A DNA stretch of 64,000 bases, taken from the IMG/VR virus record IMGVR_UViG_3300045988_167582. One strand, given 5' to 3'. The position numbers and the translations under genes were made by a program. The stretch comes from a virus. Shown here one piece after another: positions 1 to 64,000 of this stretch. Numbering within the stretch: position 1 is the first letter of the stretch; every line of letters begins with the position of its first letter. The notes beneath the pieces were generated by a model. The model worked only from the letters and a program-made list of their open reading frames with translations, had not been told where the DNA came from and made no database searches.

Positions 1-1
1 C

Positions 2-130
2 AATGCTCATATGAGTTGCTGGGATGGTAACACAAGTGTCGGAAACGCATACGAGCAATTCCCGTTTGCATGGTTACTTCATGTAGCTGACGAGTCAGCG
101 ACCTATATCAAGGAGGGAAAGGTAAACTAA
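2..130 (+). CDS. 3' end of an upstream CDS (last 42 codons; product unknown)
   Basis: Open frame from window edge to TAA 128-130. The stop overlaps the next ATG (TAATG). Confidence 0.4.
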   Translation, partial: NAHMSCWDGNTSVGNAYEQFPFAWLLHVADESATYIKEGKVN

Positions 131-825
131 TGGCAGGACAGTTAAATCTGGTTCAGAAACTTGCGAAAATTCGAGCAATTTCTGATGTGGTATCCAAAGA
201 AAAGCGTGGCTACAACTACACATATGCGGATATTACGACCATTCTGGCGAATATTACAGCCGGAATGAAGAAGTATGGCGTGTCGTTAATCCCGTCGGTT
301 GTACCGGGAACGGCAGAGGTTTCTCAGAATGTGGTTACAAACACGAAGTTTGATAAGACCGGCAAGGCTTATGATAATACCGCGACAGAGATGTTGGTAA
401 AGGCAGAAATGGTTTTCAAATGGGTAAACGATGAGAACCCAGAGGAATTTATTGAGGTTCCGTGGTTTGTAACTGGTTCACAGACAGACCCCTCGCAAGC
501 ATTTGGTTCCGGACTGACCTATTGTACGAGATATTTTCTCTGCAATTATTTTCAGATTGCGCAGTCGGATTCAGATGTTGATACATATCGCAGCAAACAG
601 AAAGCTGCAGAAGAGTCTGAGGAAAAGGCTATCGCCGAAGAAATCATCAATGGTTTTGATATGCTTGTAAAACAGTTTCTTGCGGACAACTCCGATAAGG
701 TCGATGAGGTTAAAAAGTTTATTTCCAAATACGCTAAGAACGCTAATTACCTTGCTATCAAAGAGCCGATGCTTGCGTCTAAGCTACTTGCTGATTTCAA
801 GGCAAAATACAAAGTGGAGGGTTGA
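130..825 (+). CDS. ERF-family single-strand annealing protein
   Basis: N-terminal YNYTYADITTIL and central GSGLTYCTRYFL...SDSDVDT resemble the ERF core. Followed by SSB and a nuclease. Confidence 0.7.
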   Translation: MAGQLNLVQKLAKIRAISDVVSKEKRGYNYTYADITTILANITAGMKKYGVSLIPSVVPGTAEVSQNVVTNTKFDKTGKAYDNTATEMLVKAEMVFKWVNDENPEEFIEVPWFVTGSQTDPSQAFGSGLTYCTRYFLCNYFQIAQSDSDVDTYRSKQKAAEESEEKAIAEEIINGFDMLVKQFLADNSDKVDEVKKFISKYAKNANYLAIKEPMLASKLLADFKAKYKVEG

Positions 826-1211
826 TTATGGGTTTTCGTAAAGAGGCATTTGCAACAATTTGGTCAGTAGAGTCCACATCGGATACGCTTACTAAGGCAA
901 GGATTTCTATCAGTCGTAAGAACAAGCAGACCGGTGAATACGATACCGACTTCAGTGGTTTTGTAAGTTTCGTTGGTACTGCAGCGGCAATAAAGGCTGC
1001 TGGTCTTAAAGAAAAAGACCGTATTCGTCTCGGAGATGTGGATGTTACTAACAAGTATGTCAAAGAGAAGAACATCACCTATACAAACTACAAGATTTTC
1101 AGTTTTGCAACGCAGAATGAGATTGATGGAACGTCGAGAAATACTGAATCTCCTGAGCCGAAGAAACCGGTTGACGACGGTGAGATTGACGACGACCGCC
1201 TGCCATTTTAG
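822..1211 (+). CDS. ssb: Single-stranded DNA-binding protein (OB fold, acidic tail)
   Basis: C-terminus DDGEIDDDRLPF matches the SSB acidic DDD(I/L)PF tail. Lies in the recombination module. Confidence 0.7.
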   Translation: MIMGFRKEAFATIWSVESTSDTLTKARISISRKNKQTGEYDTDFSGFVSFVGTAAAIKAAGLKEKDRIRLGDVDVTNKYVKEKNITYTNYKIFSFATQNEIDGTSRNTESPEPKKPVDDGEIDDDRLPF

Positions 1212-1220
1212 GGGTGCTGT

Positions 1221-2021
1221 ATGGGAGAAGTAAGCTATAGACCACTCATCGAAGAAATGGTTTGGAGCTATAGCCGAATCGAATCGTTTGAAGACTGCCC
1301 ATATCGATGGTTTTTGAAGTATATTAGCAAGTGTTCGGAAGAACCTAAGTTTTATGCTTCGTTTGGGTCTTTTATGCACAAGCTGATTGAAATGTACTAC
1401 AGAGGGCAACTTACAAAAGAGGATATGCTTACAAAGTATCTTACGGATTTTTCTAAGGAAGTACAAGGCGTGAGACCCTCTGAAAGTATAACAAAAAACT
1501 ACATCAAATGCGGGGCAGAATATCTGAGAAGTTTCAAACCATTCAATTTTGAGATGGTTGATGTTGAGAAAAGAGTCCGGTTCGACATAGACGGTATCCC
1601 GTTTATCGGGTATATTGATTATCTTGGCTTAAAAGACGGGAAATACTACATCGTTGATAATAAGTCACGGAATCTGCAACCCAAAAGTAAAAGGGCAAAG
1701 CCAACAGTCAAAGACAGAGAGCTTGATTCAATGCTTAGACAGCTATACATATACTCTGCGGCGATTAAACAAGAATATGGGGTGTTCCCAGAAGCGCTGT
1801 GCTTTAACTGCTTTAGAACAGGAACATTTATCGAAGAGCCTTTTAATGAAGAGGCATATCATTCGGCTATAGATTGGGTTAAGAACATGGTTGAGGATAT
1901 CAAAAATACGGATGAGTTCTATCCCAATAGAGAATTTTTCTCGTGCTACTATATTTGCGGTGTAAGCGGTGATTGCTGTTATGACCAACAAGCACGGAAG
2001 GAAAGGAGGCTTAAGGTATGA
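1221..2021 (+). CDS. PD-(D/E)XK Cas4/RecB-like exonuclease with Cys cluster
   Basis: One N-terminal Cys (CPYRW), IGYIDYL...IVDNK nuclease motif, QLYIYS, C-terminal CYYICGVSGDCC. Confidence 0.7.
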   Translation: MGEVSYRPLIEEMVWSYSRIESFEDCPYRWFLKYISKCSEEPKFYASFGSFMHKLIEMYYRGQLTKEDMLTKYLTDFSKEVQGVRPSESITKNYIKCGAEYLRSFKPFNFEMVDVEKRVRFDIDGIPFIGYIDYLGLKDGKYYIVDNKSRNLQPKSKRAKPTVKDRELDSMLRQLYIYSAAIKQEYGVFPEALCFNCFRTGTFIEEPFNEEAYHSAIDWVKNMVEDIKNTDEFYPNREFFSCYYICGVSGDCCYDQQARKERRLKV

Positions 2022-3349
2022 TGAGAGCAGAAGATATAAACAGTATTGAAAGTGAATCCGGCATTATTGCTTCGCTGATTCATAATCCAGAGCTTTCATT
2101 CTATTCCGAATACTTACTTCCGAACCATTTCACAAACAAGGAGAATCGGTGTATATACACGGCGATTTGTGACCTCGCCAGAAAGGGTATCACAACGATT
2201 GACCCGTACAATATTATCGAAGACCTGAATTCCTCGGAAGCTACAAGGAAATATGCCGATGAACTTTCTGTGGATAAACTGCAGGAGCTCGTAGAGATGA
2301 GTGATGTTCTCGCGAGAAGTTCAGTAGAAGAATATAAAATGCTTGTCTCGAATGTTATGGATGCGGCATTTCGCAGAGATACATTCCAACGTCTCAAAGA
2401 ATGTCAGGCACTATGCTATGACCGTTCCGAAGAAAATGTAGAACAGAAAATTTATGCAGTCATAGACGATGTTATGACGGAATTCTCAACGGCTAATGAA
2501 GTTCCTCCATACAAGGATGTCATTGATGACTGTTGGGAAGAAATCAAGACGCGACAAGGAAACGGGTTTGCCGGTATTCCGTTTAAGTTTGCAGCTCTTA
2601 ATGAGTATGCAACAATTGAACCCGGTGAACTGTTCATTTTTGCAGCAGAGGCAAAGCAGGGGAAATCAATGATGCTTCTGAATTGCGCTATCGATTTATT
2701 AAAGAAAGACCTCGCCGTTTTATACTTGGATAGCGAGCTCAACACGCGACTGTTTACTGCGAGAGTTCTCGCTCATCTTTCAGGTGTAGAATATAAGCGA
2801 CTTACATCCGGAAATTATACCGAGGAAGAAGCAAACAAGATTGACAAGGCGAGAGAGTGGATGAAAACAAGAAAATTCACGCATATCTACATTCCTATGT
2901 TTGACCAGCAAAGCATTTATACTGCGGTAAAGAAGGTTAAACATACACAGGGACTTGATGTGTTGATTGTTGATTATTTCAAAGGGTCGGGCGACGGTGA
3001 CGCTTTTGATTCCTATCAGGAACTCGGCAGGTTTGTTGATATGGTAAAGAATCAGATTTGTGGCGAGATGGGAATTTGCGGAATCGGAGCTGCACAGGCA
3101 ACTATAAATGGAAGGGTAGCGGATTCAGCCAAAATCGGACGCAACGCCAGTACAATTGCCCTTATACAGGATAAGTCTCCGGAGGAAGTAGAAGCGGACG
3201 GCGCAGAATGCGGAAATAAAAAGTTGCGCGTAATTCTAAATCGAAACGGTATGCAGATGGCGCCCGGAGAATACATAGATTTGCTGTTTGACGGAAATCA
3301 TATTCTTTACAAGGAAGCCAAGCAGCACATCCCACAGAGTCCTTTTTAA
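2018..3349 (+). CDS. dnaB: DnaB-like replicative helicase
   Basis: DnaB-type N-terminal domain (SESGIIASLIHNPE), Walker A AEAKQGKS, RecA-like C-terminal domain. Confidence 0.8.
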   Translation: MMRAEDINSIESESGIIASLIHNPELSFYSEYLLPNHFTNKENRCIYTAICDLARKGITTIDPYNIIEDLNSSEATRKYADELSVDKLQELVEMSDVLARSSVEEYKMLVSNVMDAAFRRDTFQRLKECQALCYDRSEENVEQKIYAVIDDVMTEFSTANEVPPYKDVIDDCWEEIKTRQGNGFAGIPFKFAALNEYATIEPGELFIFAAEAKQGKSMMLLNCAIDLLKKDLAVLYLDSELNTRLFTARVLAHLSGVEYKRLTSGNYTEEEANKIDKAREWMKTRKFTHIYIPMFDQQSIYTAVKKVKHTQGLDVLIVDYFKGSGDGDAFDSYQELGRFVDMVKNQICGEMGICGIGAAQATINGRVADSAKIGRNASTIALIQDKSPEEVEADGAECGNKKLRVILNRNGMQMAPGEYIDLLFDGNHILYKEAKQHIPQSPF

Positions 3350-3391
3350 CAAATCAGCCTAATTAAAAAAATTGCTATCGGAGGTGATGGT

Positions 3392-4375
3392 GTGGAGCTG
3401 GAAGATTTGATTGAATCAATCGATATTGTGGACTACATATCTCAATTTGTTGACCTCGAAGAGAAAAACGGAGAATATTGGGGATTAAGTCCATTTAAGG
3501 ATGAAAAAACACCATCATTCTCCGTTAGGAGAGAAACAAATAGTTTCTATGATTTTTCAAGTGGTATTGGTGGCAATGTTTTCACATTTGTGAGGTTTTA
3601 CAATCATTGCACAAACGCCGAAGCGGTAAGCATTCTCAAAACGTTTGCTGGTTACGACGGTGAAACTGTTGTTCCAAGGAAGAAGATGGCGGCAACATTG
3701 ATTTGCAAACGTTTCAAACCGCAAAAGACACGTAAGAAAACCAGTGGGGGAACAATTTACCCCGATAACTGTATGGAGAAGTATGAAAAGCGCGAAGATA
3801 AGCTCGCTGTATGGGAGAACGAAGGCATTTCAAAAGAATCTTTGGATAAATATCAAGTGTATTATGATAGCTTCTCAGATAGACTTGTTTACCCTATACG
3901 AAATATCTCCGGAAGGATTGTAAACATCGGTGGAAGAACGCTTGACCCGAAATGGAAAGAAAAGAAATTGCGGAAATATACCTACTTTTCGGGCTGGGGA
4001 GAGATGGATGTAATCTATGGTCTTTTTGAAAACATGGATGCCATTCTTTCTGCACACGAAGTTATCCTTTTTGAAGGCTGCAAATCCGTGCTCTTAGCGA
4101 ATACTTGGGGTATTCACAATACAGGAGCTCTTCTGACCTCTCACCTCAATCCGCAGCAGTTGAAAATACTTGTGCGACTTGGTGTCAGAGTTGTATTTGC
4201 TCTTGATAAAGATGTTAGGGTAAGAGATGACCATAATATCAGCAAGTTAAAGCAGTATGTAAACACCTTTTATCTCTGGGATAAAGAAGATTTGCTTGAC
4301 GAGAAAGACGCGCCTGTAGATAAAGGGCAAGAGGTTTTCCAGATACTGTATGAGCAGCGTTTGAGATATAGGTAG
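3392..4375 (+). CDS. DnaG-like primase (Toprim) with degenerate zinc finger
   Basis: GTG start. SPFKDEKTPSFSV...FYDFSSG aligns to the CHC2 finger with all ligands replaced. Toprim ILFEG and ALDKD. Confidence 0.7.
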   Translation: MELEDLIESIDIVDYISQFVDLEEKNGEYWGLSPFKDEKTPSFSVRRETNSFYDFSSGIGGNVFTFVRFYNHCTNAEAVSILKTFAGYDGETVVPRKKMAATLICKRFKPQKTRKKTSGGTIYPDNCMEKYEKREDKLAVWENEGISKESLDKYQVYYDSFSDRLVYPIRNISGRIVNIGGRTLDPKWKEKKLRKYTYFSGWGEMDVIYGLFENMDAILSAHEVILFEGCKSVLLANTWGIHNTGALLTSHLNPQQLKILVRLGVRVVFALDKDVRVRDDHNISKLKQYVNTFYLWDKEDLLDEKDAPVDKGQEVFQILYEQRLRYR

Positions 4376-4385
4376 GAGAGTGTTT

Positions 4386-4975
4386 ATGGCAAGATTTATT
4401 GACTTAACCAATAATAAGTTCGGAAGATTAGTCGCTATACGCCCAACCGATAAGAGAGGTGCCGACGGAAGCGTTGTATGGGAATGTATGTGTGAATGCG
4501 GAATACTTCTTTACGGTCTGTAAACACACTCAGTTGCGGATGCTATGAAATAGATTTGATAAAAATGTGGATAAAGACAAACGAAATCATCAAATCAATA
4601 GACGGATATTACATAGGAATTACATCTAATACAGGTAATCATTTCCTGTTTGATGAGCAAGATTACAGCATCGTATCAGAACATACTTGGAGAGAGGACG
4701 CATATGGGTACATCGTTACAGACATTGGCAGTAAGCGTTCGGTTAGGCTTCATAGATTACCGCTAAACAACCCAGACAATATTATAGACCACAAGAACGG
4801 AAATCTGAAAGACAACAGGCGGTGTAATCTGCAGCTTGCGGATGCACACACGAACCAAATGAATAGGAAATGCAACTCAAATAGTTTAACTGGTATCAAG
4901 GGAGTTACGTTCAGAAAAGAGCGTAACAACTATTTATATCAGTTTAGCAGGGAGGTGAAAAACAATGGGCAATAA
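4386..4975 (+). pseudogene. HNH (HNH_3/AP2-type) homing endonuclease, split by a frameshift near 4500
   Basis: ORF 4386-4523 (MARFIDLTNNKFGRLVAI...WECMCECG) stops. The frame 1 nt back continues NTSLRSVNTLSCGC...IDHKNGNLKDNRRCNLQL (HNH). Confidence 0.6.
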
Positions 4976-7900
4976 AAGCTATATACCATATCATATGCAC
5001 ACGGAGTATAGTCTGATAGATAGTTGCTCTAAGTATCCAGAATACATCGAACTTGCCGTCAGAGATGGAGCTAAGGCAATATCTTTCAGCGAACATTCAA
5101 AGCCATTAAATTGGTGCGAAAAATGGAACGCCTGCAAACAAGCGGGAATACGATATATTCATTCAGTTGAGATATATCTGACGGAATCGCTCAAGGAGAA
5201 AGTTCGTGACAATTACCATACCGTCCTTATGGCACGGAATATGGAAGGGCTTCGTGAGCTGAACGCACTCGTAAGTTTGTCGTGTGACAAAGACCACTTT
5301 TACTATACCAATAGGCTCTCATTCGATGAGTTCCTCGGTATTTCAAAGAATATTATTACCACAAGCGCTTGCTTGGCTTCCCCGCTTAATAAGTTAGACG
5401 AGAGCCACCCACGGTATATGGAGTTAGCGAGAAAGTATGACTTTCTCGAAGTACAGGCGCACAATCATCCAGAACAGATTGAGTTCAACAAAAGGCTTGT
5501 GAAACTCGCAAAGCAGCTTGGGAAACCGCTTATTGCCGGAACAGACACGCATAGTTCCAGCAAATACAAAGCGGAGTGCAGAGCGGTTCTTTTGGCGGCA
5601 AAGCATAAGTCATACGGCGACGAAGACGCCTTTGATTTGACATATAAAACATACGATGAACTCGTAGAAATGTTCCGGACGCAGGGAGCCCTGACAGAGA
5701 ATGAGTACTTAGAAGCGATTGAAAACACGAATCGGCTTTACGACATGACAGAAGATATCGAGTTGGACACATCTATTAAGTACCCCATCCTATATGGTAC
5801 AAGAGAGGCGGACTCGGAGAAGTTCACAGAAACGGTCGAAAGAAAATTCAAAGAGAAGCTCGAAACCGGCATAATTCCGGCAAGTCAAGAGGCTGCGTTC
5901 CGTACCGCAATCGAGGAGGAAATGCGAGTTTTCCGAAAACTTAAAATGGATGGATTTATGCTCTCGATGTCTGAACTGATTAGTTGGTGCAAAGAGCAGG
6001 GAATGGCAATTGGTACGGCGAGAGGTTCGGTCGGCGGTTCCAGAGTGGCGTATATCACTGATATCATCGACTTGAATCCGGAAACTTGGCAAACTGTTTT
6101 CTCGAGATTCTGTAATGAAGACCGTGTTGAAATCGGAGACATCGATATAGACTGCGTTGAATCTGACAGACCCGCAATTTTCAAACACATTACAGACCGA
6201 TTCGGGAAGGACAAAACGGCGCGAGTTGCATCCTTTGGCACAATGCAATCAAAAGGAGTGATTGATGACGTTGGGCGAAGTCTCGCTATCAAATGGGAGA
6301 AATCGAACCCCGGCAGACCAAACGGGGATAACCCTTGGTCATTATCCAATGTTGCTCGTATCAAAACCGAGTTCGAGGCGAATGAAGATAAGACGAAGAA
6401 GAAATACCCTGAGCTGTTCTACTATTATGATGGCTTAATTGATACGAAAATTTCGCAGTCGGTACATCCGGCTGGTATGGTCATCAGCCCAATTACACTC
6501 GTCGATAATTTCGGTGTCTTTGATAAAGACGACGAGAACTGCTTAATGTTGGATATGGAAAACATTCACGACTTCACAGGGCTCGCAAAATACGACTTCC
6601 TTATCCTAAAGACCGTGCAAGTGATTCGCGATACCTGTCGATATCTGAATAAACCATATCCTAAGACGCACGAAATCGACTGGAATGATAAAGAAGTATG
6701 GGCAGATATGATTCGCAACCCATCAGGCATATTCCAGTTTGAAGGAGCATTTGCTTTCGAGAGCTTAAAGAAATTTGTGCCTCAAAGCATTTTCGATATG
6801 TCAATCGTTACAGCTTGTATTAGACCATCCGGTTCTTCATATAGAGATGTCCTCCTTGCAAGGCAAGTACATAAGAACCCGTCGGAAATGATTGATGATT
6901 TGCTCCGAGATAATCTCGGGTATCTGATTTACCAAGAAGATACAATTAAGTTTCTTCAGCAGATTTGCGGTTTGTCTGGAAGTGAAGCTGACAACATCAG
7001 ACGAGCAATCGGACGAAAGCAAAAGGAAAGACTGGACAAGGCTATGCCGTCCATTCTTGAAGGGTACTGCAATAAATCTCCAAAACCAAGGGCTGAAGCA
7101 GAGCAAGAGGCAAAAGAGTTTCTTCAGATTATTGAGGACAGTGCCAGTTATCAGTTCGGCTACAATCACTCCGTAGCTTATTGCCTTCTCGGTTATTTGT
7201 GTGCTTACTACCGGTATTACCACCCGATTGAGTTTATCACTTCATTTCTTAACAACGCTGCTAACGAAGACGACATTCGCAATGGTACGGCATATGCAAA
7301 TCGGGTCGGCATTAAAATCACGATGCCAAAGTGGGGTCTATCTAAGAGTGAATACTTCTTTGATAAAGATAAAAACATTATTGCCAAAGGGCTTTCCTCT
7401 ATCAAATATATGAGTTCAGGGATTGCCGAAGAATTGTATGGTCTTGCACACGAAAAATCACATTGCAGATTTGTTGATGTTCTTCGAGACCTTGACCAAA
7501 AGACATCGCTTAACACAAGACAGCTTGATATTTTGATTAAGATAGATTTCTTCTCCGATTTTGGAAATCAGAGAGAACTACTGCGAATTACGGATTTGTA
7601 TTACGAGACATTTAAGAGAGGTCAGGCAAAGAAAATTAGTAAGGATAAGGTTGACGGTACGCCTCTTGAAGCAATCGTAAGTAAATATGCTGTCGGTGTT
7701 ACAAAGTCAGGGGGAGTAGCTAAGAGCTATACATTGCTGGATATCGACTCTATTTTGAACGAGGCAGAAGACGCAGTAATGGCATTACATATGGACGACC
7801 TGAGCGACCTACTTAAAGTAAGAAACTTCGCTGATGTTATGGGCTATGTGGGATATGTTTCAGGTAAGGAAGAAGACCGCAGAAAACTTTATATTCTTGA

Positions 7901-8111
7901 TGTGTATCCCTTGGTTCGTCGGAAAGACAATAAGCAATTCGGGTACTCCGTCATTACTAAATCTATAGGAAGCGGGAAAGAAGGAAGATTCACTGTGGTG
8001 AATAAGCTATATGACGAAACACCGATTAGTAAAGGAGATATTGTCTACTGTAAAAGCTTTGAGCGAAACGGGCAGTATTTCAGACTTACCGGTTATGACA
8101 AAGTCTATTAA
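4965..8111 (+). CDS. dnaE: DNA polymerase III alpha subunit (DnaE-type, PHP domain)
   Basis: PHP motif YIPYHMHTEYSLIDS, 1048 aa, polymerase core and C-terminal OB-like region. Confidence 0.85.
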   Translation: MGNKSYIPYHMHTEYSLIDSCSKYPEYIELAVRDGAKAISFSEHSKPLNWCEKWNACKQAGIRYIHSVEIYLTESLKEKVRDNYHTVLMARNMEGLRELNALVSLSCDKDHFYYTNRLSFDEFLGISKNIITTSACLASPLNKLDESHPRYMELARKYDFLEVQAHNHPEQIEFNKRLVKLAKQLGKPLIAGTDTHSSSKYKAECRAVLLAAKHKSYGDEDAFDLTYKTYDELVEMFRTQGALTENEYLEAIENTNRLYDMTEDIELDTSIKYPILYGTREADSEKFTETVERKFKEKLETGIIPASQEAAFRTAIEEEMRVFRKLKMDGFMLSMSELISWCKEQGMAIGTARGSVGGSRVAYITDIIDLNPETWQTVFSRFCNEDRVEIGDIDIDCVESDRPAIFKHITDRFGKDKTARVASFGTMQSKGVIDDVGRSLAIKWEKSNPGRPNGDNPWSLSNVARIKTEFEANEDKTKKKYPELFYYYDGLIDTKISQSVHPAGMVISPITLVDNFGVFDKDDENCLMLDMENIHDFTGLAKYDFLILKTVQVIRDTCRYLNKPYPKTHEIDWNDKEVWADMIRNPSGIFQFEGAFAFESLKKFVPQSIFDMSIVTACIRPSGSSYRDVLLARQVHKNPSEMIDDLLRDNLGYLIYQEDTIKFLQQICGLSGSEADNIRRAIGRKQKERLDKAMPSILEGYCNKSPKPRAEAEQEAKEFLQIIEDSASYQFGYNHSVAYCLLGYLCAYYRYYHPIEFITSFLNNAANEDDIRNGTAYANRVGIKITMPKWGLSKSEYFFDKDKNIIAKGLSSIKYMSSGIAEELYGLAHEKSHCRFVDVLRDLDQKTSLNTRQLDILIKIDFFSDFGNQRELLRITDLYYETFKRGQAKKISKDKVDGTPLEAIVSKYAVGVTKSGGVAKSYTLLDIDSILNEAEDAVMALHMDDLSDLLKVRNFADVMGYVGYVSGKEEDRRKLYILDVYPLVRRKDNKQFGYSVITKSIGSGKEGRFTVVNKLYDETPISKGDIVYCKSFERNGQYFRLTGYDKVY

Positions 8112-8123
8112 AAGGAGTTAGCG

Positions 8124-8546
8124 ATGGACAAATTAACATATGATTCACTTGCTGAGGTTTTCAAGCAATGCCACAGTAAACCGAATTATGCAGCCGGAAT
8201 TTTCATTCCGGATTATAGACGCCAAAAAGAGTTTGCAGATGAAATGATGCAACTGATACGTTCAGATGCACTTCGCGGAGCGAGGATTTGCAACAACCCA
8301 TACGTTCAGATGCACTTCCCAATTGATTTTACATCAAAGATTCTTTTTGAAAATGGTAGCTACATTACAACCAATGTATACGACAGCGACGTTAAATTTA
8401 ATTCTCTGCTTTACGATGGCTTGTGTGTATCCGATGAGACATTAAAGAATCTCGACGCAACCGTGGTGCCATATGGTTGGTTTGCAAGTGACACCGAAGA
8501 TGAGAGCTCATTAAACGATTTCCTTAGTAGTTTCAAAATCACATAA
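8124..8546 (+). CDS. Hypothetical protein
   Basis: ORF with SD (AAGGAG) 7 nt upstream. No recognisable motif. Confidence 0.5.
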   Translation: MDKLTYDSLAEVFKQCHSKPNYAAGIFIPDYRRQKEFADEMMQLIRSDALRGARICNNPYVQMHFPIDFTSKILFENGSYITTNVYDSDVKFNSLLYDGLCVSDETLKNLDATVVPYGWFASDTEDESSLNDFLSSFKIT

Positions 8547-8597
8547 AAGTGTTTATAAAACTACGCTTTTATATTCGTATAGAAAGGAGGACGGTTA

Positions 8598-8795
8598 ATG
8601 GCTAAAGAAATCATTTGCAATAAATGCGGAAAGAAATTTGATTTCTGGGACACTCAGGAGGACTTCTCGATTGAGAGAAGCTTGGGTTACGGAACGAAAT
8701 ATGATGGTTCAACCCTTGAACTCGACCTGTGTTGCGAATGCATGGAGAAGCTCATTGAAGAGTGCGTTATTTCTCCAATATCAGATAATACATAA
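8598..8795 (+). CDS. Small zinc-ribbon-like protein
   Basis: CNKCG...CCEC Cys pairs. SD AAGGAGG upstream. Confidence 0.5.
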   Translation: MAKEIICNKCGKKFDFWDTQEDFSIERSLGYGTKYDGSTLELDLCCECMEKLIEECVISPISDNT

Positions 8796-8807
8796 AACAA
8801 ATCAAAA

Positions 8808-9482
8808 ATGGAAGGAGGCGATTTTATCAAGTCAAGTACTCGATATAATATTGCTGCATTGGGCGTGGTAATTCTTCTTGTCTTACTTGCTTCGAGAGTT
8901 TTAGCAGATAAAAGGCGGCTTGCTGCGGATACATCCACATTTGAAACATATTCCGAAACAACAATTATTTCTGATTGCTCTTCGGAGCCGGGAACCGAGA
9001 CGGAAGAAATCCAGCCCACCACAGAAACAACGAGCGCTACCAATGCGAACGCCACCACAACTAACTCGGAGAGCGATAAGCACACCGTTATTTACTATAC
9101 AGACAATGACGCAGTTGACATAGCGAAAGTTTTATACAGGGAATGCCGAGGTGTCCCGAGCGTTACCGAGCAGGCGTGTGTAGCGTGGACAATTCTAAAT
9201 AGAGTTGATAACAATAATGCATCCATCCACGATGTTGTTTCGTCACCGCATCAGTTTGCGTTTTCTGAAAACACACCAGTTGATGAAACGCTCCTGAACC
9301 TTGCTTATGATGTTCTTGAACGTTGGAATAGTGAGAAAAACGGTGAAACTAATGTTGGCAGAGTCTTGCCGGAGTCTTATCTCTGGTTTGAAGGACACAG
9401 CGGTCACAACTATTTTAGGAACCGATATGACGGCGATTTTACCGTATGGAGCTATTCTTTAGAAAGCCCATATGAAAGTTAA
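8808..9482 (+). CDS. SleB-type cell-wall hydrolase with N-terminal membrane anchor
   Basis: TM segment ALGVVILLVLLA, Thr/Glu-rich linker, then LYRECRGVP...ACVAWTILNRV...SPHQFAF (Hydrolase_2-like). Confidence 0.6.
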   Translation: MEGGDFIKSSTRYNIAALGVVILLVLLASRVLADKRRLAADTSTFETYSETTIISDCSSEPGTETEEIQPTTETTSATNANATTTNSESDKHTVIYYTDNDAVDIAKVLYRECRGVPSVTEQACVAWTILNRVDNNNASIHDVVSSPHQFAFSENTPVDETLLNLAYDVLERWNSEKNGETNVGRVLPESYLWFEGHSGHNYFRNRYDGDFTVWSYSLESPYES

Positions 9483-9527
9483 CCTGCCGTATCAAGATAA
9501 TTAAAAAATATGCAAAGGAGCTAATAT

Positions 9528-10247
9528 ATGAATCCAAGAGACGCTTGCGAAGTCGCGTATCAGAATGGTTATGCTCAGGGGCTGCTTGATAGCGGTGTCC
9601 ACCGCGTTGAAAATTGCGAATGCGTTTCCAATGCGAAAGTCTTCGGGTTAGAAGACAGTATTCGCGGAGCTAAATTCCCTATGTCAACGGATGTAAGCAA
9701 ACTTAACACAGAGATGACCGATGGAATTAAGGCTTTAGCGCAAAGTAAAAAGGGAGAAGGGCATGACCAATGGCTCACGGGAGTGATTGTCCAGTTTGAC
9801 CTAACGTTTTCAAATAAAGCGTGGGTTGAAGCAGAACGTTATAGCTTTCTCGATTTCGTAAGTTCACAAAGTACAATGCACAGGATTTCAAGATTTAACT
9901 TTGAAAAGGTATATAACGAGTTTGTTGATGATAGGATTATCGAGATTATCAAAGAAAAGGTTGAGCGGTACAACGATTATTGCGCCTCGATTACCACCGG
10001 GCTTACGCCACAGAGCGTAGAATGCCAGCAAGCCATTGAAGCCAAGAAAAAAGAATTATACCTTGATATCTTATATAACAACCCGGCTGGTTGCCAAATC
10101 ACTGCGAGAATGTCAACAAACTATCGTCAGCTGAAAACAATTTATTCTCAGCGGAAAAATCATAGGCTGCCTGAGTGGCGGACATTCTGTAAATGGATTG
10201 AGACATTACCCATGAGTGAGTTGATTACGGGCAACGATAAGGGGTGA
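9528..10247 (+). CDS. Divergent ThyX (Thy1)-fold protein lacking the RHR signature
   Basis: GHDQWLTGVIVQFDLTFSNKAWVEAERYSFLDFVSSQS aligns by eye to ThyX GHETPFEH..F.V..P.FV.RQW.RHR..S.....S.RY. The C-terminus resembles LR.D.HAQWEI. Confidence 0.45.
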   Translation: MNPRDACEVAYQNGYAQGLLDSGVHRVENCECVSNAKVFGLEDSIRGAKFPMSTDVSKLNTEMTDGIKALAQSKKGEGHDQWLTGVIVQFDLTFSNKAWVEAERYSFLDFVSSQSTMHRISRFNFEKVYNEFVDDRIIEIIKEKVERYNDYCASITTGLTPQSVECQQAIEAKKKELYLDILYNNPAGCQITARMSTNYRQLKTIYSQRKNHRLPEWRTFCKWIETLPMSELITGNDKG

Positions 10248-10684
10248 GCACTACGAAGAGCAGGATACAGAACCCATATCGCATGAAACAGCTAATCGAT
10301 TTTCAGGGGCTTGATATAGATGGTTATATCTATCCAACTGATATCGATGGGTTAATTGAGTATAAAGACTCAGAATACATAATCTTTGAAATTAAATATG
10401 GCGGCGCAGAAGTGCCTGTCGGTCAAAAGCTTGCGCTTCAAAGAATGGTAGATGACTTTACTAAGGTCGGTAAGCAGGCGGTAGCACTTGTCTGTGAGCA
10501 CACAGTACACGATGCAGAAAAACCTGTTATAGCCGCTTGGTGCAAGGTGCGTGAAATCTATTACGGTAAGGAGAAACAGTGGCGAGCGCCTGATTCGGAG
10601 ATAACCGTGAGAGAAGCCGTCGATAACTTTCAAAGATATTCAAGGCTTGTAGCCGACACAACGAGAGGAGATGATGCGGTTTGA
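10244..10684 (+). CDS. Hypothetical protein (possible PD-(D/E)XK-like core)
   Basis: GTG start overlapping the upstream stop. DIDGLIEY...IIFEIK pattern only. Confidence 0.4.
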   Translation: MSTTKSRIQNPYRMKQLIDFQGLDIDGYIYPTDIDGLIEYKDSEYIIFEIKYGGAEVPVGQKLALQRMVDDFTKVGKQAVALVCEHTVHDAEKPVIAAWCKVREIYYGKEKQWRAPDSEITVREAVDNFQRYSRLVADTTRGDDAV

Positions 10685-11223
10685 AGGTAATCTTAATTTC
10701 TGGCAAAGCACAAAACGGCAAAGACACGGTAGCAGCATATATGAGAGAAAAACTGACAGAAGATAAACACCGTGTTTTGATTACACATTATGCGGACTTG
10801 CTCAAATATATCTGTCGCAGTTATTTTGGCTGGGACGGAGTGAAGGACGAGAAGGGACGCAAAATGTTACAGTACGTTGGTACTGATGTTATTAGGAAAG
10901 AAAACCCGAGCCTATGGGTGGATTTCGTGGCACTTATGCTGAAATACTTCCACGAAAACTGGGACTATGTTATTATCCCTGACTGCCGGTTTCCTAATGA
11001 GGTATCCACAATGCGAGATAGTGGGTTTGACACCTTATATCTGCGCATTATCAGAAGCAATTTTGCCAGCCCTCTTACAGAAGAACAGCAGAAACATCCG
11101 TCAGAGACAGCCCTTGACGGGTACGACGCTGACTACTGTATTGATAACAACGGAACGCTTTCGGAGTTAAAAACGAAAGTCGATAATTGGATTAAGGAGA
11201 GTTTATATGAGCACGAATCATAA
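10681..11223 (+). CDS. Deoxynucleoside monophosphate kinase
   Basis: P-loop ISGKAQNGKDT at the N-terminus, LQYVGTDVIR, DCRFPNE, HPSE motifs typical of phage dNMP kinases. Confidence 0.65.
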   Translation: MKVILISGKAQNGKDTVAAYMREKLTEDKHRVLITHYADLLKYICRSYFGWDGVKDEKGRKMLQYVGTDVIRKENPSLWVDFVALMLKYFHENWDYVIIPDCRFPNEVSTMRDSGFDTLYLRIIRSNFASPLTEEQQKHPSETALDGYDADYCIDNNGTLSELKTKVDNWIKESLYEHES

Positions 11224-11848
11224 GGGTTATTACGACATTGACATCGATATCGAAAAAGCACTGATTGATAGTGGAATGATTGATGAAATCTTCTACTTGA
11301 AAGACCTTAAACAGCGAAAGCTTTTCCTGAATACCGATGTCGAACAACTCTCCGTTGGAGAAATCGTAAAACACATCATGCAGTATAACAAAGAGGACAT
11401 CGGCATTGAACCCGACAAGAGAACTCCCATCATTCTGTATGTATCTTCTAATGGAGGCGAAGTCGATTCCGGATTTGAACTTATTGATGTGATTATGGCA
11501 AGTAAGACACCTGTTTTTACTGTCAATCTCGGATATCAGTACAGCATGGGCTTTTTAATCGGTCTTGCCGGAACCAAAAGATTTGCTATGCGCAACGCAA
11601 AGTTCCTTATGCATGACGGTTCAAATTTTGTATATAACTCGGGAGCGAAAGCACAAGACCAGATGGAATTTCAGCGTCGCGTAGAAGACATGATTAAGCA
11701 GTACATCCTCTCCCGAAGCAAAATTACAAGCAAGGAATACGACAGTAAACTTAGAGTTGAGTGGTACCTTTTTGCGGATGAAGCTAAGGACAAGGGGTTC
11801 TGTGATTACATTATCGGAGACGACTGCGACATCGATGAGGTGATTTAA
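11207..11848 (+). CDS. ClpP-like serine protease
   Basis: ILYVSSNGGEVDSGFELID...GYQYSMGFLI...FLMHDGS parallels the ClpP Ser/His regions. Confidence 0.6.
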   Translation: MSTNHKGYYDIDIDIEKALIDSGMIDEIFYLKDLKQRKLFLNTDVEQLSVGEIVKHIMQYNKEDIGIEPDKRTPIILYVSSNGGEVDSGFELIDVIMASKTPVFTVNLGYQYSMGFLIGLAGTKRFAMRNAKFLMHDGSNFVYNSGAKAQDQMEFQRRVEDMIKQYILSRSKITSKEYDSKLRVEWYLFADEAKDKGFCDYIIGDDCDIDEVI

Positions 11849-11859
11849 GGGAGGTTCCT

Positions 11860-12687
11860 ATGGACGAATATCTTGGCTTTAAGGAAGTTGTTTTATCCGA
11901 TAATGAAATTAACTCAATTTTCCAAAATAATATGGCAAACACCTTTGGTTGCCTTCCTAATCAGTACCTGATTGCAAAGGATGGTTGCGACAATAACCTC
12001 GAGTTAATGAGGTGTACGGGAGATAAGATGGTCAAAGTACCGTACAAAACTATTAACAGTAGGTTTTTAGGAAAGGTTAAACCACGAAATACTCAGCAGC
12101 AGCTTGCAATCGATATGCTTTACAACAACGATATTACCGTCAAGGTAATTGCAGGCAAGTTCGGAACGGGCAAAGACTTCTTGATGTGCTCTGCGGCAAT
12201 CGACCTTCTTGAACACAACAAATTTGAAAAAATCGTTTATATTCGGAACAATATTGAGGTTAAAAACTCAAAACCCATCGGATATCTCCCCGGTTCATAC
12301 AATGAAAAGCTCCTTCCGTTCGCAATGCCGCTGGCAGACCATTTAGGAGGAACTGACGGTTTGAGTTTAATGGTCGGACACGGTCAGATTGAGATTGTCC
12401 ACCTCGGCTTTATCAGAGGTCGTGACATTAAGAACTCAATTATCCTTTGCTCCGAGGCAGAAAACATGACAAAGGAACATATCCAGCTACTTCTCGGGCG
12501 AGTCGGAGAAGGGTCTGCGCTCTGGATTAACGGTGATTTTAAGCAGTGTGATGCAGAGGTTTTCAGACAGAATAGTGGGCTTATGGCTGCTGTTGATAAG
12601 CTTAAGGGACATCCGAGATTTGGGTATGTGAAACTATTAAAGACAGAGAGGAGCGAGACGGCAGCCATGGCTGACCTGTTGGATTAA
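11860..12687 (+). CDS. PhoH-like ATPase
   Basis: PRNTQQQLAIDML, Walker A AGKFGTGKD (Asp where PhoH normally has Thr), GFIRGRD, SERSE C-terminus. Confidence 0.65.
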   Translation: MDEYLGFKEVVLSDNEINSIFQNNMANTFGCLPNQYLIAKDGCDNNLELMRCTGDKMVKVPYKTINSRFLGKVKPRNTQQQLAIDMLYNNDITVKVIAGKFGTGKDFLMCSAAIDLLEHNKFEKIVYIRNNIEVKNSKPIGYLPGSYNEKLLPFAMPLADHLGGTDGLSLMVGHGQIEIVHLGFIRGRDIKNSIILCSEAENMTKEHIQLLLGRVGEGSALWINGDFKQCDAEVFRQNSGLMAAVDKLKGHPRFGYVKLLKTERSETAAMADLLD

Positions 12688-12690
12688 AAA

Positions 12691-13251
12691 ATGAACAAAC
12701 TCACAGTTCTTGTGGATATGGACGACACGCTCGAAAATCTTTGTGAAACGTGGGTTGAATATCTGAACGAGAGGCACGGTACCAATGTACATATCAATGA
12801 TGTGAAAGAATGGGATATGACAAAAGCATTCCCAACGCTTTCAAAATCCGAGCTTTTTGCACCATTGTACGAAGAAGAGTTATGGAAGAGGGTAAAACCT
12901 CTTCCGGATTCGGTCAAATATGTTAAAAGACTGCTTGATGACGGACACAAGGTTATCATTGTGACGGCATCGCACCAAGATACTGTTGCGTATAAGCTCA
13001 ACGATGTTTTGTTCAGATATTTTCCGTTTCTCACCACAAACGACGTGGTTATCGCATATCAAAAACAACTTATCAGAGGAGACGTTCTAATTGATGACGC
13101 CCCTCACAATCTCATCGGAGGGGAATACAAAGGAATTCTGATGAACGCTCCTCATAACAAACAGTTTGACGAAAAAGCTACTGGCTTTGTAAGGGTTGCT
13201 AATTGGGAAGAGGCTTACAACGCAGTACGCAATATTGCAGAAGAGAGGTGA
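12691..13251 (+). CDS. 5'(3')-deoxyribonucleotidase (HAD family)
   Basis: VDMDDTLENL HAD motif I, IVTAS, LIDDAPHN. Confidence 0.7.
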   Translation: MNKLTVLVDMDDTLENLCETWVEYLNERHGTNVHINDVKEWDMTKAFPTLSKSELFAPLYEEELWKRVKPLPDSVKYVKRLLDDGHKVIIVTASHQDTVAYKLNDVLFRYFPFLTTNDVVIAYQKQLIRGDVLIDDAPHNLIGGEYKGILMNAPHNKQFDEKATGFVRVANWEEAYNAVRNIAEER

Positions 13252-13454
13252 ACGATATTTACATCTTATACTCAACAGGATGCCCCAAATGCGAAGTCTT
13301 AAAGAAAAAACTCGCCGAAAAAGGCGTCCAGTACACAGAAAATAACTCAGTGGACGAGATGTTAACGCTCGGCATTGAAGCAGTCCCGGTCTTAAAGGTG
13401 AACGACCGACTCCTTGATTTTAAGGGAGCGGTTGACTGGGTAAATAAACAGTAA
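13248..13454 (+). CDS. NrdH/glutaredoxin-like redoxin
   Basis: GTG overlapping the upstream TGA (GTGA). ILYSTGCPKCEVLKKKL with a CPKC redox motif. Directly upstream of nrdD. Confidence 0.65.
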   Translation: MNDIYILYSTGCPKCEVLKKKLAEKGVQYTENNSVDEMLTLGIEAVPVLKVNDRLLDFKGAVDWVNKQ

Positions 13455-13465
13455 GGAGATGGCAA

Positions 13466-15382
13466 ATGAACATTCCATTAAAGATGAATAGAGATTTTGA
13501 AAAGGTTATGCAGTCGATGCTTGAGAAATACGGGGAGGATTTCGAGTATCTTAACGGATTCCACGAAACACAGTTAAATTTCTCGGACTTTATCGACAGC
13601 TTTGTTGACAAAAAGGTTGCAGACGTAACGATTGACGCAAACGCCAATGCGTCAAACAAGGATATTCGCAGTCTTATCAATGAAAAAGGGAAATCTCTCG
13701 ACAAGCTCTTCGCTTTCAATAAGATTTTTTACGAACTCAAGAAGAAATACAACCTCAAAACAGCAAAAGAGTGGCTCGAATGCGAATATAATGGTGCTTT
13801 TTATCTGCACGACGCATCATCGGCAACATATTTACCGTATTGTTATGCATACGACCTCACCAGACTTGCAACAGAGGGCTTATTCTTCCTTAAAAACTAT
13901 AATAATCAGCCCCCGAAACACCTTACAACATTTATTGACGACGTAATCGAGTACATTAGCTACATGAGTAACCGGAGTTCCGGCGCTGTGGGTATCCCCA
14001 ATGTGCTTATTTGGACTTATTACTTCTGGAAACACGATTGTGAGACCGGTTTTTATATCAAGGACAAGGACTATTACATCAGACAGTCTTTCCAGAAGCT
14101 GATTTACCGTCTGAACCAACCGTTTATGCGCATCGACCAGACTGCATTCGTCAACGTATCGATTTTTGACCGTAACTATATCGAGTCTTTGTTCGGCGGT
14201 GTTCAATACCCCGACGGAACCTATGTAATCGACTGCGTGGACGAGCTTATTGAACATCAGAAACTGTTTATGGAAGTGGTTTCGCAGATTCGCAGTGAAA
14301 ATATGTTTACATTCCCTGTCCTGACATACTCGCTGCTTTATAAAGACGGCAAATTTGTTGACGAGGATTTTGCACGCTGGTGTTCAGACCACAACACAAA
14401 ATGGAATGACAGCAATTTCTTCGTAAGCGGAGATGTTACGACTCTTAGTAACTGTTGCCGACTGCTTTCTGATACAACCAAACTCAGCGCTTTCATCAAT
14501 TCAATCGGCGGCACAGCACTCTCCATTGGTTCCGTTAAGGTCAACACGATTAACCTTATGAGAATTGCGCTTGAAACAGAGTGTGACGAGAAAAAGTACC
14601 TCGCATTGCTCAAAAAGCGAGCAACGCTGTGCTGCAAGACACTGGATATCGTAAGACATATTATGCGTCGCAATATTGAAAAGGGTCTTCTCCCGAACTA
14701 TCAGGACGGTGCGGTTGAAATGGATAAACAGTATTGCACTATGGGTATTCTCGGTCTCTTCGAGGTCATCGAAGCATTCGGGTATACCAAAGTTGACGAA
14801 CTGGGCTATACCTACTACACGGATGAAGGAATTGAACTTGCCTGCAAAATCTTTGATGTGTTAAACGAGGTCAAGGACGGTTTTACAACGGAGTATTCGT
14901 TCAACATCGAGTCTGTTCCTGCAGAGCGTGCAGCGTGTATTCTCTGCCAGAAAGACAACGCACTGTTCGACCTAAATAATAAGTTCATTTACTCAAATCA
15001 GTGGATTCCGCTTTCAACAAAATGCACCATCAAAGAAAAACTGCGTCTCAGCGCCATTCTTGATGAAAAATGCAGCGGCGGCAGTATCGCACATATCAAT
15101 CTCGAAGCCAATTTCCCGAACAATGATATGGCGTGGGAAATGCTCAATAAGATTGCTCAAGCTGGAGTAATTTACTTTGCGTTTAATACAAGAATCAACG
15201 AGTGTAAGAACCACCACGGTTTTGTTGGAACGGATATCTGCCCGAATTGCGGTGAGCCCGTTTTTGATACATATGTAAGAATTGTAGGGTATTTAGTTCC
15301 AACTCGAAGTTTCTCTAATGATAGGTTTAGAGAGTTTACAACTCGACAGTGGTACGAACTTTCGGAGACTATGCGTGAGTAA
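13466..15382 (+). CDS. nrdD: Anaerobic ribonucleoside-triphosphate reductase (class III)
   Basis: 638 aa. C-terminal Zn site C..H...CPNCG followed by the glycyl-radical motif RIVGYLVP. Confidence 0.9.
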   Translation: MNIPLKMNRDFEKVMQSMLEKYGEDFEYLNGFHETQLNFSDFIDSFVDKKVADVTIDANANASNKDIRSLINEKGKSLDKLFAFNKIFYELKKKYNLKTAKEWLECEYNGAFYLHDASSATYLPYCYAYDLTRLATEGLFFLKNYNNQPPKHLTTFIDDVIEYISYMSNRSSGAVGIPNVLIWTYYFWKHDCETGFYIKDKDYYIRQSFQKLIYRLNQPFMRIDQTAFVNVSIFDRNYIESLFGGVQYPDGTYVIDCVDELIEHQKLFMEVVSQIRSENMFTFPVLTYSLLYKDGKFVDEDFARWCSDHNTKWNDSNFFVSGDVTTLSNCCRLLSDTTKLSAFINSIGGTALSIGSVKVNTINLMRIALETECDEKKYLALLKKRATLCCKTLDIVRHIMRRNIEKGLLPNYQDGAVEMDKQYCTMGILGLFEVIEAFGYTKVDELGYTYYTDEGIELACKIFDVLNEVKDGFTTEYSFNIESVPAERAACILCQKDNALFDLNNKFIYSNQWIPLSTKCTIKEKLRLSAILDEKCSGGSIAHINLEANFPNNDMAWEMLNKIAQAGVIYFAFNTRINECKNHHGFVGTDICPNCGEPVFDTYVRIVGYLVPTRSFSNDRFREFTTRQWYELSETMRE

Positions 15383-15911
15383 ACTAATCGATTTGACTTC
15401 ACAACGCTTCGGTAGACTGATGGTGCTTTTCTAAGCACCATCTACTGGAGGGCAAGCAGAACGGATTTGTATGTGCAACTAAGGAGATAATTTTAAAGAC
15501 GAGAACTGTCGATTTAACAGGACAATAGATGTGTTCTCTTCATATCTGACAACAGGAGATATAAAGTCCTGTGGATGTATTATGTCTTATAGAGAAACTT
15601 TAATTGAACGGTATTTGATAAATCATAATATCCAATTTCAAAGACAGTTTACTTTTCAAGACCTCAGAGGAAAGAAATATCCATTAAGATTTGATTTTGC
15701 TGTGTTTGAAGACGACGGAACCTTACAGTGTTTGATTGAGTATCAAGGCGAGCAGCATTATACTAATATATTCAAAATACCAGAAGATGATTATTTACAA
15801 TCTATTGCAAGGGATGAATTAAAACGAAAATACTGTAATGAGCATAAGATACCGTTATACGAGTTGAATAACGAAGAAACGATAGAAACGGAGCTGAAAA
15901 GGATTTTATGA
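15375..15911 (+). pseudogene. Decayed homing-endonuclease-like gene between nrdD and nrdG (intact C-terminal D..ExQ nuclease-like domain from 15582)
   Basis: VSKLIDLTSQRFGRLMVLF* (15375-15434), then CATKEIILKTRTVDLTGQ* and YLTTGDIKSCGC in other frames. The C-terminal part has RFDFAV...IEYQGEQH. Confidence 0.5.
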
Positions 15912-16393
15912 AGATAAAAACAATTGTGGACGAGGATTTCGTGAATTACAAGGTTCCATCCATGTATATTGGTGCGGCGTATTGCAACGGAAAATGTTGC
16001 CGAGAAGCCGGAATTCCGTTATCTGTCTGCCAGAACGATGCGTGGCGCGGTAGCGCCACCATCGCAATGGATGACGATGATATTATCCAGAGATATCTAT
16101 CAAACGATATTACAAAGGCTCTTTGCTTCGCGGGTCTGGAACCGTTTGAGCAGTTTGACGAGCTGTTGCGCCTCGTGTCTAAGCTCCGCACAGAGTATCA
16201 CTGTAATGATACAGTGGTCATTTACACGGGATACAATATGACTGAAATTGTGTCCGAGGTCGCTACGCTGAGAAAATTTGATAATATTGTTATTAAGTTC
16301 GGGCGATATGTCCCCAACCAGTCAAAACATTTTGATGAGGTTTTGGGTGTATATCTGGCTTCCGATAACCAGTATGCAGAAAGAATCAGTTAA
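15908..16393 (+). CDS. nrdG: Class III RNR activating enzyme (radical SAM), atypical Cys spacing
   Basis: DFVNY...CNGKCC...C QN, GLEPF (GGEP-like), VVIYTGYNMTEI, FDNIVIKFGRY. Adjacent to nrdD. Confidence 0.75.
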   Translation: MKIKTIVDEDFVNYKVPSMYIGAAYCNGKCCREAGIPLSVCQNDAWRGSATIAMDDDDIIQRYLSNDITKALCFAGLEPFEQFDELLRLVSKLRTEYHCNDTVVIYTGYNMTEIVSEVATLRKFDNIVIKFGRYVPNQSKHFDEVLGVYLASDNQYAERIS

Positions 16394-16404
16394 GGAGAAT
16401 ACAT

Positions 16405-16677
16405 ATGGGCAACAAACTTACAATTTCATTTGGGCTCGTTGATGAGTTCGGAAACGAGTATTCGGCAACATCGAAAACAGAAACCTTTGAAGACCTTGGC
16501 GTTGGCAATATTGAGACAATCGGGGAGCAGCTCAACAACTTCCTCAGACAGTGCGGTTATGTCAGAAAGAACGATTATATCTTCATGGACGATGTAAACG
16601 ATGATGAGTATGAAGCGATTGCCGATTTCCTTGTGGACTATCGCCGTGAGCGTGAGAAAGTGGTGGATAGAGAATGA
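16405..16677 (+). CDS. Hypothetical acidic protein
   Basis: ORF with SD AAGGAG. No motif. Confidence 0.45.
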   Translation: MGNKLTISFGLVDEFGNEYSATSKTETFEDLGVGNIETIGEQLNNFLRQCGYVRKNDYIFMDDVNDDEYEAIADFLVDYRREREKVVDRE

Positions 16678-16781
16678 TTAGTGTATGGAATCTACTTTGG
16701 ATTGTCCCGCTTTCATGTTTATTCGGTTTTTGGTTAGCGGCACTGCTTATGGTATCAGAGAATGACGATATGGAGGAATGA
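16674..16781 (+). CDS. Small hydrophobic peptide (35 aa)
   Basis: ATGA overlaps at both ends (coupled). MISVWNLLWIVPLSCLFGFWLAALLMV is TM-like. Confidence 0.35.
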   Translation: MISVWNLLWIVPLSCLFGFWLAALLMVSENDDMEE

Positions 16782-16969
16782 TAATGAATATTTCCCTTAC
16801 AATTTCCCAGATTGAAAATCTTAAAGAGTTTATTGAATTTGAGTTCATCGGCTCCATCCGAGACGATGAGGATATCGATAATATCGACTACATTGTAGAT
16901 ATGATGGATACATACAAAAAACTGAAAGAGGCGCTGGCGAACAGTAATTCAGCAAGAATTAGTGCGTAG
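16778..16969 (+). CDS. Hypothetical acidic protein
   Basis: Translationally coupled ORF, 63 aa. Confidence 0.4.
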   Translation: MIMNISLTISQIENLKEFIEFEFIGSIRDDEDIDNIDYIVDMMDTYKKLKEALANSNSARISA

Positions 16970-17038
16970 CCAGTATACAGACATCGGAACATCCAGCGTC
17001 ACTACCTCAGAGGAATACTATACTAACGGAGGCTTACA

Positions 17039-17236
17039 ATGACCATTAGACAAAATCCAGACAGGGATTACGCAAAAGAAGTACGTGATAAGCTGAAAAG
17101 TAATGGCGGCTACTGTCCTTGCCGCCTTGAAAAAACAGCGGACACCAAATGTATGTGCAAAGAATTTCGAGAGCAGATTGAGCGAAACGAGCCCGGCTAT
17201 TGCCATTGTGGGCTCTACTGCATTGAGAAGGATTAA
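17039..17236 (+). CDS. Ferredoxin:thioredoxin-reductase catalytic-subunit-like (FTR/FDR-like) Cys protein
   Basis: Three CxC pairs, CPC-x9-CMC-x14-CHCGL, resemble the FTR catalytic chain CPC...CPC...CHC. Confidence 0.55.
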   Translation: MTIRQNPDRDYAKEVRDKLKSNGGYCPCRLEKTADTKCMCKEFREQIERNEPGYCHCGLYCIEKD

Positions 17237-17238
17237 GT

Positions 17239-17667
17239 ATGCGCAGGGTATTTATTATGCGTAAAGACCTGAATATGTCCGTCGGTAAGCTCTTAACTCA
17301 AACCTACCACTGCGCAGAAGCATATTGGACGCACGGGCTTAGAGCAAACGCAAAGCCGATAGACGACGCCAGAGGATATATTGCCAGCATCAAAATTCCC
17401 AAGGATGTGTATGAGCAGTATGTGTGCGGTATGCTCGTGAAGACCGTATGTGAGGCAAGAAATAAGAACCACCTACTTAAAGCCAAAACAATTGCAGAGA
17501 AAATAGGGCTTGTAGAGGGCGTAGATTTTGGGCTCATATACGATAAATGCTTAACGGAACTTGTTCCCGAGGAAGAGGACGGTACAACGCTGACGGGAAT
17601 TTGGTTTGCACCGCTTGATGACGAGCGGGCTCACTCAATCAGCAAGAAATATCAATTATATAAATAA
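17239..17667 (+). CDS. PTH2-type peptidyl-tRNA hydrolase-like protein
   Basis: RVFIMRKDLNMSVGKLLTQTYHCAE vs PTH2 VVR.DL.MGKGK.AAQ..HAA. LIYDKCLTEL...TGIWFAP...KYQLYK vs DAGRT.I....T.LGIGP....LKLY. Confidence 0.6.
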   Translation: MRRVFIMRKDLNMSVGKLLTQTYHCAEAYWTHGLRANAKPIDDARGYIASIKIPKDVYEQYVCGMLVKTVCEARNKNHLLKAKTIAEKIGLVEGVDFGLIYDKCLTELVPEEEDGTTLTGIWFAPLDDERAHSISKKYQLYK

Positions 17668-17685
17668 GAAAGGGTTATACATAAT

Positions 17686-18180
17686 ATGACTATCAACTTT
17701 ATGAAGGTAGATGACAAAGCTATTACGCCTACACACGGAAGCGCCTATGCCGCAGGATTTGACTTATACGCCCGCACCAAAACGGGGGTACAGCGTATTC
17801 CTGCCGGTAAAACAGAAAAAATCGGAACCGGAATTTGTGTTGAAATCCCTGATGGGTACTTCGGAGCAATTTTTGCAAGAAGCGGACTGGCTACCAACCG
17901 AGGCTTACGCCCTGCAAATTGCGTCGGGGTCATTGATTCTGACTACAGGGGAGAGGTCATCGTGGCTCTCCATAATGATACGGATTCCTGCGAGTCTATT
18001 CACGAGGGAGACCGTATCGCACAGCTTGTTATTCTCCCGTATCTGCCTGTAATTCTCAGAGAGGTTGAGAAGCTGACGGATACCGATAGAGGTGCCGGTG
18101 GCTTCGGCAGTACTGGTGTATCTAATAAGTCTTCTCAGGAGTGCGAACAGCTTTCTTTATTTGATATGACAAACGAGTGA
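17686..18180 (+). CDS. dut: dUTP diphosphatase (trimeric dUTPase)
   Basis: AAGFDLYA, RSGLA, GVIDSDYRGEV, GDRIAQLVI, RGAGGFGSTG motifs. Confidence 0.9.
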   Translation: MTINFMKVDDKAITPTHGSAYAAGFDLYARTKTGVQRIPAGKTEKIGTGICVEIPDGYFGAIFARSGLATNRGLRPANCVGVIDSDYRGEVIVALHNDTDSCESIHEGDRIAQLVILPYLPVILREVEKLTDTDRGAGGFGSTGVSNKSSQECEQLSLFDMTNE

Positions 18181-18244
18181 TAGAACTCGCGAAAACGGGG
18201 CGAGAATATCACTCGTCCCAAATTTCTTTTAAGGAGGAGTGTCG

Positions 18245-18445
18245 ATGAAACCTACAGTTCCAATTTGGCAGAAGTTCACCATTACTGTTGAGGAAGCAGC
18301 GGTGTATTTTCGTATCGGAGAAAATAAACTGCGCCAACTTATGAGCGAGAATAGAAATGCAGACTTTATTCTGTGGAATGGCAATAGACCGCAAATAAAG
18401 CGCCAAAAGTTCGAGGACTTCATCAACAGTTTACATAACATTTAA
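18245..18445 (+). CDS. xis: Excisionase, Tn916 Xis family
   Basis: MKPTVPIWQKFTITVEEAAVYFRIGENKLRQL...NGNRPQIKRQKFE closely parallels Tn916 Xis as I recall it. SD AAGGAGG. Confidence 0.8.
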   Translation: MKPTVPIWQKFTITVEEAAVYFRIGENKLRQLMSENRNADFILWNGNRPQIKRQKFEDFINSLHNI

Positions 18446-18464
18446 TCAAAATTGTTGAGCCCAC

Positions 18465-18493
18465 TTGAAAGAGGGTCGAAAATATGTTAAAAT
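18465..18493 (+). promoter_or_regulatory. Putative sigma-A promoter upstream of int
   Basis: TTGAAA-17 nt-TAAAAT, bracketed by a 9-bp inverted repeat GAGCCCACT (18457-18465) / AGTGGGCTC (18528-18536). Confidence 0.4.
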
Positions 18494-18556
18494 ATTTTAA
18501 CAAAATATACTTGTTTATACATATCGTAGTGGGCTCTTATCGGAAAGGAGTTTCTT

Positions 18557-19825
18557 ATGTCCGAAAAGAGACGCGACAACAAGGGTAGGTTGCTACAGTC
18601 CTGCGAAAGACAAAGAAGCGACGGTATGTATGAGTTTCGGTACTTAGACAAGCAAGGTAAGAAGCATAGTGTGTATAGTTGGAAGCTGGTTTCCACAGAC
18701 AAGGTGCCACTGGGCAAGAGATGTAAAGAGCCTCTGCGTGATACGGAACGCAGGATTATTCGAGACCTTGAGGACGGCATAGATACCATCGAAGCATACA
18801 AGACTACGCTCAACCATTTCTTTAATGAGTATATCGAAACAAAATATGAACTGAAACAATCTACCCGAACAAACTATAAGTATATGTACCGCAAGTATGT
18901 GCGAGATGACTTTGGCTGTAAGAAGATTGCGAGCATTAAATATAGCGATGTCAAGAAGTTCTATATCTCTTTGATTAGGGATAGAGGTTTCAAGCCCAAC
19001 AGTTTAGAAACAATCCACACAATACTTCATCCTGTTTTCACAGCCGCCATGAGGGACGGTAAAATCAGAGTTAATCCAAGCGACGGGGTGATGGCTGAAA
19101 TTAAGAAAAGCCACGACTGGTCAAAACCAAAACGACACGCACTAACAATTCCCGAACAAGAGGCGTTCGTGAAGTTTTGTAGTAAGAGCAAGCAATACCA
19201 GCATTGGATGCCATTGTTTACTGTGTTCCTCGGGACTGGATGCAGAGTTGGCGAGGTTATAGGACTTCGATGGGAAGACTGTGATTTTGAACACAACCTT
19301 ATTTCCATCAATCACAACCTTATATACAGGCAACAGGATAGCGGAGTGTGTGAATTCCACATTACAACCCCGAAGACCGAATCTGGTAAGCGTGTGATAC
19401 CGATGTTGCAAAAAGTCAAGGACGCACTGCTGCTTGAGTACAAAATCCAATCACGGGGTGGCTTCAATGAAACGGTAATCGATGGTTATAGTGGATTCAT
19501 ATTTAAGAATCGATTTGGCTCCGTGGTGTCAGCCCACTGCATAAACAGAGCGATTGAGAGAATATGTAGAGACTATAATAAGGAAGAAAAAGAAAAGGCA
19601 AAAGCCGAACAACGAGAGCCTGTTTTGATACCTCATTTTACAGTACACCAATTACGACATACATTCTGTACCCGGTTCTGTGAAAACGAGACGAATATCA
19701 AAGTCATTCAAGAAATAATGGGTCACGCTGATATCTCAACGACGATGGATATCTATAATGAAGCAACGATGGCAAAGAAAGTTGAAAGCTTTGCAAACCT
19801 TGAAGGCAAGATAAAAATATGCTGA
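18557..19825 (+). CDS. int: Tyrosine integrase, Tn916 Int family
   Basis: MSEKRRDNKGRLL...VYSWKLV.TD.VP.GKR N-terminus as in Tn916 Int. Catalytic GLRWED, HQLRHTF, GHADISTTMDIY. Confidence 0.9.
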   Translation: MSEKRRDNKGRLLQSCERQRSDGMYEFRYLDKQGKKHSVYSWKLVSTDKVPLGKRCKEPLRDTERRIIRDLEDGIDTIEAYKTTLNHFFNEYIETKYELKQSTRTNYKYMYRKYVRDDFGCKKIASIKYSDVKKFYISLIRDRGFKPNSLETIHTILHPVFTAAMRDGKIRVNPSDGVMAEIKKSHDWSKPKRHALTIPEQEAFVKFCSKSKQYQHWMPLFTVFLGTGCRVGEVIGLRWEDCDFEHNLISINHNLIYRQQDSGVCEFHITTPKTESGKRVIPMLQKVKDALLLEYKIQSRGGFNETVIDGYSGFIFKNRFGSVVSAHCINRAIERICRDYNKEEKEKAKAEQREPVLIPHFTVHQLRHTFCTRFCENETNIKVIQEIMGHADISTTMDIYNEATMAKKVESFANLEGKIKIC

Positions 19826-19827
19826 TG

Positions 19828-20062
19828 ATTTTACCACTTTTTCTACCACTTTTCAAAGCAAAGTAGTGGTAAAATATAAGAATATATATGAATCGAGGAT
19901 ATCGTGAATCGTTGTGAGGCAAAGGATTTGAGAAGTTATGAGAGGTTATAATAAAGTCGGATTTCTAATCCCGACAATGAAACCTTTAGATTAAAAAAAT
20001 GTTGTGAGACAACGACTTGCACCGTTATCAGTAGTTGTTTTACCACTTTTTTACCACTTTTG
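19828..20062. other. attP-like region: five TACCACT arm-type repeats flanking a ~160-bp core
   Basis: TACCACT at 19832, 19844, 20041, 20052 (direct) and AGTGGTA at 19865 (inverted). GTTGTGAGRCAA at 19911 and 20001. Immediately 3' of int. Confidence 0.45.
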
Positions 20063-20232
20063 AAATTTTAGATAGCTCACTATGATATGAATGAAAGGCA
20101 CTGTTGTTATTTACAATGGTGTTTTTCTTTTTTTAGAAATCTTTTCAGCAATAACAGCCATTTAGTGCTGAATGATAATGTTTATAATTATTAACACAAA
20201 TGAGATTTATGTTTATAATTATTGACATTATG

Positions 20233-20279
20233 ACCAAGAAAAGAAAAGCGGGCAGAGTGTATAAAACTCATGCCCGCTT
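20233..20279 (-). terminator. Rho-independent terminator (minus strand)
   Basis: 9-bp stem AAGCGGGCA/TGCCCGCTT (16-nt loop) followed on the minus strand by TTTTCTTTTCTT. Confidence 0.55.
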
Positions 20280-20300
20280 AAACGCGTTTAACGCCCCTAT

Positions 20301-20340
20301 ATTGGAAAAGAAATGGAGGAGTGTAGTTTGGCACTCCTCC
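20301..20340 (-). terminator. Hairpin with T-rich tail (minus strand), downstream of the SLOG-like gene
   Basis: Perfect 9-bp stem GGAGGAGTG/CACTCCTCC, then ATTTCTTTTCC on the minus strand. Confidence 0.45.
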
Positions 20341-20471
20341 GAAATTTGCTTTATAGAGAGTTTTCTGCTGGTTGTCAGCAATCTCTTCCTGCTGCCAACA
20401 ACTATGGAAGCTTATCCTGCCCATATTCAGCCCGACTTTTTACAGTACTTTCACACCAGCGTGTGTAAATA

Positions 20472-20990
20472 TTAGACCGACACACTCTCCTGTAACAGCT
20501 TGGAATAGATGACTTGCGTTTTTGGAGTACACGCACCAATAACTTTATCCAAGTCGCCCAATGTTTTAATAACAACCATCCGGTCAATATTAGTAAGATA
20601 CATCAACACATTTTTGTGTTGCATAATCAGATTGATAGTGTTATTCAGCGTGCCGCGACTCTCGCCATCCCAAATCATAAAGCCGTAATCAGCCTCGTTT
20701 GTCATGGCAATGTCTTTCTGCTTATAGAAATCAAACCCGTGAATGTGTGAGGGAACGGCAACGTTGCGAACGTTCCAACCACCAATGTTATTCCGAGCTT
20801 TACCGTTGCTTGCAAAAATGGTGACATTGCTATACCCCAAGTTGGAATAAAATCTCTGAACAGAAGCATCGACACCGTAACAATCTCCGACAAGGACATC
20901 GTAACCCTTTTGATAGATTGTCATCATCCTCTGCTGGACAGAAACATCTAATTTTTGCACCGAACGTGCCCCTGCGATAAAAATTTTCAC
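20472..20990 (-). CDS. Stand-alone DprA/SLOG-like Rossmann protein (172 aa)
   Basis: GTG start with SD GAGAGGAG. VLVGDCYGVDASVQRF, VTIFAS, DYGFMIWDGESRGTLNT parallel the DprA Rossmann core (G.ARGID..AH; T.AVLG; VVEA..SG.L.T). Confidence 0.55.
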   Translation of the reverse strand: MKIFIAGARSVQKLDVSVQQRMMTIYQKGYDVLVGDCYGVDASVQRFYSNLGYSNVTIFASNGKARNNIGGWNVRNVAVPSHIHGFDFYKQKDIAMTNEADYGFMIWDGESRGTLNNTINLIMQHKNVLMYLTNIDRMVVIKTLGDLDKVIGACTPKTQVIYSKLLQESVSV

Positions 20991-21010
20991 GGTATCACAC
21001 TCCTCTCAAA

Positions 21011-21643
21011 TTATTTTGTTTTGGCAATTGCCAGATAGTATACTTTCGCAACAAGTGGGTCTTCTTTCAATACGGCAACGCATTCGTTTGCAGTGCTTCC
21101 TGTGGAATACAAGTCGTCTATAAGAAGAATATTACACTTGCGTGTTGCGGGCTTTAATTTAATAATAGAGCCGTGCATATCTCTATTGTTCTTATCTATA
21201 CTCTTGGCGGGTATGTTGCTTATCTTTTTCAAAACATCCTCTGCACAAGGAATATGCATTTTAGCTGATATAGTTTCTGCAATCATATAGACTGGCTGAG
21301 AAATTCGTTCAATGGTAGGCGGTGCGGGAAGAATAATATTGACCTTTTTATCTGAAAGCCAACTATTAAGAAACTCTACACACATTTCGGCGATGGATTC
21401 ACTTGTATCTAAGTGACCGTTATATTTCAATGAATGAAGCAGTTTCCCGACGGCAGTGTATGTCGTGTTGAATTGGGGACGACCAAACACATCATTACCA
21501 ATGTATTCGCTGTTTTCTACATATTTGTCTATAATAAATCCTTCGTCCCACAAGCCATTAACTTTTATATGCACACTCATTGTGGCGTTCACCAACCTAT
21601 AATTTCTCATCATTGTTTTAGCATATATCGAGCCGAATGTCAA
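21011..21643 (-). CDS. ComF-type phosphoribosyltransferase-domain protein (start uncertain; ATG at 21580 has the better SD)
   Basis: PRPP-binding signature NILLIDDLYSTGSTANE. ComFC-like core LKYNGH...ILPAPP. No N-terminal Cys4 finger. Confidence 0.7.
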   Translation of the reverse strand: MTFGSIYAKTMMRNYRLVNATMSVHIKVNGLWDEGFIIDKYVENSEYIGNDVFGRPQFNTTYTAVGKLLHSLKYNGHLDTSESIAEMCVEFLNSWLSDKKVNIILPAPPTIERISQPVYMIAETISAKMHIPCAEDVLKKISNIPAKSIDKNNRDMHGSIIKLKPATRKCNILLIDDLYSTGSTANECVAVLKEDPLVAKVYYLAIAKTK

Positions 21644-21722
21644 TATTTCGGTTCAAGTTACCAAAATATTGTGCCGATGTGCTGGTGCAATCTGTATTAT
21701 CGGGTTCAGACCCACTTTTTAC

Positions 21723-21893
21723 TTAGGAACCAGCAGAATCATCAACCCAAGTTAGTGTACCACTGACATTTTTGAGCACCTGAGTCTTCCCGGCGTCATA
21801 GCCTTTAACTCTGGCTAACACTTCGGTAAACATCTTTTTAATGTCATCGGCATGAGTCTTATCCATAGAATTAAAACCACTGTTGTTAATCAT
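21723..21893 (-). CDS. Hypothetical 56-aa protein
   Basis: ATG with SD AGAGGT 6 nt upstream. No motif. Confidence 0.4.
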   Translation of the reverse strand: MINNSGFNSMDKTHADDIKKMFTEVLARVKGYDAGKTQVLKNVSGTLTWVDDSAGS

Positions 21894-21951
21894 AATAATA
21901 CCTCTAAAATGTTCATCAAGATATTTTACACCCACAAAATATCCTCTGAAA

Positions 21952-22350
21952 TTAGTGTTCTTCCTCGTCGGGATGCGAGGACTCATAATCAATTGTCCAG
22001 TGCGACATTTCATCAAGCATCAACATAGCGAAACTATTCCCGTGCAGTCTGTTAATATACAAATCCTCAACGCACATCAGAGTCTTTTTTTTCGTATAAA
22101 GGCGAAATTTTTGTATCGTTGTACTTGTAAAAATGTTCTTAATAACAGTGCGGCATTGTGTTCGCGTAAATTCCATCATAATGTCGTTTGTTGCGGCAAC
22201 GCTTTCCTTAAATTCCTTATCTTCGTCGATATGCCGCTCCAAAAGCTCTTTGATTTCAGCAATGCTGTCAGAGACTTCGTCAGACTTGCCATATTTCTTA
22301 AAGAAGCTGGCAATAGCCTGACGAGCGGTCTTTGAAGCAAGTGTAATCAC
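21952..22350 (-). CDS. Hypothetical protein (coiled-coil-like; start uncertain)
   Basis: GTG start without a clear SD. The open frame upstream encodes a TM-like IAAILGAVISAAS but has no canonical start. Confidence 0.35.
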   Translation of the reverse strand: MITLASKTARQAIASFFKKYGKSDEVSDSIAEIKELLERHIDEDKEFKESVAATNDIMMEFTRTQCRTVIKNIFTSTTIQKFRLYTKKKTLMCVEDLYINRLHGNSFAMLMLDEMSHWTIDYESSHPDEEEH

Positions 22351-22565
22351 GGAAGCGGCAGAAATAACAGCACCAAGAATGGCAGCTATATTTTTACCAC
22401 TTCCACAGATTATTCACCGTCTTTCTCGTCCTTGGAGCCGTCGATAAAACTGTTATTAAACTCATTAACGGCATCTTCGATGAGCATATGAATCTCAATA
22501 TCCGTAATAGTGATGCCCTTTTCACCGAGCATAGAGGTTACGGACTCAATGCACTTGTTGAGCTT

Positions 22566-23495
22566 TTACACTCTCTTAAGATATTTGCCGGCACACATCC
22601 AGTTGCCGCTCTCGAGTTGACACCAGTTACCCTGACGAGCCACGACATAGAATATCTCGCCTCTTGAGTACTGCCCGACTCGGCGATACCTTACAGACGG
22701 ACCCTTGCGAACATATAACATTTGGCAAGTCATAGTGTAGGCTGTGCCTCTGTGTGACGGAGCAGGTGACGCAGACACATTGTTCACATATGTACCTTTG
22801 GTGTTCTGAACGCCGCAAAACTCGGCAGGATTTATGCGCGTAACCGTGCCTTTACCAGTGCGAACCTCGTAATGAGTATGTGCACCAAAACTGTTGCCGG
22901 TGTTACCCATTATGCCGACAACATCACCGGCAGAAACCCTCTGACCCTTATGCATAGAGATAGACGCAAGGTGCGCGTAAAAGTGCCGCTTGCCGGTTGA
23001 ATCGGTTATGACAACAAGGTTGCCATAGCTCTGTGTGCCTGTTTTGGTTTTGCCGTCCCAGACGGAAACCATTGATACTGTGCCGCCCTCTACCGCGTGG
23101 ACGGTTCTATCATCATCTCCGACTATGTCTATACCGCCGTGTCCTTGTTTAGTATTGATATTATATGTGTACGGCTGCGTTACGCGGTTACGACCGGAAA
23201 AAAGCATTCCTGCCGCATATCCGCCTGTTTCTTCATTCTGCCTTACATCGTCTTCCGTACCGTATGTGAGAGCTCTTGCGCTATCGTTCAAGCCCTCAGT
23301 TGTCGGGTCAACGAGTATTCCGAGTGCAGACAGAAAATTCACGATAAGCATTAAGACCCCCGTCAGCGTGTCCTCACTCACTTTTGGCACGATTTCAAAC
23401 ATTCCGAGGATTTGATAAATTGTCGCCAAAATAAGTGTAATCAGCGACACCACGAATGTCTTGTTCTTAAACCTCTGCTTGATGTTGATTTTCAT
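22566..23495 (-). CDS. Endolysin: holin-like (phi LC3-type) N-terminal membrane domain + M23 peptidase + SH3
   Basis: N-terminus KNKTFVVSLITLILA...DPTTEGLNDS (holin_1-like, 2 TM). HGGIDI...HFYAHL...GNTGNSFGAHTHYEV (M23). C-terminal SH3-like YVRKGPS...GNWCQL. Confidence 0.75.
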   Translation of the reverse strand: MKINIKQRFKNKTFVVSLITLILATIYQILGMFEIVPKVSEDTLTGVLMLIVNFLSALGILVDPTTEGLNDSARALTYGTEDDVRQNEETGGYAAGMLFSGRNRVTQPYTYNINTKQGHGGIDIVGDDDRTVHAVEGGTVSMVSVWDGKTKTGTQSYGNLVVITDSTGKRHFYAHLASISMHKGQRVSAGDVVGIMGNTGNSFGAHTHYEVRTGKGTVTRINPAEFCGVQNTKGTYVNNVSASPAPSHRGTAYTMTCQMLYVRKGPSVRYRRVGQYSRGEIFYVVARQGNWCQLESGNWMCAGKYLKRV

Positions 23496-23501
23496 AATTT
23501 T

Positions 23502-23762
23502 TTACACTCCTTTGTGATAATTTTCAAGGTCGTCAATTCGGTGATTGATAACCTTAATTTTTTGCTCCATTACCGGTATTCGCTCGGCAAAATTGTTATG
23601 CATACGCACCTCTCTCGTAAGTTCTTCAATCTTTGTATCGATAACAGCTTGATTGCGCTCAAGCTGCGTCGTCATATTACGGGAAGTGCTTATCGATGTT
23701 ATAATAACGCCGAGAAGAGCAAGACCGCCCGAGATTATAGCAACAGCTACAGCATCACTCAT
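23502..23762 (-). CDS. XhlA-like membrane protein (lysis accessory/holin-associated)
   Basis: N-terminal TM AVAIISGGLALLGVIITSI followed by a coiled coil. Adjacent to the lysin. Confidence 0.6.
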   Translation of the reverse strand: MSDAVAVAIISGGLALLGVIITSISTSRNMTTQLERNQAVIDTKIEELTREVRMHNNFAERIPVMEQKIKVINHRIDDLENYHKGV

Positions 23763-23898
23763 TCGCTCCCTCGCTTTCTTTAACTGCCGTTATCAAGCGA
23801 TTTGCTTCATCCGGCGTAAGCCATTTCTTAGCGCATTTGGTTAAATTGGCTACCGATATTTTGCCGAGAATATACCGCTGCCAAAGAAATTCATACAT
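23755..23898 (-). CDS. XkdX-like small phage protein (47 aa)
   Basis: MYEFLWQRYILGKISVANLTKCAKKWLTPDEANRLI resembles the XkdX family. ATGA overlaps with neighbours. Confidence 0.45.
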   Translation of the reverse strand: MYEFLWQRYILGKISVANLTKCAKKWLTPDEANRLITAVKESEGANE

Positions 23899-24052
23899 TA
23901 TTGTTGTCCTCCTCGATTATAGTGAGCATTATCTCTTGGATTGCTTGAGAATTAGCTTCTATTCGGTCTTCCACCGTCAACGGGATGTGCTCTTCAATAG
24001 AAGTTAATTCCTCGTTGGTCTCAACCAGTTCGCCGTCTACGTATTTTTTCAT
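23891..24052 (-). CDS. Hypothetical small acidic protein (53 aa)
   Basis: Coupled ORF between the fibre and XkdX-like genes. Confidence 0.4.
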   Translation of the reverse strand: MKKYVDGELVETNEELTSIEEHIPLTVEDRIEANSQAIQEIMLTIIEEDNNNV

Positions 24053-24070
24053 ACAATACACCTACCCTCT

Positions 24071-26116
24071 CTACTTGAAATATACTTGAATTTGGGTTCC
24101 TACCGGGAGTAATCTGGACGTGCCCCCCGTGGAACTCAGCGTTAACTTTTTAAAATGTTTTTCTTCTTCTGTTTTCCCGGGGAGCTTTATAACGCCATAT
24201 CCGACTTTAGGAAATGCCCCGTAAGGAGAGGAGTTCTTGTTTAGCACCCCCCAAGTAGTACAGCACGCGAAGGGGGCGGACAGCTTAAGTCTAAATCCTC
24301 CTAAGAAATTAAGACCAGTATCGGGCTTTATAACTGTATTACTGCCGTCACCGCCGCAGGAGATGAAATAATTCTTGTATCCTCCTGCACTTTCAAACTC
24401 TGCCTTAACATATGCCAAGGTCTGCGTGGGAGGGGGCACAACAAGCGTTACAAGAAGCTCGGTAGGATAAAGGCTTAAAGCACTTGTGGTAAAATTAAAT
24501 TCTACGCTCGAGACCTCGGTTTCCAACGTCTGCTTAGACCACAATTTAAACTCTTTAAGGTCGCTTCGTTCCCATAACGTATTTATACCTAATTCGTGGT
24601 CGTATAACGTTTCAGTTATAACCTTATTTTGCACTGGGTTTTCTGATGTTTCGGACAGTTCGGTGTCAACGTTCTCTTTGATTGTAGCAAGAAATGCATC
24701 AATCTCGGCTTTGGTATATGAGTCTCCACCGATAACTTTGTACTCGCCGTTGATAAGACGATAATGGATGTATGAACCATTGGATTGATTTGTAATGTAG
24801 TAATCGGTAAATTCATTGCCGTCAGAGACACTCGGTAGAGTGGCTGCAACATATGCGAGAGAACCGGCAACCATTTTCCAAGCATTATCAATCCACTTAT
24901 AGTAGAGACAGCCGGTGGAAGAGTTCAGAATGTAGTCAACATCCGTTTCGCCACTTTCAGGAAGTGTTTCAACAACGACCGTAGAAGAGGCACCAAATGC
25001 ATCCCATTGCTTCTCACCGACCGAGTTCGTAATGTACCAGTATTTGTCGTAGCCGTCGCCTGACTTTTTTGGGATAAGATAAAATGTCTGTGATTCACCG
25101 GTAACAGGAAGCTCGTCTACAATCTTAATTGTAAAAGCCTTATAATCCGCGAGCAAAGCCTGCGTATATGTTTTTGAGAGTTCAACCGCGCCGCGCACTG
25201 CGTCGCCAAGCTTTGAATACTTAACCGTGTCCGTCAGCTTATACGCGTCCGCAATTTCATGTGTTACAGCTAAAAGATTTTCCTGAACAATATCAGCGCG
25301 ACCCTGTGCATAAGAGTAAATATCGGCATTGAGCCCCTGCGGGTCATAAACACTTGGTTGCATTGCTGTGTCAGCTTTTTTCAATGTTTCTTCAAATTGT
25401 GAATTGACCTTTGCGCGGGTCAAACTGCCGTCTTCAATGGTCATCTCGGCAAGCTGTCCACTCAGTAAATACTCTGCCATTTCGGCTTTAACGGCTTTTT
25501 CAATTTCTTGTGCAACTACTTCGTTGCTCGCCAGCTCTGTAATTTTTATCTCAAGTTTATCAACTTGCGTCTGATTTGCTTTTGTTGCAATTGCCGCCGC
25601 ATTTGCATTTTCAGCAGCTTTTGCACGAATGATTTCCGTCTGTAAGGCAGTAGTGTCCGCCTTTCGATTTACCTGTGCTTGTAAGTCTGCCGTTTTATTT
25701 TCAAGGTCAGTTACGCTCTGACTATTCCATGAGGTTACAGCCTCAATTTTCGCAACCAACTGGTTGTAAAGTGACTGCGAAATTTCTGTGCTCTGAGCAT
25801 CAGAAACAAGAATGTCGCTGTCAATCTTTAATATAAGATAGTTCGTAGTGGCGATGGTTTTGCCGCCGCTGCCATAGAGCATAAGTGTACAAGTACCGGC
25901 TCCGATTTCTGCAGGCAAAAATACACAGTTATCGTCGTCAAGGTACTGATTATATGCTGTCCCATTCTGACGAAACTGAGCAAATGTCATTAAGCCATTC
26001 CATTCATCGCCAAGGTTGAATTTAAACTTTACAAACTCCTGCGAACCAGATATGATATTGTCAAATGAGGAGGCAATGGATAGCCTCTGGTTGACAACAT
26101 TAACATATATACTCAT
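24071..26116 (-). CDS. Tail fibre / upper baseplate-like protein with coiled-coil shaft
   Basis: 681 aa, central heptad-rich region, position distal to Tal/RBP. Confidence 0.55.
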   Translation of the reverse strand: MSIYVNVVNQRLSIASSFDNIISGSQEFVKFKFNLGDEWNGLMTFAQFRQNGTAYNQYLDDDNCVFLPAEIGAGTCTLMLYGSGGKTIATTNYLILKIDSDILVSDAQSTEISQSLYNQLVAKIEAVTSWNSQSVTDLENKTADLQAQVNRKADTTALQTEIIRAKAAENANAAAIATKANQTQVDKLEIKITELASNEVVAQEIEKAVKAEMAEYLLSGQLAEMTIEDGSLTRAKVNSQFEETLKKADTAMQPSVYDPQGLNADIYSYAQGRADIVQENLLAVTHEIADAYKLTDTVKYSKLGDAVRGAVELSKTYTQALLADYKAFTIKIVDELPVTGESQTFYLIPKKSGDGYDKYWYITNSVGEKQWDAFGASSTVVVETLPESGETDVDYILNSSTGCLYYKWIDNAWKMVAGSLAYVAATLPSVSDGNEFTDYYITNQSNGSYIHYRLINGEYKVIGGDSYTKAEIDAFLATIKENVDTELSETSENPVQNKVITETLYDHELGINTLWERSDLKEFKLWSKQTLETEVSSVEFNFTTSALSLYPTELLVTLVVPPPTQTLAYVKAEFESAGGYKNYFISCGGDGSNTVIKPDTGLNFLGGFRLKLSAPFACCTTWGVLNKNSSPYGAFPKVGYGVIKLPGKTEEEKHFKKLTLSSTGGTSRLLPVGTQIQVYFK

Positions 26117-26213
26117 TTAATTCCTCCATTCTTCGTAATTGCAAAGCAATACAGTATTTGAGAAGTATGTAAGTCAACATTAAGTGCGATACTCATCTTC
26201 CGTATTCTTTGTT

Positions 26214-28265
26214 TTACTTCCACTTTCCGATAGCGTGGATGTAAATAGAACGTGTTCCATTATTGCCGTTCGTATTAGTTTGATAATATAACCAACTGCA
26301 TTTAGAGAGGTCTTTACTGTCTGGGAATGCGTTAACCCAATTCGCATAATACCATGGGCACGAACCTATCACAACAGGTTTACCGACAAAAGCAAATGGG
26401 AAAGAAGCTGAACCGCTTGTGTAGTAGATATCTGTGCTGACGGGTTCCAAAGAAATTGTAAAACTTTGTTCTCCCCAGCATTCAGCAATCCCACTATTCC
26501 ACTTTCTATAGAACCATGTTCCACTTAAACCTTGTTCAATGATATAATCCATAACAACGGACTTATTTCCCTTTGCTATATGCACCGCCCCTCCGATGGT
26601 TAAATCTCCGTTGGCATCTAAATTACCATCAATTTCGACGGGTACATGAAAGTTGAAATCATTTTTACCCCAATCGAAAGCCGGAACACCACGTGGTACG
26701 ATAACAGTTTTGGTAATAGTACTAAGTTGGTGCTCAGAATTCCCGTCTATCGCTTGAATCTGAAAATGATACTCTTTTTGGTAATTAAACTCATCATCTA
26801 AAGAAAAAGTCTGACTCGAAGTATAGCTACGTGTTCCGAATACGATTTTGGTAGATTCAATATTTTTCCACGCTCCATATGACCCGTCCGATTCTTTGTA
26901 TCTATAGCGAATAGTTAGGGTGTTTGTCATAGCCCCGAAAGAGCCCCTATAAAAATCACCGGAAAAAGACATTGTAATATCACTACCGGTCGGTTTTGGG
27001 CGAGACAGGATTGGGTTAATGGTTAACTGTATATAGGCAATTACCGTTGGGGTTATCGTAACAGAACTTGAATATCCTCTGGAGTCTGTAGTTTTGAAAG
27101 CGAATGATGTTTCGGAGCAATTCTGATAAACTTTTGTATTACCAGAAACCGAATCTCCGTTAATGAATTTTGAAACAATAGACGCAGAATTTTTTGCAGT
27201 TGCGGTAATAGTCGCAGTCGCCGTAGACTTATACCGAATCAGTTTTGAACTATCTCCTGTTAGAGCTACTGTTGCAGTATTTGTATCAATAACGGTTCCG
27301 CTTATATCTGGTGCGCCGGTTGCTGTAACTGTAATTGTGCAGGTGGTCGCATTACCGAGTACGGTTGTGCTTCCTGAGCTACTATATGTACGACAAGTAA
27401 TAGTACATTTTTCGGTCGGGGAGTTCGGAATTTCTGCATAGAACGATGTAGGAATCTTAAAGGCAATACTTGTATTACTAAACTTGACCTCAGAGGACTG
27501 AACTCCTCCTGAACTTGTAATATAACCACTTAAGCTTCCAAAATTATATTGAAGTGAATGATAATATGATGAATTATACTTCGTTACTACGACAGAGGAT
27601 GAACTTCCTATATTTGCGTCCGTTGCACCTACACTTGATGCTAAGACCTGTGCGGTTGCAGCAACTGAAACATTACTTGTAACTGTATATGTGTTTCCGG
27701 AATAAAAGGTTGAACCGTTAACTGTATGAGTCGATATCGCATAATTCGTACTCGGAGTAAAGGTGATTTTTAGTTTATCGTTGTAATAAAGCCTTGCTCC
27801 GTTTGACAGATTCCCTATTCCGCCATACCCAGAAGAAGTTCTGTTTACGGTTATGTTACTACCGGTTCCAGCTGACACATAAAGGGTGTATGTCGCTATG
27901 TTTGAAAGAGTTATATAATCATTTGCAAACTCCTGCGACCCATATGAATATATCCTTGTCCTAAAGCTTACATACACATTAGATTTTGTTCCGTCAGCAT
28001 TATGAACAATTGTTAGTGTCCCGGATGTGCTTCCTTTTTTAGCTGGGAATTCGCGGCTATCCCAAGGAGTTCTGCCTTTGTAGTATACAGTAGTCCCGTT
28101 GATACTAACGGTCGTTTCGTCGATTGTGTAGTAGTTTACTGCACCACCGGCAGATGTAAGTGTCCATGTTAAGGTTGACGAGTTTGATGCATCATCCGTA
28201 GACTCTGTAATGGTTAATTGTAAATATCGCCCATCGTATTTTGAACTTGTATATGTCCAGCTCAT
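26214..28265 (-). CDS. Receptor-binding / tail spike-like protein (Ser/Thr-rich beta repeats)
   Basis: 683 aa, repetitive T/S-rich Ig-like segments, position after Tal. Confidence 0.55.
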   Translation of the reverse strand: MSWTYTSSKYDGRYLQLTITESTDDASNSSTLTWTLTSAGGAVNYYTIDETTVSINGTTVYYKGRTPWDSREFPAKKGSTSGTLTIVHNADGTKSNVYVSFRTRIYSYGSQEFANDYITLSNIATYTLYVSAGTGSNITVNRTSSGYGGIGNLSNGARLYYNDKLKITFTPSTNYAISTHTVNGSTFYSGNTYTVTSNVSVAATAQVLASSVGATDANIGSSSSVVVTKYNSSYYHSLQYNFGSLSGYITSSGGVQSSEVKFSNTSIAFKIPTSFYAEIPNSPTEKCTITCRTYSSSGSTTVLGNATTCTITVTATGAPDISGTVIDTNTATVALTGDSSKLIRYKSTATATITATAKNSASIVSKFINGDSVSGNTKVYQNCSETSFAFKTTDSRGYSSSVTITPTVIAYIQLTINPILSRPKPTGSDITMSFSGDFYRGSFGAMTNTLTIRYRYKESDGSYGAWKNIESTKIVFGTRSYTSSQTFSLDDEFNYQKEYHFQIQAIDGNSEHQLSTITKTVIVPRGVPAFDWGKNDFNFHVPVEIDGNLDANGDLTIGGAVHIAKGNKSVVMDYIIEQGLSGTWFYRKWNSGIAECWGEQSFTISLEPVSTDIYYTSGSASFPFAFVGKPVVIGSCPWYYANWVNAFPDSKDLSKCSWLYYQTNTNGNNGTRSIYIHAIGKWK

Positions 28266-28290
28266 AGCTGCTCCTTTCTTTCTATATTAT

Positions 28291-30807
28291 TTAGTTTCCT
28301 ATATAGAAGCAGGCAGTCCGATTGGAGTCGGTTCCGTCTGAGTAATCCTCAAGGCGGCTATTTGCCCCAACAATCAGATACTGCCGTGCAGTTAAGTTAA
28401 TTGCGCTAACACCTTCGTTGTTAGCTGTAAGAATTTCCGTTCCGGAACGAGTAACATACATTCCGGTGTTGTCCAAAAGATTTTTGATTTCTTCGCCGCT
28501 TTTATAAATGGTGAGACCATCAGCGTTGAAGGTATAGCCTGTGCGAGTCGTAACTTGGTCAACATCTACGCTGTATGTCCCATCAGGGTTCTGAACAGAG
28601 ATTTGTTCCACGATAATATTTATGCCATCAGCCTTTTGTTCAATGGACGAAATTTGTTTGATAATACTTGCGCTGCCATCTGGCTGAAGCTGGTTGTCAT
28701 CGCCATAAATAACTTTATCGACAAATGTTTTTATCTTTCCATCCACAACTGTAAACAGGTCATTACCATCCTTGTCAAGAATACGAACATTGTGTCCGAT
28801 AAACATATCGCCAATGATTGTTTCCGCGTTAATGCCGTATGCCGATGTTTCGTCACCAATAATTAACTCTCCGAGAGCAACTTTGCAGCTTTCCCAAGCA
28901 TCATCCGTAAAGACAAGAGTTCTGCCAGTTAATTTAACCTGTCGGGGGTCAAAAGCTCCGTTACTGAGCCGCTTTTTGCCAGTATAGCCAGAACCATCAA
29001 TTAAGACTTCCTCACTATCAGAGGCTAAAGCCCTGCTCATGGTCAGATTCCTTGAGGTTTGCAGTGACTCCTTCATTGAGTCAAACTCGCCATTTTTGAT
29101 AGGGTAGAGAATCTCTTTAATATAGTTTAGCGTATTTGCAGACTTTGAAATATCGCCCAATACATCGTCGAAGAGTGAACGCGGGTCGAATTTATTAAAT
29201 CTATTTCCGAATGTCATGCTCAACGCATGGTCATCATAGTTAATGGTAATATTAGAGAGAAACAGGAGGGCTATATCATCTGTCTCAAGTTCCACGTTGA
29301 TAAGACAGCCTGTTTCAAGCTGCTCACTCCAATGCTGAAACTCTTTGATGAAAATGAAGTTCTCTGCATCAATGCTGAATTCCTGTGTAGGCTGAGACAC
29401 TCGCTCTAATCTGGCTTTTGCTCTGTCGTACAGAATCTTCATCTGCGAAAACTTTTCTGAGTATGACATGATGTCTGTAATGGTTACATATTCATCTGTA
29501 TAACTACCCTCAAAAATATAGTGGCTAAGTTCGGAATACTCATCTTCAGTAAAATATTTTGTAATTGATAAAGACCCTTGCATTTTCTTGATTTTTGTTT
29601 TCAGGTCATCAATTTCTTCATTCACCTTGCCGAGTTCCGTCCCGACATTTTCCTGCTTGCTTTCACACTGTGCAATTAAATTATCGATATACTCTAAGGT
29701 GTCGGCTATTTCAGGATATACTTCAATTGGCGTGCCGCCGTTTTCAACAATTACAGTATTATAGCTACCGACGAGAGAAGTATCTGATTCCGCCACAACG
29801 TTATTTCTGCAGCGGGTATACATTGTGATTTGCATAGCATACTTCTGAAAATCCATCTGTAGCTCATTTGCTTTTTGCAGCTTATCGTAATACTGCAAAT
29901 TAAGGTCATAATACGGTGTCATTGCGTTTTCAACAGCCTGTTCCCACGCCTTGACTTTCTCTCGTAATGCTTCGCTCATCCAATCCAAATAGAAATCAAA
30001 GTTGTAAATAACATTTGTTCCTGTCGGATTGATGGCTGCGATTGTTACATTTTCATCACCCATAACGCTGATTGCGGTATATAGGTCATCGGCGTTTTCA
30101 GTAATGTCCAGCGAATTGATTAAATCGTCTTTTGTCAGATGTATATCGGTTTGACGAACATAATTGGCTTGGTCATACACATTTATGATGCGGTTGATAA
30201 TATCGAAAACGAAGATACATTCATAAGCATCCTGAACATTATCCATAAGAAAGCCTAAGCAGTTAAGAGATGTATCTACGCCTTCAAATGTTCTATAACG
30301 TTTTGCAACAGCGTCGTCAATATATCCGATTGTCCACAGAGGGAGTACCTCGACGATGGTTTCGATAATTCCCTTGTTCGTCCCAGTTTCGTCAGAGGTA
30401 AACCTATATGTCCCGTCCTCAATATATGGAATCATTTTTTGCTGGATTTCAACATCGATAGACTGAGCGCTAACATCCTTATAATGCACGCTTTCTGAGT
30501 ACCCATCTTCGATGTTTGTAATCATAAAATAACCGATGTCGTCCACAAAAATCAGTCTGCGGTTTTGCACGGCACGGTATAGAGCGTAGGTGTGCGCGTT
30601 ATCTTCTGCGTCTTCCCTGCGAATCTTATTGACTCTAAAATTGAGTTCGCTGATAGAGTTGAAATTGAATACAATTTCTTCAGCCTCGTGGTCTGTTAAA
30701 ATGCCAACCGTATTGGTAAGCAGTCCATCCTTATAGACACTTCCCGGACTACATAATGTCAGTTTAGGGACTTCGAGGCGGTTGAGAGTACTGTATCGAA
30801 CAAGCAT
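28291..30807 (-). CDS. Tail-associated lysin-like / minor structural protein (Tal)
   Basis: 838 aa directly after Dit. Typical siphovirus order TMP-Dit-Tal. Confidence 0.6.
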   Translation of the reverse strand: MLVRYSTLNRLEVPKLTLCSPGSVYKDGLLTNTVGILTDHEAEEIVFNFNSISELNFRVNKIRREDAEDNAHTYALYRAVQNRRLIFVDDIGYFMITNIEDGYSESVHYKDVSAQSIDVEIQQKMIPYIEDGTYRFTSDETGTNKGIIETIVEVLPLWTIGYIDDAVAKRYRTFEGVDTSLNCLGFLMDNVQDAYECIFVFDIINRIINVYDQANYVRQTDIHLTKDDLINSLDITENADDLYTAISVMGDENVTIAAINPTGTNVIYNFDFYLDWMSEALREKVKAWEQAVENAMTPYYDLNLQYYDKLQKANELQMDFQKYAMQITMYTRCRNNVVAESDTSLVGSYNTVIVENGGTPIEVYPEIADTLEYIDNLIAQCESKQENVGTELGKVNEEIDDLKTKIKKMQGSLSITKYFTEDEYSELSHYIFEGSYTDEYVTITDIMSYSEKFSQMKILYDRAKARLERVSQPTQEFSIDAENFIFIKEFQHWSEQLETGCLINVELETDDIALLFLSNITINYDDHALSMTFGNRFNKFDPRSLFDDVLGDISKSANTLNYIKEILYPIKNGEFDSMKESLQTSRNLTMSRALASDSEEVLIDGSGYTGKKRLSNGAFDPRQVKLTGRTLVFTDDAWESCKVALGELIIGDETSAYGINAETIIGDMFIGHNVRILDKDGNDLFTVVDGKIKTFVDKVIYGDDNQLQPDGSASIIKQISSIEQKADGINIIVEQISVQNPDGTYSVDVDQVTTRTGYTFNADGLTIYKSGEEIKNLLDNTGMYVTRSGTEILTANNEGVSAINLTARQYLIVGANSRLEDYSDGTDSNRTACFYIGN

Positions 30808-31640
30808 TACAACGACCTCCTGTTTTGAAATTCGATTTTCATAGAAGCGACATTACCCATTACTGTAAGTTTATTTTCACCATCAAGCAGCCTGATGAAG
30901 TTCTGCTTTGCGAACTTTTCATAATACTGACCGCTGACATAGTTCAGCTCGCCTTTCATAACGATAGTTGCATACGGGGATAATCCCACAAACTTAGTAA
31001 GGCGTGTACTATCGTCAGAGTTGTTCGAGATGATGATATCTCCGCCAACGCCACCCATGTTAATGGTGACTTTCGGATATACGTAGTCATCAATATCTGA
31101 GTCAACGGTAACGCTAACTACAGAACTAATATCTTCGTAGGCGTTGCCGACGGAATAGGACTTCTCAATTGCATCCTGCCAAAACATATTACTGTCTGCT
31201 TCGAGCGTAGCTTTATACCCGACAATTCCGCCATTGTATTCAAGCTTCTCCGGATTTACAAATCGGCAATTTAAGTAGTTGCGTTTGCGGACGCCATCAA
31301 TGTATTCAAAAGTTTCTCCGTACAAATCGTCAGCTATATCAAAATATAATTTGCAGTACTCTCGCTTGTTAAACAACCATTTTTCAATTGTTCGACGCTC
31401 CGACAGTTCCAGCAATCGCTCGTTATCTGTAACAAATTCGATATCAAATGAAAGTATTGCCCCGGAGTAATCATCATCCATAAGATATTTGCGTTTTGCT
31501 TTCTTGCTAAAAAGAGAAATGCTTTCCTTGGCGCCGCCGAGCTGAAGCATTCTTTCTGTTCCAATCGTAGCGATAATTAAGCCATACTGTCTTGACATCT
31601 TTCCAGCATACTCAAAATGAGAACCATAAATATCAGCCAT
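30807..31640 (-). CDS. Distal tail protein (Dit)
   Basis: 277 aa immediately downstream of the tape measure. Confidence 0.6.
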   Translation of the reverse strand: MADIYGSHFEYAGKMSRQYGLIIATIGTERMLQLGGAKESISLFSKKAKRKYLMDDDYSGAILSFDIEFVTDNERLLELSERRTIEKWLFNKREYCKLYFDIADDLYGETFEYIDGVRKRNYLNCRFVNPEKLEYNGGIVGYKATLEADSNMFWQDAIEKSYSVGNAYEDISSVVSVTVDSDIDDYVYPKVTINMGGVGGDIIISNNSDDSTRLTKFVGLSPYATIVMKGELNYVSGQYYEKFAKQNFIRLLDGENKLTVMGNVASMKIEFQNRRSL

Positions 31641-31687
31641 CTCATCACGCTCCTTTCTGTGTTAATTTTCTGAAATAAATATTGTTG

Positions 31688-31755
31688 CACCCTTTACCGC
31701 AAAGGGTGGGTAGAAGTGCGTAAATAGAACCGGGCTCCCCTATAATCGGGGAGCC
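31688..31755 (-). terminator. Two GC-rich hairpins after the tape-measure gene
   Basis: GGCTCCCC-7-GGGGAGCC (31733-31755) and CACCCTTT-5-AAAGGGTG (31688-31708). T-rich tract follows only loosely. Confidence 0.45.
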
Positions 31756-31762
31756 ACGATTA

Positions 31763-34700
31763 TTACTTATTAAGCTTGTTGAATTCCTTTAACATGGTTT
31801 CAACAGCTGAACGCTGTTCTCTGCGAATCGCAGATACCGTTTGCTGGTCGGCGTTACCACGAACGATAATATCGCCCATATTGATTTCGTTTTGACGAAT
31901 AACAGGTTGAATAGTGTCGAGCAAGCTTCCGCCGAGAGCGCTGCGGATAATCTTCTTTAGGATTTCTCCGCCGCCATTTGCAAACTCATAGAGGAAGTCG
32001 CTTGCCTTGGCATTAAGCACCTTTTCTCCTCCGGTGAAGAGTTTATACCTCACACCATCCTTGGACTCAAAGGTCGTTTCTGTACCAAGTTCGTCGATTG
32101 AATGAAGTCCCGCCGTTGCCTTCTTGGTTCCAGTAGCGTATCCAACGATATCAGATTTGTTAATCCATCCGGTATATACGCCGTTTCTTCCGATAAGAAC
32201 TTCGTTCCCTTTTGTTTGATAAACGGTGTATGTTCCGCCCGGTACGAAAGATGCCATACGAACGCCACGGCTCTTTGAACTGAAGTGCGTCGCGGTCTTT
32301 TTAACCGTAATCGAAGAACCTTTAGATAGCGACGGTGCATTGCTCTGTGAGGTTGATGGCTTAGAGGACGAAGAATTGGAGGGCGGTTTCTGACTTTGAT
32401 TTGAGGGATTTGTACCAGACACCGCTGAGGTATCCCATCCGGTATTGGGCTTATATCCCGTCGCATTTGTCAGCTTGACACCCTTATAATCCTTACCGTA
32501 AAGTTCCTTATATTCAAGAAGTGCCTTATAAGCTTCCTCGTAAGTATCTTTAACATCGTCGTCATTGCCGGTGCCGTACTTACGGTTGTATTCAAGCATT
32601 TGCTGATACAGATTTCCCGTGTTTTCCTGAATTGCAAGGAGGGCTTTGTTGAACATCATCTCGGGATTGTTCAACTCTGCATCAAGTGCATCAATCTGCT
32701 TTTGAAGCTGCTCTTCCTGTGCGTTATAGGAATCCTCTAATGCGTCAAGAGCAAGGTCGAGAGCGTGCTGCTTTTCAAAATCATCCAGCTCACCCTGTGC
32801 GTCAGCAAGGTCTTTCTGTAATTCTGCTTTACGCTTTTGTGCCCACGCGGAATCGTCAGATTCCAATTGCGCCAGCTGTGCCTGAATATCAGAAACACTC
32901 TTTCGTTTTTCTGACTGTTCTTTGAGATACTCCTCTTCATCATATTGGTCTTGGAGCATCTCTTTTTGCTTATCATAAAACTCCTTAAGATAATCAAGCT
33001 TTTTATCGATAGCGTCTTTTTGATTTTCGATATCCTGCTTAATCATGTCCTCCTGATAATCGACAAGTTCTTCTAAGGCATCTTTGGCGTTATCCTTGAT
33101 ATCGTCCTCGATGTCTTTGATTGCATCCTTGTATGATGCCCACTTATCCTGCAGGGACTGGATATAGTCGTCCGTGTCGTCTAACCCTTGGGCGCGGGCG
33201 GCTTTGATTTCCTTTTCAACAGCGCTGATAAGCGTCTTATACATAGAGATGATTTTCTTGCTCTCGCCGTCGTAATTCTTACGCATAGAGATTTCGTGCT
33301 CAACATCGTTCAGATAGTCCTTAAACAAGTCCCGAAGACCCTTATAGACTTCTTCTTGATATTTATAGAAATCATCAAGAGTAATAATGTTCTCTTTGTA
33401 TGCCTGTTGATAAGCGCTATTCAGCCAATTCAGATAGTCCTCGACATTTTCGGCATCCATATCAAGCAAATGATTATGCATCTTATATTGCTTTTCAAAC
33501 CAGTTTTCCTCGTCTTTTTTGCTTGAACTTTTGGAACCAGAACCAGAGCCAGACTTAGAGCCAGACTTAGAGCCAGACTTAGAGCCAGACTTAGAGCCAG
33601 AACTTGCCTTTTTGTTGTTTGTGGAAAACTTATTGAGGCTTGTATTCCGAAGTGCTTTTAATGCCGCTATCTGACCGTCAATTTGAGAAATTGCCTGAGT
33701 ATAGTTGGAGATATCCAGTTCAAGGTCTGAGATGAAGTCTTCAAGAGCAATCGTCTTTGATTCGTAAGAATATGATGTTCCCTTGAAATTTCCGCTTGAA
33801 ACGGTTATATTACCCTTACTACCAGAAGAGCCGCCAGCGCCTTCGCCATTTACGTTACTCGAGCCCTGTACCTTACCGCTTCCGATACCCGCAATTGCCA
33901 ATGCTGCCTGATGTGCCTGTTTAGCAACTGAAGCAATTGACAATTTTGAGTTCTGCATATTTTTATAGATTGACTGCGCAGCATCATAAGCAGCCTGATT
34001 AAAGTTGCCCTGAACATCTGTGCATACTTCTGCAGCAACGCGATTAAACTCTTCGGAGTTTTGCGCCATCGCGGCACACGCTAATTGATACGCCGTTGCT
34101 TCATCAATGCCAGCTGCAATCATCGCCTGAACTACAGCGTTACCGGCGTTAACCCTGTATTCTGCAACTTCTTTAGAAATTTGTCCTTCACCAGTACCCA
34201 CGCTCTTTGCAAGTTCAAGCTGCGCTTTGGAAAATTCCATTTTTGCAGTGAGGACAGATTTATCCGCTTCGAGCTCTGCAATTTTGGCATCAATTTGAGC
34301 TTTAAGTTCGGATTCCTTGCCGGAGATAAAGGCGTTAACAACGCCCTCGTTTAGAGTGATTTGACCATCTGCGGCAACTGTAGCGTTGTTCAAAATCTCC
34401 GGATATACCTTTGCAAACTCTAAAGCCTTTTCAAGTGAAATCGTAAAGCCATTTGCAACGGTTTCCTGAAGGTCGGCAACGGTCGTAAGTGCATTAGATA
34501 CGGATGTAATCGCATTTGCGATGTTAGAGAAGTTATTAAGCGCTGCTGAATATGCATCAAGGGAGGTAGCGATTTCGCCGTACAGCGTTTTGTAAATACC
34601 AAGCTTTGCTTGATTGGCTTCAATTGCAGCCGCGTTCTCATTCATCGCAGAAGTGTTTGCCTCTACAGCAGCAGTGTACTCTGACTGCCTGTAGGCTCCG

Positions 34701-37700
34701 GGCTCTATTGCACCGACATAATCATCTGCATAAACTTTTGCATTCTGCAGAGCTTCATTTTGCTCTTCAAGGGCTGCCTTTTCGTTTTCAAGTTCAGTAA
34801 TACTCGCCTCTATAGCGCGAATATTTTCCTCCATTTTAGCATTGGCGTATTCTTTCCATGCTTCTGTATTGAGTTTGACGACACCATTTTCTTCGTAAAG
34901 GTAGTCCAAATAGTCTGATGTTGAGTCTGCTAATGCTTTGATTGTATCAGCCGACAGCCCACCTGAAGCCATTTCTTCTTCTGCGGTGGTTAAAATGCTA
35001 TATGCGTCTTTTAGGCTTGTCAGTGATTTTGATAAATCAGACAATGAGTCGTTTGATTTATTTGCCTCTTCTCGACTTTCTTGAAGCTTTTTAATCCAAT
35101 CATCAAGCGTCCAAGATGTAGTGTCGTTATTTAAGGAGATTTCATATACTAACGAGAAATCGTCGCTATTAAGGGAATTGAGCCAATCCTTGTTCTTATC
35201 CTCGACCTTTTTCAATAATTCGTCATATTGACCCTCGATGTCGTTCTCGTCAAAGCCGAGAGCTAAATATATTTTCTTTTGTGTGTCTTCGTCGAACTGG
35301 TCAATGACGCTCTTAGCGTTTTTAATTCCGTTAATATACTCTTCGATAGTACAGTCGCCGCCATCATACTTTGCCTTCAAATCAAAAGTTGCTGTCAAAG
35401 TATTTGCGTCAGCTGTACTTAGTTTCCCAAATGACCCAAGAAGGTTATTGAGGTAATTGTATAAGTCGTTTAATGAATCAAATTGAGAATAGAAATCTGC
35501 ATCAAAACCAGATACAATATTACTTACAAGATTTTGAACAGCGGGCGAAATATTAGAATACGACTCCAAAAATGCGTTGCTGATATAAGCGCTAACGATG
35601 GATTGCATATTCTGCGCCGCAGCAGCCATTTCCGTATCAAAATTGCCAACGATACCAGATACGACTTCTTTATTTTCGCGTATAGCCCGAGCAATAAACT
35701 CACGACCTGTTTCACCGCCAAGTCCAAGAAATCCATCTGTTTGTTGTTCCAACCCGGCATCTTTTAATGCTTGAACAATTTGCACCGCATTCGATGTGCC
35801 AGCTCGTGCATATTCATCAATTGCCGCTTCAATATCTGTGGCGGATAAAATCTTTTTCAGTGCATCATTTGCTTTTGTTGTGTACTCATTGCCCTTGAAA
35901 TTGGACTCATCAAAATCCTTTTTCTTATCTTTGAAATCATCGAGTAATTCAAGAGCTTCCCCAAGAACTTTGTTGTTCTGAGCTTTTACAAGGTTATTAT
36001 AAGCCTGTGTAAGTTCTTCAACATTGCCCTTACACGATAAAATAGCTACACCTTCCTCATTATAGCCTTTTATCATAGTTGGGAACATATCGGCAATCTG
36101 ACCGACTATATCTTTATACTCTTCATACTGCTCGGCAGAGAGTGAAATACGGTTTCCAAAAGCATCGACACCCTGCGATAATTCCGCATACCTATCGGAT
36201 ATCTTATCCAGTGTTCCTTTTGAAGATGTCATCTCGGACTGCTGTTCTCTATATGCCTCTGCCGTATCAATTGCGGCTTGACGTGCTTCGTCAGTTTTTT
36301 GGTTATATAAAGATAACCCGCCGACAAGCGCAGTAAGAGCAGCGAGAACAAGACCGATTACAGGAATCGACGCTTGCATTGCGGCGCTGGCTGACACAGT
36401 TCCAGCGGCATAAGCTTTCCAAGCCGTAACAGCGGTGGGCAAGATGTTAATAACATTCGTTATTCCGCTCTTTAAGCTTCCGAAAAATGAAATTATCTTT
36501 TTGACTGCCGCGACAGCAAGCAATTGAACTTTACAAGCAATAAGTCCGCCTTTTGTAATTAAAAGAGCAGAAGTAACAGCAAGCAGTATTGTCTTTAATC
36601 CGCCGAGCGCTGTGATAACTTTCGATACTCCATTTAAGAAGTCGAGAATTCCGGTTCCTGCATCAATGAATACTTTTACTAAATCGCTACTAATCACATT
36701 ATTAGACAGCGTTTCAAAGCTTGCCTTCATAATGTTGATTTTGCCCTGAATAGACTCTAAAACTTTCTCGTTTTCTTTTAGAGCAGAGCCCGCAGAATTA
36801 GCAGATGTTTTCAACGCTTCTTCTGCAACTGAAAAGTTATCCAACAGTGCGGCAACAACGTTTGAGTTTCGCTTACCACCGACCATCTCGAGGATATTTG
36901 CCTGCGTTAAGTCGGTTAACTCTCCCCAGACCTCAGAAAGTTCTTTGAGTATCTGATAGGTTGATTTGAATGTATCTTCGTCGATTTGAATATCAACTTT
37001 ATTATTTGTGAGGGCTAAAATGTCCTCGCGAAGCTTGGACACGCTGGTCGCCATTCCGTCGGTTGCTTCTCCGGCTTCTTCTGCTTCTGTTTTAGCGGCG
37101 CGGAGATACATGGACACGGTTTTGAGCGTTGTACCGACTTTTTCAGGGTCTTGAACAATTGTATTTGCAGCCGTGGCGAGTGCAATTGTTTCATCGAGCG
37201 AGTTGTTGGCTGCGTGCATAGCAGCAGCGGAACGGAGGAGTGCCTCTCCAACACCTTCGGATGATATCGCGTAATTGTTACCAACCTCGTTGAATTTATC
37301 AACGATAGTCATTGTGTCATCAGCAGCAATATCGAAAGCTTGCATAGTTGCAATAATGCTTTCCGATGCTTCGCTGATATCCTTAATGCCATCACCAACA
37401 TTTTTATAAACAATCGCAGTATCGGCAAGTTTTTCAGCTTCTTCAATGCTGAACCCAAGTCTTGCAAAATCGGCTGTGGCAGTTACAGTATCTGACAATG
37501 CAGCACCAAGTTGTTTCGCTCTCGAGGCGGCATTGACAAGAAATTTTTCGTAGGTGGCATCCGTCTCATTTGTAACCTTTTTAAGTTCAGTCATTGCCGT
37601 GTCAAGTTCGATTACAGCAGAAACCATTTGCTTAACGCTGCGGAATGCCGCCATAATTACTCTTGTAATACTAAACCATGTTCCGAACTTACTTGACAAG

Positions 37701-38881
37701 CTTCCAATTCTCTCGGAGAATTTTTGAGTGTTCTCTCCAGCAACACGTATGGCGGTGGATGATTGCACGGTAGTCGTTTTAATTTCGCTAAATTTTTTGT
37801 TGAATTCACGCGCTGACATCTCTCCATTTTGTAGTTCTCTCGAAAGTTTTTCAAGAGCATCAGCTTGCTGCGAGTAAATTTGATAGTCCTTGCTTGAATT
37901 ACCATGCTTAGCCGCAGTCCACTTTTCTGTGTTGCTACGGACTGCCGCAAGAAGCGTATTAACTTTGTTTAGTGCGGCATTATATTGCTCTGTCCCCTTT
38001 GATAGTTTTACTTCCTCAAAGGTTGCCCCTGCAACTTCTGCACGGAACGCAGACATGGCTGTTTTTGCCCCTTCAATAGCCGTGCTGCCATCAAGCCCGA
38101 CTTGTTTAAGGGCTTCACTTAACGAAATCGACCCAGAGGATGCTAACTGCAACGCATTCGTGAATAAGCGAACCTGTTCTTGTAAAACTGTATACGAACT
38201 AAGATTGGCGGCGTTGCCGTTGGAATTCAGCAAATTCTGCATTTGAGCAATAACAGAATACATTTGGCTCATATTGATAGTGCCGGATGAACCTGTCTGT
38301 TCCATCTCAACTCTGAATGCTGCAAGAGCTGTCTTAGCGTTTTCAATAGCCGTACTGCCATCAAGCCCGACCTGCTTAAGGGCTGCATCAATAGAAATTG
38401 CTTTATCCTCGGCAATTTCCAATGCGCTTCCGAATAAATCAGCTTGCTTAACTAACTCAGAATATGTGGAAGCAACCTGAGCATTTTGATTGGTACGCAT
38501 TGCCGCAAGTAATTCGCGATATGTATTAAGAACCTGCCTTAGAGAGGTTTCATGTTCCTTTTCTGCATTTGCAGCCTTTATGGATGCTGCAGCCTGTGTA
38601 TCCGCAGCTCTGCGTGCCTCATTTGCAATATCGGCAATTTCTGCAGTAGCCTTCCGACGCGTACTACCCGAGGAGGTATTCGTGCTGGCAGAGCCCAACT
38701 GTTTGTTGATTGCCGTGATTTGATTTCGTAAACTTTCAACCGCCTTTTGGTCAATATCAAATGCGACTTTTATTTTAGGCGGAGTTTTGTTGAGGTCAGA
38801 TACCAGATTACTGATATCTTTTTTCATCTGTTCGTAACTAAGACCAACATCAACCCCTACTGACAATAAAAAATCAGCCAT
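31763..38881 (-). CDS. Tail tape measure protein (2372 aa) with C-terminal SH3-like segment
   Basis: Long alpha-helical/coiled-coil protein with internal TM cluster (~aa 760-870), upstream of Dit. Confidence 0.9.
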   Translation of the reverse strand: MADFLLSVGVDVGLSYEQMKKDISNLVSDLNKTPPKIKVAFDIDQKAVESLRNQITAINKQLGSASTNTSSGSTRRKATAEIADIANEARRAADTQAAASIKAANAEKEHETSLRQVLNTYRELLAAMRTNQNAQVASTYSELVKQADLFGSALEIAEDKAISIDAALKQVGLDGSTAIENAKTALAAFRVEMEQTGSSGTINMSQMYSVIAQMQNLLNSNGNAANLSSYTVLQEQVRLFTNALQLASSGSISLSEALKQVGLDGSTAIEGAKTAMSAFRAEVAGATFEEVKLSKGTEQYNAALNKVNTLLAAVRSNTEKWTAAKHGNSSKDYQIYSQQADALEKLSRELQNGEMSAREFNKKFSEIKTTTVQSSTAIRVAGENTQKFSERIGSLSSKFGTWFSITRVIMAAFRSVKQMVSAVIELDTAMTELKKVTNETDATYEKFLVNAASRAKQLGAALSDTVTATADFARLGFSIEEAEKLADTAIVYKNVGDGIKDISEASESIIATMQAFDIAADDTMTIVDKFNEVGNNYAISSEGVGEALLRSAAAMHAANNSLDETIALATAANTIVQDPEKVGTTLKTVSMYLRAAKTEAEEAGEATDGMATSVSKLREDILALTNNKVDIQIDEDTFKSTYQILKELSEVWGELTDLTQANILEMVGGKRNSNVVAALLDNFSVAEEALKTSANSAGSALKENEKVLESIQGKINIMKASFETLSNNVISSDLVKVFIDAGTGILDFLNGVSKVITALGGLKTILLAVTSALLITKGGLIACKVQLLAVAAVKKIISFFGSLKSGITNVINILPTAVTAWKAYAAGTVSASAAMQASIPVIGLVLAALTALVGGLSLYNQKTDEARQAAIDTAEAYREQQSEMTSSKGTLDKISDRYAELSQGVDAFGNRISLSAEQYEEYKDIVGQIADMFPTMIKGYNEEGVAILSCKGNVEELTQAYNNLVKAQNNKVLGEALELLDDFKDKKKDFDESNFKGNEYTTKANDALKKILSATDIEAAIDEYARAGTSNAVQIVQALKDAGLEQQTDGFLGLGGETGREFIARAIRENKEVVSGIVGNFDTEMAAAAQNMQSIVSAYISNAFLESYSNISPAVQNLVSNIVSGFDADFYSQFDSLNDLYNYLNNLLGSFGKLSTADANTLTATFDLKAKYDGGDCTIEEYINGIKNAKSVIDQFDEDTQKKIYLALGFDENDIEGQYDELLKKVEDKNKDWLNSLNSDDFSLVYEISLNNDTTSWTLDDWIKKLQESREEANKSNDSLSDLSKSLTSLKDAYSILTTAEEEMASGGLSADTIKALADSTSDYLDYLYEENGVVKLNTEAWKEYANAKMEENIRAIEASITELENEKAALEEQNEALQNAKVYADDYVGAIEPGAYRQSEYTAAVEANTSAMNENAAAIEANQAKLGIYKTLYGEIATSLDAYSAALNNFSNIANAITSVSNALTTVADLQETVANGFTISLEKALEFAKVYPEILNNATVAADGQITLNEGVVNAFISGKESELKAQIDAKIAELEADKSVLTAKMEFSKAQLELAKSVGTGEGQISKEVAEYRVNAGNAVVQAMIAAGIDEATAYQLACAAMAQNSEEFNRVAAEVCTDVQGNFNQAAYDAAQSIYKNMQNSKLSIASVAKQAHQAALAIAGIGSGKVQGSSNVNGEGAGGSSGSKGNITVSSGNFKGTSYSYESKTIALEDFISDLELDISNYTQAISQIDGQIAALKALRNTSLNKFSTNNKKASSGSKSGSKSGSKSGSKSGSGSGSKSSSKKDEENWFEKQYKMHNHLLDMDAENVEDYLNWLNSAYQQAYKENIITLDDFYKYQEEVYKGLRDLFKDYLNDVEHEISMRKNYDGESKKIISMYKTLISAVEKEIKAARAQGLDDTDDYIQSLQDKWASYKDAIKDIEDDIKDNAKDALEELVDYQEDMIKQDIENQKDAIDKKLDYLKEFYDKQKEMLQDQYDEEEYLKEQSEKRKSVSDIQAQLAQLESDDSAWAQKRKAELQKDLADAQGELDDFEKQHALDLALDALEDSYNAQEEQLQKQIDALDAELNNPEMMFNKALLAIQENTGNLYQQMLEYNRKYGTGNDDDVKDTYEEAYKALLEYKELYGKDYKGVKLTNATGYKPNTGWDTSAVSGTNPSNQSQKPPSNSSSSKPSTSQSNAPSLSKGSSITVKKTATHFSSKSRGVRMASFVPGGTYTVYQTKGNEVLIGRNGVYTGWINKSDIVGYATGTKKATAGLHSIDELGTETTFESKDGVRYKLFTGGEKVLNAKASDFLYEFANGGGEILKKIIRSALGGSLLDTIQPVIRQNEINMGDIIVRGNADQQTVSAIRREQRSAVETMLKEFNKLNK
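33545..33605. repeat. 12-bp tandem repeat AGAGCCAGACTT x ~5 inside the TMP gene (encodes SGSK repeats)
   Basis: Directly visible at 33545-33605. Protein KSGSKSGSKSGSKSGSGSGSKS. Confidence 0.85.
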
Positions 38882-38909
38882 CTATTTCTCACCTTCCTTT
38901 TATAAAAGA

Positions 38910-38934
38910 AAGGATTGGCTCAATGCCAATCCTT
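38910..38934 (-). terminator. Intrinsic terminator-like hairpin immediately upstream of the TMP SD
   Basis: AGGATTGGC-loop-GCCAATCCT followed on the minus strand by TTCTTTTAT. Confidence 0.5.
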
Positions 38935-38977
38935 AATAGTTCGCTGTGTCAGTAGGGTTGCCGTTCTGACACTAAGC

Positions 38978-39571
38978 TTATTTGTAAATATCATCGACCT
39001 CGATGTCCGTCACGCCATAATCCGAAGCGTAGTTTCCCATGTAATCACGAATCGCGTTCTCGATGAAATGAGCACCAGAACGGTGCTGGAGGCTGGGAAT
39101 GTTAAACGGAGAATGATGAAGCCATATACCATAGACAACGTGACCTGCATCATATCCACTATTGAGCAACGCGGCAATATTATCAATGCCGTCGTATTCA
39201 TCAGTGCAAAGTGAATCCCGTCGTAAGTCATTCTCAAACCATACCGGGATTTGATATTTGTGTTTGCCGACCTTGTACGGGGTACCGTGGTCGAGCTGCG
39301 ACAACGCCTCAACAGCAGTTGCACCAAGTTTCCCGTCTGCAAATCCAGAAGTTGCCTCAAGACTTCTGATTTCATTTCGCAAAACTTCAATAAATTTAGC
39401 AGCAGCAAATGCGGGAGATGTCGGCATACCACCGACAGTATTGGATTTGCCACCGCCGTTGCCGGTCAATGCAAATTCGTCTGTCTTAGCTTCTATTTGC
39501 TTTTGAAACTTTGATGTATTTGTTGCTTTAACTGCTTTCTCCATGATGGATTTCATGTCGATGTTTGACAT
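38978..39571 (-). CDS. Hypothetical protein in tail-chaperone position
   Basis: Start shares 1 nt with the upstream stop (TAATG). Lies between the chaperone-like gene and TMP. Confidence 0.45.
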   Translation of the reverse strand: MSNIDMKSIMEKAVKATNTSKFQKQIEAKTDEFALTGNGGGKSNTVGGMPTSPAFAAAKFIEVLRNEIRSLEATSGFADGKLGATAVEALSQLDHGTPYKVGKHKYQIPVWFENDLRRDSLCTDEYDGIDNIAALLNSGYDAGHVVYGIWLHHSPFNIPSLQHRSGAHFIENAIRDYMGNYASDYGVTDIEVDDIYK

Positions 39572-40185
39572 TATTTATCTCCACCTTTGGGCGCTGCCTT
39601 CTTCTTTGATTTCGTCTGAGATACATAAGCCTTCACAAGCTTATCCTCGTCGAGCTTGCCACCAGTGATTGCACCGATGAGTTTAACTACATCGTCGGAA
39701 TTTACATTAGAAAATGTGGAAGACAGTTTTTCCTGAAGAGCGTTAAAGCTGGTGTAAAGCTCATTCATCTGCTTGTGAACCATCTCGATATTCGCCTGAG
39801 CAAGATTTTTGAGCTTATCGTTGATTGCCTGACACATTTCGTTAAACTGCTGTTCGTTGACATGGGGGAGAACGCTTTCGATAATATCAGAGCAATAAAT
39901 CAGGTTGTATTTATGTTCCGAATTATCGGGCAGGGAAAGATTCGTATACATATCAACAATGCAGCACTTAATAAAGAAATCCTTGACCTCGGGGATGTAC
40001 GAAGCATCATCTGTCGTAAAACAGCCTTTGACAACCGTATTTACAAAGGTCATTACCTCTTTAAGCGTAAGCGTCTTTTTGATGACAAGGTCAACGCCAT
40101 GCCACTGTAAATTTTCTGTCGGTGTATAGTTTTCTGCAACAATCTTGTCGAATGTGTTGATTGAAATCTTCTTTGTTTTTGTCAT
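39571..40185 (-). CDS. Tail assembly chaperone-like protein (204 aa)
   Basis: ATG at 40185 with SD AAAGGAG. Lys-rich C-terminus. Position upstream of TMP. Confidence 0.45.
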   Translation of the reverse strand: MTKTKKISINTFDKIVAENYTPTENLQWHGVDLVIKKTLTLKEVMTFVNTVVKGCFTTDDASYIPEVKDFFIKCCIVDMYTNLSLPDNSEHKYNLIYCSDIIESVLPHVNEQQFNEMCQAINDKLKNLAQANIEMVHKQMNELYTSFNALQEKLSSTFSNVNSDDVVKLIGAITGGKLDEDKLVKAYVSQTKSKKKAAPKGGDK

Positions 40186-40198
40186 TGTAAAACTCCTT

Positions 40199-40804
40199 TC
40201 ATCCTTTGCGAGCTTTGAATTTTGAACAAACGCAATCCTTAATCTCATCCTGAATACGACCTTCTTTTGCATGTCGTAAAATACTACAATTTCGTGAGTA
40301 CCTTGTACACCCGACGCATCTGGAGACGAAAGCCTCCATTTGAGGCGCGTCATCGAAAACGCCTATATAGTCAACTGGATGAATGATTATTTCCATTCGA
40401 GGATTTGTTTGGTCGTAATATATTGCTTGTACGCGCTCGCAGGTGACATTATCGTCCAGCCATATAAGTTGTGTGTCGGTTATTGCGTCAAGCATTACTT
40501 TGAAATAGTTGTTTCCGTCCAAATTTGTTGCTGGGAAATAAAAAATCGTATCAACATAAAAATGTTGAGTCTTGTTCGGTGTTAAAGACCACCCCTGTCT
40601 TTTTACTTCTTGCCGTACATATTCAGCAAATTCCGTTCTGTATTTAGTTGCCTCTGGCGTTTTATAGGACATTGCCATCGGTCTCCCGTTTTTCACGATT
40701 GCCCGATAAGCCAGATAATGATTTACTGATGGGGGAATAGGGGAGGTAAGCCGTAATTCTGTTATTTTTACCACCTCGTTTATGATAAAAAGGCTGCATC
40801 TCAT
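40199..40804 (-). CDS. RusA-family Holliday junction resolvase-like protein with Cys-rich C-terminal extension
   Basis: IPPSVNHYL, NLDGNNYFKVMLDAI, IWLDDNV align with RusA PPSNNRY, DLDNLQKAAFDAL, WLDDAQV. C-terminal CVGC...C...CVC. Confidence 0.6.
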   Translation of the reverse strand: MRCSLFIINEVVKITELRLTSPIPPSVNHYLAYRAIVKNGRPMAMSYKTPEATKYRTEFAEYVRQEVKRQGWSLTPNKTQHFYVDTIFYFPATNLDGNNYFKVMLDAITDTQLIWLDDNVTCERVQAIYYDQTNPRMEIIIHPVDYIGVFDDAPQMEAFVSRCVGCTRYSRNCSILRHAKEGRIQDEIKDCVCSKFKARKG

Positions 40805-40821
40805 AGATGCAGCCTTCTGTT

Positions 40822-41130
40822 CTATACCATCGCAGTTTCTTCCGCTTCGTCATCAAAATCGTCTGCGAACCAATCATCCTCGTTATCATATTCATCGAGG
40901 TCGCTAAAATCGGTCACAGTCGGTTTGGCAACAACTGCGTCTTTATCCGCAACTTCATTCTTTGCGGGGATTCCCGCACGAGACGCTTCGATTTGAGCAA
41001 GGTAGCTTGCTCCACACTCGGGGGAACAAGCTACATCTTGCCAGCGAAAGACTCCTGCGACGCGGCGCACGGTATGACAATACTCGTATTCCTTACCGCA
41101 CACTCTACATTTTTTAATCGCAGTCGCCAT
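40822..41130 (-). CDS. Small Zn-ribbon protein with strongly acidic C-terminal tail
   Basis: CRVCG...C...CSPEC, then DFSDLDEYDNEDDWFADDFDDEAEE. Confidence 0.5.
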   Translation of the reverse strand: MATAIKKCRVCGKEYEYCHTVRRVAGVFRWQDVACSPECGASYLAQIEASRAGIPAKNEVADKDAVVAKPTVTDFSDLDEYDNEDDWFADDFDDEAEETAMV

Positions 41131-41147
41131 AATAATTCTCCTAATGA

Positions 41148-41945
41148 TTAGTCAGCGTCAGCAGTGTTGGCACCAAAAATGGTATAAGTCCAAAGCTGAC
41201 CGCCAGCACCGCAAGCACCGGCGAGAGCCTCTGCCTCGAACGCATGAACTGTCTGGTTGTCGCCCATCTCGAATGAGAACTCACCAGAGAAGTCAGCCTT
41301 CGGAATGAAGAACTGAATACGGTACACATTAGCGCACTTATCCTCGCCGAGAGCGTCAATATAAAGAGCGCACTTGGCAGAATAGCTGTCGCTTTCGTTC
41401 TCGAGGACATCGGCAGTGATTTTACGCTTGTAGTAAACAACAACCTCAGAACCGTCGGCAACATCGGTATGGAAACCAAGAGCCTTGGTAGAGGGGTCAT
41501 ATGTAAACTTACCAGCAGCGGCAGCAGCAGCCTGCTCAAGTTCATCACCGAGCGTACCGTCAGCATTGCGAATATACAGTGCCTCAATTTCCGCACCGGT
41601 CGTCCCAACAGCCTTCCACTGGGTATTCGCAGCCGAAGACTTCACGGTAAGATAGTCAGTCCAAAGCACTTCCGTAGCCTTGTTCTCGAACTTACCGCCA
41701 GTCTGCATTTCGAGCAGACCACCAGACACAAGACCGTTAGTACCGCTGACGGTCACAGCCTTGTTGCGCTTTAACTTAGCAAGCTTACGACCAGCCTTAC
41801 CGGTGACTTCAGTAGATTCCTGAGACTGAGCAAGAGATGCGGTCTGGAGCTCATCAAGAGTAAACTTGTAGTTGCCAGTGACAATATCAAACGCAGTGAT
41901 GGTCTCAAGACTGGTGATAGTAATATCATTGATATTCATAGACAC
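41148..41945 (-). CDS. Major tail (tube) protein
   Basis: 265 aa, position between the head-tail joining genes and the chaperone/TMP. Confidence 0.55.
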   Translation of the reverse strand: MSMNINDITITSLETITAFDIVTGNYKFTLDELQTASLAQSQESTEVTGKAGRKLAKLKRNKAVTVSGTNGLVSGGLLEMQTGGKFENKATEVLWTDYLTVKSSAANTQWKAVGTTGAEIEALYIRNADGTLGDELEQAAAAAAGKFTYDPSTKALGFHTDVADGSEVVVYYKRKITADVLENESDSYSAKCALYIDALGEDKCANVYRIQFFIPKADFSGEFSFEMGDNQTVHAFEAEALAGACGAGGQLWTYTIFGANTADAD

Positions 41946-41960
41946 TTTCCTCCTAATTGA

Positions 41961-42677
41961 TTATTTGTGAGTGAGCCAGTTCAAATCATCTTGGCTCAAA
42001 TCTTTGGCGTTTACCGTACCGGCATATACGCCATACATTCTGTTGTCATAATCGACTTTCTTAATAACCTGTCGAACACTTTCGTTAAATTGATAAATTG
42101 AGAGTTCTCTTGTCCCCTCAAAATCGTATTTGTACTGTTCGGTATTAACCATAGCAATTATGAGAGACTCAAGCTGCGACGCTTCTTTGCGATTTCGATG
42201 ACGCTTCATTTTGTCACGTGCCCGCTTGAGCATATATTCTTTCGCCTCTATATTGGCAGGCTTTCTTCGGTTCTTTTCGAGGTGGTGTATTTTCCGAAGG
42301 ACTCCGGCGATTTGACTGTGAATTGCACGGTCAATTGTGATATCATGCTCCTCATCAAGCAAAACGATATTACCGTTCTGCTCGTTAACAGCCATCTTGA
42401 ATTTGGATAGGTCTAAATCGCCAAAAACGAGACTTGTATTTTGAGATTTCAACCCGGCAAACATTAGCAAGAATAGCTCATATTCATTTATCGATGTGAA
42501 GTCGATGCCCGCATCCTCCAATTGAACCATTAAGTCCACTGGCATTGCCGTCAGGATGGAGACAAGACCGTAATAGCCATCCTCGTCGTCAAGGATTTGC
42601 CCGACGCTCGGGATGACAATACTGATAGAGTCGTTGATTGCGTACTGCTTTTTATAGAGGAGATTTTGGGTGGGCAT
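41961..42677 (-). CDS. Hypothetical structural-module protein
   Basis: ORF in the head-tail joining region. Confidence 0.4.
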   Translation of the reverse strand: MPTQNLLYKKQYAINDSISIVIPSVGQILDDEDGYYGLVSILTAMPVDLMVQLEDAGIDFTSINEYELFLLMFAGLKSQNTSLVFGDLDLSKFKMAVNEQNGNIVLLDEEHDITIDRAIHSQIAGVLRKIHHLEKNRRKPANIEAKEYMLKRARDKMKRHRNRKEASQLESLIIAMVNTEQYKYDFEGTRELSIYQFNESVRQVIKKVDYDNRMYGVYAGTVNAKDLSQDDLNWLTHK

Positions 42678-43174
42678 TACCCATCCTTACGATTGGACGG
42701 AGTCTTTTTCTTGGGGTCGTACTGCCTATTGAAATCAACGGCATAGAATGTCATGCACTTTCCCTGATAGTCTGTCATTGGCGCGAAACGCTTTACTGAA
42801 TAAAGGTTTAACTCGCCAAGACCATATTCCCGACTTCCGTTAATCGCTTTACAGATTTCCGAGCATAGCTTGTCTGTACGAACACCACCTTCGGGCAAAC
42901 GAAGTAAGCTCCTATGTGTAAATACCCACACATACAGCGTGGGTAAAAGGTATGTTTTATTTGCGGATTTTTGGATATCTACATCGAAACAGATATATGT
43001 ATCGCCGTGCTCAACAGTTTCAGGAACATACTCGCACGGATATACGAGGTTATAAGCAAGACTCTCTGGGCTCTTGAATTTCATGTCCGGGTCGAGTAAC
43101 CGGACGATAGTATCGTTCGTCAGTAAATCTTCCATGAGTTTATTCTTGTAATCATAGAATTCATCAAGCTGCAC
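42677..43174 (-). CDS. Hypothetical head-tail joining/tail terminator-like protein
   Basis: Coupled ORF (ATGA-type overlap), position only. Confidence 0.4.
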   Translation of the reverse strand: MQLDEFYDYKNKLMEDLLTNDTIVRLLDPDMKFKSPESLAYNLVYPCEYVPETVEHGDTYICFDVDIQKSANKTYLLPTLYVWVFTHRSLLRLPEGGVRTDKLCSEICKAINGSREYGLGELNLYSVKRFAPMTDYQGKCMTFYAVDFNRQYDPKKKTPSNRKDG

Positions 43175-43945
43175 TTATAACCACACCTTCTTTCCGCTGG
43201 TATCTGTTTTTGAATCATCAGATGAACCTGTCCCGTCATTGCCGGTTGAGGAATCGTCTTTTGGGAAATGCTTGTAATAATCGGCGATTCCAAGTTCCAT
43301 ATTATCATCGTCTGTAGAGACAACTTCCTGCAAAACAAAACTGTAAATGCCGCTGCCCTGATACGACTTGCCGACCTTTAACGGCTTGGTCAAAAGGTAT
43401 GCAAGTTTATCATTTGCATCCGGGTCATCGATTAAAAAGCGATTTTCTCTACCGAATTTTACAGTATGTTCGTTCTTGGCGATTGTCATAGAAATACGAG
43501 AGTCACCGCGTGTAACAATGAAGTTTCTGTCCTCGTATTCACCTGTAAGATACTTGGTACCATCTTCAATAACACACCACTGTTCTCTGATGATATCTTT
43601 GTCATCCACCCACTTGAGTAAATGGTTACATTGAAGCAACTTGGTACGGGTATACACTTCATTATTCGCGTCCTTCTCGACAACGAGCCAATAGTTTTCT
43701 TCCCATTCAACAAGGGAACCACATCTGATGTCATCACCCGGAAATGATATCATCTTTTTCTCATTCAGATTGTCCGAATTGATAATTGCTACCTCTTGAG
43801 GCACACCATCGATATTTACCTGATGATAAGACAGACTGTCTCGAAGATTTGATTCTAAAAAATGAAGTTCTCTTCGGAAGACAGTTTTGCGCTTGGTATC
43901 TCCGCGAGCCTCAATACGGGTTTTATATGTATCCCAAACACTCAC
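43175..43945 (-). CDS. Hypothetical structural-module protein
   Basis: Position only. Confidence 0.4.
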   Translation of the reverse strand: MSVWDTYKTRIEARGDTKRKTVFRRELHFLESNLRDSLSYHQVNIDGVPQEVAIINSDNLNEKKMISFPGDDIRCGSLVEWEENYWLVVEKDANNEVYTRTKLLQCNHLLKWVDDKDIIREQWCVIEDGTKYLTGEYEDRNFIVTRGDSRISMTIAKNEHTVKFGRENRFLIDDPDANDKLAYLLTKPLKVGKSYQGSGIYSFVLQEVVSTDDDNMELGIADYYKHFPKDDSSTGNDGTGSSDDSKTDTSGKKVWL

Positions 43946-44283
43946 ATAGACACCTCCTCGATATACCGGGACTTCAATTTGTTGCAGATAGAAATTGCCC
44001 GAAATACTTCGCGTTTCACTTCATAAACTGAGCAATCGGGAGTATCAATTAAATACTGCAAAATAGAAAGAAGCGTTAAATACAATGAATCGTCCTTAAT
44101 CGCTTCAATGAACTCTTTGCATCCAAGAAGTTCAATCTGAAGGCTGCGCATATATATTGAGAGAGACTCTTCTCCATTTTCTTTCATAGGGAGAACCTTA
44201 AAAAAGCAGTTTACAAGGTTCTTGAAATAGCTGTGGAGAAATCTCGCATCAATTTTGCAACCGGCTGCTGTTTCCATCATCAT
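43942..44283 (-). CDS. Hypothetical head-tail joining protein
   Basis: Overlapping coupled ORF. Confidence 0.4.
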   Translation of the reverse strand: MMMETAAGCKIDARFLHSYFKNLVNCFFKVLPMKENGEESLSIYMRSLQIELLGCKEFIEAIKDDSLYLTLLSILQYLIDTPDCSVYEVKREVFRAISICNKLKSRYIEEVSM

Positions 44284-44729
44284 AAATGAAGGTCACTCAG
44301 CTTTCCGTTATTGTAAGAGTACTCTCTAATAGCCTGCGTATAATCTCTCTGAGCTTTTTCATAAGCCTCACCGACTCGATGCAAAAGTTCGGCGGGAGAA
44401 TAAGTGGTAAAGTCTCTTGTGTTTAATGTATTCTCGAGCAGTTCCTGCTTGTAGACATATGGTTTTAGCCACTGAACCACCATTCCTTCAGATATAATGT
44501 CAATAAGCTCATCCGCATCTGTTTCGGGGATATCAACAGCGAATTCTCTTGATTCATCATCTGCATTTGAACTTAAGTCATATTTACAATTCTTTTTGAA
44601 GGCAGCTACAGCTCGCTTCATATATCCGTCAACAATTGCATTTCTGTCTTCATCCGGCAGTGAAATGAAATCGTATTCTGAAATTTTAGACAGGAACGCA
44701 CCCAAGAATGAGTCGTAGGGGATGCTCAT
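44280..44729 (-). CDS. Head-tail connector/adaptor-like protein
   Basis: Position after the capsid gene, ~150 aa acidic helical protein. Confidence 0.45.
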   Translation of the reverse strand: MSIPYDSFLGAFLSKISEYDFISLPDEDRNAIVDGYMKRAVAAFKKNCKYDLSSNADDESREFAVDIPETDADELIDIISEGMVVQWLKPYVYKQELLENTLNTRDFTTYSPAELLHRVGEAYEKAQRDYTQAIREYSYNNGKLSDLHL

Positions 44730-44740
44730 ATAGCGCCTCC

Positions 44741-45283
44741 TTACTTCTCAATCAACTCAGTATCAAGCGCTTCTTCAAGAGCCATGATAGACTTGCGAGA
44801 ATCGATTTCTCCATCAGCAATTAACTTACGGGCGCGATAAGCGACAGATTTCTTTAACCCATCCGACATAGTCGCAGCCAGCTTCTTGATTTCCGCAGGT
44901 GTCATGCTAAAGATGGAATCAAAATCATCGATATGTAAAGAGTTCTTATAGAACTGACGAACGCCGAGGTAATCAATAACCCATTCCTCATCTTCGTCGA
45001 ACATAAACCAGTTGTTTTCAAACATCTTTTTGCATGAACTTTTTGCGTTGCGAAGTTCTCGAAGCTCCATTTCCTGCTCATCACCGAACGCTCCCCAAGA
45101 GAACTTTTCGCCTGTACGGGGACTTTTATAGATTAACCTTCCCTGAAATCCATTACGAACTGTGACGTACTGAGTGGGGTCAACCTCCTTGGGGACGATA
45201 GGCATTTCCTTTTCCTGCACAACGGCGGGAGCAGTCTTGTTTTTATTAGTTGCCGAGGTTGTTTTTGTTTTTGTATTTGCCAT
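44741..45283 (-). CDS. Hypothetical protein (basic N-terminus)
   Basis: ORF after the capsid terminator. Confidence 0.45.
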   Translation of the reverse strand: MANTKTKTTSATNKNKTAPAVVQEKEMPIVPKEVDPTQYVTVRNGFQGRLIYKSPRTGEKFSWGAFGDEQEMELRELRNAKSSCKKMFENNWFMFDEDEEWVIDYLGVRQFYKNSLHIDDFDSIFSMTPAEIKKLAATMSDGLKKSVAYRARKLIADGEIDSRKSIMALEEALDTELIEK

Positions 45284-45300
45284 AACTCATATCCTTTCAT

Positions 45301-45330
45301 TCAAAATGCGAGGGCTCTATGAGCCCTCGC
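45301..45330 (-). terminator. Hairpin terminator after the major capsid gene
   Basis: Perfect 10-bp stem GCGAGGGCTC-3-GAGCCCTCGC followed by ATTTTG on the minus strand. Confidence 0.55.
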
Positions 45331-45346
45331 GAGAGTGGTTTACAGA

Positions 45347-46360
45347 TTAAGCCATTTCGTAACGTCCAATACCAGCGTTGCCACCAGCAAGAACGATACC
45401 CATGCCGTATTTCTCACCGTAGAAATACTCCTGAGTGAAGTCGGCTTTCGTGGTCGGGTCGCCCATGAGAACAATCGGGTTGCCCTCGTAAACAACCTTA
45501 ATGGGCTTGTCGTCACCGGCGATAATGGTGAGGACGTCGTCCTTCAGGACAAAATCGGTAGAGCCGACCTTATGACGCTGCGGGGTTACAACAACGGGAG
45601 TTCCGTAGAACTTACCAGCGTAACCGAGGTTGTAAAGGTCAGACTTGAAACCTTCGCCCTGAATAGAGGGGACGAGGTTACGGATAGCCTTCTTAGTGCC
45701 AACGATTGTGGCAGGCTTGCCGCCCGCAGCAGCCTCAACATGGGCGATGAGGTCTAAGAGGGCTTCCTCATCATAAGTACCTGCGGTGGGGAAGTATGTA
45801 ACACCACCAAGGTCTGCAGCGGTAGCACCACTCCAGAGACCGTAAACGTCGTTGAGCAGCTTCTGGCGGAAAGATTCTGCAACCTTATTGATAAAGTCGT
45901 TGAAGTCAACGCGACCGGAGAGTACGCGATTGAGTTCCTCATAGATTCTCACAGCCTTGAGGGAAGTGGGAATAGAGGTCTCCTTCGCTCCGCCGAGGCG
46001 CTGGCGACGAATGCCCTGAGTGCCATCCGCAGCTTCAGACACAACAAAGAGAGTGTTGTCCTCAACAACGAAAATATTCTGGTCGCCTTCTGCGAGGTTA
46101 CGGAAGTCAACAAGCGCGTTGAAATACTCATCGCCCTGAAGACCCTCAACAACAGTACGGCTGAGGATTTCCTCGATGAGAGTGAAAAGACCACTGCACT
46201 TACCGTCGCGAATAGCCTTATAGTCTAATTTGGTACTGCCGCCATTGGCATCGATAAGTGCCTGACGGAGAACGTCCTGAGACTGCTTAGTAGAGTACTT
46301 CTCAACATTACCCTTATAAGCGTCAACAGCGAGCTTAACAATTTCTTTCATATCAGTCAT
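45347..46360 (-). CDS. Major capsid protein
   Basis: 337 aa, higher GC and codon bias, strong hairpin downstream, position after the scaffold-like genes. Confidence 0.7.
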   Translation of the reverse strand: MTDMKEIVKLAVDAYKGNVEKYSTKQSQDVLRQALIDANGGSTKLDYKAIRDGKCSGLFTLIEEILSRTVVEGLQGDEYFNALVDFRNLAEGDQNIFVVEDNTLFVVSEAADGTQGIRRQRLGGAKETSIPTSLKAVRIYEELNRVLSGRVDFNDFINKVAESFRQKLLNDVYGLWSGATAADLGGVTYFPTAGTYDEEALLDLIAHVEAAAGGKPATIVGTKKAIRNLVPSIQGEGFKSDLYNLGYAGKFYGTPVVVTPQRHKVGSTDFVLKDDVLTIIAGDDKPIKVVYEGNPIVLMGDPTTKADFTQEYFYGEKYGMGIVLAGGNAGIGRYEMA

Positions 46361-46383
46361 GATTTGTTTCCTCCTTTCAGTGA

Positions 46384-46890
46384 TTAGTCCACCTTGATGA
46401 CGTAGTATGTATATCTACCAACGACATCAACAGCGATGATACGACCAACTTTGGTGGAGCCAGTAGTAGCCGAAGCCACAAACGCAAGCTTAGTACCGGC
46501 GGCTAACTCAACGATATTTCCAACGGCGGGAGTGCCGGTACCGGAGAGCGCCTCCGCAGTAACAGAGAAAGTGTCGCCGCTGTGGATGTGATAACCACGG
46601 CAAGCCTTGCCAGCCTCGTTTACGAAGTCATCAAGATTGTGCTTATGCTCGTCATATACCACCTCAGGAGAAGCGATAAGAACGATATCGTCAATTTTGT
46701 CATTAGCGGCAACCGCACCGCCGATATAGATTTCGCGCTCACCAGTCATGAGAGCGCCAATTTTAAGAACATTACCGTTTTCAATAGCGGTAGGGGTGGC
46801 ACCATTGGCGCCCATATACTTCACGGACACAAGCTGACCACGGACATCGGTGCCAGCCATAGCGTCAGTTCTAACTACTGCATATGCCAT
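46384..46890 (-). CDS. Head-module protein (decoration or scaffold-associated)
   Basis: Position immediately upstream of the capsid gene. Confidence 0.4.
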   Translation of the reverse strand: MAYAVVRTDAMAGTDVRGQLVSVKYMGANGATPTAIENGNVLKIGALMTGEREIYIGGAVAANDKIDDIVLIASPEVVYDEHKHNLDDFVNEAGKACRGYHIHSGDTFSVTAEALSGTGTPAVGNIVELAAGTKLAFVASATTGSTKVGRIIAVDVVGRYTYYVIKVD

Positions 46891-46911
46891 AATGTAATTA
46901 CCTCCTGTTAA

Positions 46912-48450
46912 TTATTCAGATTCAATTCCGTACTGACGGAATAATCCGCCATACGGTTCTGTAGTTGTGTCGGTTTTATCGACCTTGATTTTCGGAGCCT
47001 TTGTGCTTGCGTCATAAGAGAATTTCGCAACAGTGTTTCTGCCACGAATTGCAAAGCATTTTTCCTCCAACGTAGCAACATCATACTTCTCGGCTTCCGC
47101 CTTGAGAGCTTCAAACGCTTCTACGCCTAATAAATCTTCAAACTGAGCGAAGACTTCATCTCGCTCTGTTTTCGCAACGGCTGCATCGGTATCAGCCTTG
47201 AACTGACGAAGTGTGTCAAGCTCAGATTTCATAGATGCAATCGTGTCGGAGGCGCTTTGGTATTTAGCTTCCAAGTCGGTATTGCTATGGATTTTCTCTT
47301 CAAGTATTGTGTACACAGCGGCAAACGGTGAAGCCTGTTCGCCTTCGTCAAAATCTACGATTTCGTATTTCTTGCGCTTCTTGCTATCGAAATCGATTAT
47401 TACAGCATCGCCGTCGATTTTATAGGCGAAACCATATAAGAGCCAGTCATTGCTGTCCCAGCAGAACACCTCATTGGCGTCTTTATCGTAGTCCACAAAC
47501 CAATACCTTGTGACTTCACCCCATTCCCGCTGAACCTTTTCAGCCTCAAGGGCTCTGCAGAGTTCCTCTCTGAAATTACCTTCAAGAGCGAATTTGCTGT
47601 CTGCGTCACCGTCAGTATCGTTATGGTTGTCATCGGACTTGCCTGCCGTGAACTCCTTTAATTTCTCCTCGAGCTCATCTAAAGAGATGTCGTCGATAGA
47701 AAAATCTAAAGTTTCGGCGTCAAGCCCGTACTTTGCGATTAAATCTAACTTATCTTTCAATACCTTTTCTCCTCCTTCCATCGAATAATTTTGTGGGTGT
47801 ATATTGTCATCCTCCGCAGAGGTATTGACCTTAGAAAAACTCTCCTTTATCTCAAGCATCATCTCTGAAAGTTGCTGCTTGAAATCCTGCTTTGAAAATT
47901 CAAGTGCGGCAGACTCAAAACACGGCTCTACGCCAATTAACGCAAAAGCGGTGAACTCGAAATCATAGATTTCATAAACGCCATTCACCATCTTGCCGTC
48001 ATTAACGGTAATCTCCATAGACTGTGCGCTACAGCCGTCTTTCTTGATTTTTTGATATGCCTCTTGTCGCTTCCAAAGCAAAGCTTCAGCGCATAGATAC
48101 TCGTGTACGGTTCCGTCATCTTCTTCAACTTCTTCCCAGAAAGTTTTGGCGCTCTCAGGGATGCATCCCACCGGGGTGGTGTCATTGACAATTCTTAAAC
48201 CGCCGTCGCTATCTCGAACAATTTCCATATCATGTCCGCCGAGCGTGTCTGTCTCTCTGTCGTAATTGCAAACAATAGGACAGTTGTAAATTGTCTTCAG
48301 GCACCGTTCAAAGGTCGCCTTGTCAATTCGGCTCTTGTTTCTGTTTTCGCCGGAATAAGCAATTCTCAAAATTCCAGAGTCGAAGGAAGAATTGACTTCA
48401 CACAAGTCGGTTAAAGATGATGCGTATGTCAAATTTAAGACCTTATTCAT
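46912..48450 (-). CDS. Scaffolding / prohead-maturation protein
   Basis: 512 aa, acidic, C-terminal coiled coil. Lies between portal and capsid. Confidence 0.45.
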   Translation of the reverse strand: MNKVLNLTYASSLTDLCEVNSSFDSGILRIAYSGENRNKSRIDKATFERCLKTIYNCPIVCNYDRETDTLGGHDMEIVRDSDGGLRIVNDTTPVGCIPESAKTFWEEVEEDDGTVHEYLCAEALLWKRQEAYQKIKKDGCSAQSMEITVNDGKMVNGVYEIYDFEFTAFALIGVEPCFESAALEFSKQDFKQQLSEMMLEIKESFSKVNTSAEDDNIHPQNYSMEGGEKVLKDKLDLIAKYGLDAETLDFSIDDISLDELEEKLKEFTAGKSDDNHNDTDGDADSKFALEGNFREELCRALEAEKVQREWGEVTRYWFVDYDKDANEVFCWDSNDWLLYGFAYKIDGDAVIIDFDSKKRKKYEIVDFDEGEQASPFAAVYTILEEKIHSNTDLEAKYQSASDTIASMKSELDTLRQFKADTDAAVAKTERDEVFAQFEDLLGVEAFEALKAEAEKYDVATLEEKCFAIRGRNTVAKFSYDASTKAPKIKVDKTDTTTEPYGGLFRQYGIESE

Positions 48451-48460
48451 CTCAACCTCC

Positions 48461-48493
48461 TAAAATAAAAACACCGTATACTGCTGTATACGG
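48461..48493 (-). terminator. Intrinsic terminator abutting the SD of the scaffold gene
   Basis: CCGTATAC-4-GTATACGG followed on the minus strand by GTGTTTTTATTTTA, then GGAGG and ATG. Confidence 0.55.
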
Positions 48494-48494
48494 G

Positions 48495-48623
48495 TCAGAA
48501 TGTAAGAGTGTTTGAAATAACATAATCGGAGCCAAGTAAATCAAAATTCAAATCGTTCCGATATTCAAACACAAATATGCAATTTTTCTTGTCGGACTTT
48601 AATAGTGTATAACCTGCCGACAT
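48495..48623 (-). CDS. Small hypothetical ORF (42 aa)
   Basis: ATG with GAGG 6 nt upstream. Ends just before the terminator. Confidence 0.3.
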   Translation of the reverse strand: MSAGYTLLKSDKKNCIFVFEYRNDLNFDLLGSDYVISNTLTF

Positions 48624-48670
48624 AAGTGCCTCAAAAGCTTTCTTGGTAAAAACATAAATAAATTTACCCA

Positions 48671-50188
48671 TTACCAGTCGTCACCGTCCTCTCTGGACTG
48701 TTCTCCGCTATCGGTTAACTCGTCTGCCTCTAACTGAGGTCTGCCACCCTCGTCTGTAGGTGCGGCAGATTCTGACGCAGCAGAGCTTTGTGTAGACGAA
48801 CTTCGGAGCGGAATAAGCAACGATTTCAAACTCAACACTTCGTTTTCGAGGAAGTTCATGGAGTCAAACTCTGATTGGTTGAGTCCCTGAGAAGCTGCAT
48901 ACATCATAATGGTAGGCAGTCCGTATTGAGCTGCTTTGAGATATTGGTCTCCGACTTCCTTACGATTAAACGGGCTACAATCAAGGAAAGTCACCTTAAA
49001 GTTTTTTCCATAAGACTGAGCCTGAATAAAGCGATTCACCATATCCTCGATGCTTTTAACGATTCCGTATGTAACGGCTTGGTCAACCTTCACGGAAAGA
49101 ATTAACGCATTTGCAGATGCCTTTTCATTGTTAAATAAAAGCGACTGCACACCGGCTGCTGAAAACAAATTTTGTTCAGCTTCCGAAATCGTGTCAGTAT
49201 CACCCGTGTTTGAACGTTCAAAACTGATTTTGTTAATAGGCATCGGTGTAAGAACGGAACCGACCTCTTCTGGCAACACTGCGTCGAGATTCTGCCAAAA
49301 CTCTTTGGCTTTATCATAATCCAGTAACCAATTACCATCATCGTCCATCGGCAAACGCATATCAAGCATAGCGTAATTCTCGAGGGCTGTTTTCGTGAGC
49401 TTTAATTGCTTGTAGTCCTCAAGGTCATAAACTTCACGCAGGATACCCGCGAAGGGAGGCATGGCGTAATCAAGGATGTCGTTATTACATTTGATTGCGA
49501 AGGATGAGGGGGAATCAAGTTCAATCCATCTTGACATACGATTTTTTTGATAAACTGCATACTTGGTCTTAAATTCCGGTGGGTAATACTCAAGCATCTG
49601 ACTCTTAGAATCAAAATATGAGAAGTCGAAGGTTACATTTAGGACATTCCCTTCAATGCTTGAAATTGAGCAGTAATCGCTCGGCAGTTGCTGAATCGTA
49701 ATACTGTCATTTGTAACCCACATAGTCCCATAGAAAACATCTTCTCGTAAGCATACCGTCAGAATCTTAGGAAACTGAGTGCGAACATTCATTACGGACA
49801 TTGCGTTGAGTACCTTACGGTAATTCCTATTGATTGTTTTTACATTTGCGGTCTGCGGGTCGATTTTGCTCGGAGCCACAATATATGCAAGGTCTGATAG
49901 TCCAGTGAAATACTGAATCAATCTTCGAAAATGAGAACTTGCGCCGTACATATAAACAACTGCTTTTCGCAATTGCTTTTCGTATGTATATGGGTTCGCC
50001 AAGTATGAGGTGATATCATCTTTGGAGTAAAGAGAAAAAGTAGGGGTATTGGTGTTGTTGTTCAGGTCGCGAGTAATCAGCTTGTTTAATGTCGCAAACT
50101 TACTTGAAATCCCGATAAGCCCACTAATTTCTTGATTGGCTTTTGCTTCTGCGCGAGCTGGTTTACCACCTCGTTGTGTTTTGCCCAT
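48671..50188 (-). CDS. Portal protein
   Basis: 505 aa directly downstream of the large terminase, acidic C-terminus. Confidence 0.7.
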   Translation of the reverse strand: MGKTQRGGKPARAEAKANQEISGLIGISSKFATLNKLITRDLNNNTNTPTFSLYSKDDITSYLANPYTYEKQLRKAVVYMYGASSHFRRLIQYFTGLSDLAYIVAPSKIDPQTANVKTINRNYRKVLNAMSVMNVRTQFPKILTVCLREDVFYGTMWVTNDSITIQQLPSDYCSISSIEGNVLNVTFDFSYFDSKSQMLEYYPPEFKTKYAVYQKNRMSRWIELDSPSSFAIKCNNDILDYAMPPFAGILREVYDLEDYKQLKLTKTALENYAMLDMRLPMDDDGNWLLDYDKAKEFWQNLDAVLPEEVGSVLTPMPINKISFERSNTGDTDTISEAEQNLFSAAGVQSLLFNNEKASANALILSVKVDQAVTYGIVKSIEDMVNRFIQAQSYGKNFKVTFLDCSPFNRKEVGDQYLKAAQYGLPTIMMYAASQGLNQSEFDSMNFLENEVLSLKSLLIPLRSSSTQSSAASESAAPTDEGGRPQLEADELTDSGEQSREDGDDW

Positions 50189-51947
50189 AAATCCTATTCA
50201 CCGCCTTTCCCTTAAAAGATGGTGGCTTAATTACAAACATTTCAGATGAGCTAATATTCACACTGTTTCGCTTGCTCATTTTATTTTCAATTTGCATAGC
50301 CACATAATAGTTATAAGATAAACTTGAGTACCGGTCTTTTCGCATACCGGTCTTTTCATATATTCTCACTTTACCACCGGACTCCTCATGTTGGAGCTTA
50401 GTCAACTCATCAATGAGTAGGGTGGTATGTATATACGGAAGTTGTAACTGCATACGTTCGGCAGGGGACAGAGAACTGTATCCTCGTATATCTCCCAGAA
50501 GTTCTTCGGCGTCATACTCCGTTGCGAGAAGCCGTATTCTACCGCTTCTAAATGCCTCGCGTAATAAGAAAGCACAATCAGAGTTGAACTGCGCATTCGC
50601 TTTAACTGCCCAGATGACTTTGTCGGCTCCCATCACGGTACATCGTGATGCCATTTCTTGATTATTGCAACAAGACAGAGCAGGGTATATCTCTCCTGTC
50701 TCTGGGTCAACAATATCTCTCGCAAGGCAATCATATACGCCCAGACCCAGACCGTTCGTATCAAGCACGAGATAATCGCAAGCAAATTCGTCGAATAACT
50801 TCCGAATAACTAAAGCTTGGTCATCGGTGCGAAGCCCCTCGCAAGCGTCAGCATATACAATATTGCTTGTGTATCTACCAGCCTTTGTAGGCATTAGCTG
50901 GTTGATAAAAATAGCAGTTGCGTCGTTATTATTCTTACGGCTTGACATTAGCGCTATATCAGCAGATAAAATTCTAATCTCGCCGTTTTGCTTAATTGGA
51001 ATCTTTACGAGCTGAGAATTATTTACCTTCTCCGCAAGTTTGTTGGGTAACATGGGGTATTTAATCCTTCTGTTTTTGGAGATAGAGTTGTAATCAAAAA
51101 ATGAGCCGTCGGTACTACCGTACCACAACGCCTCATATTCCATCTGGAATTTGATTTCATTGAAATCCGTCTCAGCCATTTCATCTGCAACTGTATCTGC
51201 GTCAAGCAATCCTTCGGTAATAGAAAGCTGGTATGGCAATCCGCATACAAACTGTCGCTTTGTATCATCGAGCATAAAACGGCAAGTATCGGTACATTTG
51301 AGATAGCTCCAATGGTCAACAAAGTAAGCAGAGGAAAGATACATTGTTTTGTTTTTCTCCTTCGCATACTCTGCCTTGCGTTCTTCCTTGGATAGTTCTT
51401 CGTATCGAGGCATACGCTTCTGAGTTAAAAACTTACGAAGAATTGTATCAATAACATCCTTGGCAATCATTCGGAACTCATCCAAAAGTAAAAGATTGGC
51501 TCGGTTTCCTCGGGCAGAGTCTGAGGCAGTAACAACCTTTATATAAGAAGAATTCTTAAAAACAATTTGTGCGTTTGTACCGTTGATTTTAGTTTCCTTC
51601 TCGTCGATTTCAGCGGCTAACTCAGGGGAATTAGGCTTTAATTCGAGAATGATTTTTTCTAAAACATTGATACTTTGTCCTCTTGTGCCGGAAGCAATGC
51701 ATATTTTGGTTCCGGGGTACAGGATACATCTGATTACGCAGAAGACCGCACTAAGAAATGATTTACCGATACCACGGCTACCGATGAATGCAGTAGTCGT
51801 AGACCAGTTCATCATTACAATAAGAATTTTTTGGAACAAGTGTAAGTTAAGATGTAGATAGTCCTTTGCGAAACGATGAGGATTGGCTCGATAATATGAA
51901 CACCATTGTGCGACCCCGGCGAGTATACGCTCTTTACGACTCGTCAT
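50163..51947 (-). CDS. terL: Terminase large subunit
   Basis: Walker A GSRGIGKS, Walker B LLLLDEF, C-terminal nuclease-like domain. Confidence 0.9.
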   Translation of the reverse strand: MTSRKERILAGVAQWCSYYRANPHRFAKDYLHLNLHLFQKILIVMMNWSTTTAFIGSRGIGKSFLSAVFCVIRCILYPGTKICIASGTRGQSINVLEKIILELKPNSPELAAEIDEKETKINGTNAQIVFKNSSYIKVVTASDSARGNRANLLLLDEFRMIAKDVIDTILRKFLTQKRMPRYEELSKEERKAEYAKEKNKTMYLSSAYFVDHWSYLKCTDTCRFMLDDTKRQFVCGLPYQLSITEGLLDADTVADEMAETDFNEIKFQMEYEALWYGSTDGSFFDYNSISKNRRIKYPMLPNKLAEKVNNSQLVKIPIKQNGEIRILSADIALMSSRKNNNDATAIFINQLMPTKAGRYTSNIVYADACEGLRTDDQALVIRKLFDEFACDYLVLDTNGLGLGVYDCLARDIVDPETGEIYPALSCCNNQEMASRCTVMGADKVIWAVKANAQFNSDCAFLLREAFRSGRIRLLATEYDAEELLGDIRGYSSLSPAERMQLQLPYIHTTLLIDELTKLQHEESGGKVRIYEKTGMRKDRYSSLSYNYYVAMQIENKMSKRNSVNISSSEMFVIKPPSFKGKAVNRIYGQNTTRW

Positions 51948-52956
51948 TTACGCCACCGGAATCATCATTATTACTATCAGAATTGAAGATGTTGTTAAAC
52001 ATCGTCTCATCGTCATCATCTTCATATTCCGGGCGCTCAATTCTCATTTTTGCAAGCTCGTCCTCGTAAAGTTTGCAGTATGTATTTTTAATACCCAGCA
52101 TCTTGCACAGGTGCCCAAGGAACCATATTGAGATATACCGAATGATTCCATCTACATCTTTTAATTCGGGGTCTGGCTCCGGAATTGGGCGCTGATTTTC
52201 CCATTTGCGAACCCATACACCGAACGGTGTGTTTTCTAACGCACCATCTCCATCATTTTTCTGCTGGGCAGGTTTCATGTTTGCGCTGCCAAGCAGTGTA
52301 TTCAATGCGTTAATGCTCTTATCAACAGCGCGTCCCGCTGCACGGTCGCGGCTGATATCAAGTTCAAGACCGCAAATCTGCTTAATGATTGTCTCCGTAC
52401 CAACATCTAATACGGTATTTTCAGGGAATTTAGAAACCCAATATGCCCTCTTCCGCTCGAGCTCGTTATACATCTCAGGCGTATAGCCTGTACCCCAGAA
52501 TGCAATAATATCTTCATCGACCTCCTCGCCGGAGTCTTCGACTTCTTCTGCCTGTGGGGTATTGATGGAAGCAATACTGGTCTCAAAGTTCCATAGGCTG
52601 CCCTCTTCGGACAGCGTATCATCATAACTTTTCCCGGCGTATGTAACGGTATTGATTTTTGCGATGTATTGAGTCATCATAGAACGAGTGGTAGTTTTCT
52701 TTGCTACGACATCAAAAACCTTTTTGCTCCAATATAAATCCAACTTTCGGCAAACCTGTCGAACCGCATCCTCTGCGTTATTACACTGGGAGAGATAAGT
52801 GTTATACATCGTATCAATACAGTCTTTGCAAACGGGGATGTACCCAATGCCCTTATGGAGCAGAGCATAACTTACGGGGAAATATCCTTTTCGTCTGCTG
52901 TACTCTGTACCGCATTTGGTGCAAACAGCCTTGTCGGAACTTACTTCAATAGCCAT
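51934..52956 (-). CDS. Putative terminase small subunit (N-terminal Zn ribbon)
   Basis: Overlaps the terL start. CTKCG...CKDC. Position only. Confidence 0.45.
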   Translation of the reverse strand: MAIEVSSDKAVCTKCGTEYSRRKGYFPVSYALLHKGIGYIPVCKDCIDTMYNTYLSQCNNAEDAVRQVCRKLDLYWSKKVFDVVAKKTTTRSMMTQYIAKINTVTYAGKSYDDTLSEEGSLWNFETSIASINTPQAEEVEDSGEEVDEDIIAFWGTGYTPEMYNELERKRAYWVSKFPENTVLDVGTETIIKQICGLELDISRDRAAGRAVDKSINALNTLLGSANMKPAQQKNDGDGALENTPFGVWVRKWENQRPIPEPDPELKDVDGIIRYISIWFLGHLCKMLGIKNTYCKLYEDELAKMRIERPEYEDDDDETMFNNIFNSDSNNDDSGGVNDES

Positions 52957-53432
52957 CAGAAGTCACCTCCGTCATCATCAGCAACTTTATCGCTTGGTAT
53001 TGGAGAGTGGGCTCCATTTTCGTCCAAAGAAAGCTCAAACATCTTTGCACAAAGCCTCAAGTCATTTCCAAAAACAAACTTCGGAACATAACGCGCTTCG
53101 ACTTCTACCGGTTCTCCCGTTGTGGGATGTTTAGTCGCTCTTGCTTTACGGTGATGCAACCCCAGTGTCCCGAAGCCTCGTATTGATACGGAGTCACCGT
53201 GTTTCAGGGCGTCCTCAATAACGTAAATACAGGTATCCACCATTGATTCGATATCGTCAATAGTGAAAAGAACATCTTTATCTGTTTTCTTTACCACAAA
53301 ATCTTTTGTGTTGCCCTCATCATCTGAGATATGGAACACTTGCTTCGGTGACGATATTGGTTTACGGATGCCGTTATCCTTCATAACTGCGGCAATGCGC
53401 CGCACTAATTCCTTTCGATTCATAATAAGCAA
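52956..53432 (-). CDS. HU/IHF-family DNA-binding protein (extended, 158 aa)
   Basis: RGFGTLGLHHRKARATKHPTTGEPVEVEARYVPKFVFG matches the HU beta-arm. Confidence 0.75.
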   Translation of the reverse strand: MLIMNRKELVRRIAAVMKDNGIRKPISSPKQVFHISDDEGNTKDFVVKKTDKDVLFTIDDIESMVDTCIYVIEDALKHGDSVSIRGFGTLGLHHRKARATKHPTTGEPVEVEARYVPKFVFGNDLRLCAKMFELSLDENGAHSPIPSDKVADDDGGDF

Positions 53433-53451
53433 CTCCTTTTATTCATTACAC

Positions 53452-54474
53452 TTAGATATCAGCGAATGACTTCTTCTCGGGAACGGTCAATTCGCCGTCT
53501 TTGAAATACATTCCGATTTCTTCATCGGAATCTATATCCTTATACACGCGTACCATGTCGCTCGATTCCCATGCAACGATTGTTTGTATTGCACTATCGG
53601 GCAGCCCGGCACGAGCTAAACTTGTTGTGAAATAATGTCTAAGAGAATGAATATAACAAGGCTTGCCCGAGATTCGACTATATGTATTTGCCCAGCTGTT
53701 CGCAGTAGAAATAGGAATATGCGTTGCCGGATTAGTTTTGTCCGGGAACAACCATTCGCTGTCTATCCCTGCTTCATTTCTCTCGTTCATCCACAGGTCA
53801 AGATACGGCTTAAACTTTTTGGACAGCGTGTAGCAGCAGATGATTTTGCCTCCGCCGGTTCCTTTGGTCTTCATCGGGGCGCTCTTGTAGAGGGCACCGC
53901 CGCATACGAGTTTATCATCGTCAAAATCAGATACTTTGAATCTACAGAGTTCTGCCTTACGTCTCCCGCTGTACATACCGAGAGCAAGATAACAGGCTTT
54001 CTCGTATTGCTTCTTTTCAATCAGCTTTTCGAGAATAGTTTCAAGTTCCTCGTCCTCCCAAACTGTCTTTTCACGCACAGGACGATTGACCGGATTTTCA
54101 ACTCTATTGATGATATTTCTGAAATTAGGATATTCATCATCAAGCACGTTTTCGATATAGTTGCTCAAAGATGATAAAGCAGCTTTAAGTCTGCGAATCC
54201 TTGCGGGACTGTTCTCGTTACTGTTGAGCAGCCAGTTCTGATAAGCCACAATATTACGTTTTGTCCAATCAACGAAGTAGTGGTTTCCGTTATTCTGTAA
54301 ACACCAAGCCCATGCGATTTCAATATCATTCTTGTAACCAGCAATGGTGGTCTCGCTTCGCTGAACTGAGCGCAAATAATCAAGAAAATCAGAAAGCAAT
54401 TGCGTGTTTTCGGGGTTCACCTGTGCCAGAAGCTCAGGTGATGTTATAGAATTCATCTTTGTCTTTCTCGACAC
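53452..54474 (-). CDS. XerC/XerD-like tyrosine recombinase
   Basis: SAM-like N-domain, SGRRKAEL (Arg), HSLRHYF, WES..MVRVY. GTG at 54474 is best placed after AGGAGG. Confidence 0.8.
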   Translation of the reverse strand: MSRKTKMNSITSPELLAQVNPENTQLLSDFLDYLRSVQRSETTIAGYKNDIEIAWAWCLQNNGNHYFVDWTKRNIVAYQNWLLNSNENSPARIRRLKAALSSLSNYIENVLDDEYPNFRNIINRVENPVNRPVREKTVWEDEELETILEKLIEKKQYEKACYLALGMYSGRRKAELCRFKVSDFDDDKLVCGGALYKSAPMKTKGTGGGKIICCYTLSKKFKPYLDLWMNERNEAGIDSEWLFPDKTNPATHIPISTANSWANTYSRISGKPCYIHSLRHYFTTSLARAGLPDSAIQTIVAWESSDMVRVYKDIDSDEEIGMYFKDGELTVPEKKSFADI

Positions 54475-54545
54475 AAGTTTCACCTCCTAAATGAATTAAC
54501 CGAGGCAACTTAATTTGTCGCCCCGGTTATCTGGTTGTATATGTA

Positions 54546-55736
54546 TTATAATGAGATATCGTAGTGGCACAGTATGCCGTTCTCGTCGCAAACACAAACC
54601 ATTTGCTCCGGCTTACCGAATATTCTCTTCTGGATGCAATAGTCGTCTATACCCAGAAAACTTCCCGCCATGACAGTCTTTATACCCTGTACGACATCAA
54701 CCTTATTATGGTGCAGATGTCCGGATAAAACCGCATATACAGGCTTGCCAACCATTGTTTGAAGAGCTTGTACTTTTGCGGCAGAACCGTCATAGTCCCC
54801 GTGAACTCCGCAATAGAGCTTGCCGCGAATATCAATCGTATACATTGTTTCATCGATTTTATTGTCGGCAATGATGATATTATCGAAATTTTGGAGACGA
54901 GCTTTGACATACCACTCAATGAGGTCGTCAAGTCTCTCTGATGATAATGAATCATCTTTATTCGGACTGATTCTGCTGTGATTACCAGCAACCGTGATAA
55001 ATGTGACTGTGTTAAAATGCTTGCTTAATTCTGCAAGAAACTCCGATACGAGTTCTGATACACCCATGACCTGCTTAATCACATTTTCTTTGTTGGTGAT
55101 AGCAATCGAATAATGAATGTTCCCGGAAATTGCATCTCCATTCATCCAGCAAATACAGTTTTCACTTTTATGTGTTTGACCGATGGAGATAATTCTGTCG
55201 AGGTATCGGCACATCATATCTCTACAAATACAAGAATTATATTCATTCCATGCGTTCTTGATATTTGCTCCGTAATGTATATCGTTCAAACTTACGAGTA
55301 AATCGTTGTCCGACTGAATCTGTATATGAGGGGAGTAATCCAGCGTCGGGAGTTCTCCGCTCTGCACGGCTGCGACTAAGATTTCATTTAATTCTTCTTG
55401 GCGAGACCTGTCTCGGACTACCTTGTTAAAAGCATTCCTTTGGTCAAAGAATTTCTGACGCTCTTTTCGCAATTCAATCATTTTTTCGTCAAGCTCGGTT
55501 AGAAGCTCATTGGCTGAAGCGCTTTCAACTCTCTCAGAATCCATTAAGTCTAACGTTCGCTTTGAACCGTAAAACATTCTGCGTGCAACATCGCTTGAAA
55601 ATGATTGACCGTAGGCAAGTTCCGCAAGTTCTGTATAATCTACATCTGATAATGTCTTGTCAACGAGCTTCCCATACACGATTCGTTTATGGTAATCAAG
55701 TGGGGTCTCATTTTGCTTTCGTTCTATGTTCACCAT
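54546..55736 (-). CDS. Calcineurin-like metallophosphoesterase with N-terminal helical domain
   Basis: LNDIHYG, NGDAISG, AGNHS, GHLHH motifs. Confidence 0.75.
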   Translation of the reverse strand: MVNIERKQNETPLDYHKRIVYGKLVDKTLSDVDYTELAELAYGQSFSSDVARRMFYGSKRTLDLMDSERVESASANELLTELDEKMIELRKERQKFFDQRNAFNKVVRDRSRQEELNEILVAAVQSGELPTLDYSPHIQIQSDNDLLVSLNDIHYGANIKNAWNEYNSCICRDMMCRYLDRIISIGQTHKSENCICWMNGDAISGNIHYSIAITNKENVIKQVMGVSELVSEFLAELSKHFNTVTFITVAGNHSRISPNKDDSLSSERLDDLIEWYVKARLQNFDNIIIADNKIDETMYTIDIRGKLYCGVHGDYDGSAAKVQALQTMVGKPVYAVLSGHLHHNKVDVVQGIKTVMAGSFLGIDDYCIQKRIFGKPEQMVCVCDENGILCHYDISL

Positions 55737-55941
55737 TGGCACCAACTTTCTGAGTATTAGTACTCGTTGTGCCACCAGCTTTACGCATTTTGCTCAGAAG
55801 TCTCATGACCTGCTTTGTCTCCTCACAATAATAGTGATGCCTCTTGGATTTCTGTTTCATGGTTCTTACGATATGCACCTCCGGGAAGCGTGCGCTAATG
55901 GCTTCTTTTTCTGACTTTGTAATAGCAATCATTGTTAACAT
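55708..55941 (-). CDS. Small basic hypothetical protein
   Basis: First ORF after the 185-nt intergenic region. Confidence 0.35.
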   Translation of the reverse strand: MLTMIAITKSEKEAISARFPEVHIVRTMKQKSKRHHYYCEETKQVMRLLSKMRKAGGTTSTNTQKVGANGEHRTKAK

Positions 55942-56126
55942 TCATCCTTTTCCTCATTATTCCGATTAACCGCGTCAAGATAAAAATATTATTTACAACG
56001 CAAAAAAATCGGTGAAAACATTTGCTATATTTCCTTTCACTATAGTACCTCATCATCTCTGGCGTATTATGGTGTGCCACAACACAATACGCTTTTAATG
56101 AAATTTCAACAAGATAAAAATAAAAT

Positions 56127-56888
56127 TTACACCCTGCTTCTCTGACGCATTACGGAGTTTACACGCTGCCTGACAGCCACCTCCACAGCGCAAGTCTTGC
56201 AGTACTTCTGCTTCCGACCTTTCACAGGGTTAGTCATTTTCGTTGTAATGCCGCAGCACTGGCATTCAATGTACGGTTCTCCATGATATTTGAGATACTG
56301 ATATCCGAGATTGCGAAAATCAGTAATACGCATAACGATATCCCCATCCTCGATGAAACAGACGCGAACATTAGTGTTGTCTATTTTTTTGGAGAATTGA
56401 ATCATGCCCGCCTCGCGTAATGTCCAGTACATAAGCCCTTGCCGCTTAATCGATGTGTTGATATTAGCCATCGACATAATCTCGTTATCCTTGTTGTTTA
56501 CCCAGCAATCTCCGTTTGGGATAACCCTGTTCCAATACTTTGCGAGGCACAGCAGGGTGAAGGCAAGCCGACGTACCTGCTTCCCTTCAAGCGCATCGAT
56601 TCGCTTCATCTCAGACTCTGTAATATCAATTTCTTCTATGTATATTGCTTCATATTTCAAAGCTTTGCTTACGGCAAAATCAAGCGCATCAGACCATTTA
56701 GGGAGCGACGATGTCGGGTCGCACTGCAACAAAAATGAATCAAGCATATTTCTGACATCGCGCTTATTGTATCCTTCGTCGATGTAATACCGAGCAACTC
56801 TATATAATGTTTCTGACGGTTTCTTGCCCAAGGAGTGAGAGTGTATCATGCTCTCAGCCCATTCGTGTTCGCGTAAAACTATACTCAT
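56127..56888 (-). CDS. Hypothetical protein with C-terminal Zn ribbon and basic tail
   Basis: CQCCG...CKTC then RQRVNSVMRQRSRV. Start overlaps the RNAP stop. Confidence 0.5.
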   Translation of the reverse strand: MSIVLREHEWAESMIHSHSLGKKPSETLYRVARYYIDEGYNKRDVRNMLDSFLLQCDPTSSLPKWSDALDFAVSKALKYEAIYIEEIDITESEMKRIDALEGKQVRRLAFTLLCLAKYWNRVIPNGDCWVNNKDNEIMSMANINTSIKRQGLMYWTLREAGMIQFSKKIDNTNVRVCFIEDGDIVMRITDFRNLGYQYLKYHGEPYIECQCCGITTKMTNPVKGRKQKYCKTCAVEVAVRQRVNSVMRQRSRV

Positions 56889-59629
56889 ACATTCACCTCT
56901 ATTTTTTTAGTGGAGATAGAGAACCTCTCACCGCAATATTCGATATCCCCGTTAGAATCCAAAACAGGGTAGGAGATTGTCTGGTCGCATTTATTCAGCA
57001 AGTTGCAGATAATATCCTGACCACACATACTCCATGCAAACTTTTTAGTCGAACTTCTTGTGTAACACAAATCAAGAATGATATTACACAGCGCGTCTCT
57101 ATTTTGGCATATTGCATTGCAATCTCGTCTGAACTCGTCTGTCATAATAGACATCTCAGCGTATGAGTCGCATTCATCAACCCGTTCGTAATCTGCGAAT
57201 ACGGCATAATTACGCAACCTTTTATTAAAATCCTCATACAGCTTTTTTATTGCATTGTACTGTGTTGGGCTATAATCTGCCTGCCCGCGCATGATTCTAT
57301 AGTCAAACTTAACGACGGAATTGTGCTTTCCGATATACCCGTCGAACTCCTGCTCGAACCGACGGCATATTCTATTCATTACGCAGTTCCCAACACCTAC
57401 AGGCATCCGATAATCATAGTATTTAAGAAAATCCCGCTGCCGTTCGGTCAATTTGTCGTCCGGAATGTTGCGGAGTTCCTTGACCGTCATTTGGAACTCT
57501 CGAAGGGCATTTCGCTCGGTGTTTTTGATATATGTATTATATTGCTTCATCAAAGCGGGGTAGATGTAGCGCATAAAGTAAGGCTTTTTATCAGCGACAA
57601 TGGAACGATAAAAATCTCTCATTGAATCATCTTCGATTTTATTGGCAGCGTGTCTGTCATGCCATGTTCTCGGCATCGGCTTACAAATGATACCCTTTGC
57701 TTTGTCGATGGCATTTTGCTGATAAAGCTGACCGCATTTAATTCGATAGGAGAGTTCCTCGTACTCTTTGCTACCTTCTCTAAATCTGGATTGAACCTCA
57801 AACATAGATGTAATCCAATTGGTGGTCTGACCTATGTCGTTACCGAAACTTTCGATATTCGAACGGATGAAATCGTCGGCAGTAGAGATTTTTTTCTCAG
57901 CTTTTCGTTGAGCGCACATCAAGGCGGGCTGTACATGGAGTTTTTCTACAAGAACTTTGTTATCGGTGAGCATTACTAAGTCGCCGTCAAAGTCCATTCC
58001 GTTAAGGGCTGCCGCAGCCGTATCCCATGAATTAAAAATGGTGCAGGTGTTCATATACTGATACCAATATCGAGTATTGGCGGTATCAACCGGGTGGACG
58101 AGTCGGATATTGTTGTGACAGGTCATTGGTGCTCTGTAGCAAGCAAGTCTGTCAGCGCCGGAGTCAGCCCAATATCTGTTATAAATCTCTCCGTTCTTCA
58201 ATAATCCAGTCACCTTAAGCCCGAAGATACTCTGACAAAGCGAGTATGGGTCGCCGGATACAATTGAATAATTCCCGTGAACCTTTAGTACTCCGACCTT
58301 AGCTTCGTTGATTCTGTTTCGGATTAACTGATATACGGAACTTTGGACGAATGGGTCATCTATCATCCGGCTATCAATCATAATTGCCTTAACAAAATCG
58401 TCATCCAGAGAATCAATGTTTTTATCGTTTAACCCTGAACCTTTTAGAAATAACACCGTCTTACGCCAATCCCCGCGAAGAACATCTTTGATTTCGTCCA
58501 TGGTCGGAGCTATCAGTTCTTCGATATCCTTATCATCAAGGTCATAGCTCTGAATGAACTGATAATTCAATGTGCGTTCTTTTTCGAGCTCCTTTGGACA
58601 AGTCTTAGCCACACCGAACGAATATCCGTTTTTTACTGAGTTTTCAATATAGGAATCGCAGCTATCGTAGGAGTCCCATAATTTAACCATTGATGTGGTC
58701 AGAATAAGCTCGACATTGCGGACGTCAACATCATTACCCCACGCATCTTTAACTATGTAATTTTCATCCGCCACTTTGGATGCGAAGTCAACAAAGTCGA
58801 ATGTAAACACCATACCCTTTTCAAAAGAGAATCGGGTGTTGACGCCACTAACGATGTAGTCCAAGTTCAGCTCCTTGCTCCATCGCTCGGCAAGAGAGGG
58901 GAGCATAATGCCATAACCATCCGAAGCGTCCATGTTAATTTCCTGCGATTTGCGGTCTTCCATAATCGGCTCGCCGTCGCATTCGTCGGTCAAATAAACA
59001 ATGTCGGATAAGAAACTTGTTTCACAGTCGTTAACAACGAGAATGCCGTTTGGAAGCGATACCGGTGTAGAGGCACTGCACGTCAAAGCCTTGTACGCCT
59101 CAAGCTTCGCTGTGACAAGTTTCTTTTCCGAATTTCTGCCGTTATCAATTCGACGCGATAATTCTTCTACATACCGTTCGCTGGCAAAAACAATAGTGCT
59201 GTTTTTAATACCACCGTTCGTCCCAAGAAGACGCTTATACTTTGTACCGTTGATTGAGAATCCGCGACAGGCTTTGTAATAGTCCTTCTCCTTATCGATT
59301 ATTAGGCACATATAATCCGGTTTATATTGAATCGAGTCGAGCTGCGTATAAAGCTGCTTAATACGCCTCCTGTTTTGAACACTATTTTGCTCTTTGCGGA
59401 TACGGCGTATTTCTTCTTTAATGGCACGCGCCTGTGCGTCCGCGTCCGTAATACCATTCAGCTCGTCAATCCAGCGAAGCACCTGACTATCGGCTAAGGA
59501 GATTACCTCATCATTTCTTCTGGCTTCTTCGATGGGGAGAGTGAGCTTCCACTTGGACTTTCTCAAACGACTACTATGTATTTTGTAGATATACTTCTGA
59601 CATACTAACTGTTTTGCTATGATAGTCAC
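56885..59629 (-). CDS. YonO-like single-subunit two-barrel (DPBB) RNA polymerase
   Basis: YRAPMTCHNNIRL (beta-prime NRAPTLHR..IQ-like) and NGMDFDGD (NADFDGD / RdRP DxDGD metal motif, nt 57980-58000). 914 aa. Confidence 0.75.
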   Translation of the reverse strand: MTIIAKQLVCQKYIYKIHSSRLRKSKWKLTLPIEEARRNDEVISLADSQVLRWIDELNGITDADAQARAIKEEIRRIRKEQNSVQNRRRIKQLYTQLDSIQYKPDYMCLIIDKEKDYYKACRGFSINGTKYKRLLGTNGGIKNSTIVFASERYVEELSRRIDNGRNSEKKLVTAKLEAYKALTCSASTPVSLPNGILVVNDCETSFLSDIVYLTDECDGEPIMEDRKSQEINMDASDGYGIMLPSLAERWSKELNLDYIVSGVNTRFSFEKGMVFTFDFVDFASKVADENYIVKDAWGNDVDVRNVELILTTSMVKLWDSYDSCDSYIENSVKNGYSFGVAKTCPKELEKERTLNYQFIQSYDLDDKDIEELIAPTMDEIKDVLRGDWRKTVLFLKGSGLNDKNIDSLDDDFVKAIMIDSRMIDDPFVQSSVYQLIRNRINEAKVGVLKVHGNYSIVSGDPYSLCQSIFGLKVTGLLKNGEIYNRYWADSGADRLACYRAPMTCHNNIRLVHPVDTANTRYWYQYMNTCTIFNSWDTAAAALNGMDFDGDLVMLTDNKVLVEKLHVQPALMCAQRKAEKKISTADDFIRSNIESFGNDIGQTTNWITSMFEVQSRFREGSKEYEELSYRIKCGQLYQQNAIDKAKGIICKPMPRTWHDRHAANKIEDDSMRDFYRSIVADKKPYFMRYIYPALMKQYNTYIKNTERNALREFQMTVKELRNIPDDKLTERQRDFLKYYDYRMPVGVGNCVMNRICRRFEQEFDGYIGKHNSVVKFDYRIMRGQADYSPTQYNAIKKLYEDFNKRLRNYAVFADYERVDECDSYAEMSIMTDEFRRDCNAICQNRDALCNIILDLCYTRSSTKKFAWSMCGQDIICNLLNKCDQTISYPVLDSNGDIEYCGERFSISTKKIEVNV

Positions 59630-59674
59630 CTCATTCCTTGCAGTTTTTCCAATTAGGTTGAAGTTACAAAAAAA

Positions 59675-59854
59675 TTAGTCGTTGTATTCGGATATGTATT
59701 GTTCCCACTCTGTGCGGAACTCTTGTCTGCCTTTTTCGATAAGCTCTTCTATGGCGTAATCTTCTGCTGCGTCTCCGAGCGGCGCATAATCGTCGCACAA
59801 GTCGCTGCTATTGCAAACATCATAATAGTAGCAATTACTGCAGGGTTTCGTCAT
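59675..59854 (-). CDS. Small Cys-rich acidic protein (59 aa)
   Basis: MTKPCSNCYYYDVCNSSDLC. AGGAGG upstream. Confidence 0.4.
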   Translation of the reverse strand: MTKPCSNCYYYDVCNSSDLCDDYAPLGDAAEDYAIEELIEKGRQEFRTEWEQYISEYND

Positions 59855-61082
59855 AAACGATGTTTCCTCCTTTACTTGTAGATTCAATCCAATTGATAAG
59901 CAGCGTTCTCATGCGCCTGCTTGGTATGTATAAATAAACTTCGCCGCCGTCCCTGATTGCCGAGCGCCATATCCACTGAACCATGATAGAAAGCGCATAG
60001 GCGTCTTCATCAACATTGATACCGTGCATCTGATAGAACTTTTTCTCATTGACATTCATAAACAAGTTGGCGATATATACGAGACAATCTCGTTTGCGGT
60101 ATGCGTTCGTTGCCTTCGCATTAAATGTCAGGAAGGATTTCGTGTATCCTTTCCCTTTGATTTTGTTGCACTCGCCGTTGTATGACCCCCAAAGCTTTTT
60201 GTCAGCAGGGACGTCTCTCCAAATGTTGTTAAAACAGTTGGATACGTTCTTCTTTAATTGTTCTACATCTCCGCCGCCACGCTTAAACCAGTTCATGGAC
60301 AGAGCGTAGTAGTCATCCCCGACATCGTTGATTTTGCTTCTGCTCAGAATATGGAGCATATCTTTTAGATGATATACATAGTCGGGAGTGTAGCCCGGAT
60401 AATCACCGAAACGATAACCGCCATCTTCTGTTCGCTCTATTCCGATATACTCATATGGAATATTGTAAATCTTCATGAAGTGATGGAGGCTCTGTCCCTT
60501 GAACAGATATGTCAGAATAAACACATCCCTGAACGAGGTGAGGAGTTCGGGAGGTAGTGCCCAATAAAACAGAGAATTATCGTCCTTGTCTGTCATGCGG
60601 ATAAGCTCTCGTGATTTTAATAAGCTGAACAGTTCATGCAGTGCCTTTCCTTTATAATCCTCTTTAGCGATAGTATAAATACCGTTATTGTCCGTAATGT
60701 ACCCGGCATCAAGCGCAAGCTGAAGGTCATCTTGATGGAAATCAAACGCTTCCAGCACATCTACGTTTTCGTCGATAATAAGCGTGTATCCCTGCCTGCG
60801 GATATCTTCGAGCGTCTCTGGCGTGTACCGCTTGAATGCCTGATGTGTAGTTGTGATATTCCTGCCTTCTTTAATGAGCGCAGCCGTATGCTCAAACTTA
60901 CGGAAGTTATACTGCTTAAGCTTGTCACTTGGTTCAATAAAGCGCAGATGAGGGCAACCTTTCTTAATGCGGGTTGCTTCATCCAGATACGGAGTGATAT
61001 ATATGAACTTATCACTTGCGTGTTCGTTGAGGTAGGTGATAGCTGCACTTGACTTTCCAGTACCCATAATTGCATCGCACAC
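59835..61082 (-). CDS. P-loop NTPase, SF2/ResIII-helicase-like
   Basis: Walker A at residues 4-11 (AIMGTGKS), Walker B LIIDEN. GTG start after GGAGGTGA. Confidence 0.55.
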   Translation of the reverse strand: MCDAIMGTGKSSAAITYLNEHASDKFIYITPYLDEATRIKKGCPHLRFIEPSDKLKQYNFRKFEHTAALIKEGRNITTTHQAFKRYTPETLEDIRRQGYTLIIDENVDVLEAFDFHQDDLQLALDAGYITDNNGIYTIAKEDYKGKALHELFSLLKSRELIRMTDKDDNSLFYWALPPELLTSFRDVFILTYLFKGQSLHHFMKIYNIPYEYIGIERTEDGGYRFGDYPGYTPDYVYHLKDMLHILSRSKINDVGDDYYALSMNWFKRGGGDVEQLKKNVSNCFNNIWRDVPADKKLWGSYNGECNKIKGKGYTKSFLTFNAKATNAYRKRDCLVYIANLFMNVNEKKFYQMHGINVDEDAYALSIMVQWIWRSAIRDGGEVYLYIPSRRMRTLLINWIESTSKGGNIVYDETLQ

Positions 61083-61184
61083 TTTAACTATTCTCTGTCA
61101 CCTCCTCGTAGAACCACACAGAGTTTTTTCTGATTCTCTTAATGTAAACCAGTCCCTTCTATAAAAATTTATGATAAACGGCTA

Positions 61185-62000
61185 TTAGCCAACTAATCCG
61201 TCGTATTCCTCGATGCTACTGTCAACAAGATAATTACAAGTCGCGCTGCCGAGGTTGAGTTTACGATACGCTTCATCAATTTCCTCCGCCGTAATACCGA
61301 TGTAATCCAGCGTCTGAGCCGGGGAGGAGTGATTAAGCATCTTCTGCAGGAGCATGAGCTTTCTGGAGCTGTTATGACTCATTAACATCTGGTGGTAACA
61401 GAAAGTCTTGCGGAGCGTGTGTGTAGACATCTTAACATTGATATTAAGGTCTGTTGCAATCCCCTTGAGAATTCGGTCAATGGATTTAACACTCAGCGGC
61501 TCATTAAGGTTGCCACCTCTGTTGGATTCACTTCGGAACATATAATCGCTCAGGCTCACGTTCGGAGTGTTCTGGAGAAATAGGGTAACAGCTTCGACAA
61601 CAGCGGTATTGATAGTGATGTATCTGTTCTTCTTACGCTTTCTCGTGTTACGGGTCTTCTTCTCAAAAACAGGGAAGCTGTCTTTAAAGGTGAAGTTGGT
61701 ATTGATGAGATTGCTGAATCGAAGCATCCGCAGGTCGCTTGCGCGAAGTCCAAAGTTGATACCGACGATGAAGAGCATATTATCTCTGTATCTTCCATTC
61801 CGAATTAAGTATCTGGAGATGGCGAAGATGTCGTCCATATTCTTAATGGGTTCCGCTGCGTGTTCAGGTGCGAGTTCGCAGTATGTATCTTCGGTTGCCG
61901 GAGCAATAAGTCCAGCAGCGAGTTTGCGGTTGCTACGCTGTAATAAGCTAATATCAATAACGTTCTGTTTCGAACAATCCAGCTTGAGAATTGTTGCCAT
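61185..62000 (-). CDS. Short tyrosine recombinase (271 aa)
   Basis: GLRASDL (Arg), HTLRKTF (HxxR), LNHSSPAQTLDYIG (His..Tyr). Confidence 0.75.
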   Translation of the reverse strand: MATILKLDCSKQNVIDISLLQRSNRKLAAGLIAPATEDTYCELAPEHAAEPIKNMDDIFAISRYLIRNGRYRDNMLFIVGINFGLRASDLRMLRFSNLINTNFTFKDSFPVFEKKTRNTRKRKKNRYITINTAVVEAVTLFLQNTPNVSLSDYMFRSESNRGGNLNEPLSVKSIDRILKGIATDLNINVKMSTHTLRKTFCYHQMLMSHNSSRKLMLLQKMLNHSSPAQTLDYIGITAEEIDEAYRKLNLGSATCNYLVDSSIEEYDGLVG

Positions 62001-62045
62001 AATAATCTATCCTTTCTTCTATGGTTTGTGGTGCTCACATAGGGT

Positions 62046-62094
62046 GAATTACAACCTTTTTATGCGATTTACAACCAACAAGGTTGTAGAATTC
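62046..62094. repeat. Interrupted inverted repeat with ACAACC half-sites, just upstream of the recombinase start
   Basis: GAATTACAACCTT (62046-58) vs AAGGTTGTAGAATTC (62080-94). Extra direct TTACAACC at 62069. Confidence 0.6.
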
Positions 62095-62270
62095 TGAAAA
62101 AGTCCCTGTGGCACAACGGAATACACGGAGCTCCTTAAAAGACGAAGACAATTCTTTAGTCTTATATAAATAGAAGCTTGACTTCTGCTTGTGATTGAAA
62201 GCAGATTTTCTAATTATCCAGATAAGGCATTAAAAATAGCCTTTGCAGGTTTTCGATTTATCTTGATATA

Positions 62271-62299
62271 ATTATATCATATCCATAGCTGTTTGTCAA
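62271..62299 (-). promoter_or_regulatory. Consensus sigma-A promoter (minus strand)
   Basis: Reverse complement reads TTGACA-17 nt-TATAAT exactly. ~260-nt leader to the ATG at 62000. Confidence 0.65.
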
Positions 62300-62671
62300 C
62301 TTTTTTAATGAAACTTATATGAGAAAAACTAAGAAATTTTCGTGTCATAAACCAATCGATTGCTATTGGATTTTTGTTGTCCAGATAACGATTTTCGCTT
62401 CAAACTTGGAGGTTTGATTCATCGGGTGTTATGGCTTAAAACGCAGTGTTTTCAAGGGATGACAAGGCTTTTGGATTGAAAAATGGGGAGTATGTGGGAG
62501 ATGGAGCGACTTCCACTGTCTGCAAAACCTGCACCACCGCCGAAACCATAACCACCGCCCCCTATGTCACATAGTGCGAAAAAAGGACATAGAAACACCA
62601 CCGACAGACCACCGAAACAAAGCACCCCACCCTTTGCGGTAAAGGCTGAAAAAATTTTCTTGTATATCCTC

Positions 62672-62700
62672 TTGACAAATAAAAAAATATCGGTTAAAAT
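62672..62700 (+). promoter_or_regulatory. Near-consensus sigma-A promoter (plus strand)
   Basis: TTGACA-17 nt-TAAAAT. ~110-nt leader to the ATG at 62816. Confidence 0.6.
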
Positions 62701-62815
62701 TAGCTTGACCGACAGGCGGACGGGGTACACACACCACCGACCAACGCCCCACGGTCACAAAAAAAAGCGGGTACGGCATACCGACCAACGCCGAAAAGGC
62801 AGAGAGGAAGTTACA

Positions 62816-63823
62816 ATGAAAACCACAACCAAAACCACAAAGACCACCAACGCAAAGACCACTAACGCAAAGACCAACACCCCAAACACCTTTACAACCC
62901 TATTGACCACCCTTGCAACAGAGACAGACCACCCAACCACCACCGACACCTACACAAAAGCATTGACCGACCTTGCAACCGCTGTTGCATACTCTGTATT
63001 GAAAAAATGTATTGACGTATCGCAAAACAAGGCATTGATACAAGTTAAACAGAGCATAGCGCGCGACCGCAACGCCCTCAATGGCATAGCATACGCAAAT
63101 AAACACGCATACACAACGGCATACAACACCGACGGCGAACGGGTGCAAAAAGTGAATGACCCCGACAGCGTGAAAACGTTGAACACCCTTTGTGCTGAAT
63201 GTCTCGGGGACGGGCTCGACCTTGTGAATGACGCTGTTTGCGCTATTTTGACAGAGTGTCAAAAGCAAAAGGACAGAGAGCCGAACGCCCCAACAGATTT
63301 AGAACGCCCCTACACCGTGCGCCGACTTAACCGTAAAGTATGGATAAAGACCGCCGACAGCGTGAACGGATGGGAAACAGTCGAAACAACCCCGATACAA
63401 GAAATATACAAAGCCGTTCGCCGTGCGATTGAACAAAGCAGAGCGGCACAAGCCGACCCACGAAACGGCTATACATACCTTGCAGACCTTGCAACCGACC
63501 CCGAGGACAGCGACACCGCCGAAACCATATACCGCCGTTTGCCGAAATATGCAGACTTAGGCGGATACGAAACAGATTTCAACGGTGCTTGCACTTTTTA
63601 CACCGCCGACCCCGAAACCGTGAACGACTACGACGGTATTATTGAACGGTTGAATTTAACCGCCAAACAGGCAAAGGTGCTTGCACTCCGTCAAAGCGGC
63701 TACGGCTACAAGGCAATTGCAACATATCTTGCAATCAGACCCGACAGCGTGCGCGACTGTCTCAAAGCCATACAGGCAAAAGCCGTTGCAATCGGATTGA
63801 CCCCCACCACCCCGACAAAGTAA
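62816..63823 (+). CDS. DNA-binding protein with C-terminal sigma-70 region-4/LuxR-like HTH; Thr/Lys-rich N-terminus
   Basis: LNLTAKQAKVLALRQSGYGYKAIATYLAIRPDSVRDCLKAIQAKA. Start chosen at the ATG with GAGAGGAAG SD, downstream of the promoter. Confidence 0.5.
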   Translation: MKTTTKTTKTTNAKTTNAKTNTPNTFTTLLTTLATETDHPTTTDTYTKALTDLATAVAYSVLKKCIDVSQNKALIQVKQSIARDRNALNGIAYANKHAYTTAYNTDGERVQKVNDPDSVKTLNTLCAECLGDGLDLVNDAVCAILTECQKQKDREPNAPTDLERPYTVRRLNRKVWIKTADSVNGWETVETTPIQEIYKAVRRAIEQSRAAQADPRNGYTYLADLATDPEDSDTAETIYRRLPKYADLGGYETDFNGACTFYTADPETVNDYDGIIERLNLTAKQAKVLALRQSGYGYKAIATYLAIRPDSVRDCLKAIQAKAVAIGLTPTTPTK

Positions 63824-63844
63824 ACAGACCCCACCAACACAAAG

Positions 63845-63878
63845 ACCGCCGAACACCGTTTCGGCGGTTTTCTTTTTG
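63845..63878 (+). terminator. Rho-independent terminator
   Basis: ACCGCCGAA-6-TTCGGCGGT followed by TTTTCTTTTT. Confidence 0.7.
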
Positions 63879-63900
63879 GATATATCCAACACCCGAAACC

Positions 63901-64000
63901 GCAAACGCCCGACAGCACCCCACCCTTTGCGGTGTAGGGTGTAGGGCAAACGCCCGACAGCACCCCACCCTTTGCGGTGTAGGGTGTAGGGCAAACGCCC
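63901..64000. repeat. 45-bp tandem repeat (2.2 copies visible, runs off the window)
   Basis: Unit GCAAACGCCCGACAGCACCCCACCCTTTGCGGTGTAGGGTGTAGG starts at 63901, 63946 and 63991. Confidence 0.9.

What the first reader, a model, noticed from the sequence alone, without database searches (positions are those of the whole stretch)
20233..21643. Two-gene ComF-type PRTase + stand-alone DprA/SLOG-like cassette in the moron slot beside attP
SEEN: 21011-21643 carries the PRPP-binding signature ILLIDDLYSTGSTANE on a ComFC-like core but lacks the ComFC Cys4 finger. Twenty nt downstream, with its own SD, a 172-aa Rossmann protein (20472-20990) has motifs VLVGDCYGVDASVQRF / VTIFAS / DYGFMIWDGESRGTLNT that parallel the DprA (SLOG) core. 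Two hairpin terminators follow the pair. Sampled 60-nt lines in the cassette have 19-21 G+C, against 32 in a capsid-gene line. The pair sits between the lysis cassette and attP, the classical site of lysogenic-conversion and defence cargo. KNOWN: ComFC and DprA are both ssDNA-handling competence proteins, and PRTase and SLOG domains recur in predicted nucleotide-centred conflict systems (the ThsA SLOG domain binds a nucleotide signal). INFERENCE: this is either a compact nucleotide-signalling or nucleotide-depleting defence/TA-like module, or a phage device that interferes with host DNA uptake and ssDNA processing. I cannot assign it to any named defence family.
Basis: partly seen in the sequence, partly recalled or inferred. 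Interest (0 to 1): 0.8.

Follow-up and report, generated by a model that had tools for sequence, protein, structure and literature searches.

The report
Compact ShosTA-like PRTase–SLOG toxin–antitoxin pair
Next to its integration site, this temperate phage carries a conserved two-gene operon (a small ComF-type phosphoribosyltransferase followed by a small DprA-like protein) that looks like a stripped-down, previously unnamed relative of the ShosTA/PsyrTA toxin–antitoxin anti-phage systems and is widespread on phages, plasmids and genomic islands.

Summary
The two genes are real. The PRTase is 189 aa (21011-21580, minus strand; true start ATG 21580, not TTG 21643). The SLOG protein is 172 aa (20472-20990), and terminators follow about 500 bp before the att core. 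The 172-aa model (pLDDT 95) hits ShosA (8zva) first, then DprA. The PRTase hits ComF first and ShosT second, and matches the PADLOC PsyrT and ShosT profiles.

In fact "PRTase toxin + DprA-like antitoxin" is the defining logic of ShosTA and PsyrTA/RqlHI. This pair is a compact, sequence-distinct version: no PPase or helicase domain on the toxin, no SAM domain on the partner, and PADLOC does not detect the partner.

The pairing is strongly conserved:
- 56 of 80 genome loci across many phyla;
- 41 of 41 comparable plasmids;
- 8 of 11 family-type PRTases, against 0 of 61 generic ComF-like ones.

One natural fusion exists, and some plasmid copies carry a HigA-type antidote HTH.

The most likely function is a TA/abortive-infection or addiction module (confidence about 0.6). 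Toxicity and defence are untested. The low-GC claim is not supported. I rate it a new variant of a known kind, of moderate interest.

The parts
21011..21580 (-). Gene 1: 189-aa ComF-type phosphoribosyltransferase, the putative toxin. It has an N-terminal ~40-residue three-stranded beta domain without Cys, followed by a type-I PRTase core with the PRPP loop LLIDDLYSTGSTA (D155/D156).
   Evidence: ORF. Homologues of 186-192 aa fix the start at ATG 21580. PADLOC PsyrT 2.9e-12 and ShosT 2.9e-6; all 47 of 47 family members hit both. AF2 pLDDT 90.7. Foldseek: ComF 7p0h rank 1, ShosT 8zvb rank 2. The DD pair aligns to ShosT D331/D332.
20472..20990 (-). Gene 2: 172-aa basic (pI 9.0) stand-alone DprA/ShosA-like SLOG protein, the putative antitoxin. 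It consists of a Rossmann core plus two C-terminal helices and has no SAM domain.
   Evidence: ORF. 472 close homologues, none with a name or Pfam domain. 2,221 clusters at 50% identity. AF2 pLDDT 95. Foldseek: ShosA 8zva rank 1, then HpDprA. Pfam DprA PF02481 hits 10 of 38 relatives. Motif-by-motif alignment to ShosA: R9/R139, K92/R234, W107/W250, SxGT. pI.
21000..21007 (-). Shine-Dalgarno sequence GAGAGGAG for gene 2, inside the 20-nt intergenic spacer.
   Evidence: Read directly from the sequence. In other loci the two genes are 0-30 nt apart or overlap by 4 bp.
21615..21671 (-). Possible own promoter, TTGACA (21643-21638)-17 nt-TGcTAAAAC (21620-21615), with a 12-bp inverted repeat (21641-21652 / 21660-21671) overlapping the -35 hexamer like an operator.
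   Evidence: Sequence. Inverted repeat. Identical in L001-L004. The promoter scan does not score it because the -10 hexamer lacks the final T, so this is a lead only.
20315..20340 (-). Intrinsic terminator 1: a 9-bp stem (GGAGGAGTG...CACTCCTCC) followed by a T-run.
20236..20277 (-). Terminator-like hairpin 2: GCGGGCA, a 16-nt loop, TGCCCGC, then TTTTCTTTTCTT.
   Evidence: Read from the sequence.
19960..20030 (.). attP region. The phage/host junction is at about 19969, where identity between the integrated and phage-form copies ends after TTCATTGTCGGGA. It overlaps the 3' end of a host class-II aminoacyl-tRNA synthetase gene. This is context and not part of the module.
   Evidence: L001/L002 (host aaRS, GreA and FolC follow the pair) compared with L003/L004 and the window (integrase follows).

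Best explanation
This is a self-contained, mobile two-gene toxin-antitoxin / abortive-infection module of the ShosTA/PsyrTA kind. The temperate phage carries it as a moron at the prophage end.

Shown here:
- The PRTase has an intact PRPP-binding site, and its fold and sequence are closest to ComF, ShosT and PsyrT.
- The partner has a basic DprA/ShosA-like SLOG fold.
- The two genes form a tightly coupled operon that is conserved across phyla and on phages, plasmids and genomic islands.

Inferred by homology to ShosTA and RqlHI:
- The PRTase uses PRPP to disturb purine/nucleotide metabolism, or to phosphoribosylate a nucleobase or DNA, causing replication stress and cell death.
- The SLOG protein keeps this in check. 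It could do so by binding ssDNA and promoting RecA-dependent repair (ShosA-like, type IV), or by binding the PRTase directly (RqlI-like).
- Infection by another phage removes or titrates the antitoxin, through host shut-off or accumulating ssDNA, and the infected lysogen dies before the invader completes its cycle.
- On plasmids the same pair would act as an addiction module.
For: PRTase:
- PADLOC PsyrT 2.9e-12, ShosT 2.9e-6 and retron III-A PRTase 5e-4. All 47 of 47 family members hit PsyrT (best 2.4e-16) and ShosT (best 2.7e-11).
- Foldseek: ComF 1.6e-6, ShosT 8zvb 1.8e-5, and 8zvd with TMq 0.60.
- The invariant D155/D156 align with ShosT D331/D332. Mutating those residues abolishes ShosT toxicity (PMC11961720).

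SLOG protein:
- Foldseek top hit is ShosA 8zva (9.8e-5, rmsd 3.6 over 148 columns), then HpDprA.
- Pfam DprA hits 10 of 38 relatives (best 2.8e-5), against YAcAr 4 and YpsA 1. PADLOC ShosA hits 4 of 38.
- R9 and K92 sit at the positions of ShosA R139 and R234. These are essential for ssDNA binding and antitoxin function (PMC12961424). The positions are basic in 50 of 50 and 50 of 50 close relatives, and in 28 of 38 and 38 of 38 distant ones. Family median pI is 9.1.

Co-conservation:
- A full-length PRTase lies directly upstream on the same strand in 56 of 80 genome loci, often with a 4-bp overlap. These span Clostridia, Anoxybacillus, Nitrospinota, Chloroflexota, Planctomycetota, Desulfobacterota and one archaeal MAG.
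- 41 of 41 comparable plasmids show the same arrangement.
- From the PRTase side, 8 of 11 family-type PRTases have the SLOG gene, against 0 of 61 generic ComF-like ones.
- A natural single-chain PRTase-SLOG fusion exists, P0209.

TA-like hallmarks:
- The pair sits next to rep on Listeria pLI100 and next to a type II R-M system on an E. coli IncFII plasmid.
- The SLOG protein is fused to a HigA-type 'addiction module antidote' HTH on Rhizobiaceae plasmids (TIGR02684, 85 bits against a cut-off of 53.7).
- Solo SLOG genes occur, while solo family PRTases are rare.
- The flanks are variable and rich in serine recombinases, MNT nucleotidyltransferases, R-M and MADS genes, with no conserved third gene.

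Precedent: ShosTA itself lies in a P2 prophage hotspot and defends against T7 and lambda.
Against: - No experiment: toxicity, neutralisation and defence are all inferred.
- The SLOG protein itself hits no Pfam, PADLOC, NCBIfam or PHROG model. The profile-profile alignment to the ShosA family is not significant (hhalign E=0.055, probability about 1%).
- The toxin lacks the PPase-like domain of ShosT and the helicase of PsyrT. In RqlH the isolated PRTase domain was not toxic on its own (PMC4670107).
- Gene order is T then A here, but A then T in E. coli ShosTA.
- A fused PRTase-SLOG protein and solo SLOG genes in conjugative-plasmid regions would also fit a cooperative, non-toxic ssDNA-handling pair.
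- The closest structural hit of the PRTase is the competence protein ComF, not ShosT.
- PADLOC would not call this system.
Confidence: 0.6

Rival explanations
1. A cooperative, non-toxic ssDNA-handling module for mobile elements. In this reading a ComFC-like protein and a DprA-like recombination mediator work together, as in natural transformation. They would protect or process ssDNA intermediates of the phage or plasmid and load RecA, helping establishment, recombination or evasion of host defences.
For: - The PRTase's best structural match is the competence protein ComF, and H. pylori ComFC binds ssDNA (PMC9005727 abstract).
- The SLOG protein retains the DprA/ShosA ssDNA-binding positions and is basic.
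- Solo SLOG copies lie near toprim, DUF2493 and ParA genes on Mesorhizobium conjugative plasmids.
- Jumbo-phage relatives are solo.
- A single-chain fusion exists.
Against: - The PRTase scores better against the toxin profile PsyrT than against comF (43.7 against 33.2 bits).
- It has lost the Zn finger that ComFC needs for activity in vivo (PMC9005727 abstract).
- The HigA-antidote HTH fusions, the positions next to rep and R-M genes, and the asymmetry between orphan antitoxins and orphan toxins are TA hallmarks.
- Both characterised PRTase + DprA-like pairs are toxic when the DprA-like gene is removed.
Confidence: 0.15
2. A reversible-modification TA, analogous to DarTG. The PRTase would phosphoribosylate a nucleobase in DNA, in RNA or in a free nucleotide. 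The SLOG protein would be an enzyme, a LOG-like N-glycosidase / phosphoribohydrolase, that removes or degrades the adduct rather than acting through RecA.
For: - The SLOG superfamily includes LOG phosphoribohydrolases, which are structural hits (1t35).
- The family's invariant residues are polar and cluster at the SLOG ligand site: GDxxGxD...Q, RNN, KD and SxGTLNN. That is more conservation than a pure DNA-binding surface would need.
- The protein is only the bare SLOG core, without the SAM domain that ShosA needs.
- The RqlHI authors proposed that the PRTase alters a nucleotide and RqlI resolves it (PMC4670107).
Against: - The LOG catalytic signature PGGxGTxxE is not present; the motif reads S-R/K-G-T-L-N-N with no Glu (from my own knowledge of LOG, not tested here).
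- DprA/ShosA are much closer structural matches than LOG (E 1e-4 against 0.08).
- ShosA works through ssDNA and RecA.
Confidence: 0.12
3. A nucleotide-signalling sensor-effector pair. The SLOG domain would sense a nucleotide second messenger, as ThsA does, and would then activate or release the PRTase as a PRPP- or nucleotide-depleting effector.
For: SLOG domains bind nucleotide signals in Thoeris (7uxs is a weak structural hit, E=0.049). The ligand-site residues are conserved.
Against: - No signal-producing enzyme (TIR, cyclase, CD-NTase) is conserved nearby; the flanks are heterogeneous.
- The SLOG protein is nearer to DprA/ShosA than to ThsA.
- The two proteins are separate, and the second carries repressor-type HTH domains in some lineages.
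Confidence: 0.05
4. A phage device that blocks host natural transformation or ssDNA processing by mimicking ComFC and DprA.
For: Only the homology of both proteins to competence factors.
Against: - The dyad is mostly outside phages: chromosomal islands and plasmids in many phyla, including lineages not known to be competent.
- There is no link to competence operons; 0 of 61 generic ComF genes have this partner.
- No match was found in 50,697 deposited phage genomes.
Confidence: 0.03

Closest known systems
ShosTA (E. coli APEC O1 ShosT ABJ01488 / ShosA ABJ01487; PDB 8ZVA-8ZVD)
   Same: - It is a two-gene module of a PRTase toxin plus a DprA-like SLOG antitoxin.
- It is carried in a prophage accessory hotspot.
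- Both window proteins hit the ShosTA crystal structures: ShosA at rank 1, ShosT at rank 2.
- The PRPP-loop DD pair is conserved, and basic residues sit at ShosA R139/R234.
- The PADLOC ShosT profile matches the PRTase.
   Different: - The toxin is 189 aa against 424 aa. It has no N-terminal PPase-like hydrolase domain and carries a 40-residue beta domain instead.
- The partner is 172 aa against 328 aa. It has no SAM domain and seven strands rather than a nine-stranded sheet.
- Gene order is T then A here, A then T in E. coli.
- Sequence identity is about 12%.
- The PADLOC ShosA profile misses the window protein.
- The hhalign comparison of the two families is not significant.
PsyrTA / RqlHI
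   Same: - PsyrT is the best profile match for the PRTase (2.9e-12; 47 of 47 relatives).
- The toxin gene lies upstream of the DprA-like gene.
- PRTase-dependent genotoxicity is countered by the DprA-like partner, which binds the PRTase domain.
   Different: - There is no RecQ-like helicase domain; the match covers only profile positions 537-684 of 689.
- No member of the SLOG family hits PADLOC PsyrA.
[quoted passage not shown]
ComFC + DprA of natural transformation
   Same: These are the same two folds. ComF is the top structural hit for the PRTase, and DprA is second after ShosA for the partner. TIGR00201 and PF02481 are the nearest general families.
   Different: - The Cys4 zinc finger is absent.
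- Scores are far below the family cut-offs (33 against 233 bits).
- The DprA SAM and C-terminal domains are absent.
- The two genes are adjacent and mobile, unlike comFC and dprA.
- Generic ComF genes never have this neighbour (0 of 61).
YpsA-clade SLOG + PRTase gene pair noted computationally (Burroughs 2015, cited in Brzozowski 2019, PMC6459960)
   Same: It is a small stand-alone SLOG protein in a conserved gene pair with a PRTase, predicted to belong to conflict systems. This may be the same dyad, or an overlapping set.
   Different: By my tests the family is nearer DprA/ShosA than YpsA. Pfam YpsA hits 1 of 38 (E=0.12) against DprA 10 of 38. Foldseek puts YpsA 2nx2 at rank 13 (4.1e-3) against ShosA at rank 1. 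I could not read the 2015 paper, so identity with that branch is unresolved.
Retron type III-A PRTase effectors
   Same: The PRTase core is homologous (44 of 47 relatives hit PRTase_III-A), and the PRTase acts as an abortive-infection effector.
   Different: There is no reverse transcriptase or msr/msd RNA nearby, and Rfam finds nothing. The partner is a SLOG protein instead.

Membership tests
ShosTA | Toxin with a type-I PRTase domain and an intact PRPP-binding loop (D331/D332 in ShosT). | tested here: met
   PADLOC ShosT 2.9e-6 for the window protein, and 47 of 47 relatives. Foldseek 8zvb 1.8e-5. LLIDD aligns to LVIDD, and the DD pair is invariant.
ShosTA | Toxin N-terminal PPase-like hydrolase domain (ShosT residues 1-164). 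| tested here: not met
   The protein is only 189 aa. Its N-terminal 40 residues form a three-stranded beta element. The ShosT profile match covers only the PRTase part.
ShosTA | Antitoxin with a DprA-like Rossmann (SLOG) domain. | tested here: met
   Structure: ShosA 8zva is the top PDB hit (E=9.8e-5, TMq 0.60). Sequence support is weak: PADLOC ShosA gives no hit for the window protein and hits 4 of 38 relatives, and hhalign gives E=0.055.
ShosTA | Antitoxin N-terminal SAM domain (needed for ShosA stability). | tested here: not met
   The model starts directly with beta-1 of the Rossmann core at residue 2. The alignment to ShosA begins at ShosA residue ~129-133.
ShosTA | Basic residues for ssDNA binding at ShosA R139 and R234. 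| tested here: met
   R9 aligns to R139 in two alignments and K92 aligns to R234 in one. Both positions are conserved as K/R. Caveat: the alignment itself is statistically weak.
ShosTA | ShosT is toxic, ShosA neutralises it, and the pair defends against phage. | not testable with these tools
   This needs expression and plaque assays.
PsyrTA / RqlHI | Toxin is a RecQ-like helicase fused to a C-terminal PRTase. | tested here: not met
   Only the PRTase part of the PsyrT profile (positions 537-684 of 689) is matched, and the protein is 189 aa.
PsyrTA / RqlHI | DprA-like antitoxin (PsyrA/RqlI) encoded downstream of the toxin. | tested here: inconclusive
   The gene order matches and the fold is DprA-like. 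However, PADLOC PsyrA matched none of the 88 scanned members of alignments A1 and A3 at E<=1.
ComFC (competence) | N-terminal four-Cys zinc finger plus a PRTase domain, reaching the TIGR00201 cut-off. | tested here: not met
   There is no CxxC and no Cys in residues 1-60. TIGR00201 scores 33.2 bits against a cut-off of 233.55.
DprA (PF02481 / TIGR00732) | Reaches the family profile, with the SAM + Rossmann (+ C-terminal) architecture. | tested here: not met
   The window protein has no Pfam or NCBIfam hit. Relatives give only sub-threshold hits (best 2.8e-5). It is a single-domain protein.
SLOG superfamily (fold level) | Rossmannoid SLOG fold with a GxxxGxD-type loop and an SxGT phosphate-binding loop. 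| tested here: met
   The top 50 PDB hits are dominated by SLOG proteins: ShosA, DprA, MoCoBD, YpsA, TRPM, ThsA and LOG. Viral hits are DprA-like and DUF2493/YAcAr proteins. The motifs are invariant.
YpsA-clade SLOG-PRTase dyad (Burroughs 2015) | The SLOG protein belongs to the YpsA family (PF06908). | tested here: inconclusive
   PF06908 hits 1 of 38 relatives at E=0.12. 2nx2 is at rank 13 with E=4.1e-3. The gene pair with a PRTase is present, but the source paper could not be read.
Retron type III-A | The PRTase effector is next to a reverse transcriptase and ncRNA. | tested here: not met
   No RT is adjacent in the window, and there is no Rfam hit in 19700-22500.

The most novel reading that the evidence does not exclude
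The minimal pair could be an enzyme/anti-enzyme system. In this reading the PRTase installs a phosphoribosyl adduct on a nucleobase, in DNA or in a nucleotide. The bare SLOG domain would be a LOG-like glycosidase that removes the adduct. That would make it a DarTG-style reversible nucleic-acid modification system using PRPP instead of NAD+. It would also reveal the long-sought substrate logic of ShosT, PsyrT and the retron PRTases.
Probability: 0.12. Interest if true: 0.8.

Novelty: new variant of a known kind. Interest (0 to 1): 0.5.

Why it matters
PRTase effectors recur in ShosTA, PsyrTA and type III-A retrons, yet their real substrate and the way DprA-like partners neutralise them are still debated. 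The two 2025-2026 ShosTA studies propose different triggers.

This family reduces the system to its two core domains. It is large and widespread: about 2,200 clusters at 50% identity, from many phyla. It occurs on gut-Clostridia prophages, on Klebsiella and Enterobacter plasmids, on Listeria pLI100 and in Neisseria gonorrhoeae chromosomes. The PADLOC version I could test does not recognise it.

If it is toxic and defensive, it would add a compact, tractable model for this mechanism. It would also close an annotation gap, since these genes are currently labelled "ComF family protein" plus "hypothetical protein". If it is not toxic, it would show that ComF/DprA-like pairs have a second, mobile-element-specific role in ssDNA handling.

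Tried and rejected
- HMMER searches of the window SLOG protein and of the A1 and A3 profiles against PDB sequences gave only chance hits. Only fold comparison and Pfam scans of relatives revealed the DprA link.
- The 175-bp block that differs between L001 and L003 downstream of the pair looked like an invertible segment. It is just two 3-nt indels that shift the register.
- I tested the idea that the SLOG family swaps toxin partners. In L005-L008 the upstream 186-aa gene is unrelated to the PRTase, but upstream genes in PRTase-less loci are heterogeneous, with no recurrent alternative.
- Compositional anomaly as evidence of recent acquisition: rejected (14th percentile).
- RNA antitoxin or riboswitch: no Rfam match.
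- Nucleotide and protein searches of 50,697 deposited phages found nothing.
- Conserved operator: palindromes upstream of the dyad are enriched (13 of 62 against 2.6% in shuffles), but many are GC-rich, terminator-like hairpins and they share no sequence.
- Single-sequence and family hhalign comparisons with ShosA and ShosT are not statistically significant. I used them only for residue correspondence.
- The small ORFs between the lysin and the PRTase (132 aa and 97 aa) have no informative PHROG or Pfam hit and are not co-conserved with the pair.
- Burroughs 2015 could not be retrieved.
Full report
**What is there.**
- On the minus strand, window 21011-21580 encodes a 189-aa protein and 20472-20990 encodes a 172-aa protein.
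Almost all of the 84 homologues are 186-192 aa and align from MSVHIK, so the start is ATG 21580. The TTG belongs to a TTGACA hexamer.
- The genes are 20 nt apart, with GAGAGGAG ahead of the GTG of gene 2.
- Downstream lies a scanned intrinsic terminator (20340-20315). A second hairpin with a T-run (20277-20236) has a loop too long for the tool.
- Upstream there is a possible promoter, TTGACA-17-TGcTAAAAC. It is overlapped by a 12-bp inverted repeat and was not scored by the scan.
- The cassette's GC content (0.402) is at the 14th percentile of same-size windows (window mean 0.428), so the claimed compositional contrast is not real.

**Context.**
- A 99%-identical copy of gene 2 (P0001) occurs on contigs in two states.
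- In L001/L002 the pair is followed by host genes: a class-II aaRS, GreA and FolC. In L003/L004 and in the window it is followed by the integrase.
- The sequences diverge after TTCATTGTCGGGA, which is window position about 19969.
- The window is therefore in the phage (attP) form. The pair is the last transcription unit before att, after the holin-M23 lysin. The "moron slot beside attP" description is correct.

**Gene 1.**
- Pfam sees only a sub-threshold PRTase match and NCBIfam only a weak comF match (33 bits against a cut-off of 233).
- PADLOC matches PsyrT (2.9e-12, the C-terminal PRTase part), ShosT (2.9e-6) and retron III-A PRTases. All 47 of 47 aligned relatives hit both PsyrT and ShosT.
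- The AF2 model (pLDDT 90.7) hits H. pylori ComF first and ShosT second.
- The PRPP loop LLIDDLYSTG aligns with ShosT LVIDDFCTEG. D331A/D332A in that loop abolishes ShosT toxicity (PMC11961720).
- There is no zinc finger. The first ~40 residues form a conserved, Cys-free beta element.

**Gene 2.**
- The protein itself hits no profile library.
- It has 472 close homologues without a name and about 2,221 clusters at 50% identity in the exhaustive search.
- The AF2 model (pLDDT 95) has ShosA (8zva) as its best PDB match, followed by HpDprA. More distant hits are the MoCo-binding protein, YpsA, TRPM SLOG, ThsA SLOG and LOG.
- The viral structure library returns DprA-like and DUF2493/YAcAr proteins.
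- Across a cross-phylum alignment (A3), 10 of 38 members reach Pfam DprA (best 2.8e-5), against 4 for YAcAr and 1 for YpsA. Four reach PADLOC ShosA.
- I fetched ShosA and ShosT from E. coli APEC O1, where they lie in a P2-like prophage hotspot, and built a ShosA family alignment.
- hhalign of the two families is not significant (E=0.055), but it aligns the whole core motif by motif: R9/R139, GDxxGxD/SGLAxGID, K92/R234, W107/W250 and SxGT/SGT (the N-terminal half also appears).
- R139 and R234 are the residues ShosA needs for ssDNA binding and for its antitoxin function (PMC12961424). Their counterparts are conserved as K/R, and the family is basic, with median pI 9.1.

**Is the pairing conserved?** Yes, strongly.
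- *From the SLOG side:* 56 of 80 genome loci have a full-length family PRTase immediately upstream on the same strand, often overlapping by 4 bp. More loci have truncated copies or are cut by contig ends. The loci come from Clostridia, Anoxybacillus, Nitrospinota, Chloroflexota, Planctomycetota, Desulfobacterota, Spirochaetaceae and one archaeal MAG.
- *On plasmids:* the SLOG protein matches 101 records and the PRTase 65. In all 41 records listed in both tables the genes are adjacent in the order PRTase then SLOG.
- *From the PRTase side:* PRTases that match the whole family profile, including the N-terminal domain, have the SLOG gene downstream in 8 of 11 cases. Generic ComF-like PRTases never do (0 of 61).
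- One representative (P0209) is a single-chain PRTase-SLOG fusion.
- Three further viral contigs carry the pair near their ends.
- The flanks are heterogeneous: serine recombinases, MNT-type nucleotidyltransferases, R-M, MADS and PDC-S09 genes. There is no conserved third gene.

**TA-like features.**
- The dyad sits beside rep on Listeria innocua pLI100 and beside a type II R-M system on an E. coli IncFII plasmid.
- On Rhizobiaceae plasmids the SLOG protein carries a C-terminal HigA-type "addiction module antidote" HTH (TIGR02684, 85 bits, above its cut-off). Other copies are annotated as XRE/HTH regulators.
- Solo SLOG genes exist, whereas solo family PRTases are rare.

**Comparison with what is known.**
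- Millman et al. and Rousset et al. describe ShosTA and PsyrTA/RqlHI as a PRTase toxin plus a DprA-homologous antitoxin, with ShosTA in a P2 hotspot.
- This cassette works on the same plan but fails several membership features. It has no PPase-like domain (ShosT) or helicase (PsyrT). It has no SAM domain (ShosA). Its gene order is the opposite of E. coli ShosTA. The PADLOC antitoxin profiles do not hit it.
- A YpsA-clade SLOG-PRTase pair was noted computationally (PMC6459960). My tests place this family nearer DprA/ShosA, but I could not read the original paper.

**Mechanism.**
- I consider a ShosTA/PsyrTA-like toxin-antitoxin / abortive-infection (or addiction) module most likely (about 0.6).
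- The toxic step (PRPP-dependent disturbance of nucleotide metabolism or DNA) and the neutralising step (ssDNA/RecA or direct binding) are inferred from the homologues and not shown here.
- Caveat: the isolated PRTase domain of RqlH was not toxic.
- Rivals are a cooperative ssDNA-handling pair for mobile elements (0.15), a reversible phosphoribosylation system with an enzymatic SLOG partner (0.12), a signal sensor-effector pair (0.05) and interference with host competence (0.03).

**Verdict.**
It does look like a TA/defence module, but it is relatable to named families.
- It is a new, compact variant of a known kind. It is widespread and missed by the PADLOC release tested.
- It is of moderate interest, mainly as a minimal model for the unresolved PRTase/DprA-like defence mechanism.

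Noticed in passing
window 17239-17667 (+): The phage encodes a 142-aa PTH2-family peptidyl-tRNA hydrolase. It lies just upstream of a dUTPase (17686-18180), a Tn916-type Xis (18239-18445) and the tyrosine integrase (18557-19825). The Pfam labels come from the same phage in L003/L004. A phage-borne PTH2 is unusual and could counter tRNA- or translation-targeting defences.
   Followed up: no
window 22566-23495 (-): The lysis protein is a single 309-aa fusion. It has an N-terminal holin-like membrane domain (PF04531; PHROG holin, residues 1-89), an M23 metallopeptidase and a faint SH3 match.
   Followed up: partly
window 21641-21671: A 12-bp inverted repeat (CAATATTTTGGT-7 nt-ACCGAAATATTG on the coding strand) overlaps the TTGACA hexamer upstream of the PRTase gene. 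It looks like an operator, yet the window's SLOG protein has no HTH. The repeat is identical in L001-L004. L018 has an 18-bp palindrome that also contains TTGACA.
   Followed up: partly
window ~19960-20030; L001 6990-7025: The att junction lies at about window 19969 and overlaps the 3' end of a host class-II aminoacyl-tRNA synthetase gene (tRNA_anti-codon + tRNA-synt_2). The phage therefore integrates into, and presumably restores, the end of an aaRS gene rather than a tRNA gene.
   Followed up: partly
L102 2992-3849 (Rhizobium plasmid pCC1099_2) and similar Agrobacterium, Brucella and Xanthomonas plasmids: Here the SLOG domain is fused to a C-terminal HigA/HI1420-type antidote HTH (TIGR02684, residues 203-279). 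Elsewhere the SLOG gene is annotated as an XRE/HTH regulator.
   Followed up: yes
P0209 (404 aa, metagenomic representative): A natural single-polypeptide fusion of the family PRTase (residues 2-201) and the SLOG domain (210-379). Other representatives fuse the SLOG domain to unrelated N- or C-terminal regions of 150-350 aa (P0222, P0234, P0266, P0271, P0275).
   Followed up: partly
L105 (Mesorhizobium huakuii plasmid p_2) 2492-3025: A solo SLOG homologue without a PRTase sits among toprim, DUF2493 (another SLOG family), Phd antitoxin, DUF736 and ParA genes on a conjugative plasmid. This suggests a PRTase-independent ssDNA-related role for some members.
   Followed up: no
L005-L008, 6001-6543 and flanks: A 58%-identical solo SLOG homologue lies in an island with two SocA/Panacea-domain genes and an RnlB-antitoxin-domain gene, next to prophage tail genes. 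The upstream 186-aa gene is highly charged, with an acidic D/E-rich stretch, and is unrelated to the PRTase.
   Followed up: partly
Alignments A1 and A3, C-termini: Many family members end in a short conserved tail of the form Q-[LMI]-[SN]-[LFM]-x (for example QLSLL, QMSLI, ELNFA). The window protein and its closest relatives lack it. It might be a degron or a partner-binding tail, reminiscent of the C-terminal instability element of ShosA.
   Followed up: no
NZ_CP119142.1 / NZ_CP119140.1, ~47.3-48.4 kb: The dyad is present in Neisseria gonorrhoeae chromosomes. These 2.17-Mb records sit in the plasmid collection, and the genes are unannotated in the PLSDB table. N. gonorrhoeae is naturally competent and also has canonical ComF and DprA (that last point is from my own knowledge).
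   Followed up: no
L111 2006-3309; L112 37-3481; L117 670-3534: These family-type PRTases have other arrangements. L111 has a different 238-aa gene overlapping the PRTase stop. L112 has two tandem ~380-aa PRTase proteins with N-terminal extensions, followed by a 383-aa gene. L117 has a 954-aa helicase-PRTase (PsyrT-like). These may be alternative partners.
   Followed up: partly
L089-L100 (viral contigs; seven of the twelve are longer than 170 kb): Distant SLOG relatives (30-41% identity over residues 1-117) occur in viral contigs, many of jumbo-phage size, without a PRTase. They lack the RNNxGxW motif and the C-terminal ~50 residues.
   Followed up: no

Follow-up and report, generated by a model that had tools for sequence, protein, structure and literature searches.

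The locus described here raises the question of which RNA polymerase transcribes the late genes of a large temperate phage, and what kind of enzyme is encoded beside them. The window (the whole stretch of viral DNA analyzed, 64 kb) carries a gene at 56885..59629 (-) that begins with GTG and encodes a product of 914 aa, and independent gene callers give the identical product on nine public contigs. A preliminary description had placed here a phage-encoded YonO-like single-subunit two-barrel RNA polymerase serving the leftward late block, and the ORF is present exactly as claimed, with both of its motifs. We consider it highly probable that this protein (RNAP) is a YonO-family DNA-dependent RNA polymerase with two double-psi beta-barrels, which runs the late block of a ~111-kb SPbeta-like temperate siphophage of gut Clostridia.

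The RAP motif of RNAP is found in YRAPMTCHNNIRLVHP (aa 498-513, nt 58091-58138), and the catalytic DFDGD (aa 546-550, nt 57980-57994) in ALNGMDFDGDLVML (aa 541-554, nt 57968-58009); the catalytic motif is thus present, and its earlier placement at nt 57980-58000 was slightly off. In the E. coli beta-prime subunit, the second-barrel motif reads NRAPTLH...NADFDGD. The second (beta-prime-like) barrel region of RNAP, which holds both motifs (~aa 449-572, 57914..58285, (-)), aligns to GGDLDGD of RDR2 and DNDGD of YonO, while the first (beta-like) barrel region, a strand-rich block of the model (~aa 196-311, 58697..59044, (-)), aligns to the 'sDGxG...KG' barrel of plant RDR2, the boundaries of both regions being approximate. 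Across the six reading frames of the window, D[FY]DGD occurs only once, as the DFDGD of RNAP. When 91 homologs sharing 26-85% identity with RNAP were aligned, the columns of D546, D548, D550, R499 and P501 proved invariant, as did those of D237-G238 and the KG of the first barrel (K271-G272), which indicates that the motifs are selected features and not products of chance. This conservation of the Asp triad and the other active-site residues speaks against a decayed or repurposed polymerase homolog (e.g. primase-like or structural) without transcription function, a generic possibility for distant homologs that nothing specific favors here. The fold is also confidently predicted, and a DnaG-type primase and a DNA polymerase are already among the genes of the phage; such a reading is hardly credible.

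RNAP truly belongs to the YonO family, the already described small RNA polymerases with which SPbeta-like phages transcribe their late genes, and is no new kind of enzyme. YonO itself is a processive DNA-dependent RNA polymerase with an essential Asp triad, which transcribes 37 late genes as one operon (PMC5467207). RNAP matches PF05183 (E 5e-14, 52.3 bits against a gathering threshold of 23.8), with profile positions 62-502 (of 582) covering aa 120-607. BLASTP aligns it to SPbeta YonO (E 3e-27, 25% identity over 507 aa) with DFDGD over DNDGD, and tblastn finds 24 SPbeta-type phages (E 1e-20 to 1e-22). For the AF2 model (pLDDT 92.9, pTM 0.88), the best Foldseek matches are full-length alignments with QDE-1 and RDR2 (E 1e-17 to 1e-19, TM 0.45-0.49, ~900 columns), followed by phi14:2 gp66 (E 6e-6) and by beta-prime chains (E ~1e-2); the viral structure library gives the same picture. 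The structure comparison proposed earlier as a check leads to two-barrel enzymes, and by full-length alignment to the solved QDE-1 and RDR2, the modeled chain of ~100 kDa is predicted to hold both double-psi beta-barrels. In a family-profile alignment, both barrel motifs are collinear with RDR2. A single-sequence search of PDB sequences with RNAP returned nothing relevant, the RdRPs being reached by the family profile only. The Pfam scan of RNAP gave no Rpb1 or Rpb2 domain, NCBIfam has no model for RNAP or for the 253-aa partner protein described below, and for a T7/N4-type (Pol I-like right-hand) polymerase there was neither a Pfam RNA_pol match nor a Foldseek neighbor.

Cellular RdRPs are both the best Pfam family and the best structural neighbors of RNAP, and its homologs in PMBT24, TR-TP1 and Perkons are labeled 'RNA-dependent RNA polymerase', as would suit an enzyme copying phage or host RNA (e.g. 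for antisense RNA or dsRNA). These labels, however, stem from the name of the Pfam family and not from experiment, and the label that many GenBank records and Pfam-based pipelines carry is probably misleading. YonO, the only characterized member of the family, strictly prefers DNA templates (PMC5467207), QDE-1 too has DNA-dependent activity according to PMC9508822, and the genomic setting is that of a late-gene switch of a dsDNA phage. We regard an RNA-copying role as very improbable.

The phage is larger than the ~60 kb assumed in the preliminary description, since the window begins inside the replication module and an identical RNAP gene is present on a contig of 111,459 bp, as far from the contig end as it is in the window. 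The window covers the last 64 kb of its contig, and the phage measures ~111 kb. The late block, the presumed target of RNAP (20472..55941, (-)), was annotated with PHROGs, Pfam and pairwise homology. It encodes a 77-aa ORF, a YonJ-like exonuclease, an integrase, HU, a YonG-like protein, TerL, the portal, a YonD-like protein, virion proteins, a tape measure of 2,372 aa, and tail and lysis genes. The YonJ and YonG homologs were identified by pairwise comparison (E 2e-18 and 1e-52, respectively); the 77-aa ORF was considered as a YonK homolog and rejected. In SPbeta, the order is yonO, yonN (HU), yonK, yonJ, yonG, yonF, yonE, and synteny is kept in the window for YonV, RNAP, the YonJ exonuclease, HU, YonG, TerL, the portal and YonD. 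This order is also kept in 80 related loci. Pfam, BLAST to YonO, the model and this SPbeta-type gene order agree on a phage-encoded YonO-like two-barrel polymerase placed for the leftward late block.

Upstream of RNAP lies an extended -10 sigma70-type promoter (TTGACA-17-TG-n-TATAAT, 12/12 match) at 62271..62299 (-), the sole one scoring at least 11/12 on the minus strand of the window. It is followed in order by a short tyrosine recombinase, int271 (61185-62000, (-)), a P-loop protein with a YonV_C domain (59835-61082, (-)), a 70-aa Cys-rich protein (59675-59887, (-)), RNAP and its partner. The genes upstream of RNAP span 59675..62000 and were assigned from PHROGs, Pfam, a YonV_C match and conserved order. 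Equivalent promoters precede the RNAP operon in 38 of 53 related loci, compared with 2/53 and 3/106 in controls. At the head of the late block, a sigma70-type promoter is found in 4 of 61 related loci, and none is found there in the window. The presence of a host-type promoter before the RNAP operon and its absence from the late block fit a cascade from host RNA polymerase to phage RNA polymerase to late genes, and from synteny and promoter distribution we infer that RNAP transcribes the late block.

The same operon bears on whether RNAP might be a virion-packaged early polymerase of the crAss-like gp66 or N4 vRNAP type, injected with the DNA for transcription of early genes. Such a role would be compatible with the resemblance in structure to phi14:2 gp66 and with the location of the RNAP gene ~4 kb from the genome or contig end, where injection might begin. 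The match to gp66 is nevertheless poor (TM 0.25), and enzymes of this type are very large packaged proteins encoded among structural genes (2,166 residues in the solved gp66 chain), whereas RNAP has 914 aa and is encoded away from the virion module, within an operon headed by a consensus host promoter. In addition, YonO is a late-acting enzyme that is made only after induction (PMC5467207). Packaging of RNAP for early transcription thus appears very doubtful.

The 914-aa chain contains no CxxC...CxxC, i.e. it lacks the C-terminal zinc ribbon known from YonO and Perkons. This absence is a clade difference, and in the YonO literature searched the ribbon is not given as a defining feature of the family. 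The ribbon is found instead in the partner, a protein of 253 aa encoded at 56127..56888 (-), whose start overlaps the RNAP stop by 4 nt. Its helical and winged-helix-like portions are followed at the C-terminus by a four-Cys zinc ribbon (aa 209-233, nt 56190-56264). Alignment of this ribbon with the YonO C-terminus by hhalign gives a probability of 88.7% and E 2.6e-6, over 43 columns only. The partner adjoins RNAP in 80 of 80 IMG/VR loci and also in c-st, BUCT082 and Enterocloster phages, down to 38% RNAP identity; the protein adjacent to RNAP in TR-TP1 is without a zinc ribbon. A model of the partner built with database homologs (pLDDT 86.9) has no significant structural neighbor in Foldseek. 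The ribbon is either fused to the polymerase (YonO, Perkons) or carried by a separate protein (window phage), which points to a functional module. The earlier term 'single-subunit', while apt for the catalytic chain, may be too simple for this clade, in which the conserved partner gene encodes the ribbon that YonO of SPbeta has as part of its own chain. A bolder proposal, which we put forward tentatively, is that the polymerase of this clade is really a two-protein enzyme, composed of a catalytic chain and a winged-helix-like/zinc-ribbon factor, and that the factor, together with the A-rich box, hairpin and leader of the cassette described below, defines the promoter and the mode of initiation of YonO-type polymerases. 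If so, a zinc-ribbon initiation factor in the style of TFE/TFIIB would here serve a minimal two-barrel polymerase.

The head of the late block is marked by a conserved cassette of ~95 nt (56028..56121, (-)), which begins 6 nt after the partner stop codon and is present in one copy per locus in 77 loci (nhmmer). It consists of an A-rich TGTTGA-AAA box (56101-56113, (-)), a covarying hairpin (56062-56092, (-)), and an SD sequence GAGGTA with a leader mini-ORF of 15 codons (GTG at 56040, (-)). The hairpin has compensatory changes at 13 of 13 pairs (covariation score 0.49 vs 0.18; 0/500 shuffles), and the window copy has a dG of -19 kcal/mol (z -3.3). The start position of the mini-ORF is ATG, TTG or GTG in 31 of 41 cassette sequences. 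A TATAAT-like box after the hairpin was considered as a -10 element and rejected, because many members lack the A at position 2 and the variable base cycles through ATG/TTG/GTG behind an SD sequence GAGGTG. No match came from scanning the window for Rfam families and tRNAs.

Counterparts of the cassette were sought in other phages. Even when the search was confined to 5.5 kb, the cassette HMM gave no match in PMBT24 or the yonN-yonK gap of SPbeta, and inspection by eye of the c-st and PMBT24 gaps showed nothing resembling it. With no counterpart detectable in the SPbeta and PMBT24 gaps, the cassette is not linkable to the mapped YonO start site. For this published site (2225998), Forrest's primers only bracket L001:11933-12127, and a search of the genome collection for Forrest's primer gave no match. 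A resemblance of the cassette to SPbeta in TATGARGG is weak (6 matches vs 1.3 expected in 19 kb) and was not relied on, and a local repeat in the gap, TTTTTATCTTG, is not enriched (7 matches vs 3.3 expected).

The hairpin could be an attenuator or terminator instead of a 5' leader: it is GC-rich, has an A-tract and a short T-tract at its flanks, and stands between the RNAP operon and the late block. Host RNA polymerase might then read through from 62299 into the late genes with the help of a phage antiterminator that overcomes the hairpin, and the YonO-like enzyme would have a narrower target. The genes from 62.0 to 20.5 kb are all co-oriented, with one strong promoter on that strand, and the late block is reachable from it because no strong terminator separates the RNAP operon from the late block. 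However, the T-tract past the hairpin is weak or absent (CCAGAGAUGAUG in the window), the homologous SPbeta late block is silent without YonO (PMC5467207), and RNAP, kept beside the late module in every relative, would be left with an unexplained role. Read-through is in our judgment unlikely.

Under the preferred reading, in which RNAP transcribes the late block, host RNA polymerase would start at the sigma70-type promoter (62299-62271) after induction or infection and transcribe the short RNAP operon. Catalysis by RNAP would involve the DFDGD Asp triad of the second barrel and the K271 region of the first. In all likelihood the translationally coupled partner works together with the polymerase, perhaps by helping to choose the start site, and late initiation would most likely take place at, or just upstream of, the cassette. 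The 5' end of the late RNA would accordingly be made up of the covarying hairpin, the strong SD and the mini-ORF, and the 36-kb leftward block of packaging, virion and lysis genes would be transcribed as one long unit, as by YonO in SPbeta.

No smaller relatives of cellular RNA polymerases are known than the YonO-type enzymes, which serve as a model for the ancestral two-barrel polymerase. In the searchable papers, biochemical characterization covers YonO alone, and we found no report of a YonO promoter or of any cofactor. A conserved partner and control element could help explain how these enzymes start transcription, and three testable handles are now available beyond SPbeta: a zinc-ribbon domain, fused or separate; a sharply defined 95-nt cassette heading the late operon; and a clear difference in the type of promoter between the RNAP operon and the late block presumed to be its target. 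The earlier view that such enzymes are poorly sampled applies to cultured phages (41 of 50,697 records) but not to metagenomes, where they form more than 4,000 clusters at 90% identity and 1,840 at 50%. For the c-st relatives, annotation as YonO homologs dates back years, and the window shows the family to be widespread among roughly 100-kb temperate phages of gut Clostridia.

Among known systems, YonO of SPbeta (Forrest et al. 2017, PMC5467207) shares the two-barrel core of RNAP, and both genes lie near the genome end or pac region, upstream of HU, YonJ, YonG, TerL and portal genes. The two differ in size (914 aa in RNAP, 839 aa in YonO), in the catalytic loop (DFDGD versus DNDGD), in the placement of the zinc ribbon (a separate, translationally coupled protein versus the YonO C-terminus) and in the host (gut Clostridia versus Bacillus). 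Unlike SPbeta, the window phage has an integrase inserted in the late module, and a ~95-nt cassette in place of a 1.7-kb non-coding stretch. No homology to the trigger loop was detected in the YonO family (PMC5467207).

Long-form homologs of YonO occur in Clostridium phage c-st (CST179/178 and CST177), Enterocloster phages (PMBT24, CB457/473 series) and Bacillus phage BUCT082. These are 31-41% identical to RNAP over the full length and have the same partner gene directly downstream, followed by HU and terminase, but no copy of the hairpin cassette could be detected in these phages. Insertions break the gene at the catalytic codons in c-st and several Enterocloster phages, whereas the window gene is intact; the Rfam group I intron model scores below gathering at these insertion sites.

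QDE-1 and RDR2 (PF05183; PDB 2J7N, 7W82, 7EU0), the best structural neighbors, have in common with RNAP the first-barrel DGxG...KG and the second-barrel DxDGD, at 12-14% identity, and carry N-terminal extensions that RNAP lacks. They are eukaryotic RNA-silencing enzymes, whereas RNAP is expected, by analogy, to be DNA-templated, and RNA-templated silencing synthesis by RNAP appears unlikely. The crAss-like virion polymerase phi14:2 gp66 (PDB 6VR4) shares the two-barrel catalytic core, but has more than twice the length, acts early as a virion-packaged enzyme, and shows no similarity to RNAP at the sequence level. The multisubunit enzymes resemble RNAP in RAP...DFDGD of the beta-prime barrel, with weak Foldseek matches; compared with beta and beta-prime, RNAP is a single catalytic chain of about a quarter of their size.

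The polymerase gene (56885..59629, minus strand, GTG start in the ORF listing of the window) encodes a 914-aa product that is called identically on nine public contigs. Its 'RAP' motif YRAPMTCHNNIRLVHP (aa 498-513, nt 58091-58138, minus strand) is followed by ALNGMDFDGDLVML (aa 541-554, nt 57968-58009, minus strand), which contains DFDGD (aa 546-550, nt 57980-57994, minus strand), the single instance of D[FY]DGD in the six frames of the window. In an alignment of 91 homologs with 26-85% identity to the window protein, the columns without variation include R499 and P501 of 'RAP', D546, D548 and D550, and also the pairs D237-G238 and K271-G272. The RAP-like and DFDGD motifs that the preliminary description reported in the 914-aa ORF are thus real, and chance is ruled out.

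The Pfam family PF05183 (RdRP) matches aa 120-607 with 52.3 bits (cutoff 23.8); NCBIfam contains no model for the RNAP, and PHROGs has one family for the full-length protein as well as distinct families for its N-half and its C-half, each listed as 'unknown function'. A tblastn search of 50,697 phage records returned 41 with a match, including full-length homologs in Clostridium phage c-st (41% identity) and Bacillus phage BUCT082 (31%), homologs in six Enterocloster phages (~37%, one labelled 'RNA-dependent RNA polymerase'), and yonO of SPbeta-type phages (25% over aa 122-610, E 1e-20 to 1e-22). Pairwise BLASTP with YonO (E 3e-27) places DFDGD over the DNDGD of YonO. The AlphaFold2 model (built from the 91-sequence alignment, mean pLDDT 92.9, pTM 0.88) was compared by Foldseek with a PDB copy from which YonO-type structures are absent, and the top matches are exclusively two-barrel polymerases: maize/Arabidopsis RDR2 and Neurospora or Thielavia QDE-1 (E 1e-17 to 1e-19, TM 0.45-0.49, ~900 columns), followed by the virion RNAP of crAss-like phage phi14:2 (6VR4, E 6e-6) and, below it, bacterial beta-prime chains (E ~1e-2). 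The family profile aligned to PDB sequences shows the first-barrel DGxG...KG and the DxDGD loop to be collinear with plant RDR2, and in a viral structure library metagenomic phage 'RdRPs' rank first and crAss-like RNAPs second. Profiles and the predicted fold agree with the earlier proposal of a YonO-like two-barrel RNAP, including the suggested comparison with YonO, QDE-1 and beta/beta-prime, and the enzyme is almost certainly a member of this family, probably acting as YonO does. A crAss-type virion RNAP was rejected on grounds of size, location and fold distance, and a T7- or N4-type enzyme was likewise rejected. The label 'RNA-dependent RNA polymerase' is carried by the YonO-family polymerases of PMBT24 (OQ326496), TR-TP1/2 (PQ571309/10) and Perkons (MT325768); taken over from the Pfam family name, it is probably incorrect where the phage has a DNA genome.

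In relatives, the RNAP gene is split by 0.3-1.2 kb insertions at two hot spots, the catalytic DFD|GD loop (aa 546-549) and the invariant I641|D642 (loci L102 10330-10629; L106, c-st, 7671-7989; L098 3615-4785; L100 11911-12224; L107, CB473P3, 2344-2772 and 3059-3507), while the window gene is intact. The insertions look like introns, with the Rfam group I model below threshold at these sites, and explain why PHROGs has N-half and C-half families and why databases contain 'half' proteins. A genuine group I intron (Rfam, 86 bits) is present in the terminase gene of one relative, and tRNA arrays lie between exonuclease and integrase in others (intron or array entries: L020 12681-12967; L070 9466-10099; L025 10110-10568).

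The plus-strand replication module (0.1-19.8 kb), cut by the window edge, encodes Erf, exonuclease, DnaB, primase, DNA polymerase, PhoH, NrdD and integrase. The minus strand, read from 62.0 to 20.5 kb, encodes a short tyrosine recombinase, a YonV_C-domain protein, a 70-aa protein, the RNAP, a 253-aa protein, a 77-aa ORF, a YonJ-like exonuclease (E 2e-18 to YonJ), an integrase, an HU protein, a YonG homolog (E 1e-52), TerL, portal, a YonD_N protein, virion proteins, a 2,372-aa tape measure, and tail and lysis genes. The same gene order is found in PMBT24, TR-TP1, Perkons and BUCT082, and in 80 IMG/VR loci with RNAPs that share 61-80% identity with that of the window. A 309-aa ORF (22566-23495, minus strand) combines a holin-like part (aa 1-89) with a metallo-endopeptidase/endolysin-like part (aa 104-252). 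Three tyrosine recombinase genes occur within 64 kb (18557-19825, plus strand; 53452-54483 and 61185-62000, minus strand); the one in the late module, between exonuclease and HU, is present in 60 of the 80 relatives, and the short 271-aa one heading the RNAP operon in 57.

The exact RNAP protein is encoded 4,372 nt from the end of a 111,459-bp contig; the corresponding distance in the window is 4,371 nt (64000-59629), and the same layout is seen in many relatives of 95-121 kb. The phage is therefore ~111 kb, rather than the ~60 kb previously supposed. Five independent assemblies stop at the window-end position, reflecting either a repeat-induced assembly break or a physical genome end. The 19-mer GCACCCCACCCTTTGCGGT has three exact plus-strand copies (62622-62640, 63915-63933, 63960-63978) against none expected, two of them inside a perfect 45-nt tandem repeat (63901-64000) that runs off the window end, and a partial copy at 31696-31714 (minus strand). 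In SPbeta, the pac site is reported to lie immediately upstream of yonO. Conservation across the 80 related loci does not extend to the right of 62.0 kb; the product of the divergent gene in that region (62564-63823, plus strand, higher GC of 0.47, 335 aa in the gene calls of public contigs) has no match in Pfam or NCBIfam, and its C-terminus LTAKQAKVLALRQSGYGYKAIATYLAIRPDSVRDCLKAIQAKA resembles a sigma70 region-4/LuxR-type HTH. Close relatives come from MAGs assigned to Oscillospiraceae, Acutalibacteraceae, Eubacteriales and Ruminococcus; since some are embedded in 130-360 kb contigs, these are prophages of Clostridia in the gut and rumen.

A perfect extended -10 sigma70-type promoter (TTGACA-17-TG-n-TATAAT, 62299-62271) precedes the RNAP operon; anywhere in the window, no other promoter on the late strand scores at least 11/12. 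Of 53 distinct related loci, 38 have a promoter of at least 10/12 in the 450 nt that precede the RNAP operon (controls: reverse strand 2/53, coding sequence 3/106), whereas the head of the late block has one in 4 of 61, equal to background. This contrast fits a cascade in which host RNAP would make the phage RNAP from the sigma70-type promoter, and the phage RNAP would then transcribe the late block (20472-55941, minus strand), which has no host promoter, as YonO does in SPbeta. Alternatively, the late block may be reached by read-through from the 62299 promoter. We infer that the window RNAP probably transcribes the late block itself.

Six nt past the stop codon of the 253-aa protein lies, at the head of the late block, a conserved cassette of ~95 nt (56121-56028, minus strand), present as a single copy in each of 77 related loci (52 distinct sequences) and absent from Rfam. 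It consists of an A-rich TGTTGA(C)AAAAA-like box, a 13-bp hairpin (56062-56092, minus strand) with a conserved TTG-N5-CAA apex and a freely varying lower stem, and a start codon (ATG, TTG or GTG in 31/41 sequences) preceded by the strong Shine-Dalgarno sequence GAGGTG. Compensatory double changes occur in 13/13 hairpin pairs; 83% of hairpin cells are paired (64% in shuffles, 36-48% with partners slid), and the covariation score of 0.49, against 0.18, is reached by 0/500 shuffles. The window copy folds with -19 kcal/mol (z -3.3), and the excess of G-U over A-C pairs (36 vs 15, hand tally) favours a sense-strand structure. The encoded peptides (3-48 aa) are unconserved, which makes this a leader mini-ORF rather than a protein gene. 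In the reading we prefer, the late transcript would start at the hairpin or just upstream, and the hairpin and ribosome-loaded leader would protect its 5' end; the main alternative is that the hairpin is an attenuator or terminator insulating early from late transcription. The cassette is a tentative candidate for containing the promoter or 5' leader. The YonO start site was bracketed by Forrest's primers to 11933-12127 of the SPbeta locus (L001), to which the cassette is not linkable since no counterpart was detected in SPbeta or PMBT24. The SPbeta yonN-yonK gap contains two copies of TCATTTATGARGGT (L001 11881-11895 and 12038-12052), the second within the primer-extension bracket, loosely resembling the TATGAAGG part of the cassette with weak statistics.

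The 253-aa partner (56127-56888, minus strand) starts 4 nt inside the RNAP gene (translational coupling) and directly follows it in 80/80 IMG/VR loci. Among cultured phages, BLAST-detectable homologs occur only where the RNAP match is full-length, always directly downstream (c-st CST177, BUCT082, six Enterocloster phages), and adjacency is kept down to 38% RNAP identity across all loci compared. Databases contain 1,833 relatives of this family, in which no Pfam domain is recognised. In the partner model (pLDDT 86.9), helical and winged-helix-like parts are combined with a four-Cys ribbon at the C-terminus; Foldseek gave nothing significant, with weak matches to winged-helix DNA-binding proteins only. 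The family profile aligns the ribbon to YonO aa 787-829 (probability 88.7%, E 2.6e-6). In YonO and the Perkons RNAP the ribbon forms the C-terminus of the polymerase itself (...SNKAKYCQSC, ...NTKKYCTSC) and no partner gene comes next, whereas it is missing from the RNAPs of the window, BUCT082, c-st and PMBT24, whose partner shows the same signature (...SNKTKYCSSCAKEI), so that fusion to the RNAP and presence on the partner are mutually exclusive. Although the ribbon match is short, this pattern argues that the partner acts with the polymerase; that it is a functional cofactor is a prediction we hold somewhat short of even odds. Some homologs (P0288, P0368, P0373 and, at the loci, L018, L060; 375-380 aa) have a ~120-aa extension with a GIY-YIG (PF01541) homing-endonuclease domain, and these loci have a longer gap ahead of the late block.

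YonO is a processive, strictly DNA-dependent RNAP with an essential Asp triad, undetectable trigger-loop homology and no activity in RNA cleavage; its synthesis follows prophage induction, and it is required for 37 late genes in one operon starting upstream of yonK (PMC5467207). Its promoter and possible cofactors were not settled by Forrest et al. (PMC5467207), nor by later work in the literature searched. CST179 and CST177 are already annotated as 'YonO-homolog' in the c-st genome, so that the family and its occurrence in clostridial phages were known, and the window RNAP, correctly identified earlier, is a further member. The description of the family as poorly sampled holds for cultured phages, where it is rare (41/50,697 records), but not for metagenomes (>4,008 clusters at 90% identity; 1,840 at 50%, 575 with E 1e-30 or better). 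The occurrence of the zinc ribbon on a separate partner, the cassette and the difference in promoters go beyond the literature searched, and are offered as hypotheses backed by sequence comparison. The SPbeta order yonO, yonN (HU), yonK, yonJ, yonG, yonF, yonE is matched by the window. The term 'single-subunit' may oversimplify the enzyme of this clade: the zinc ribbon, fused to the polymerase C-terminus in SPbeta YonO, is here located on a separate partner.
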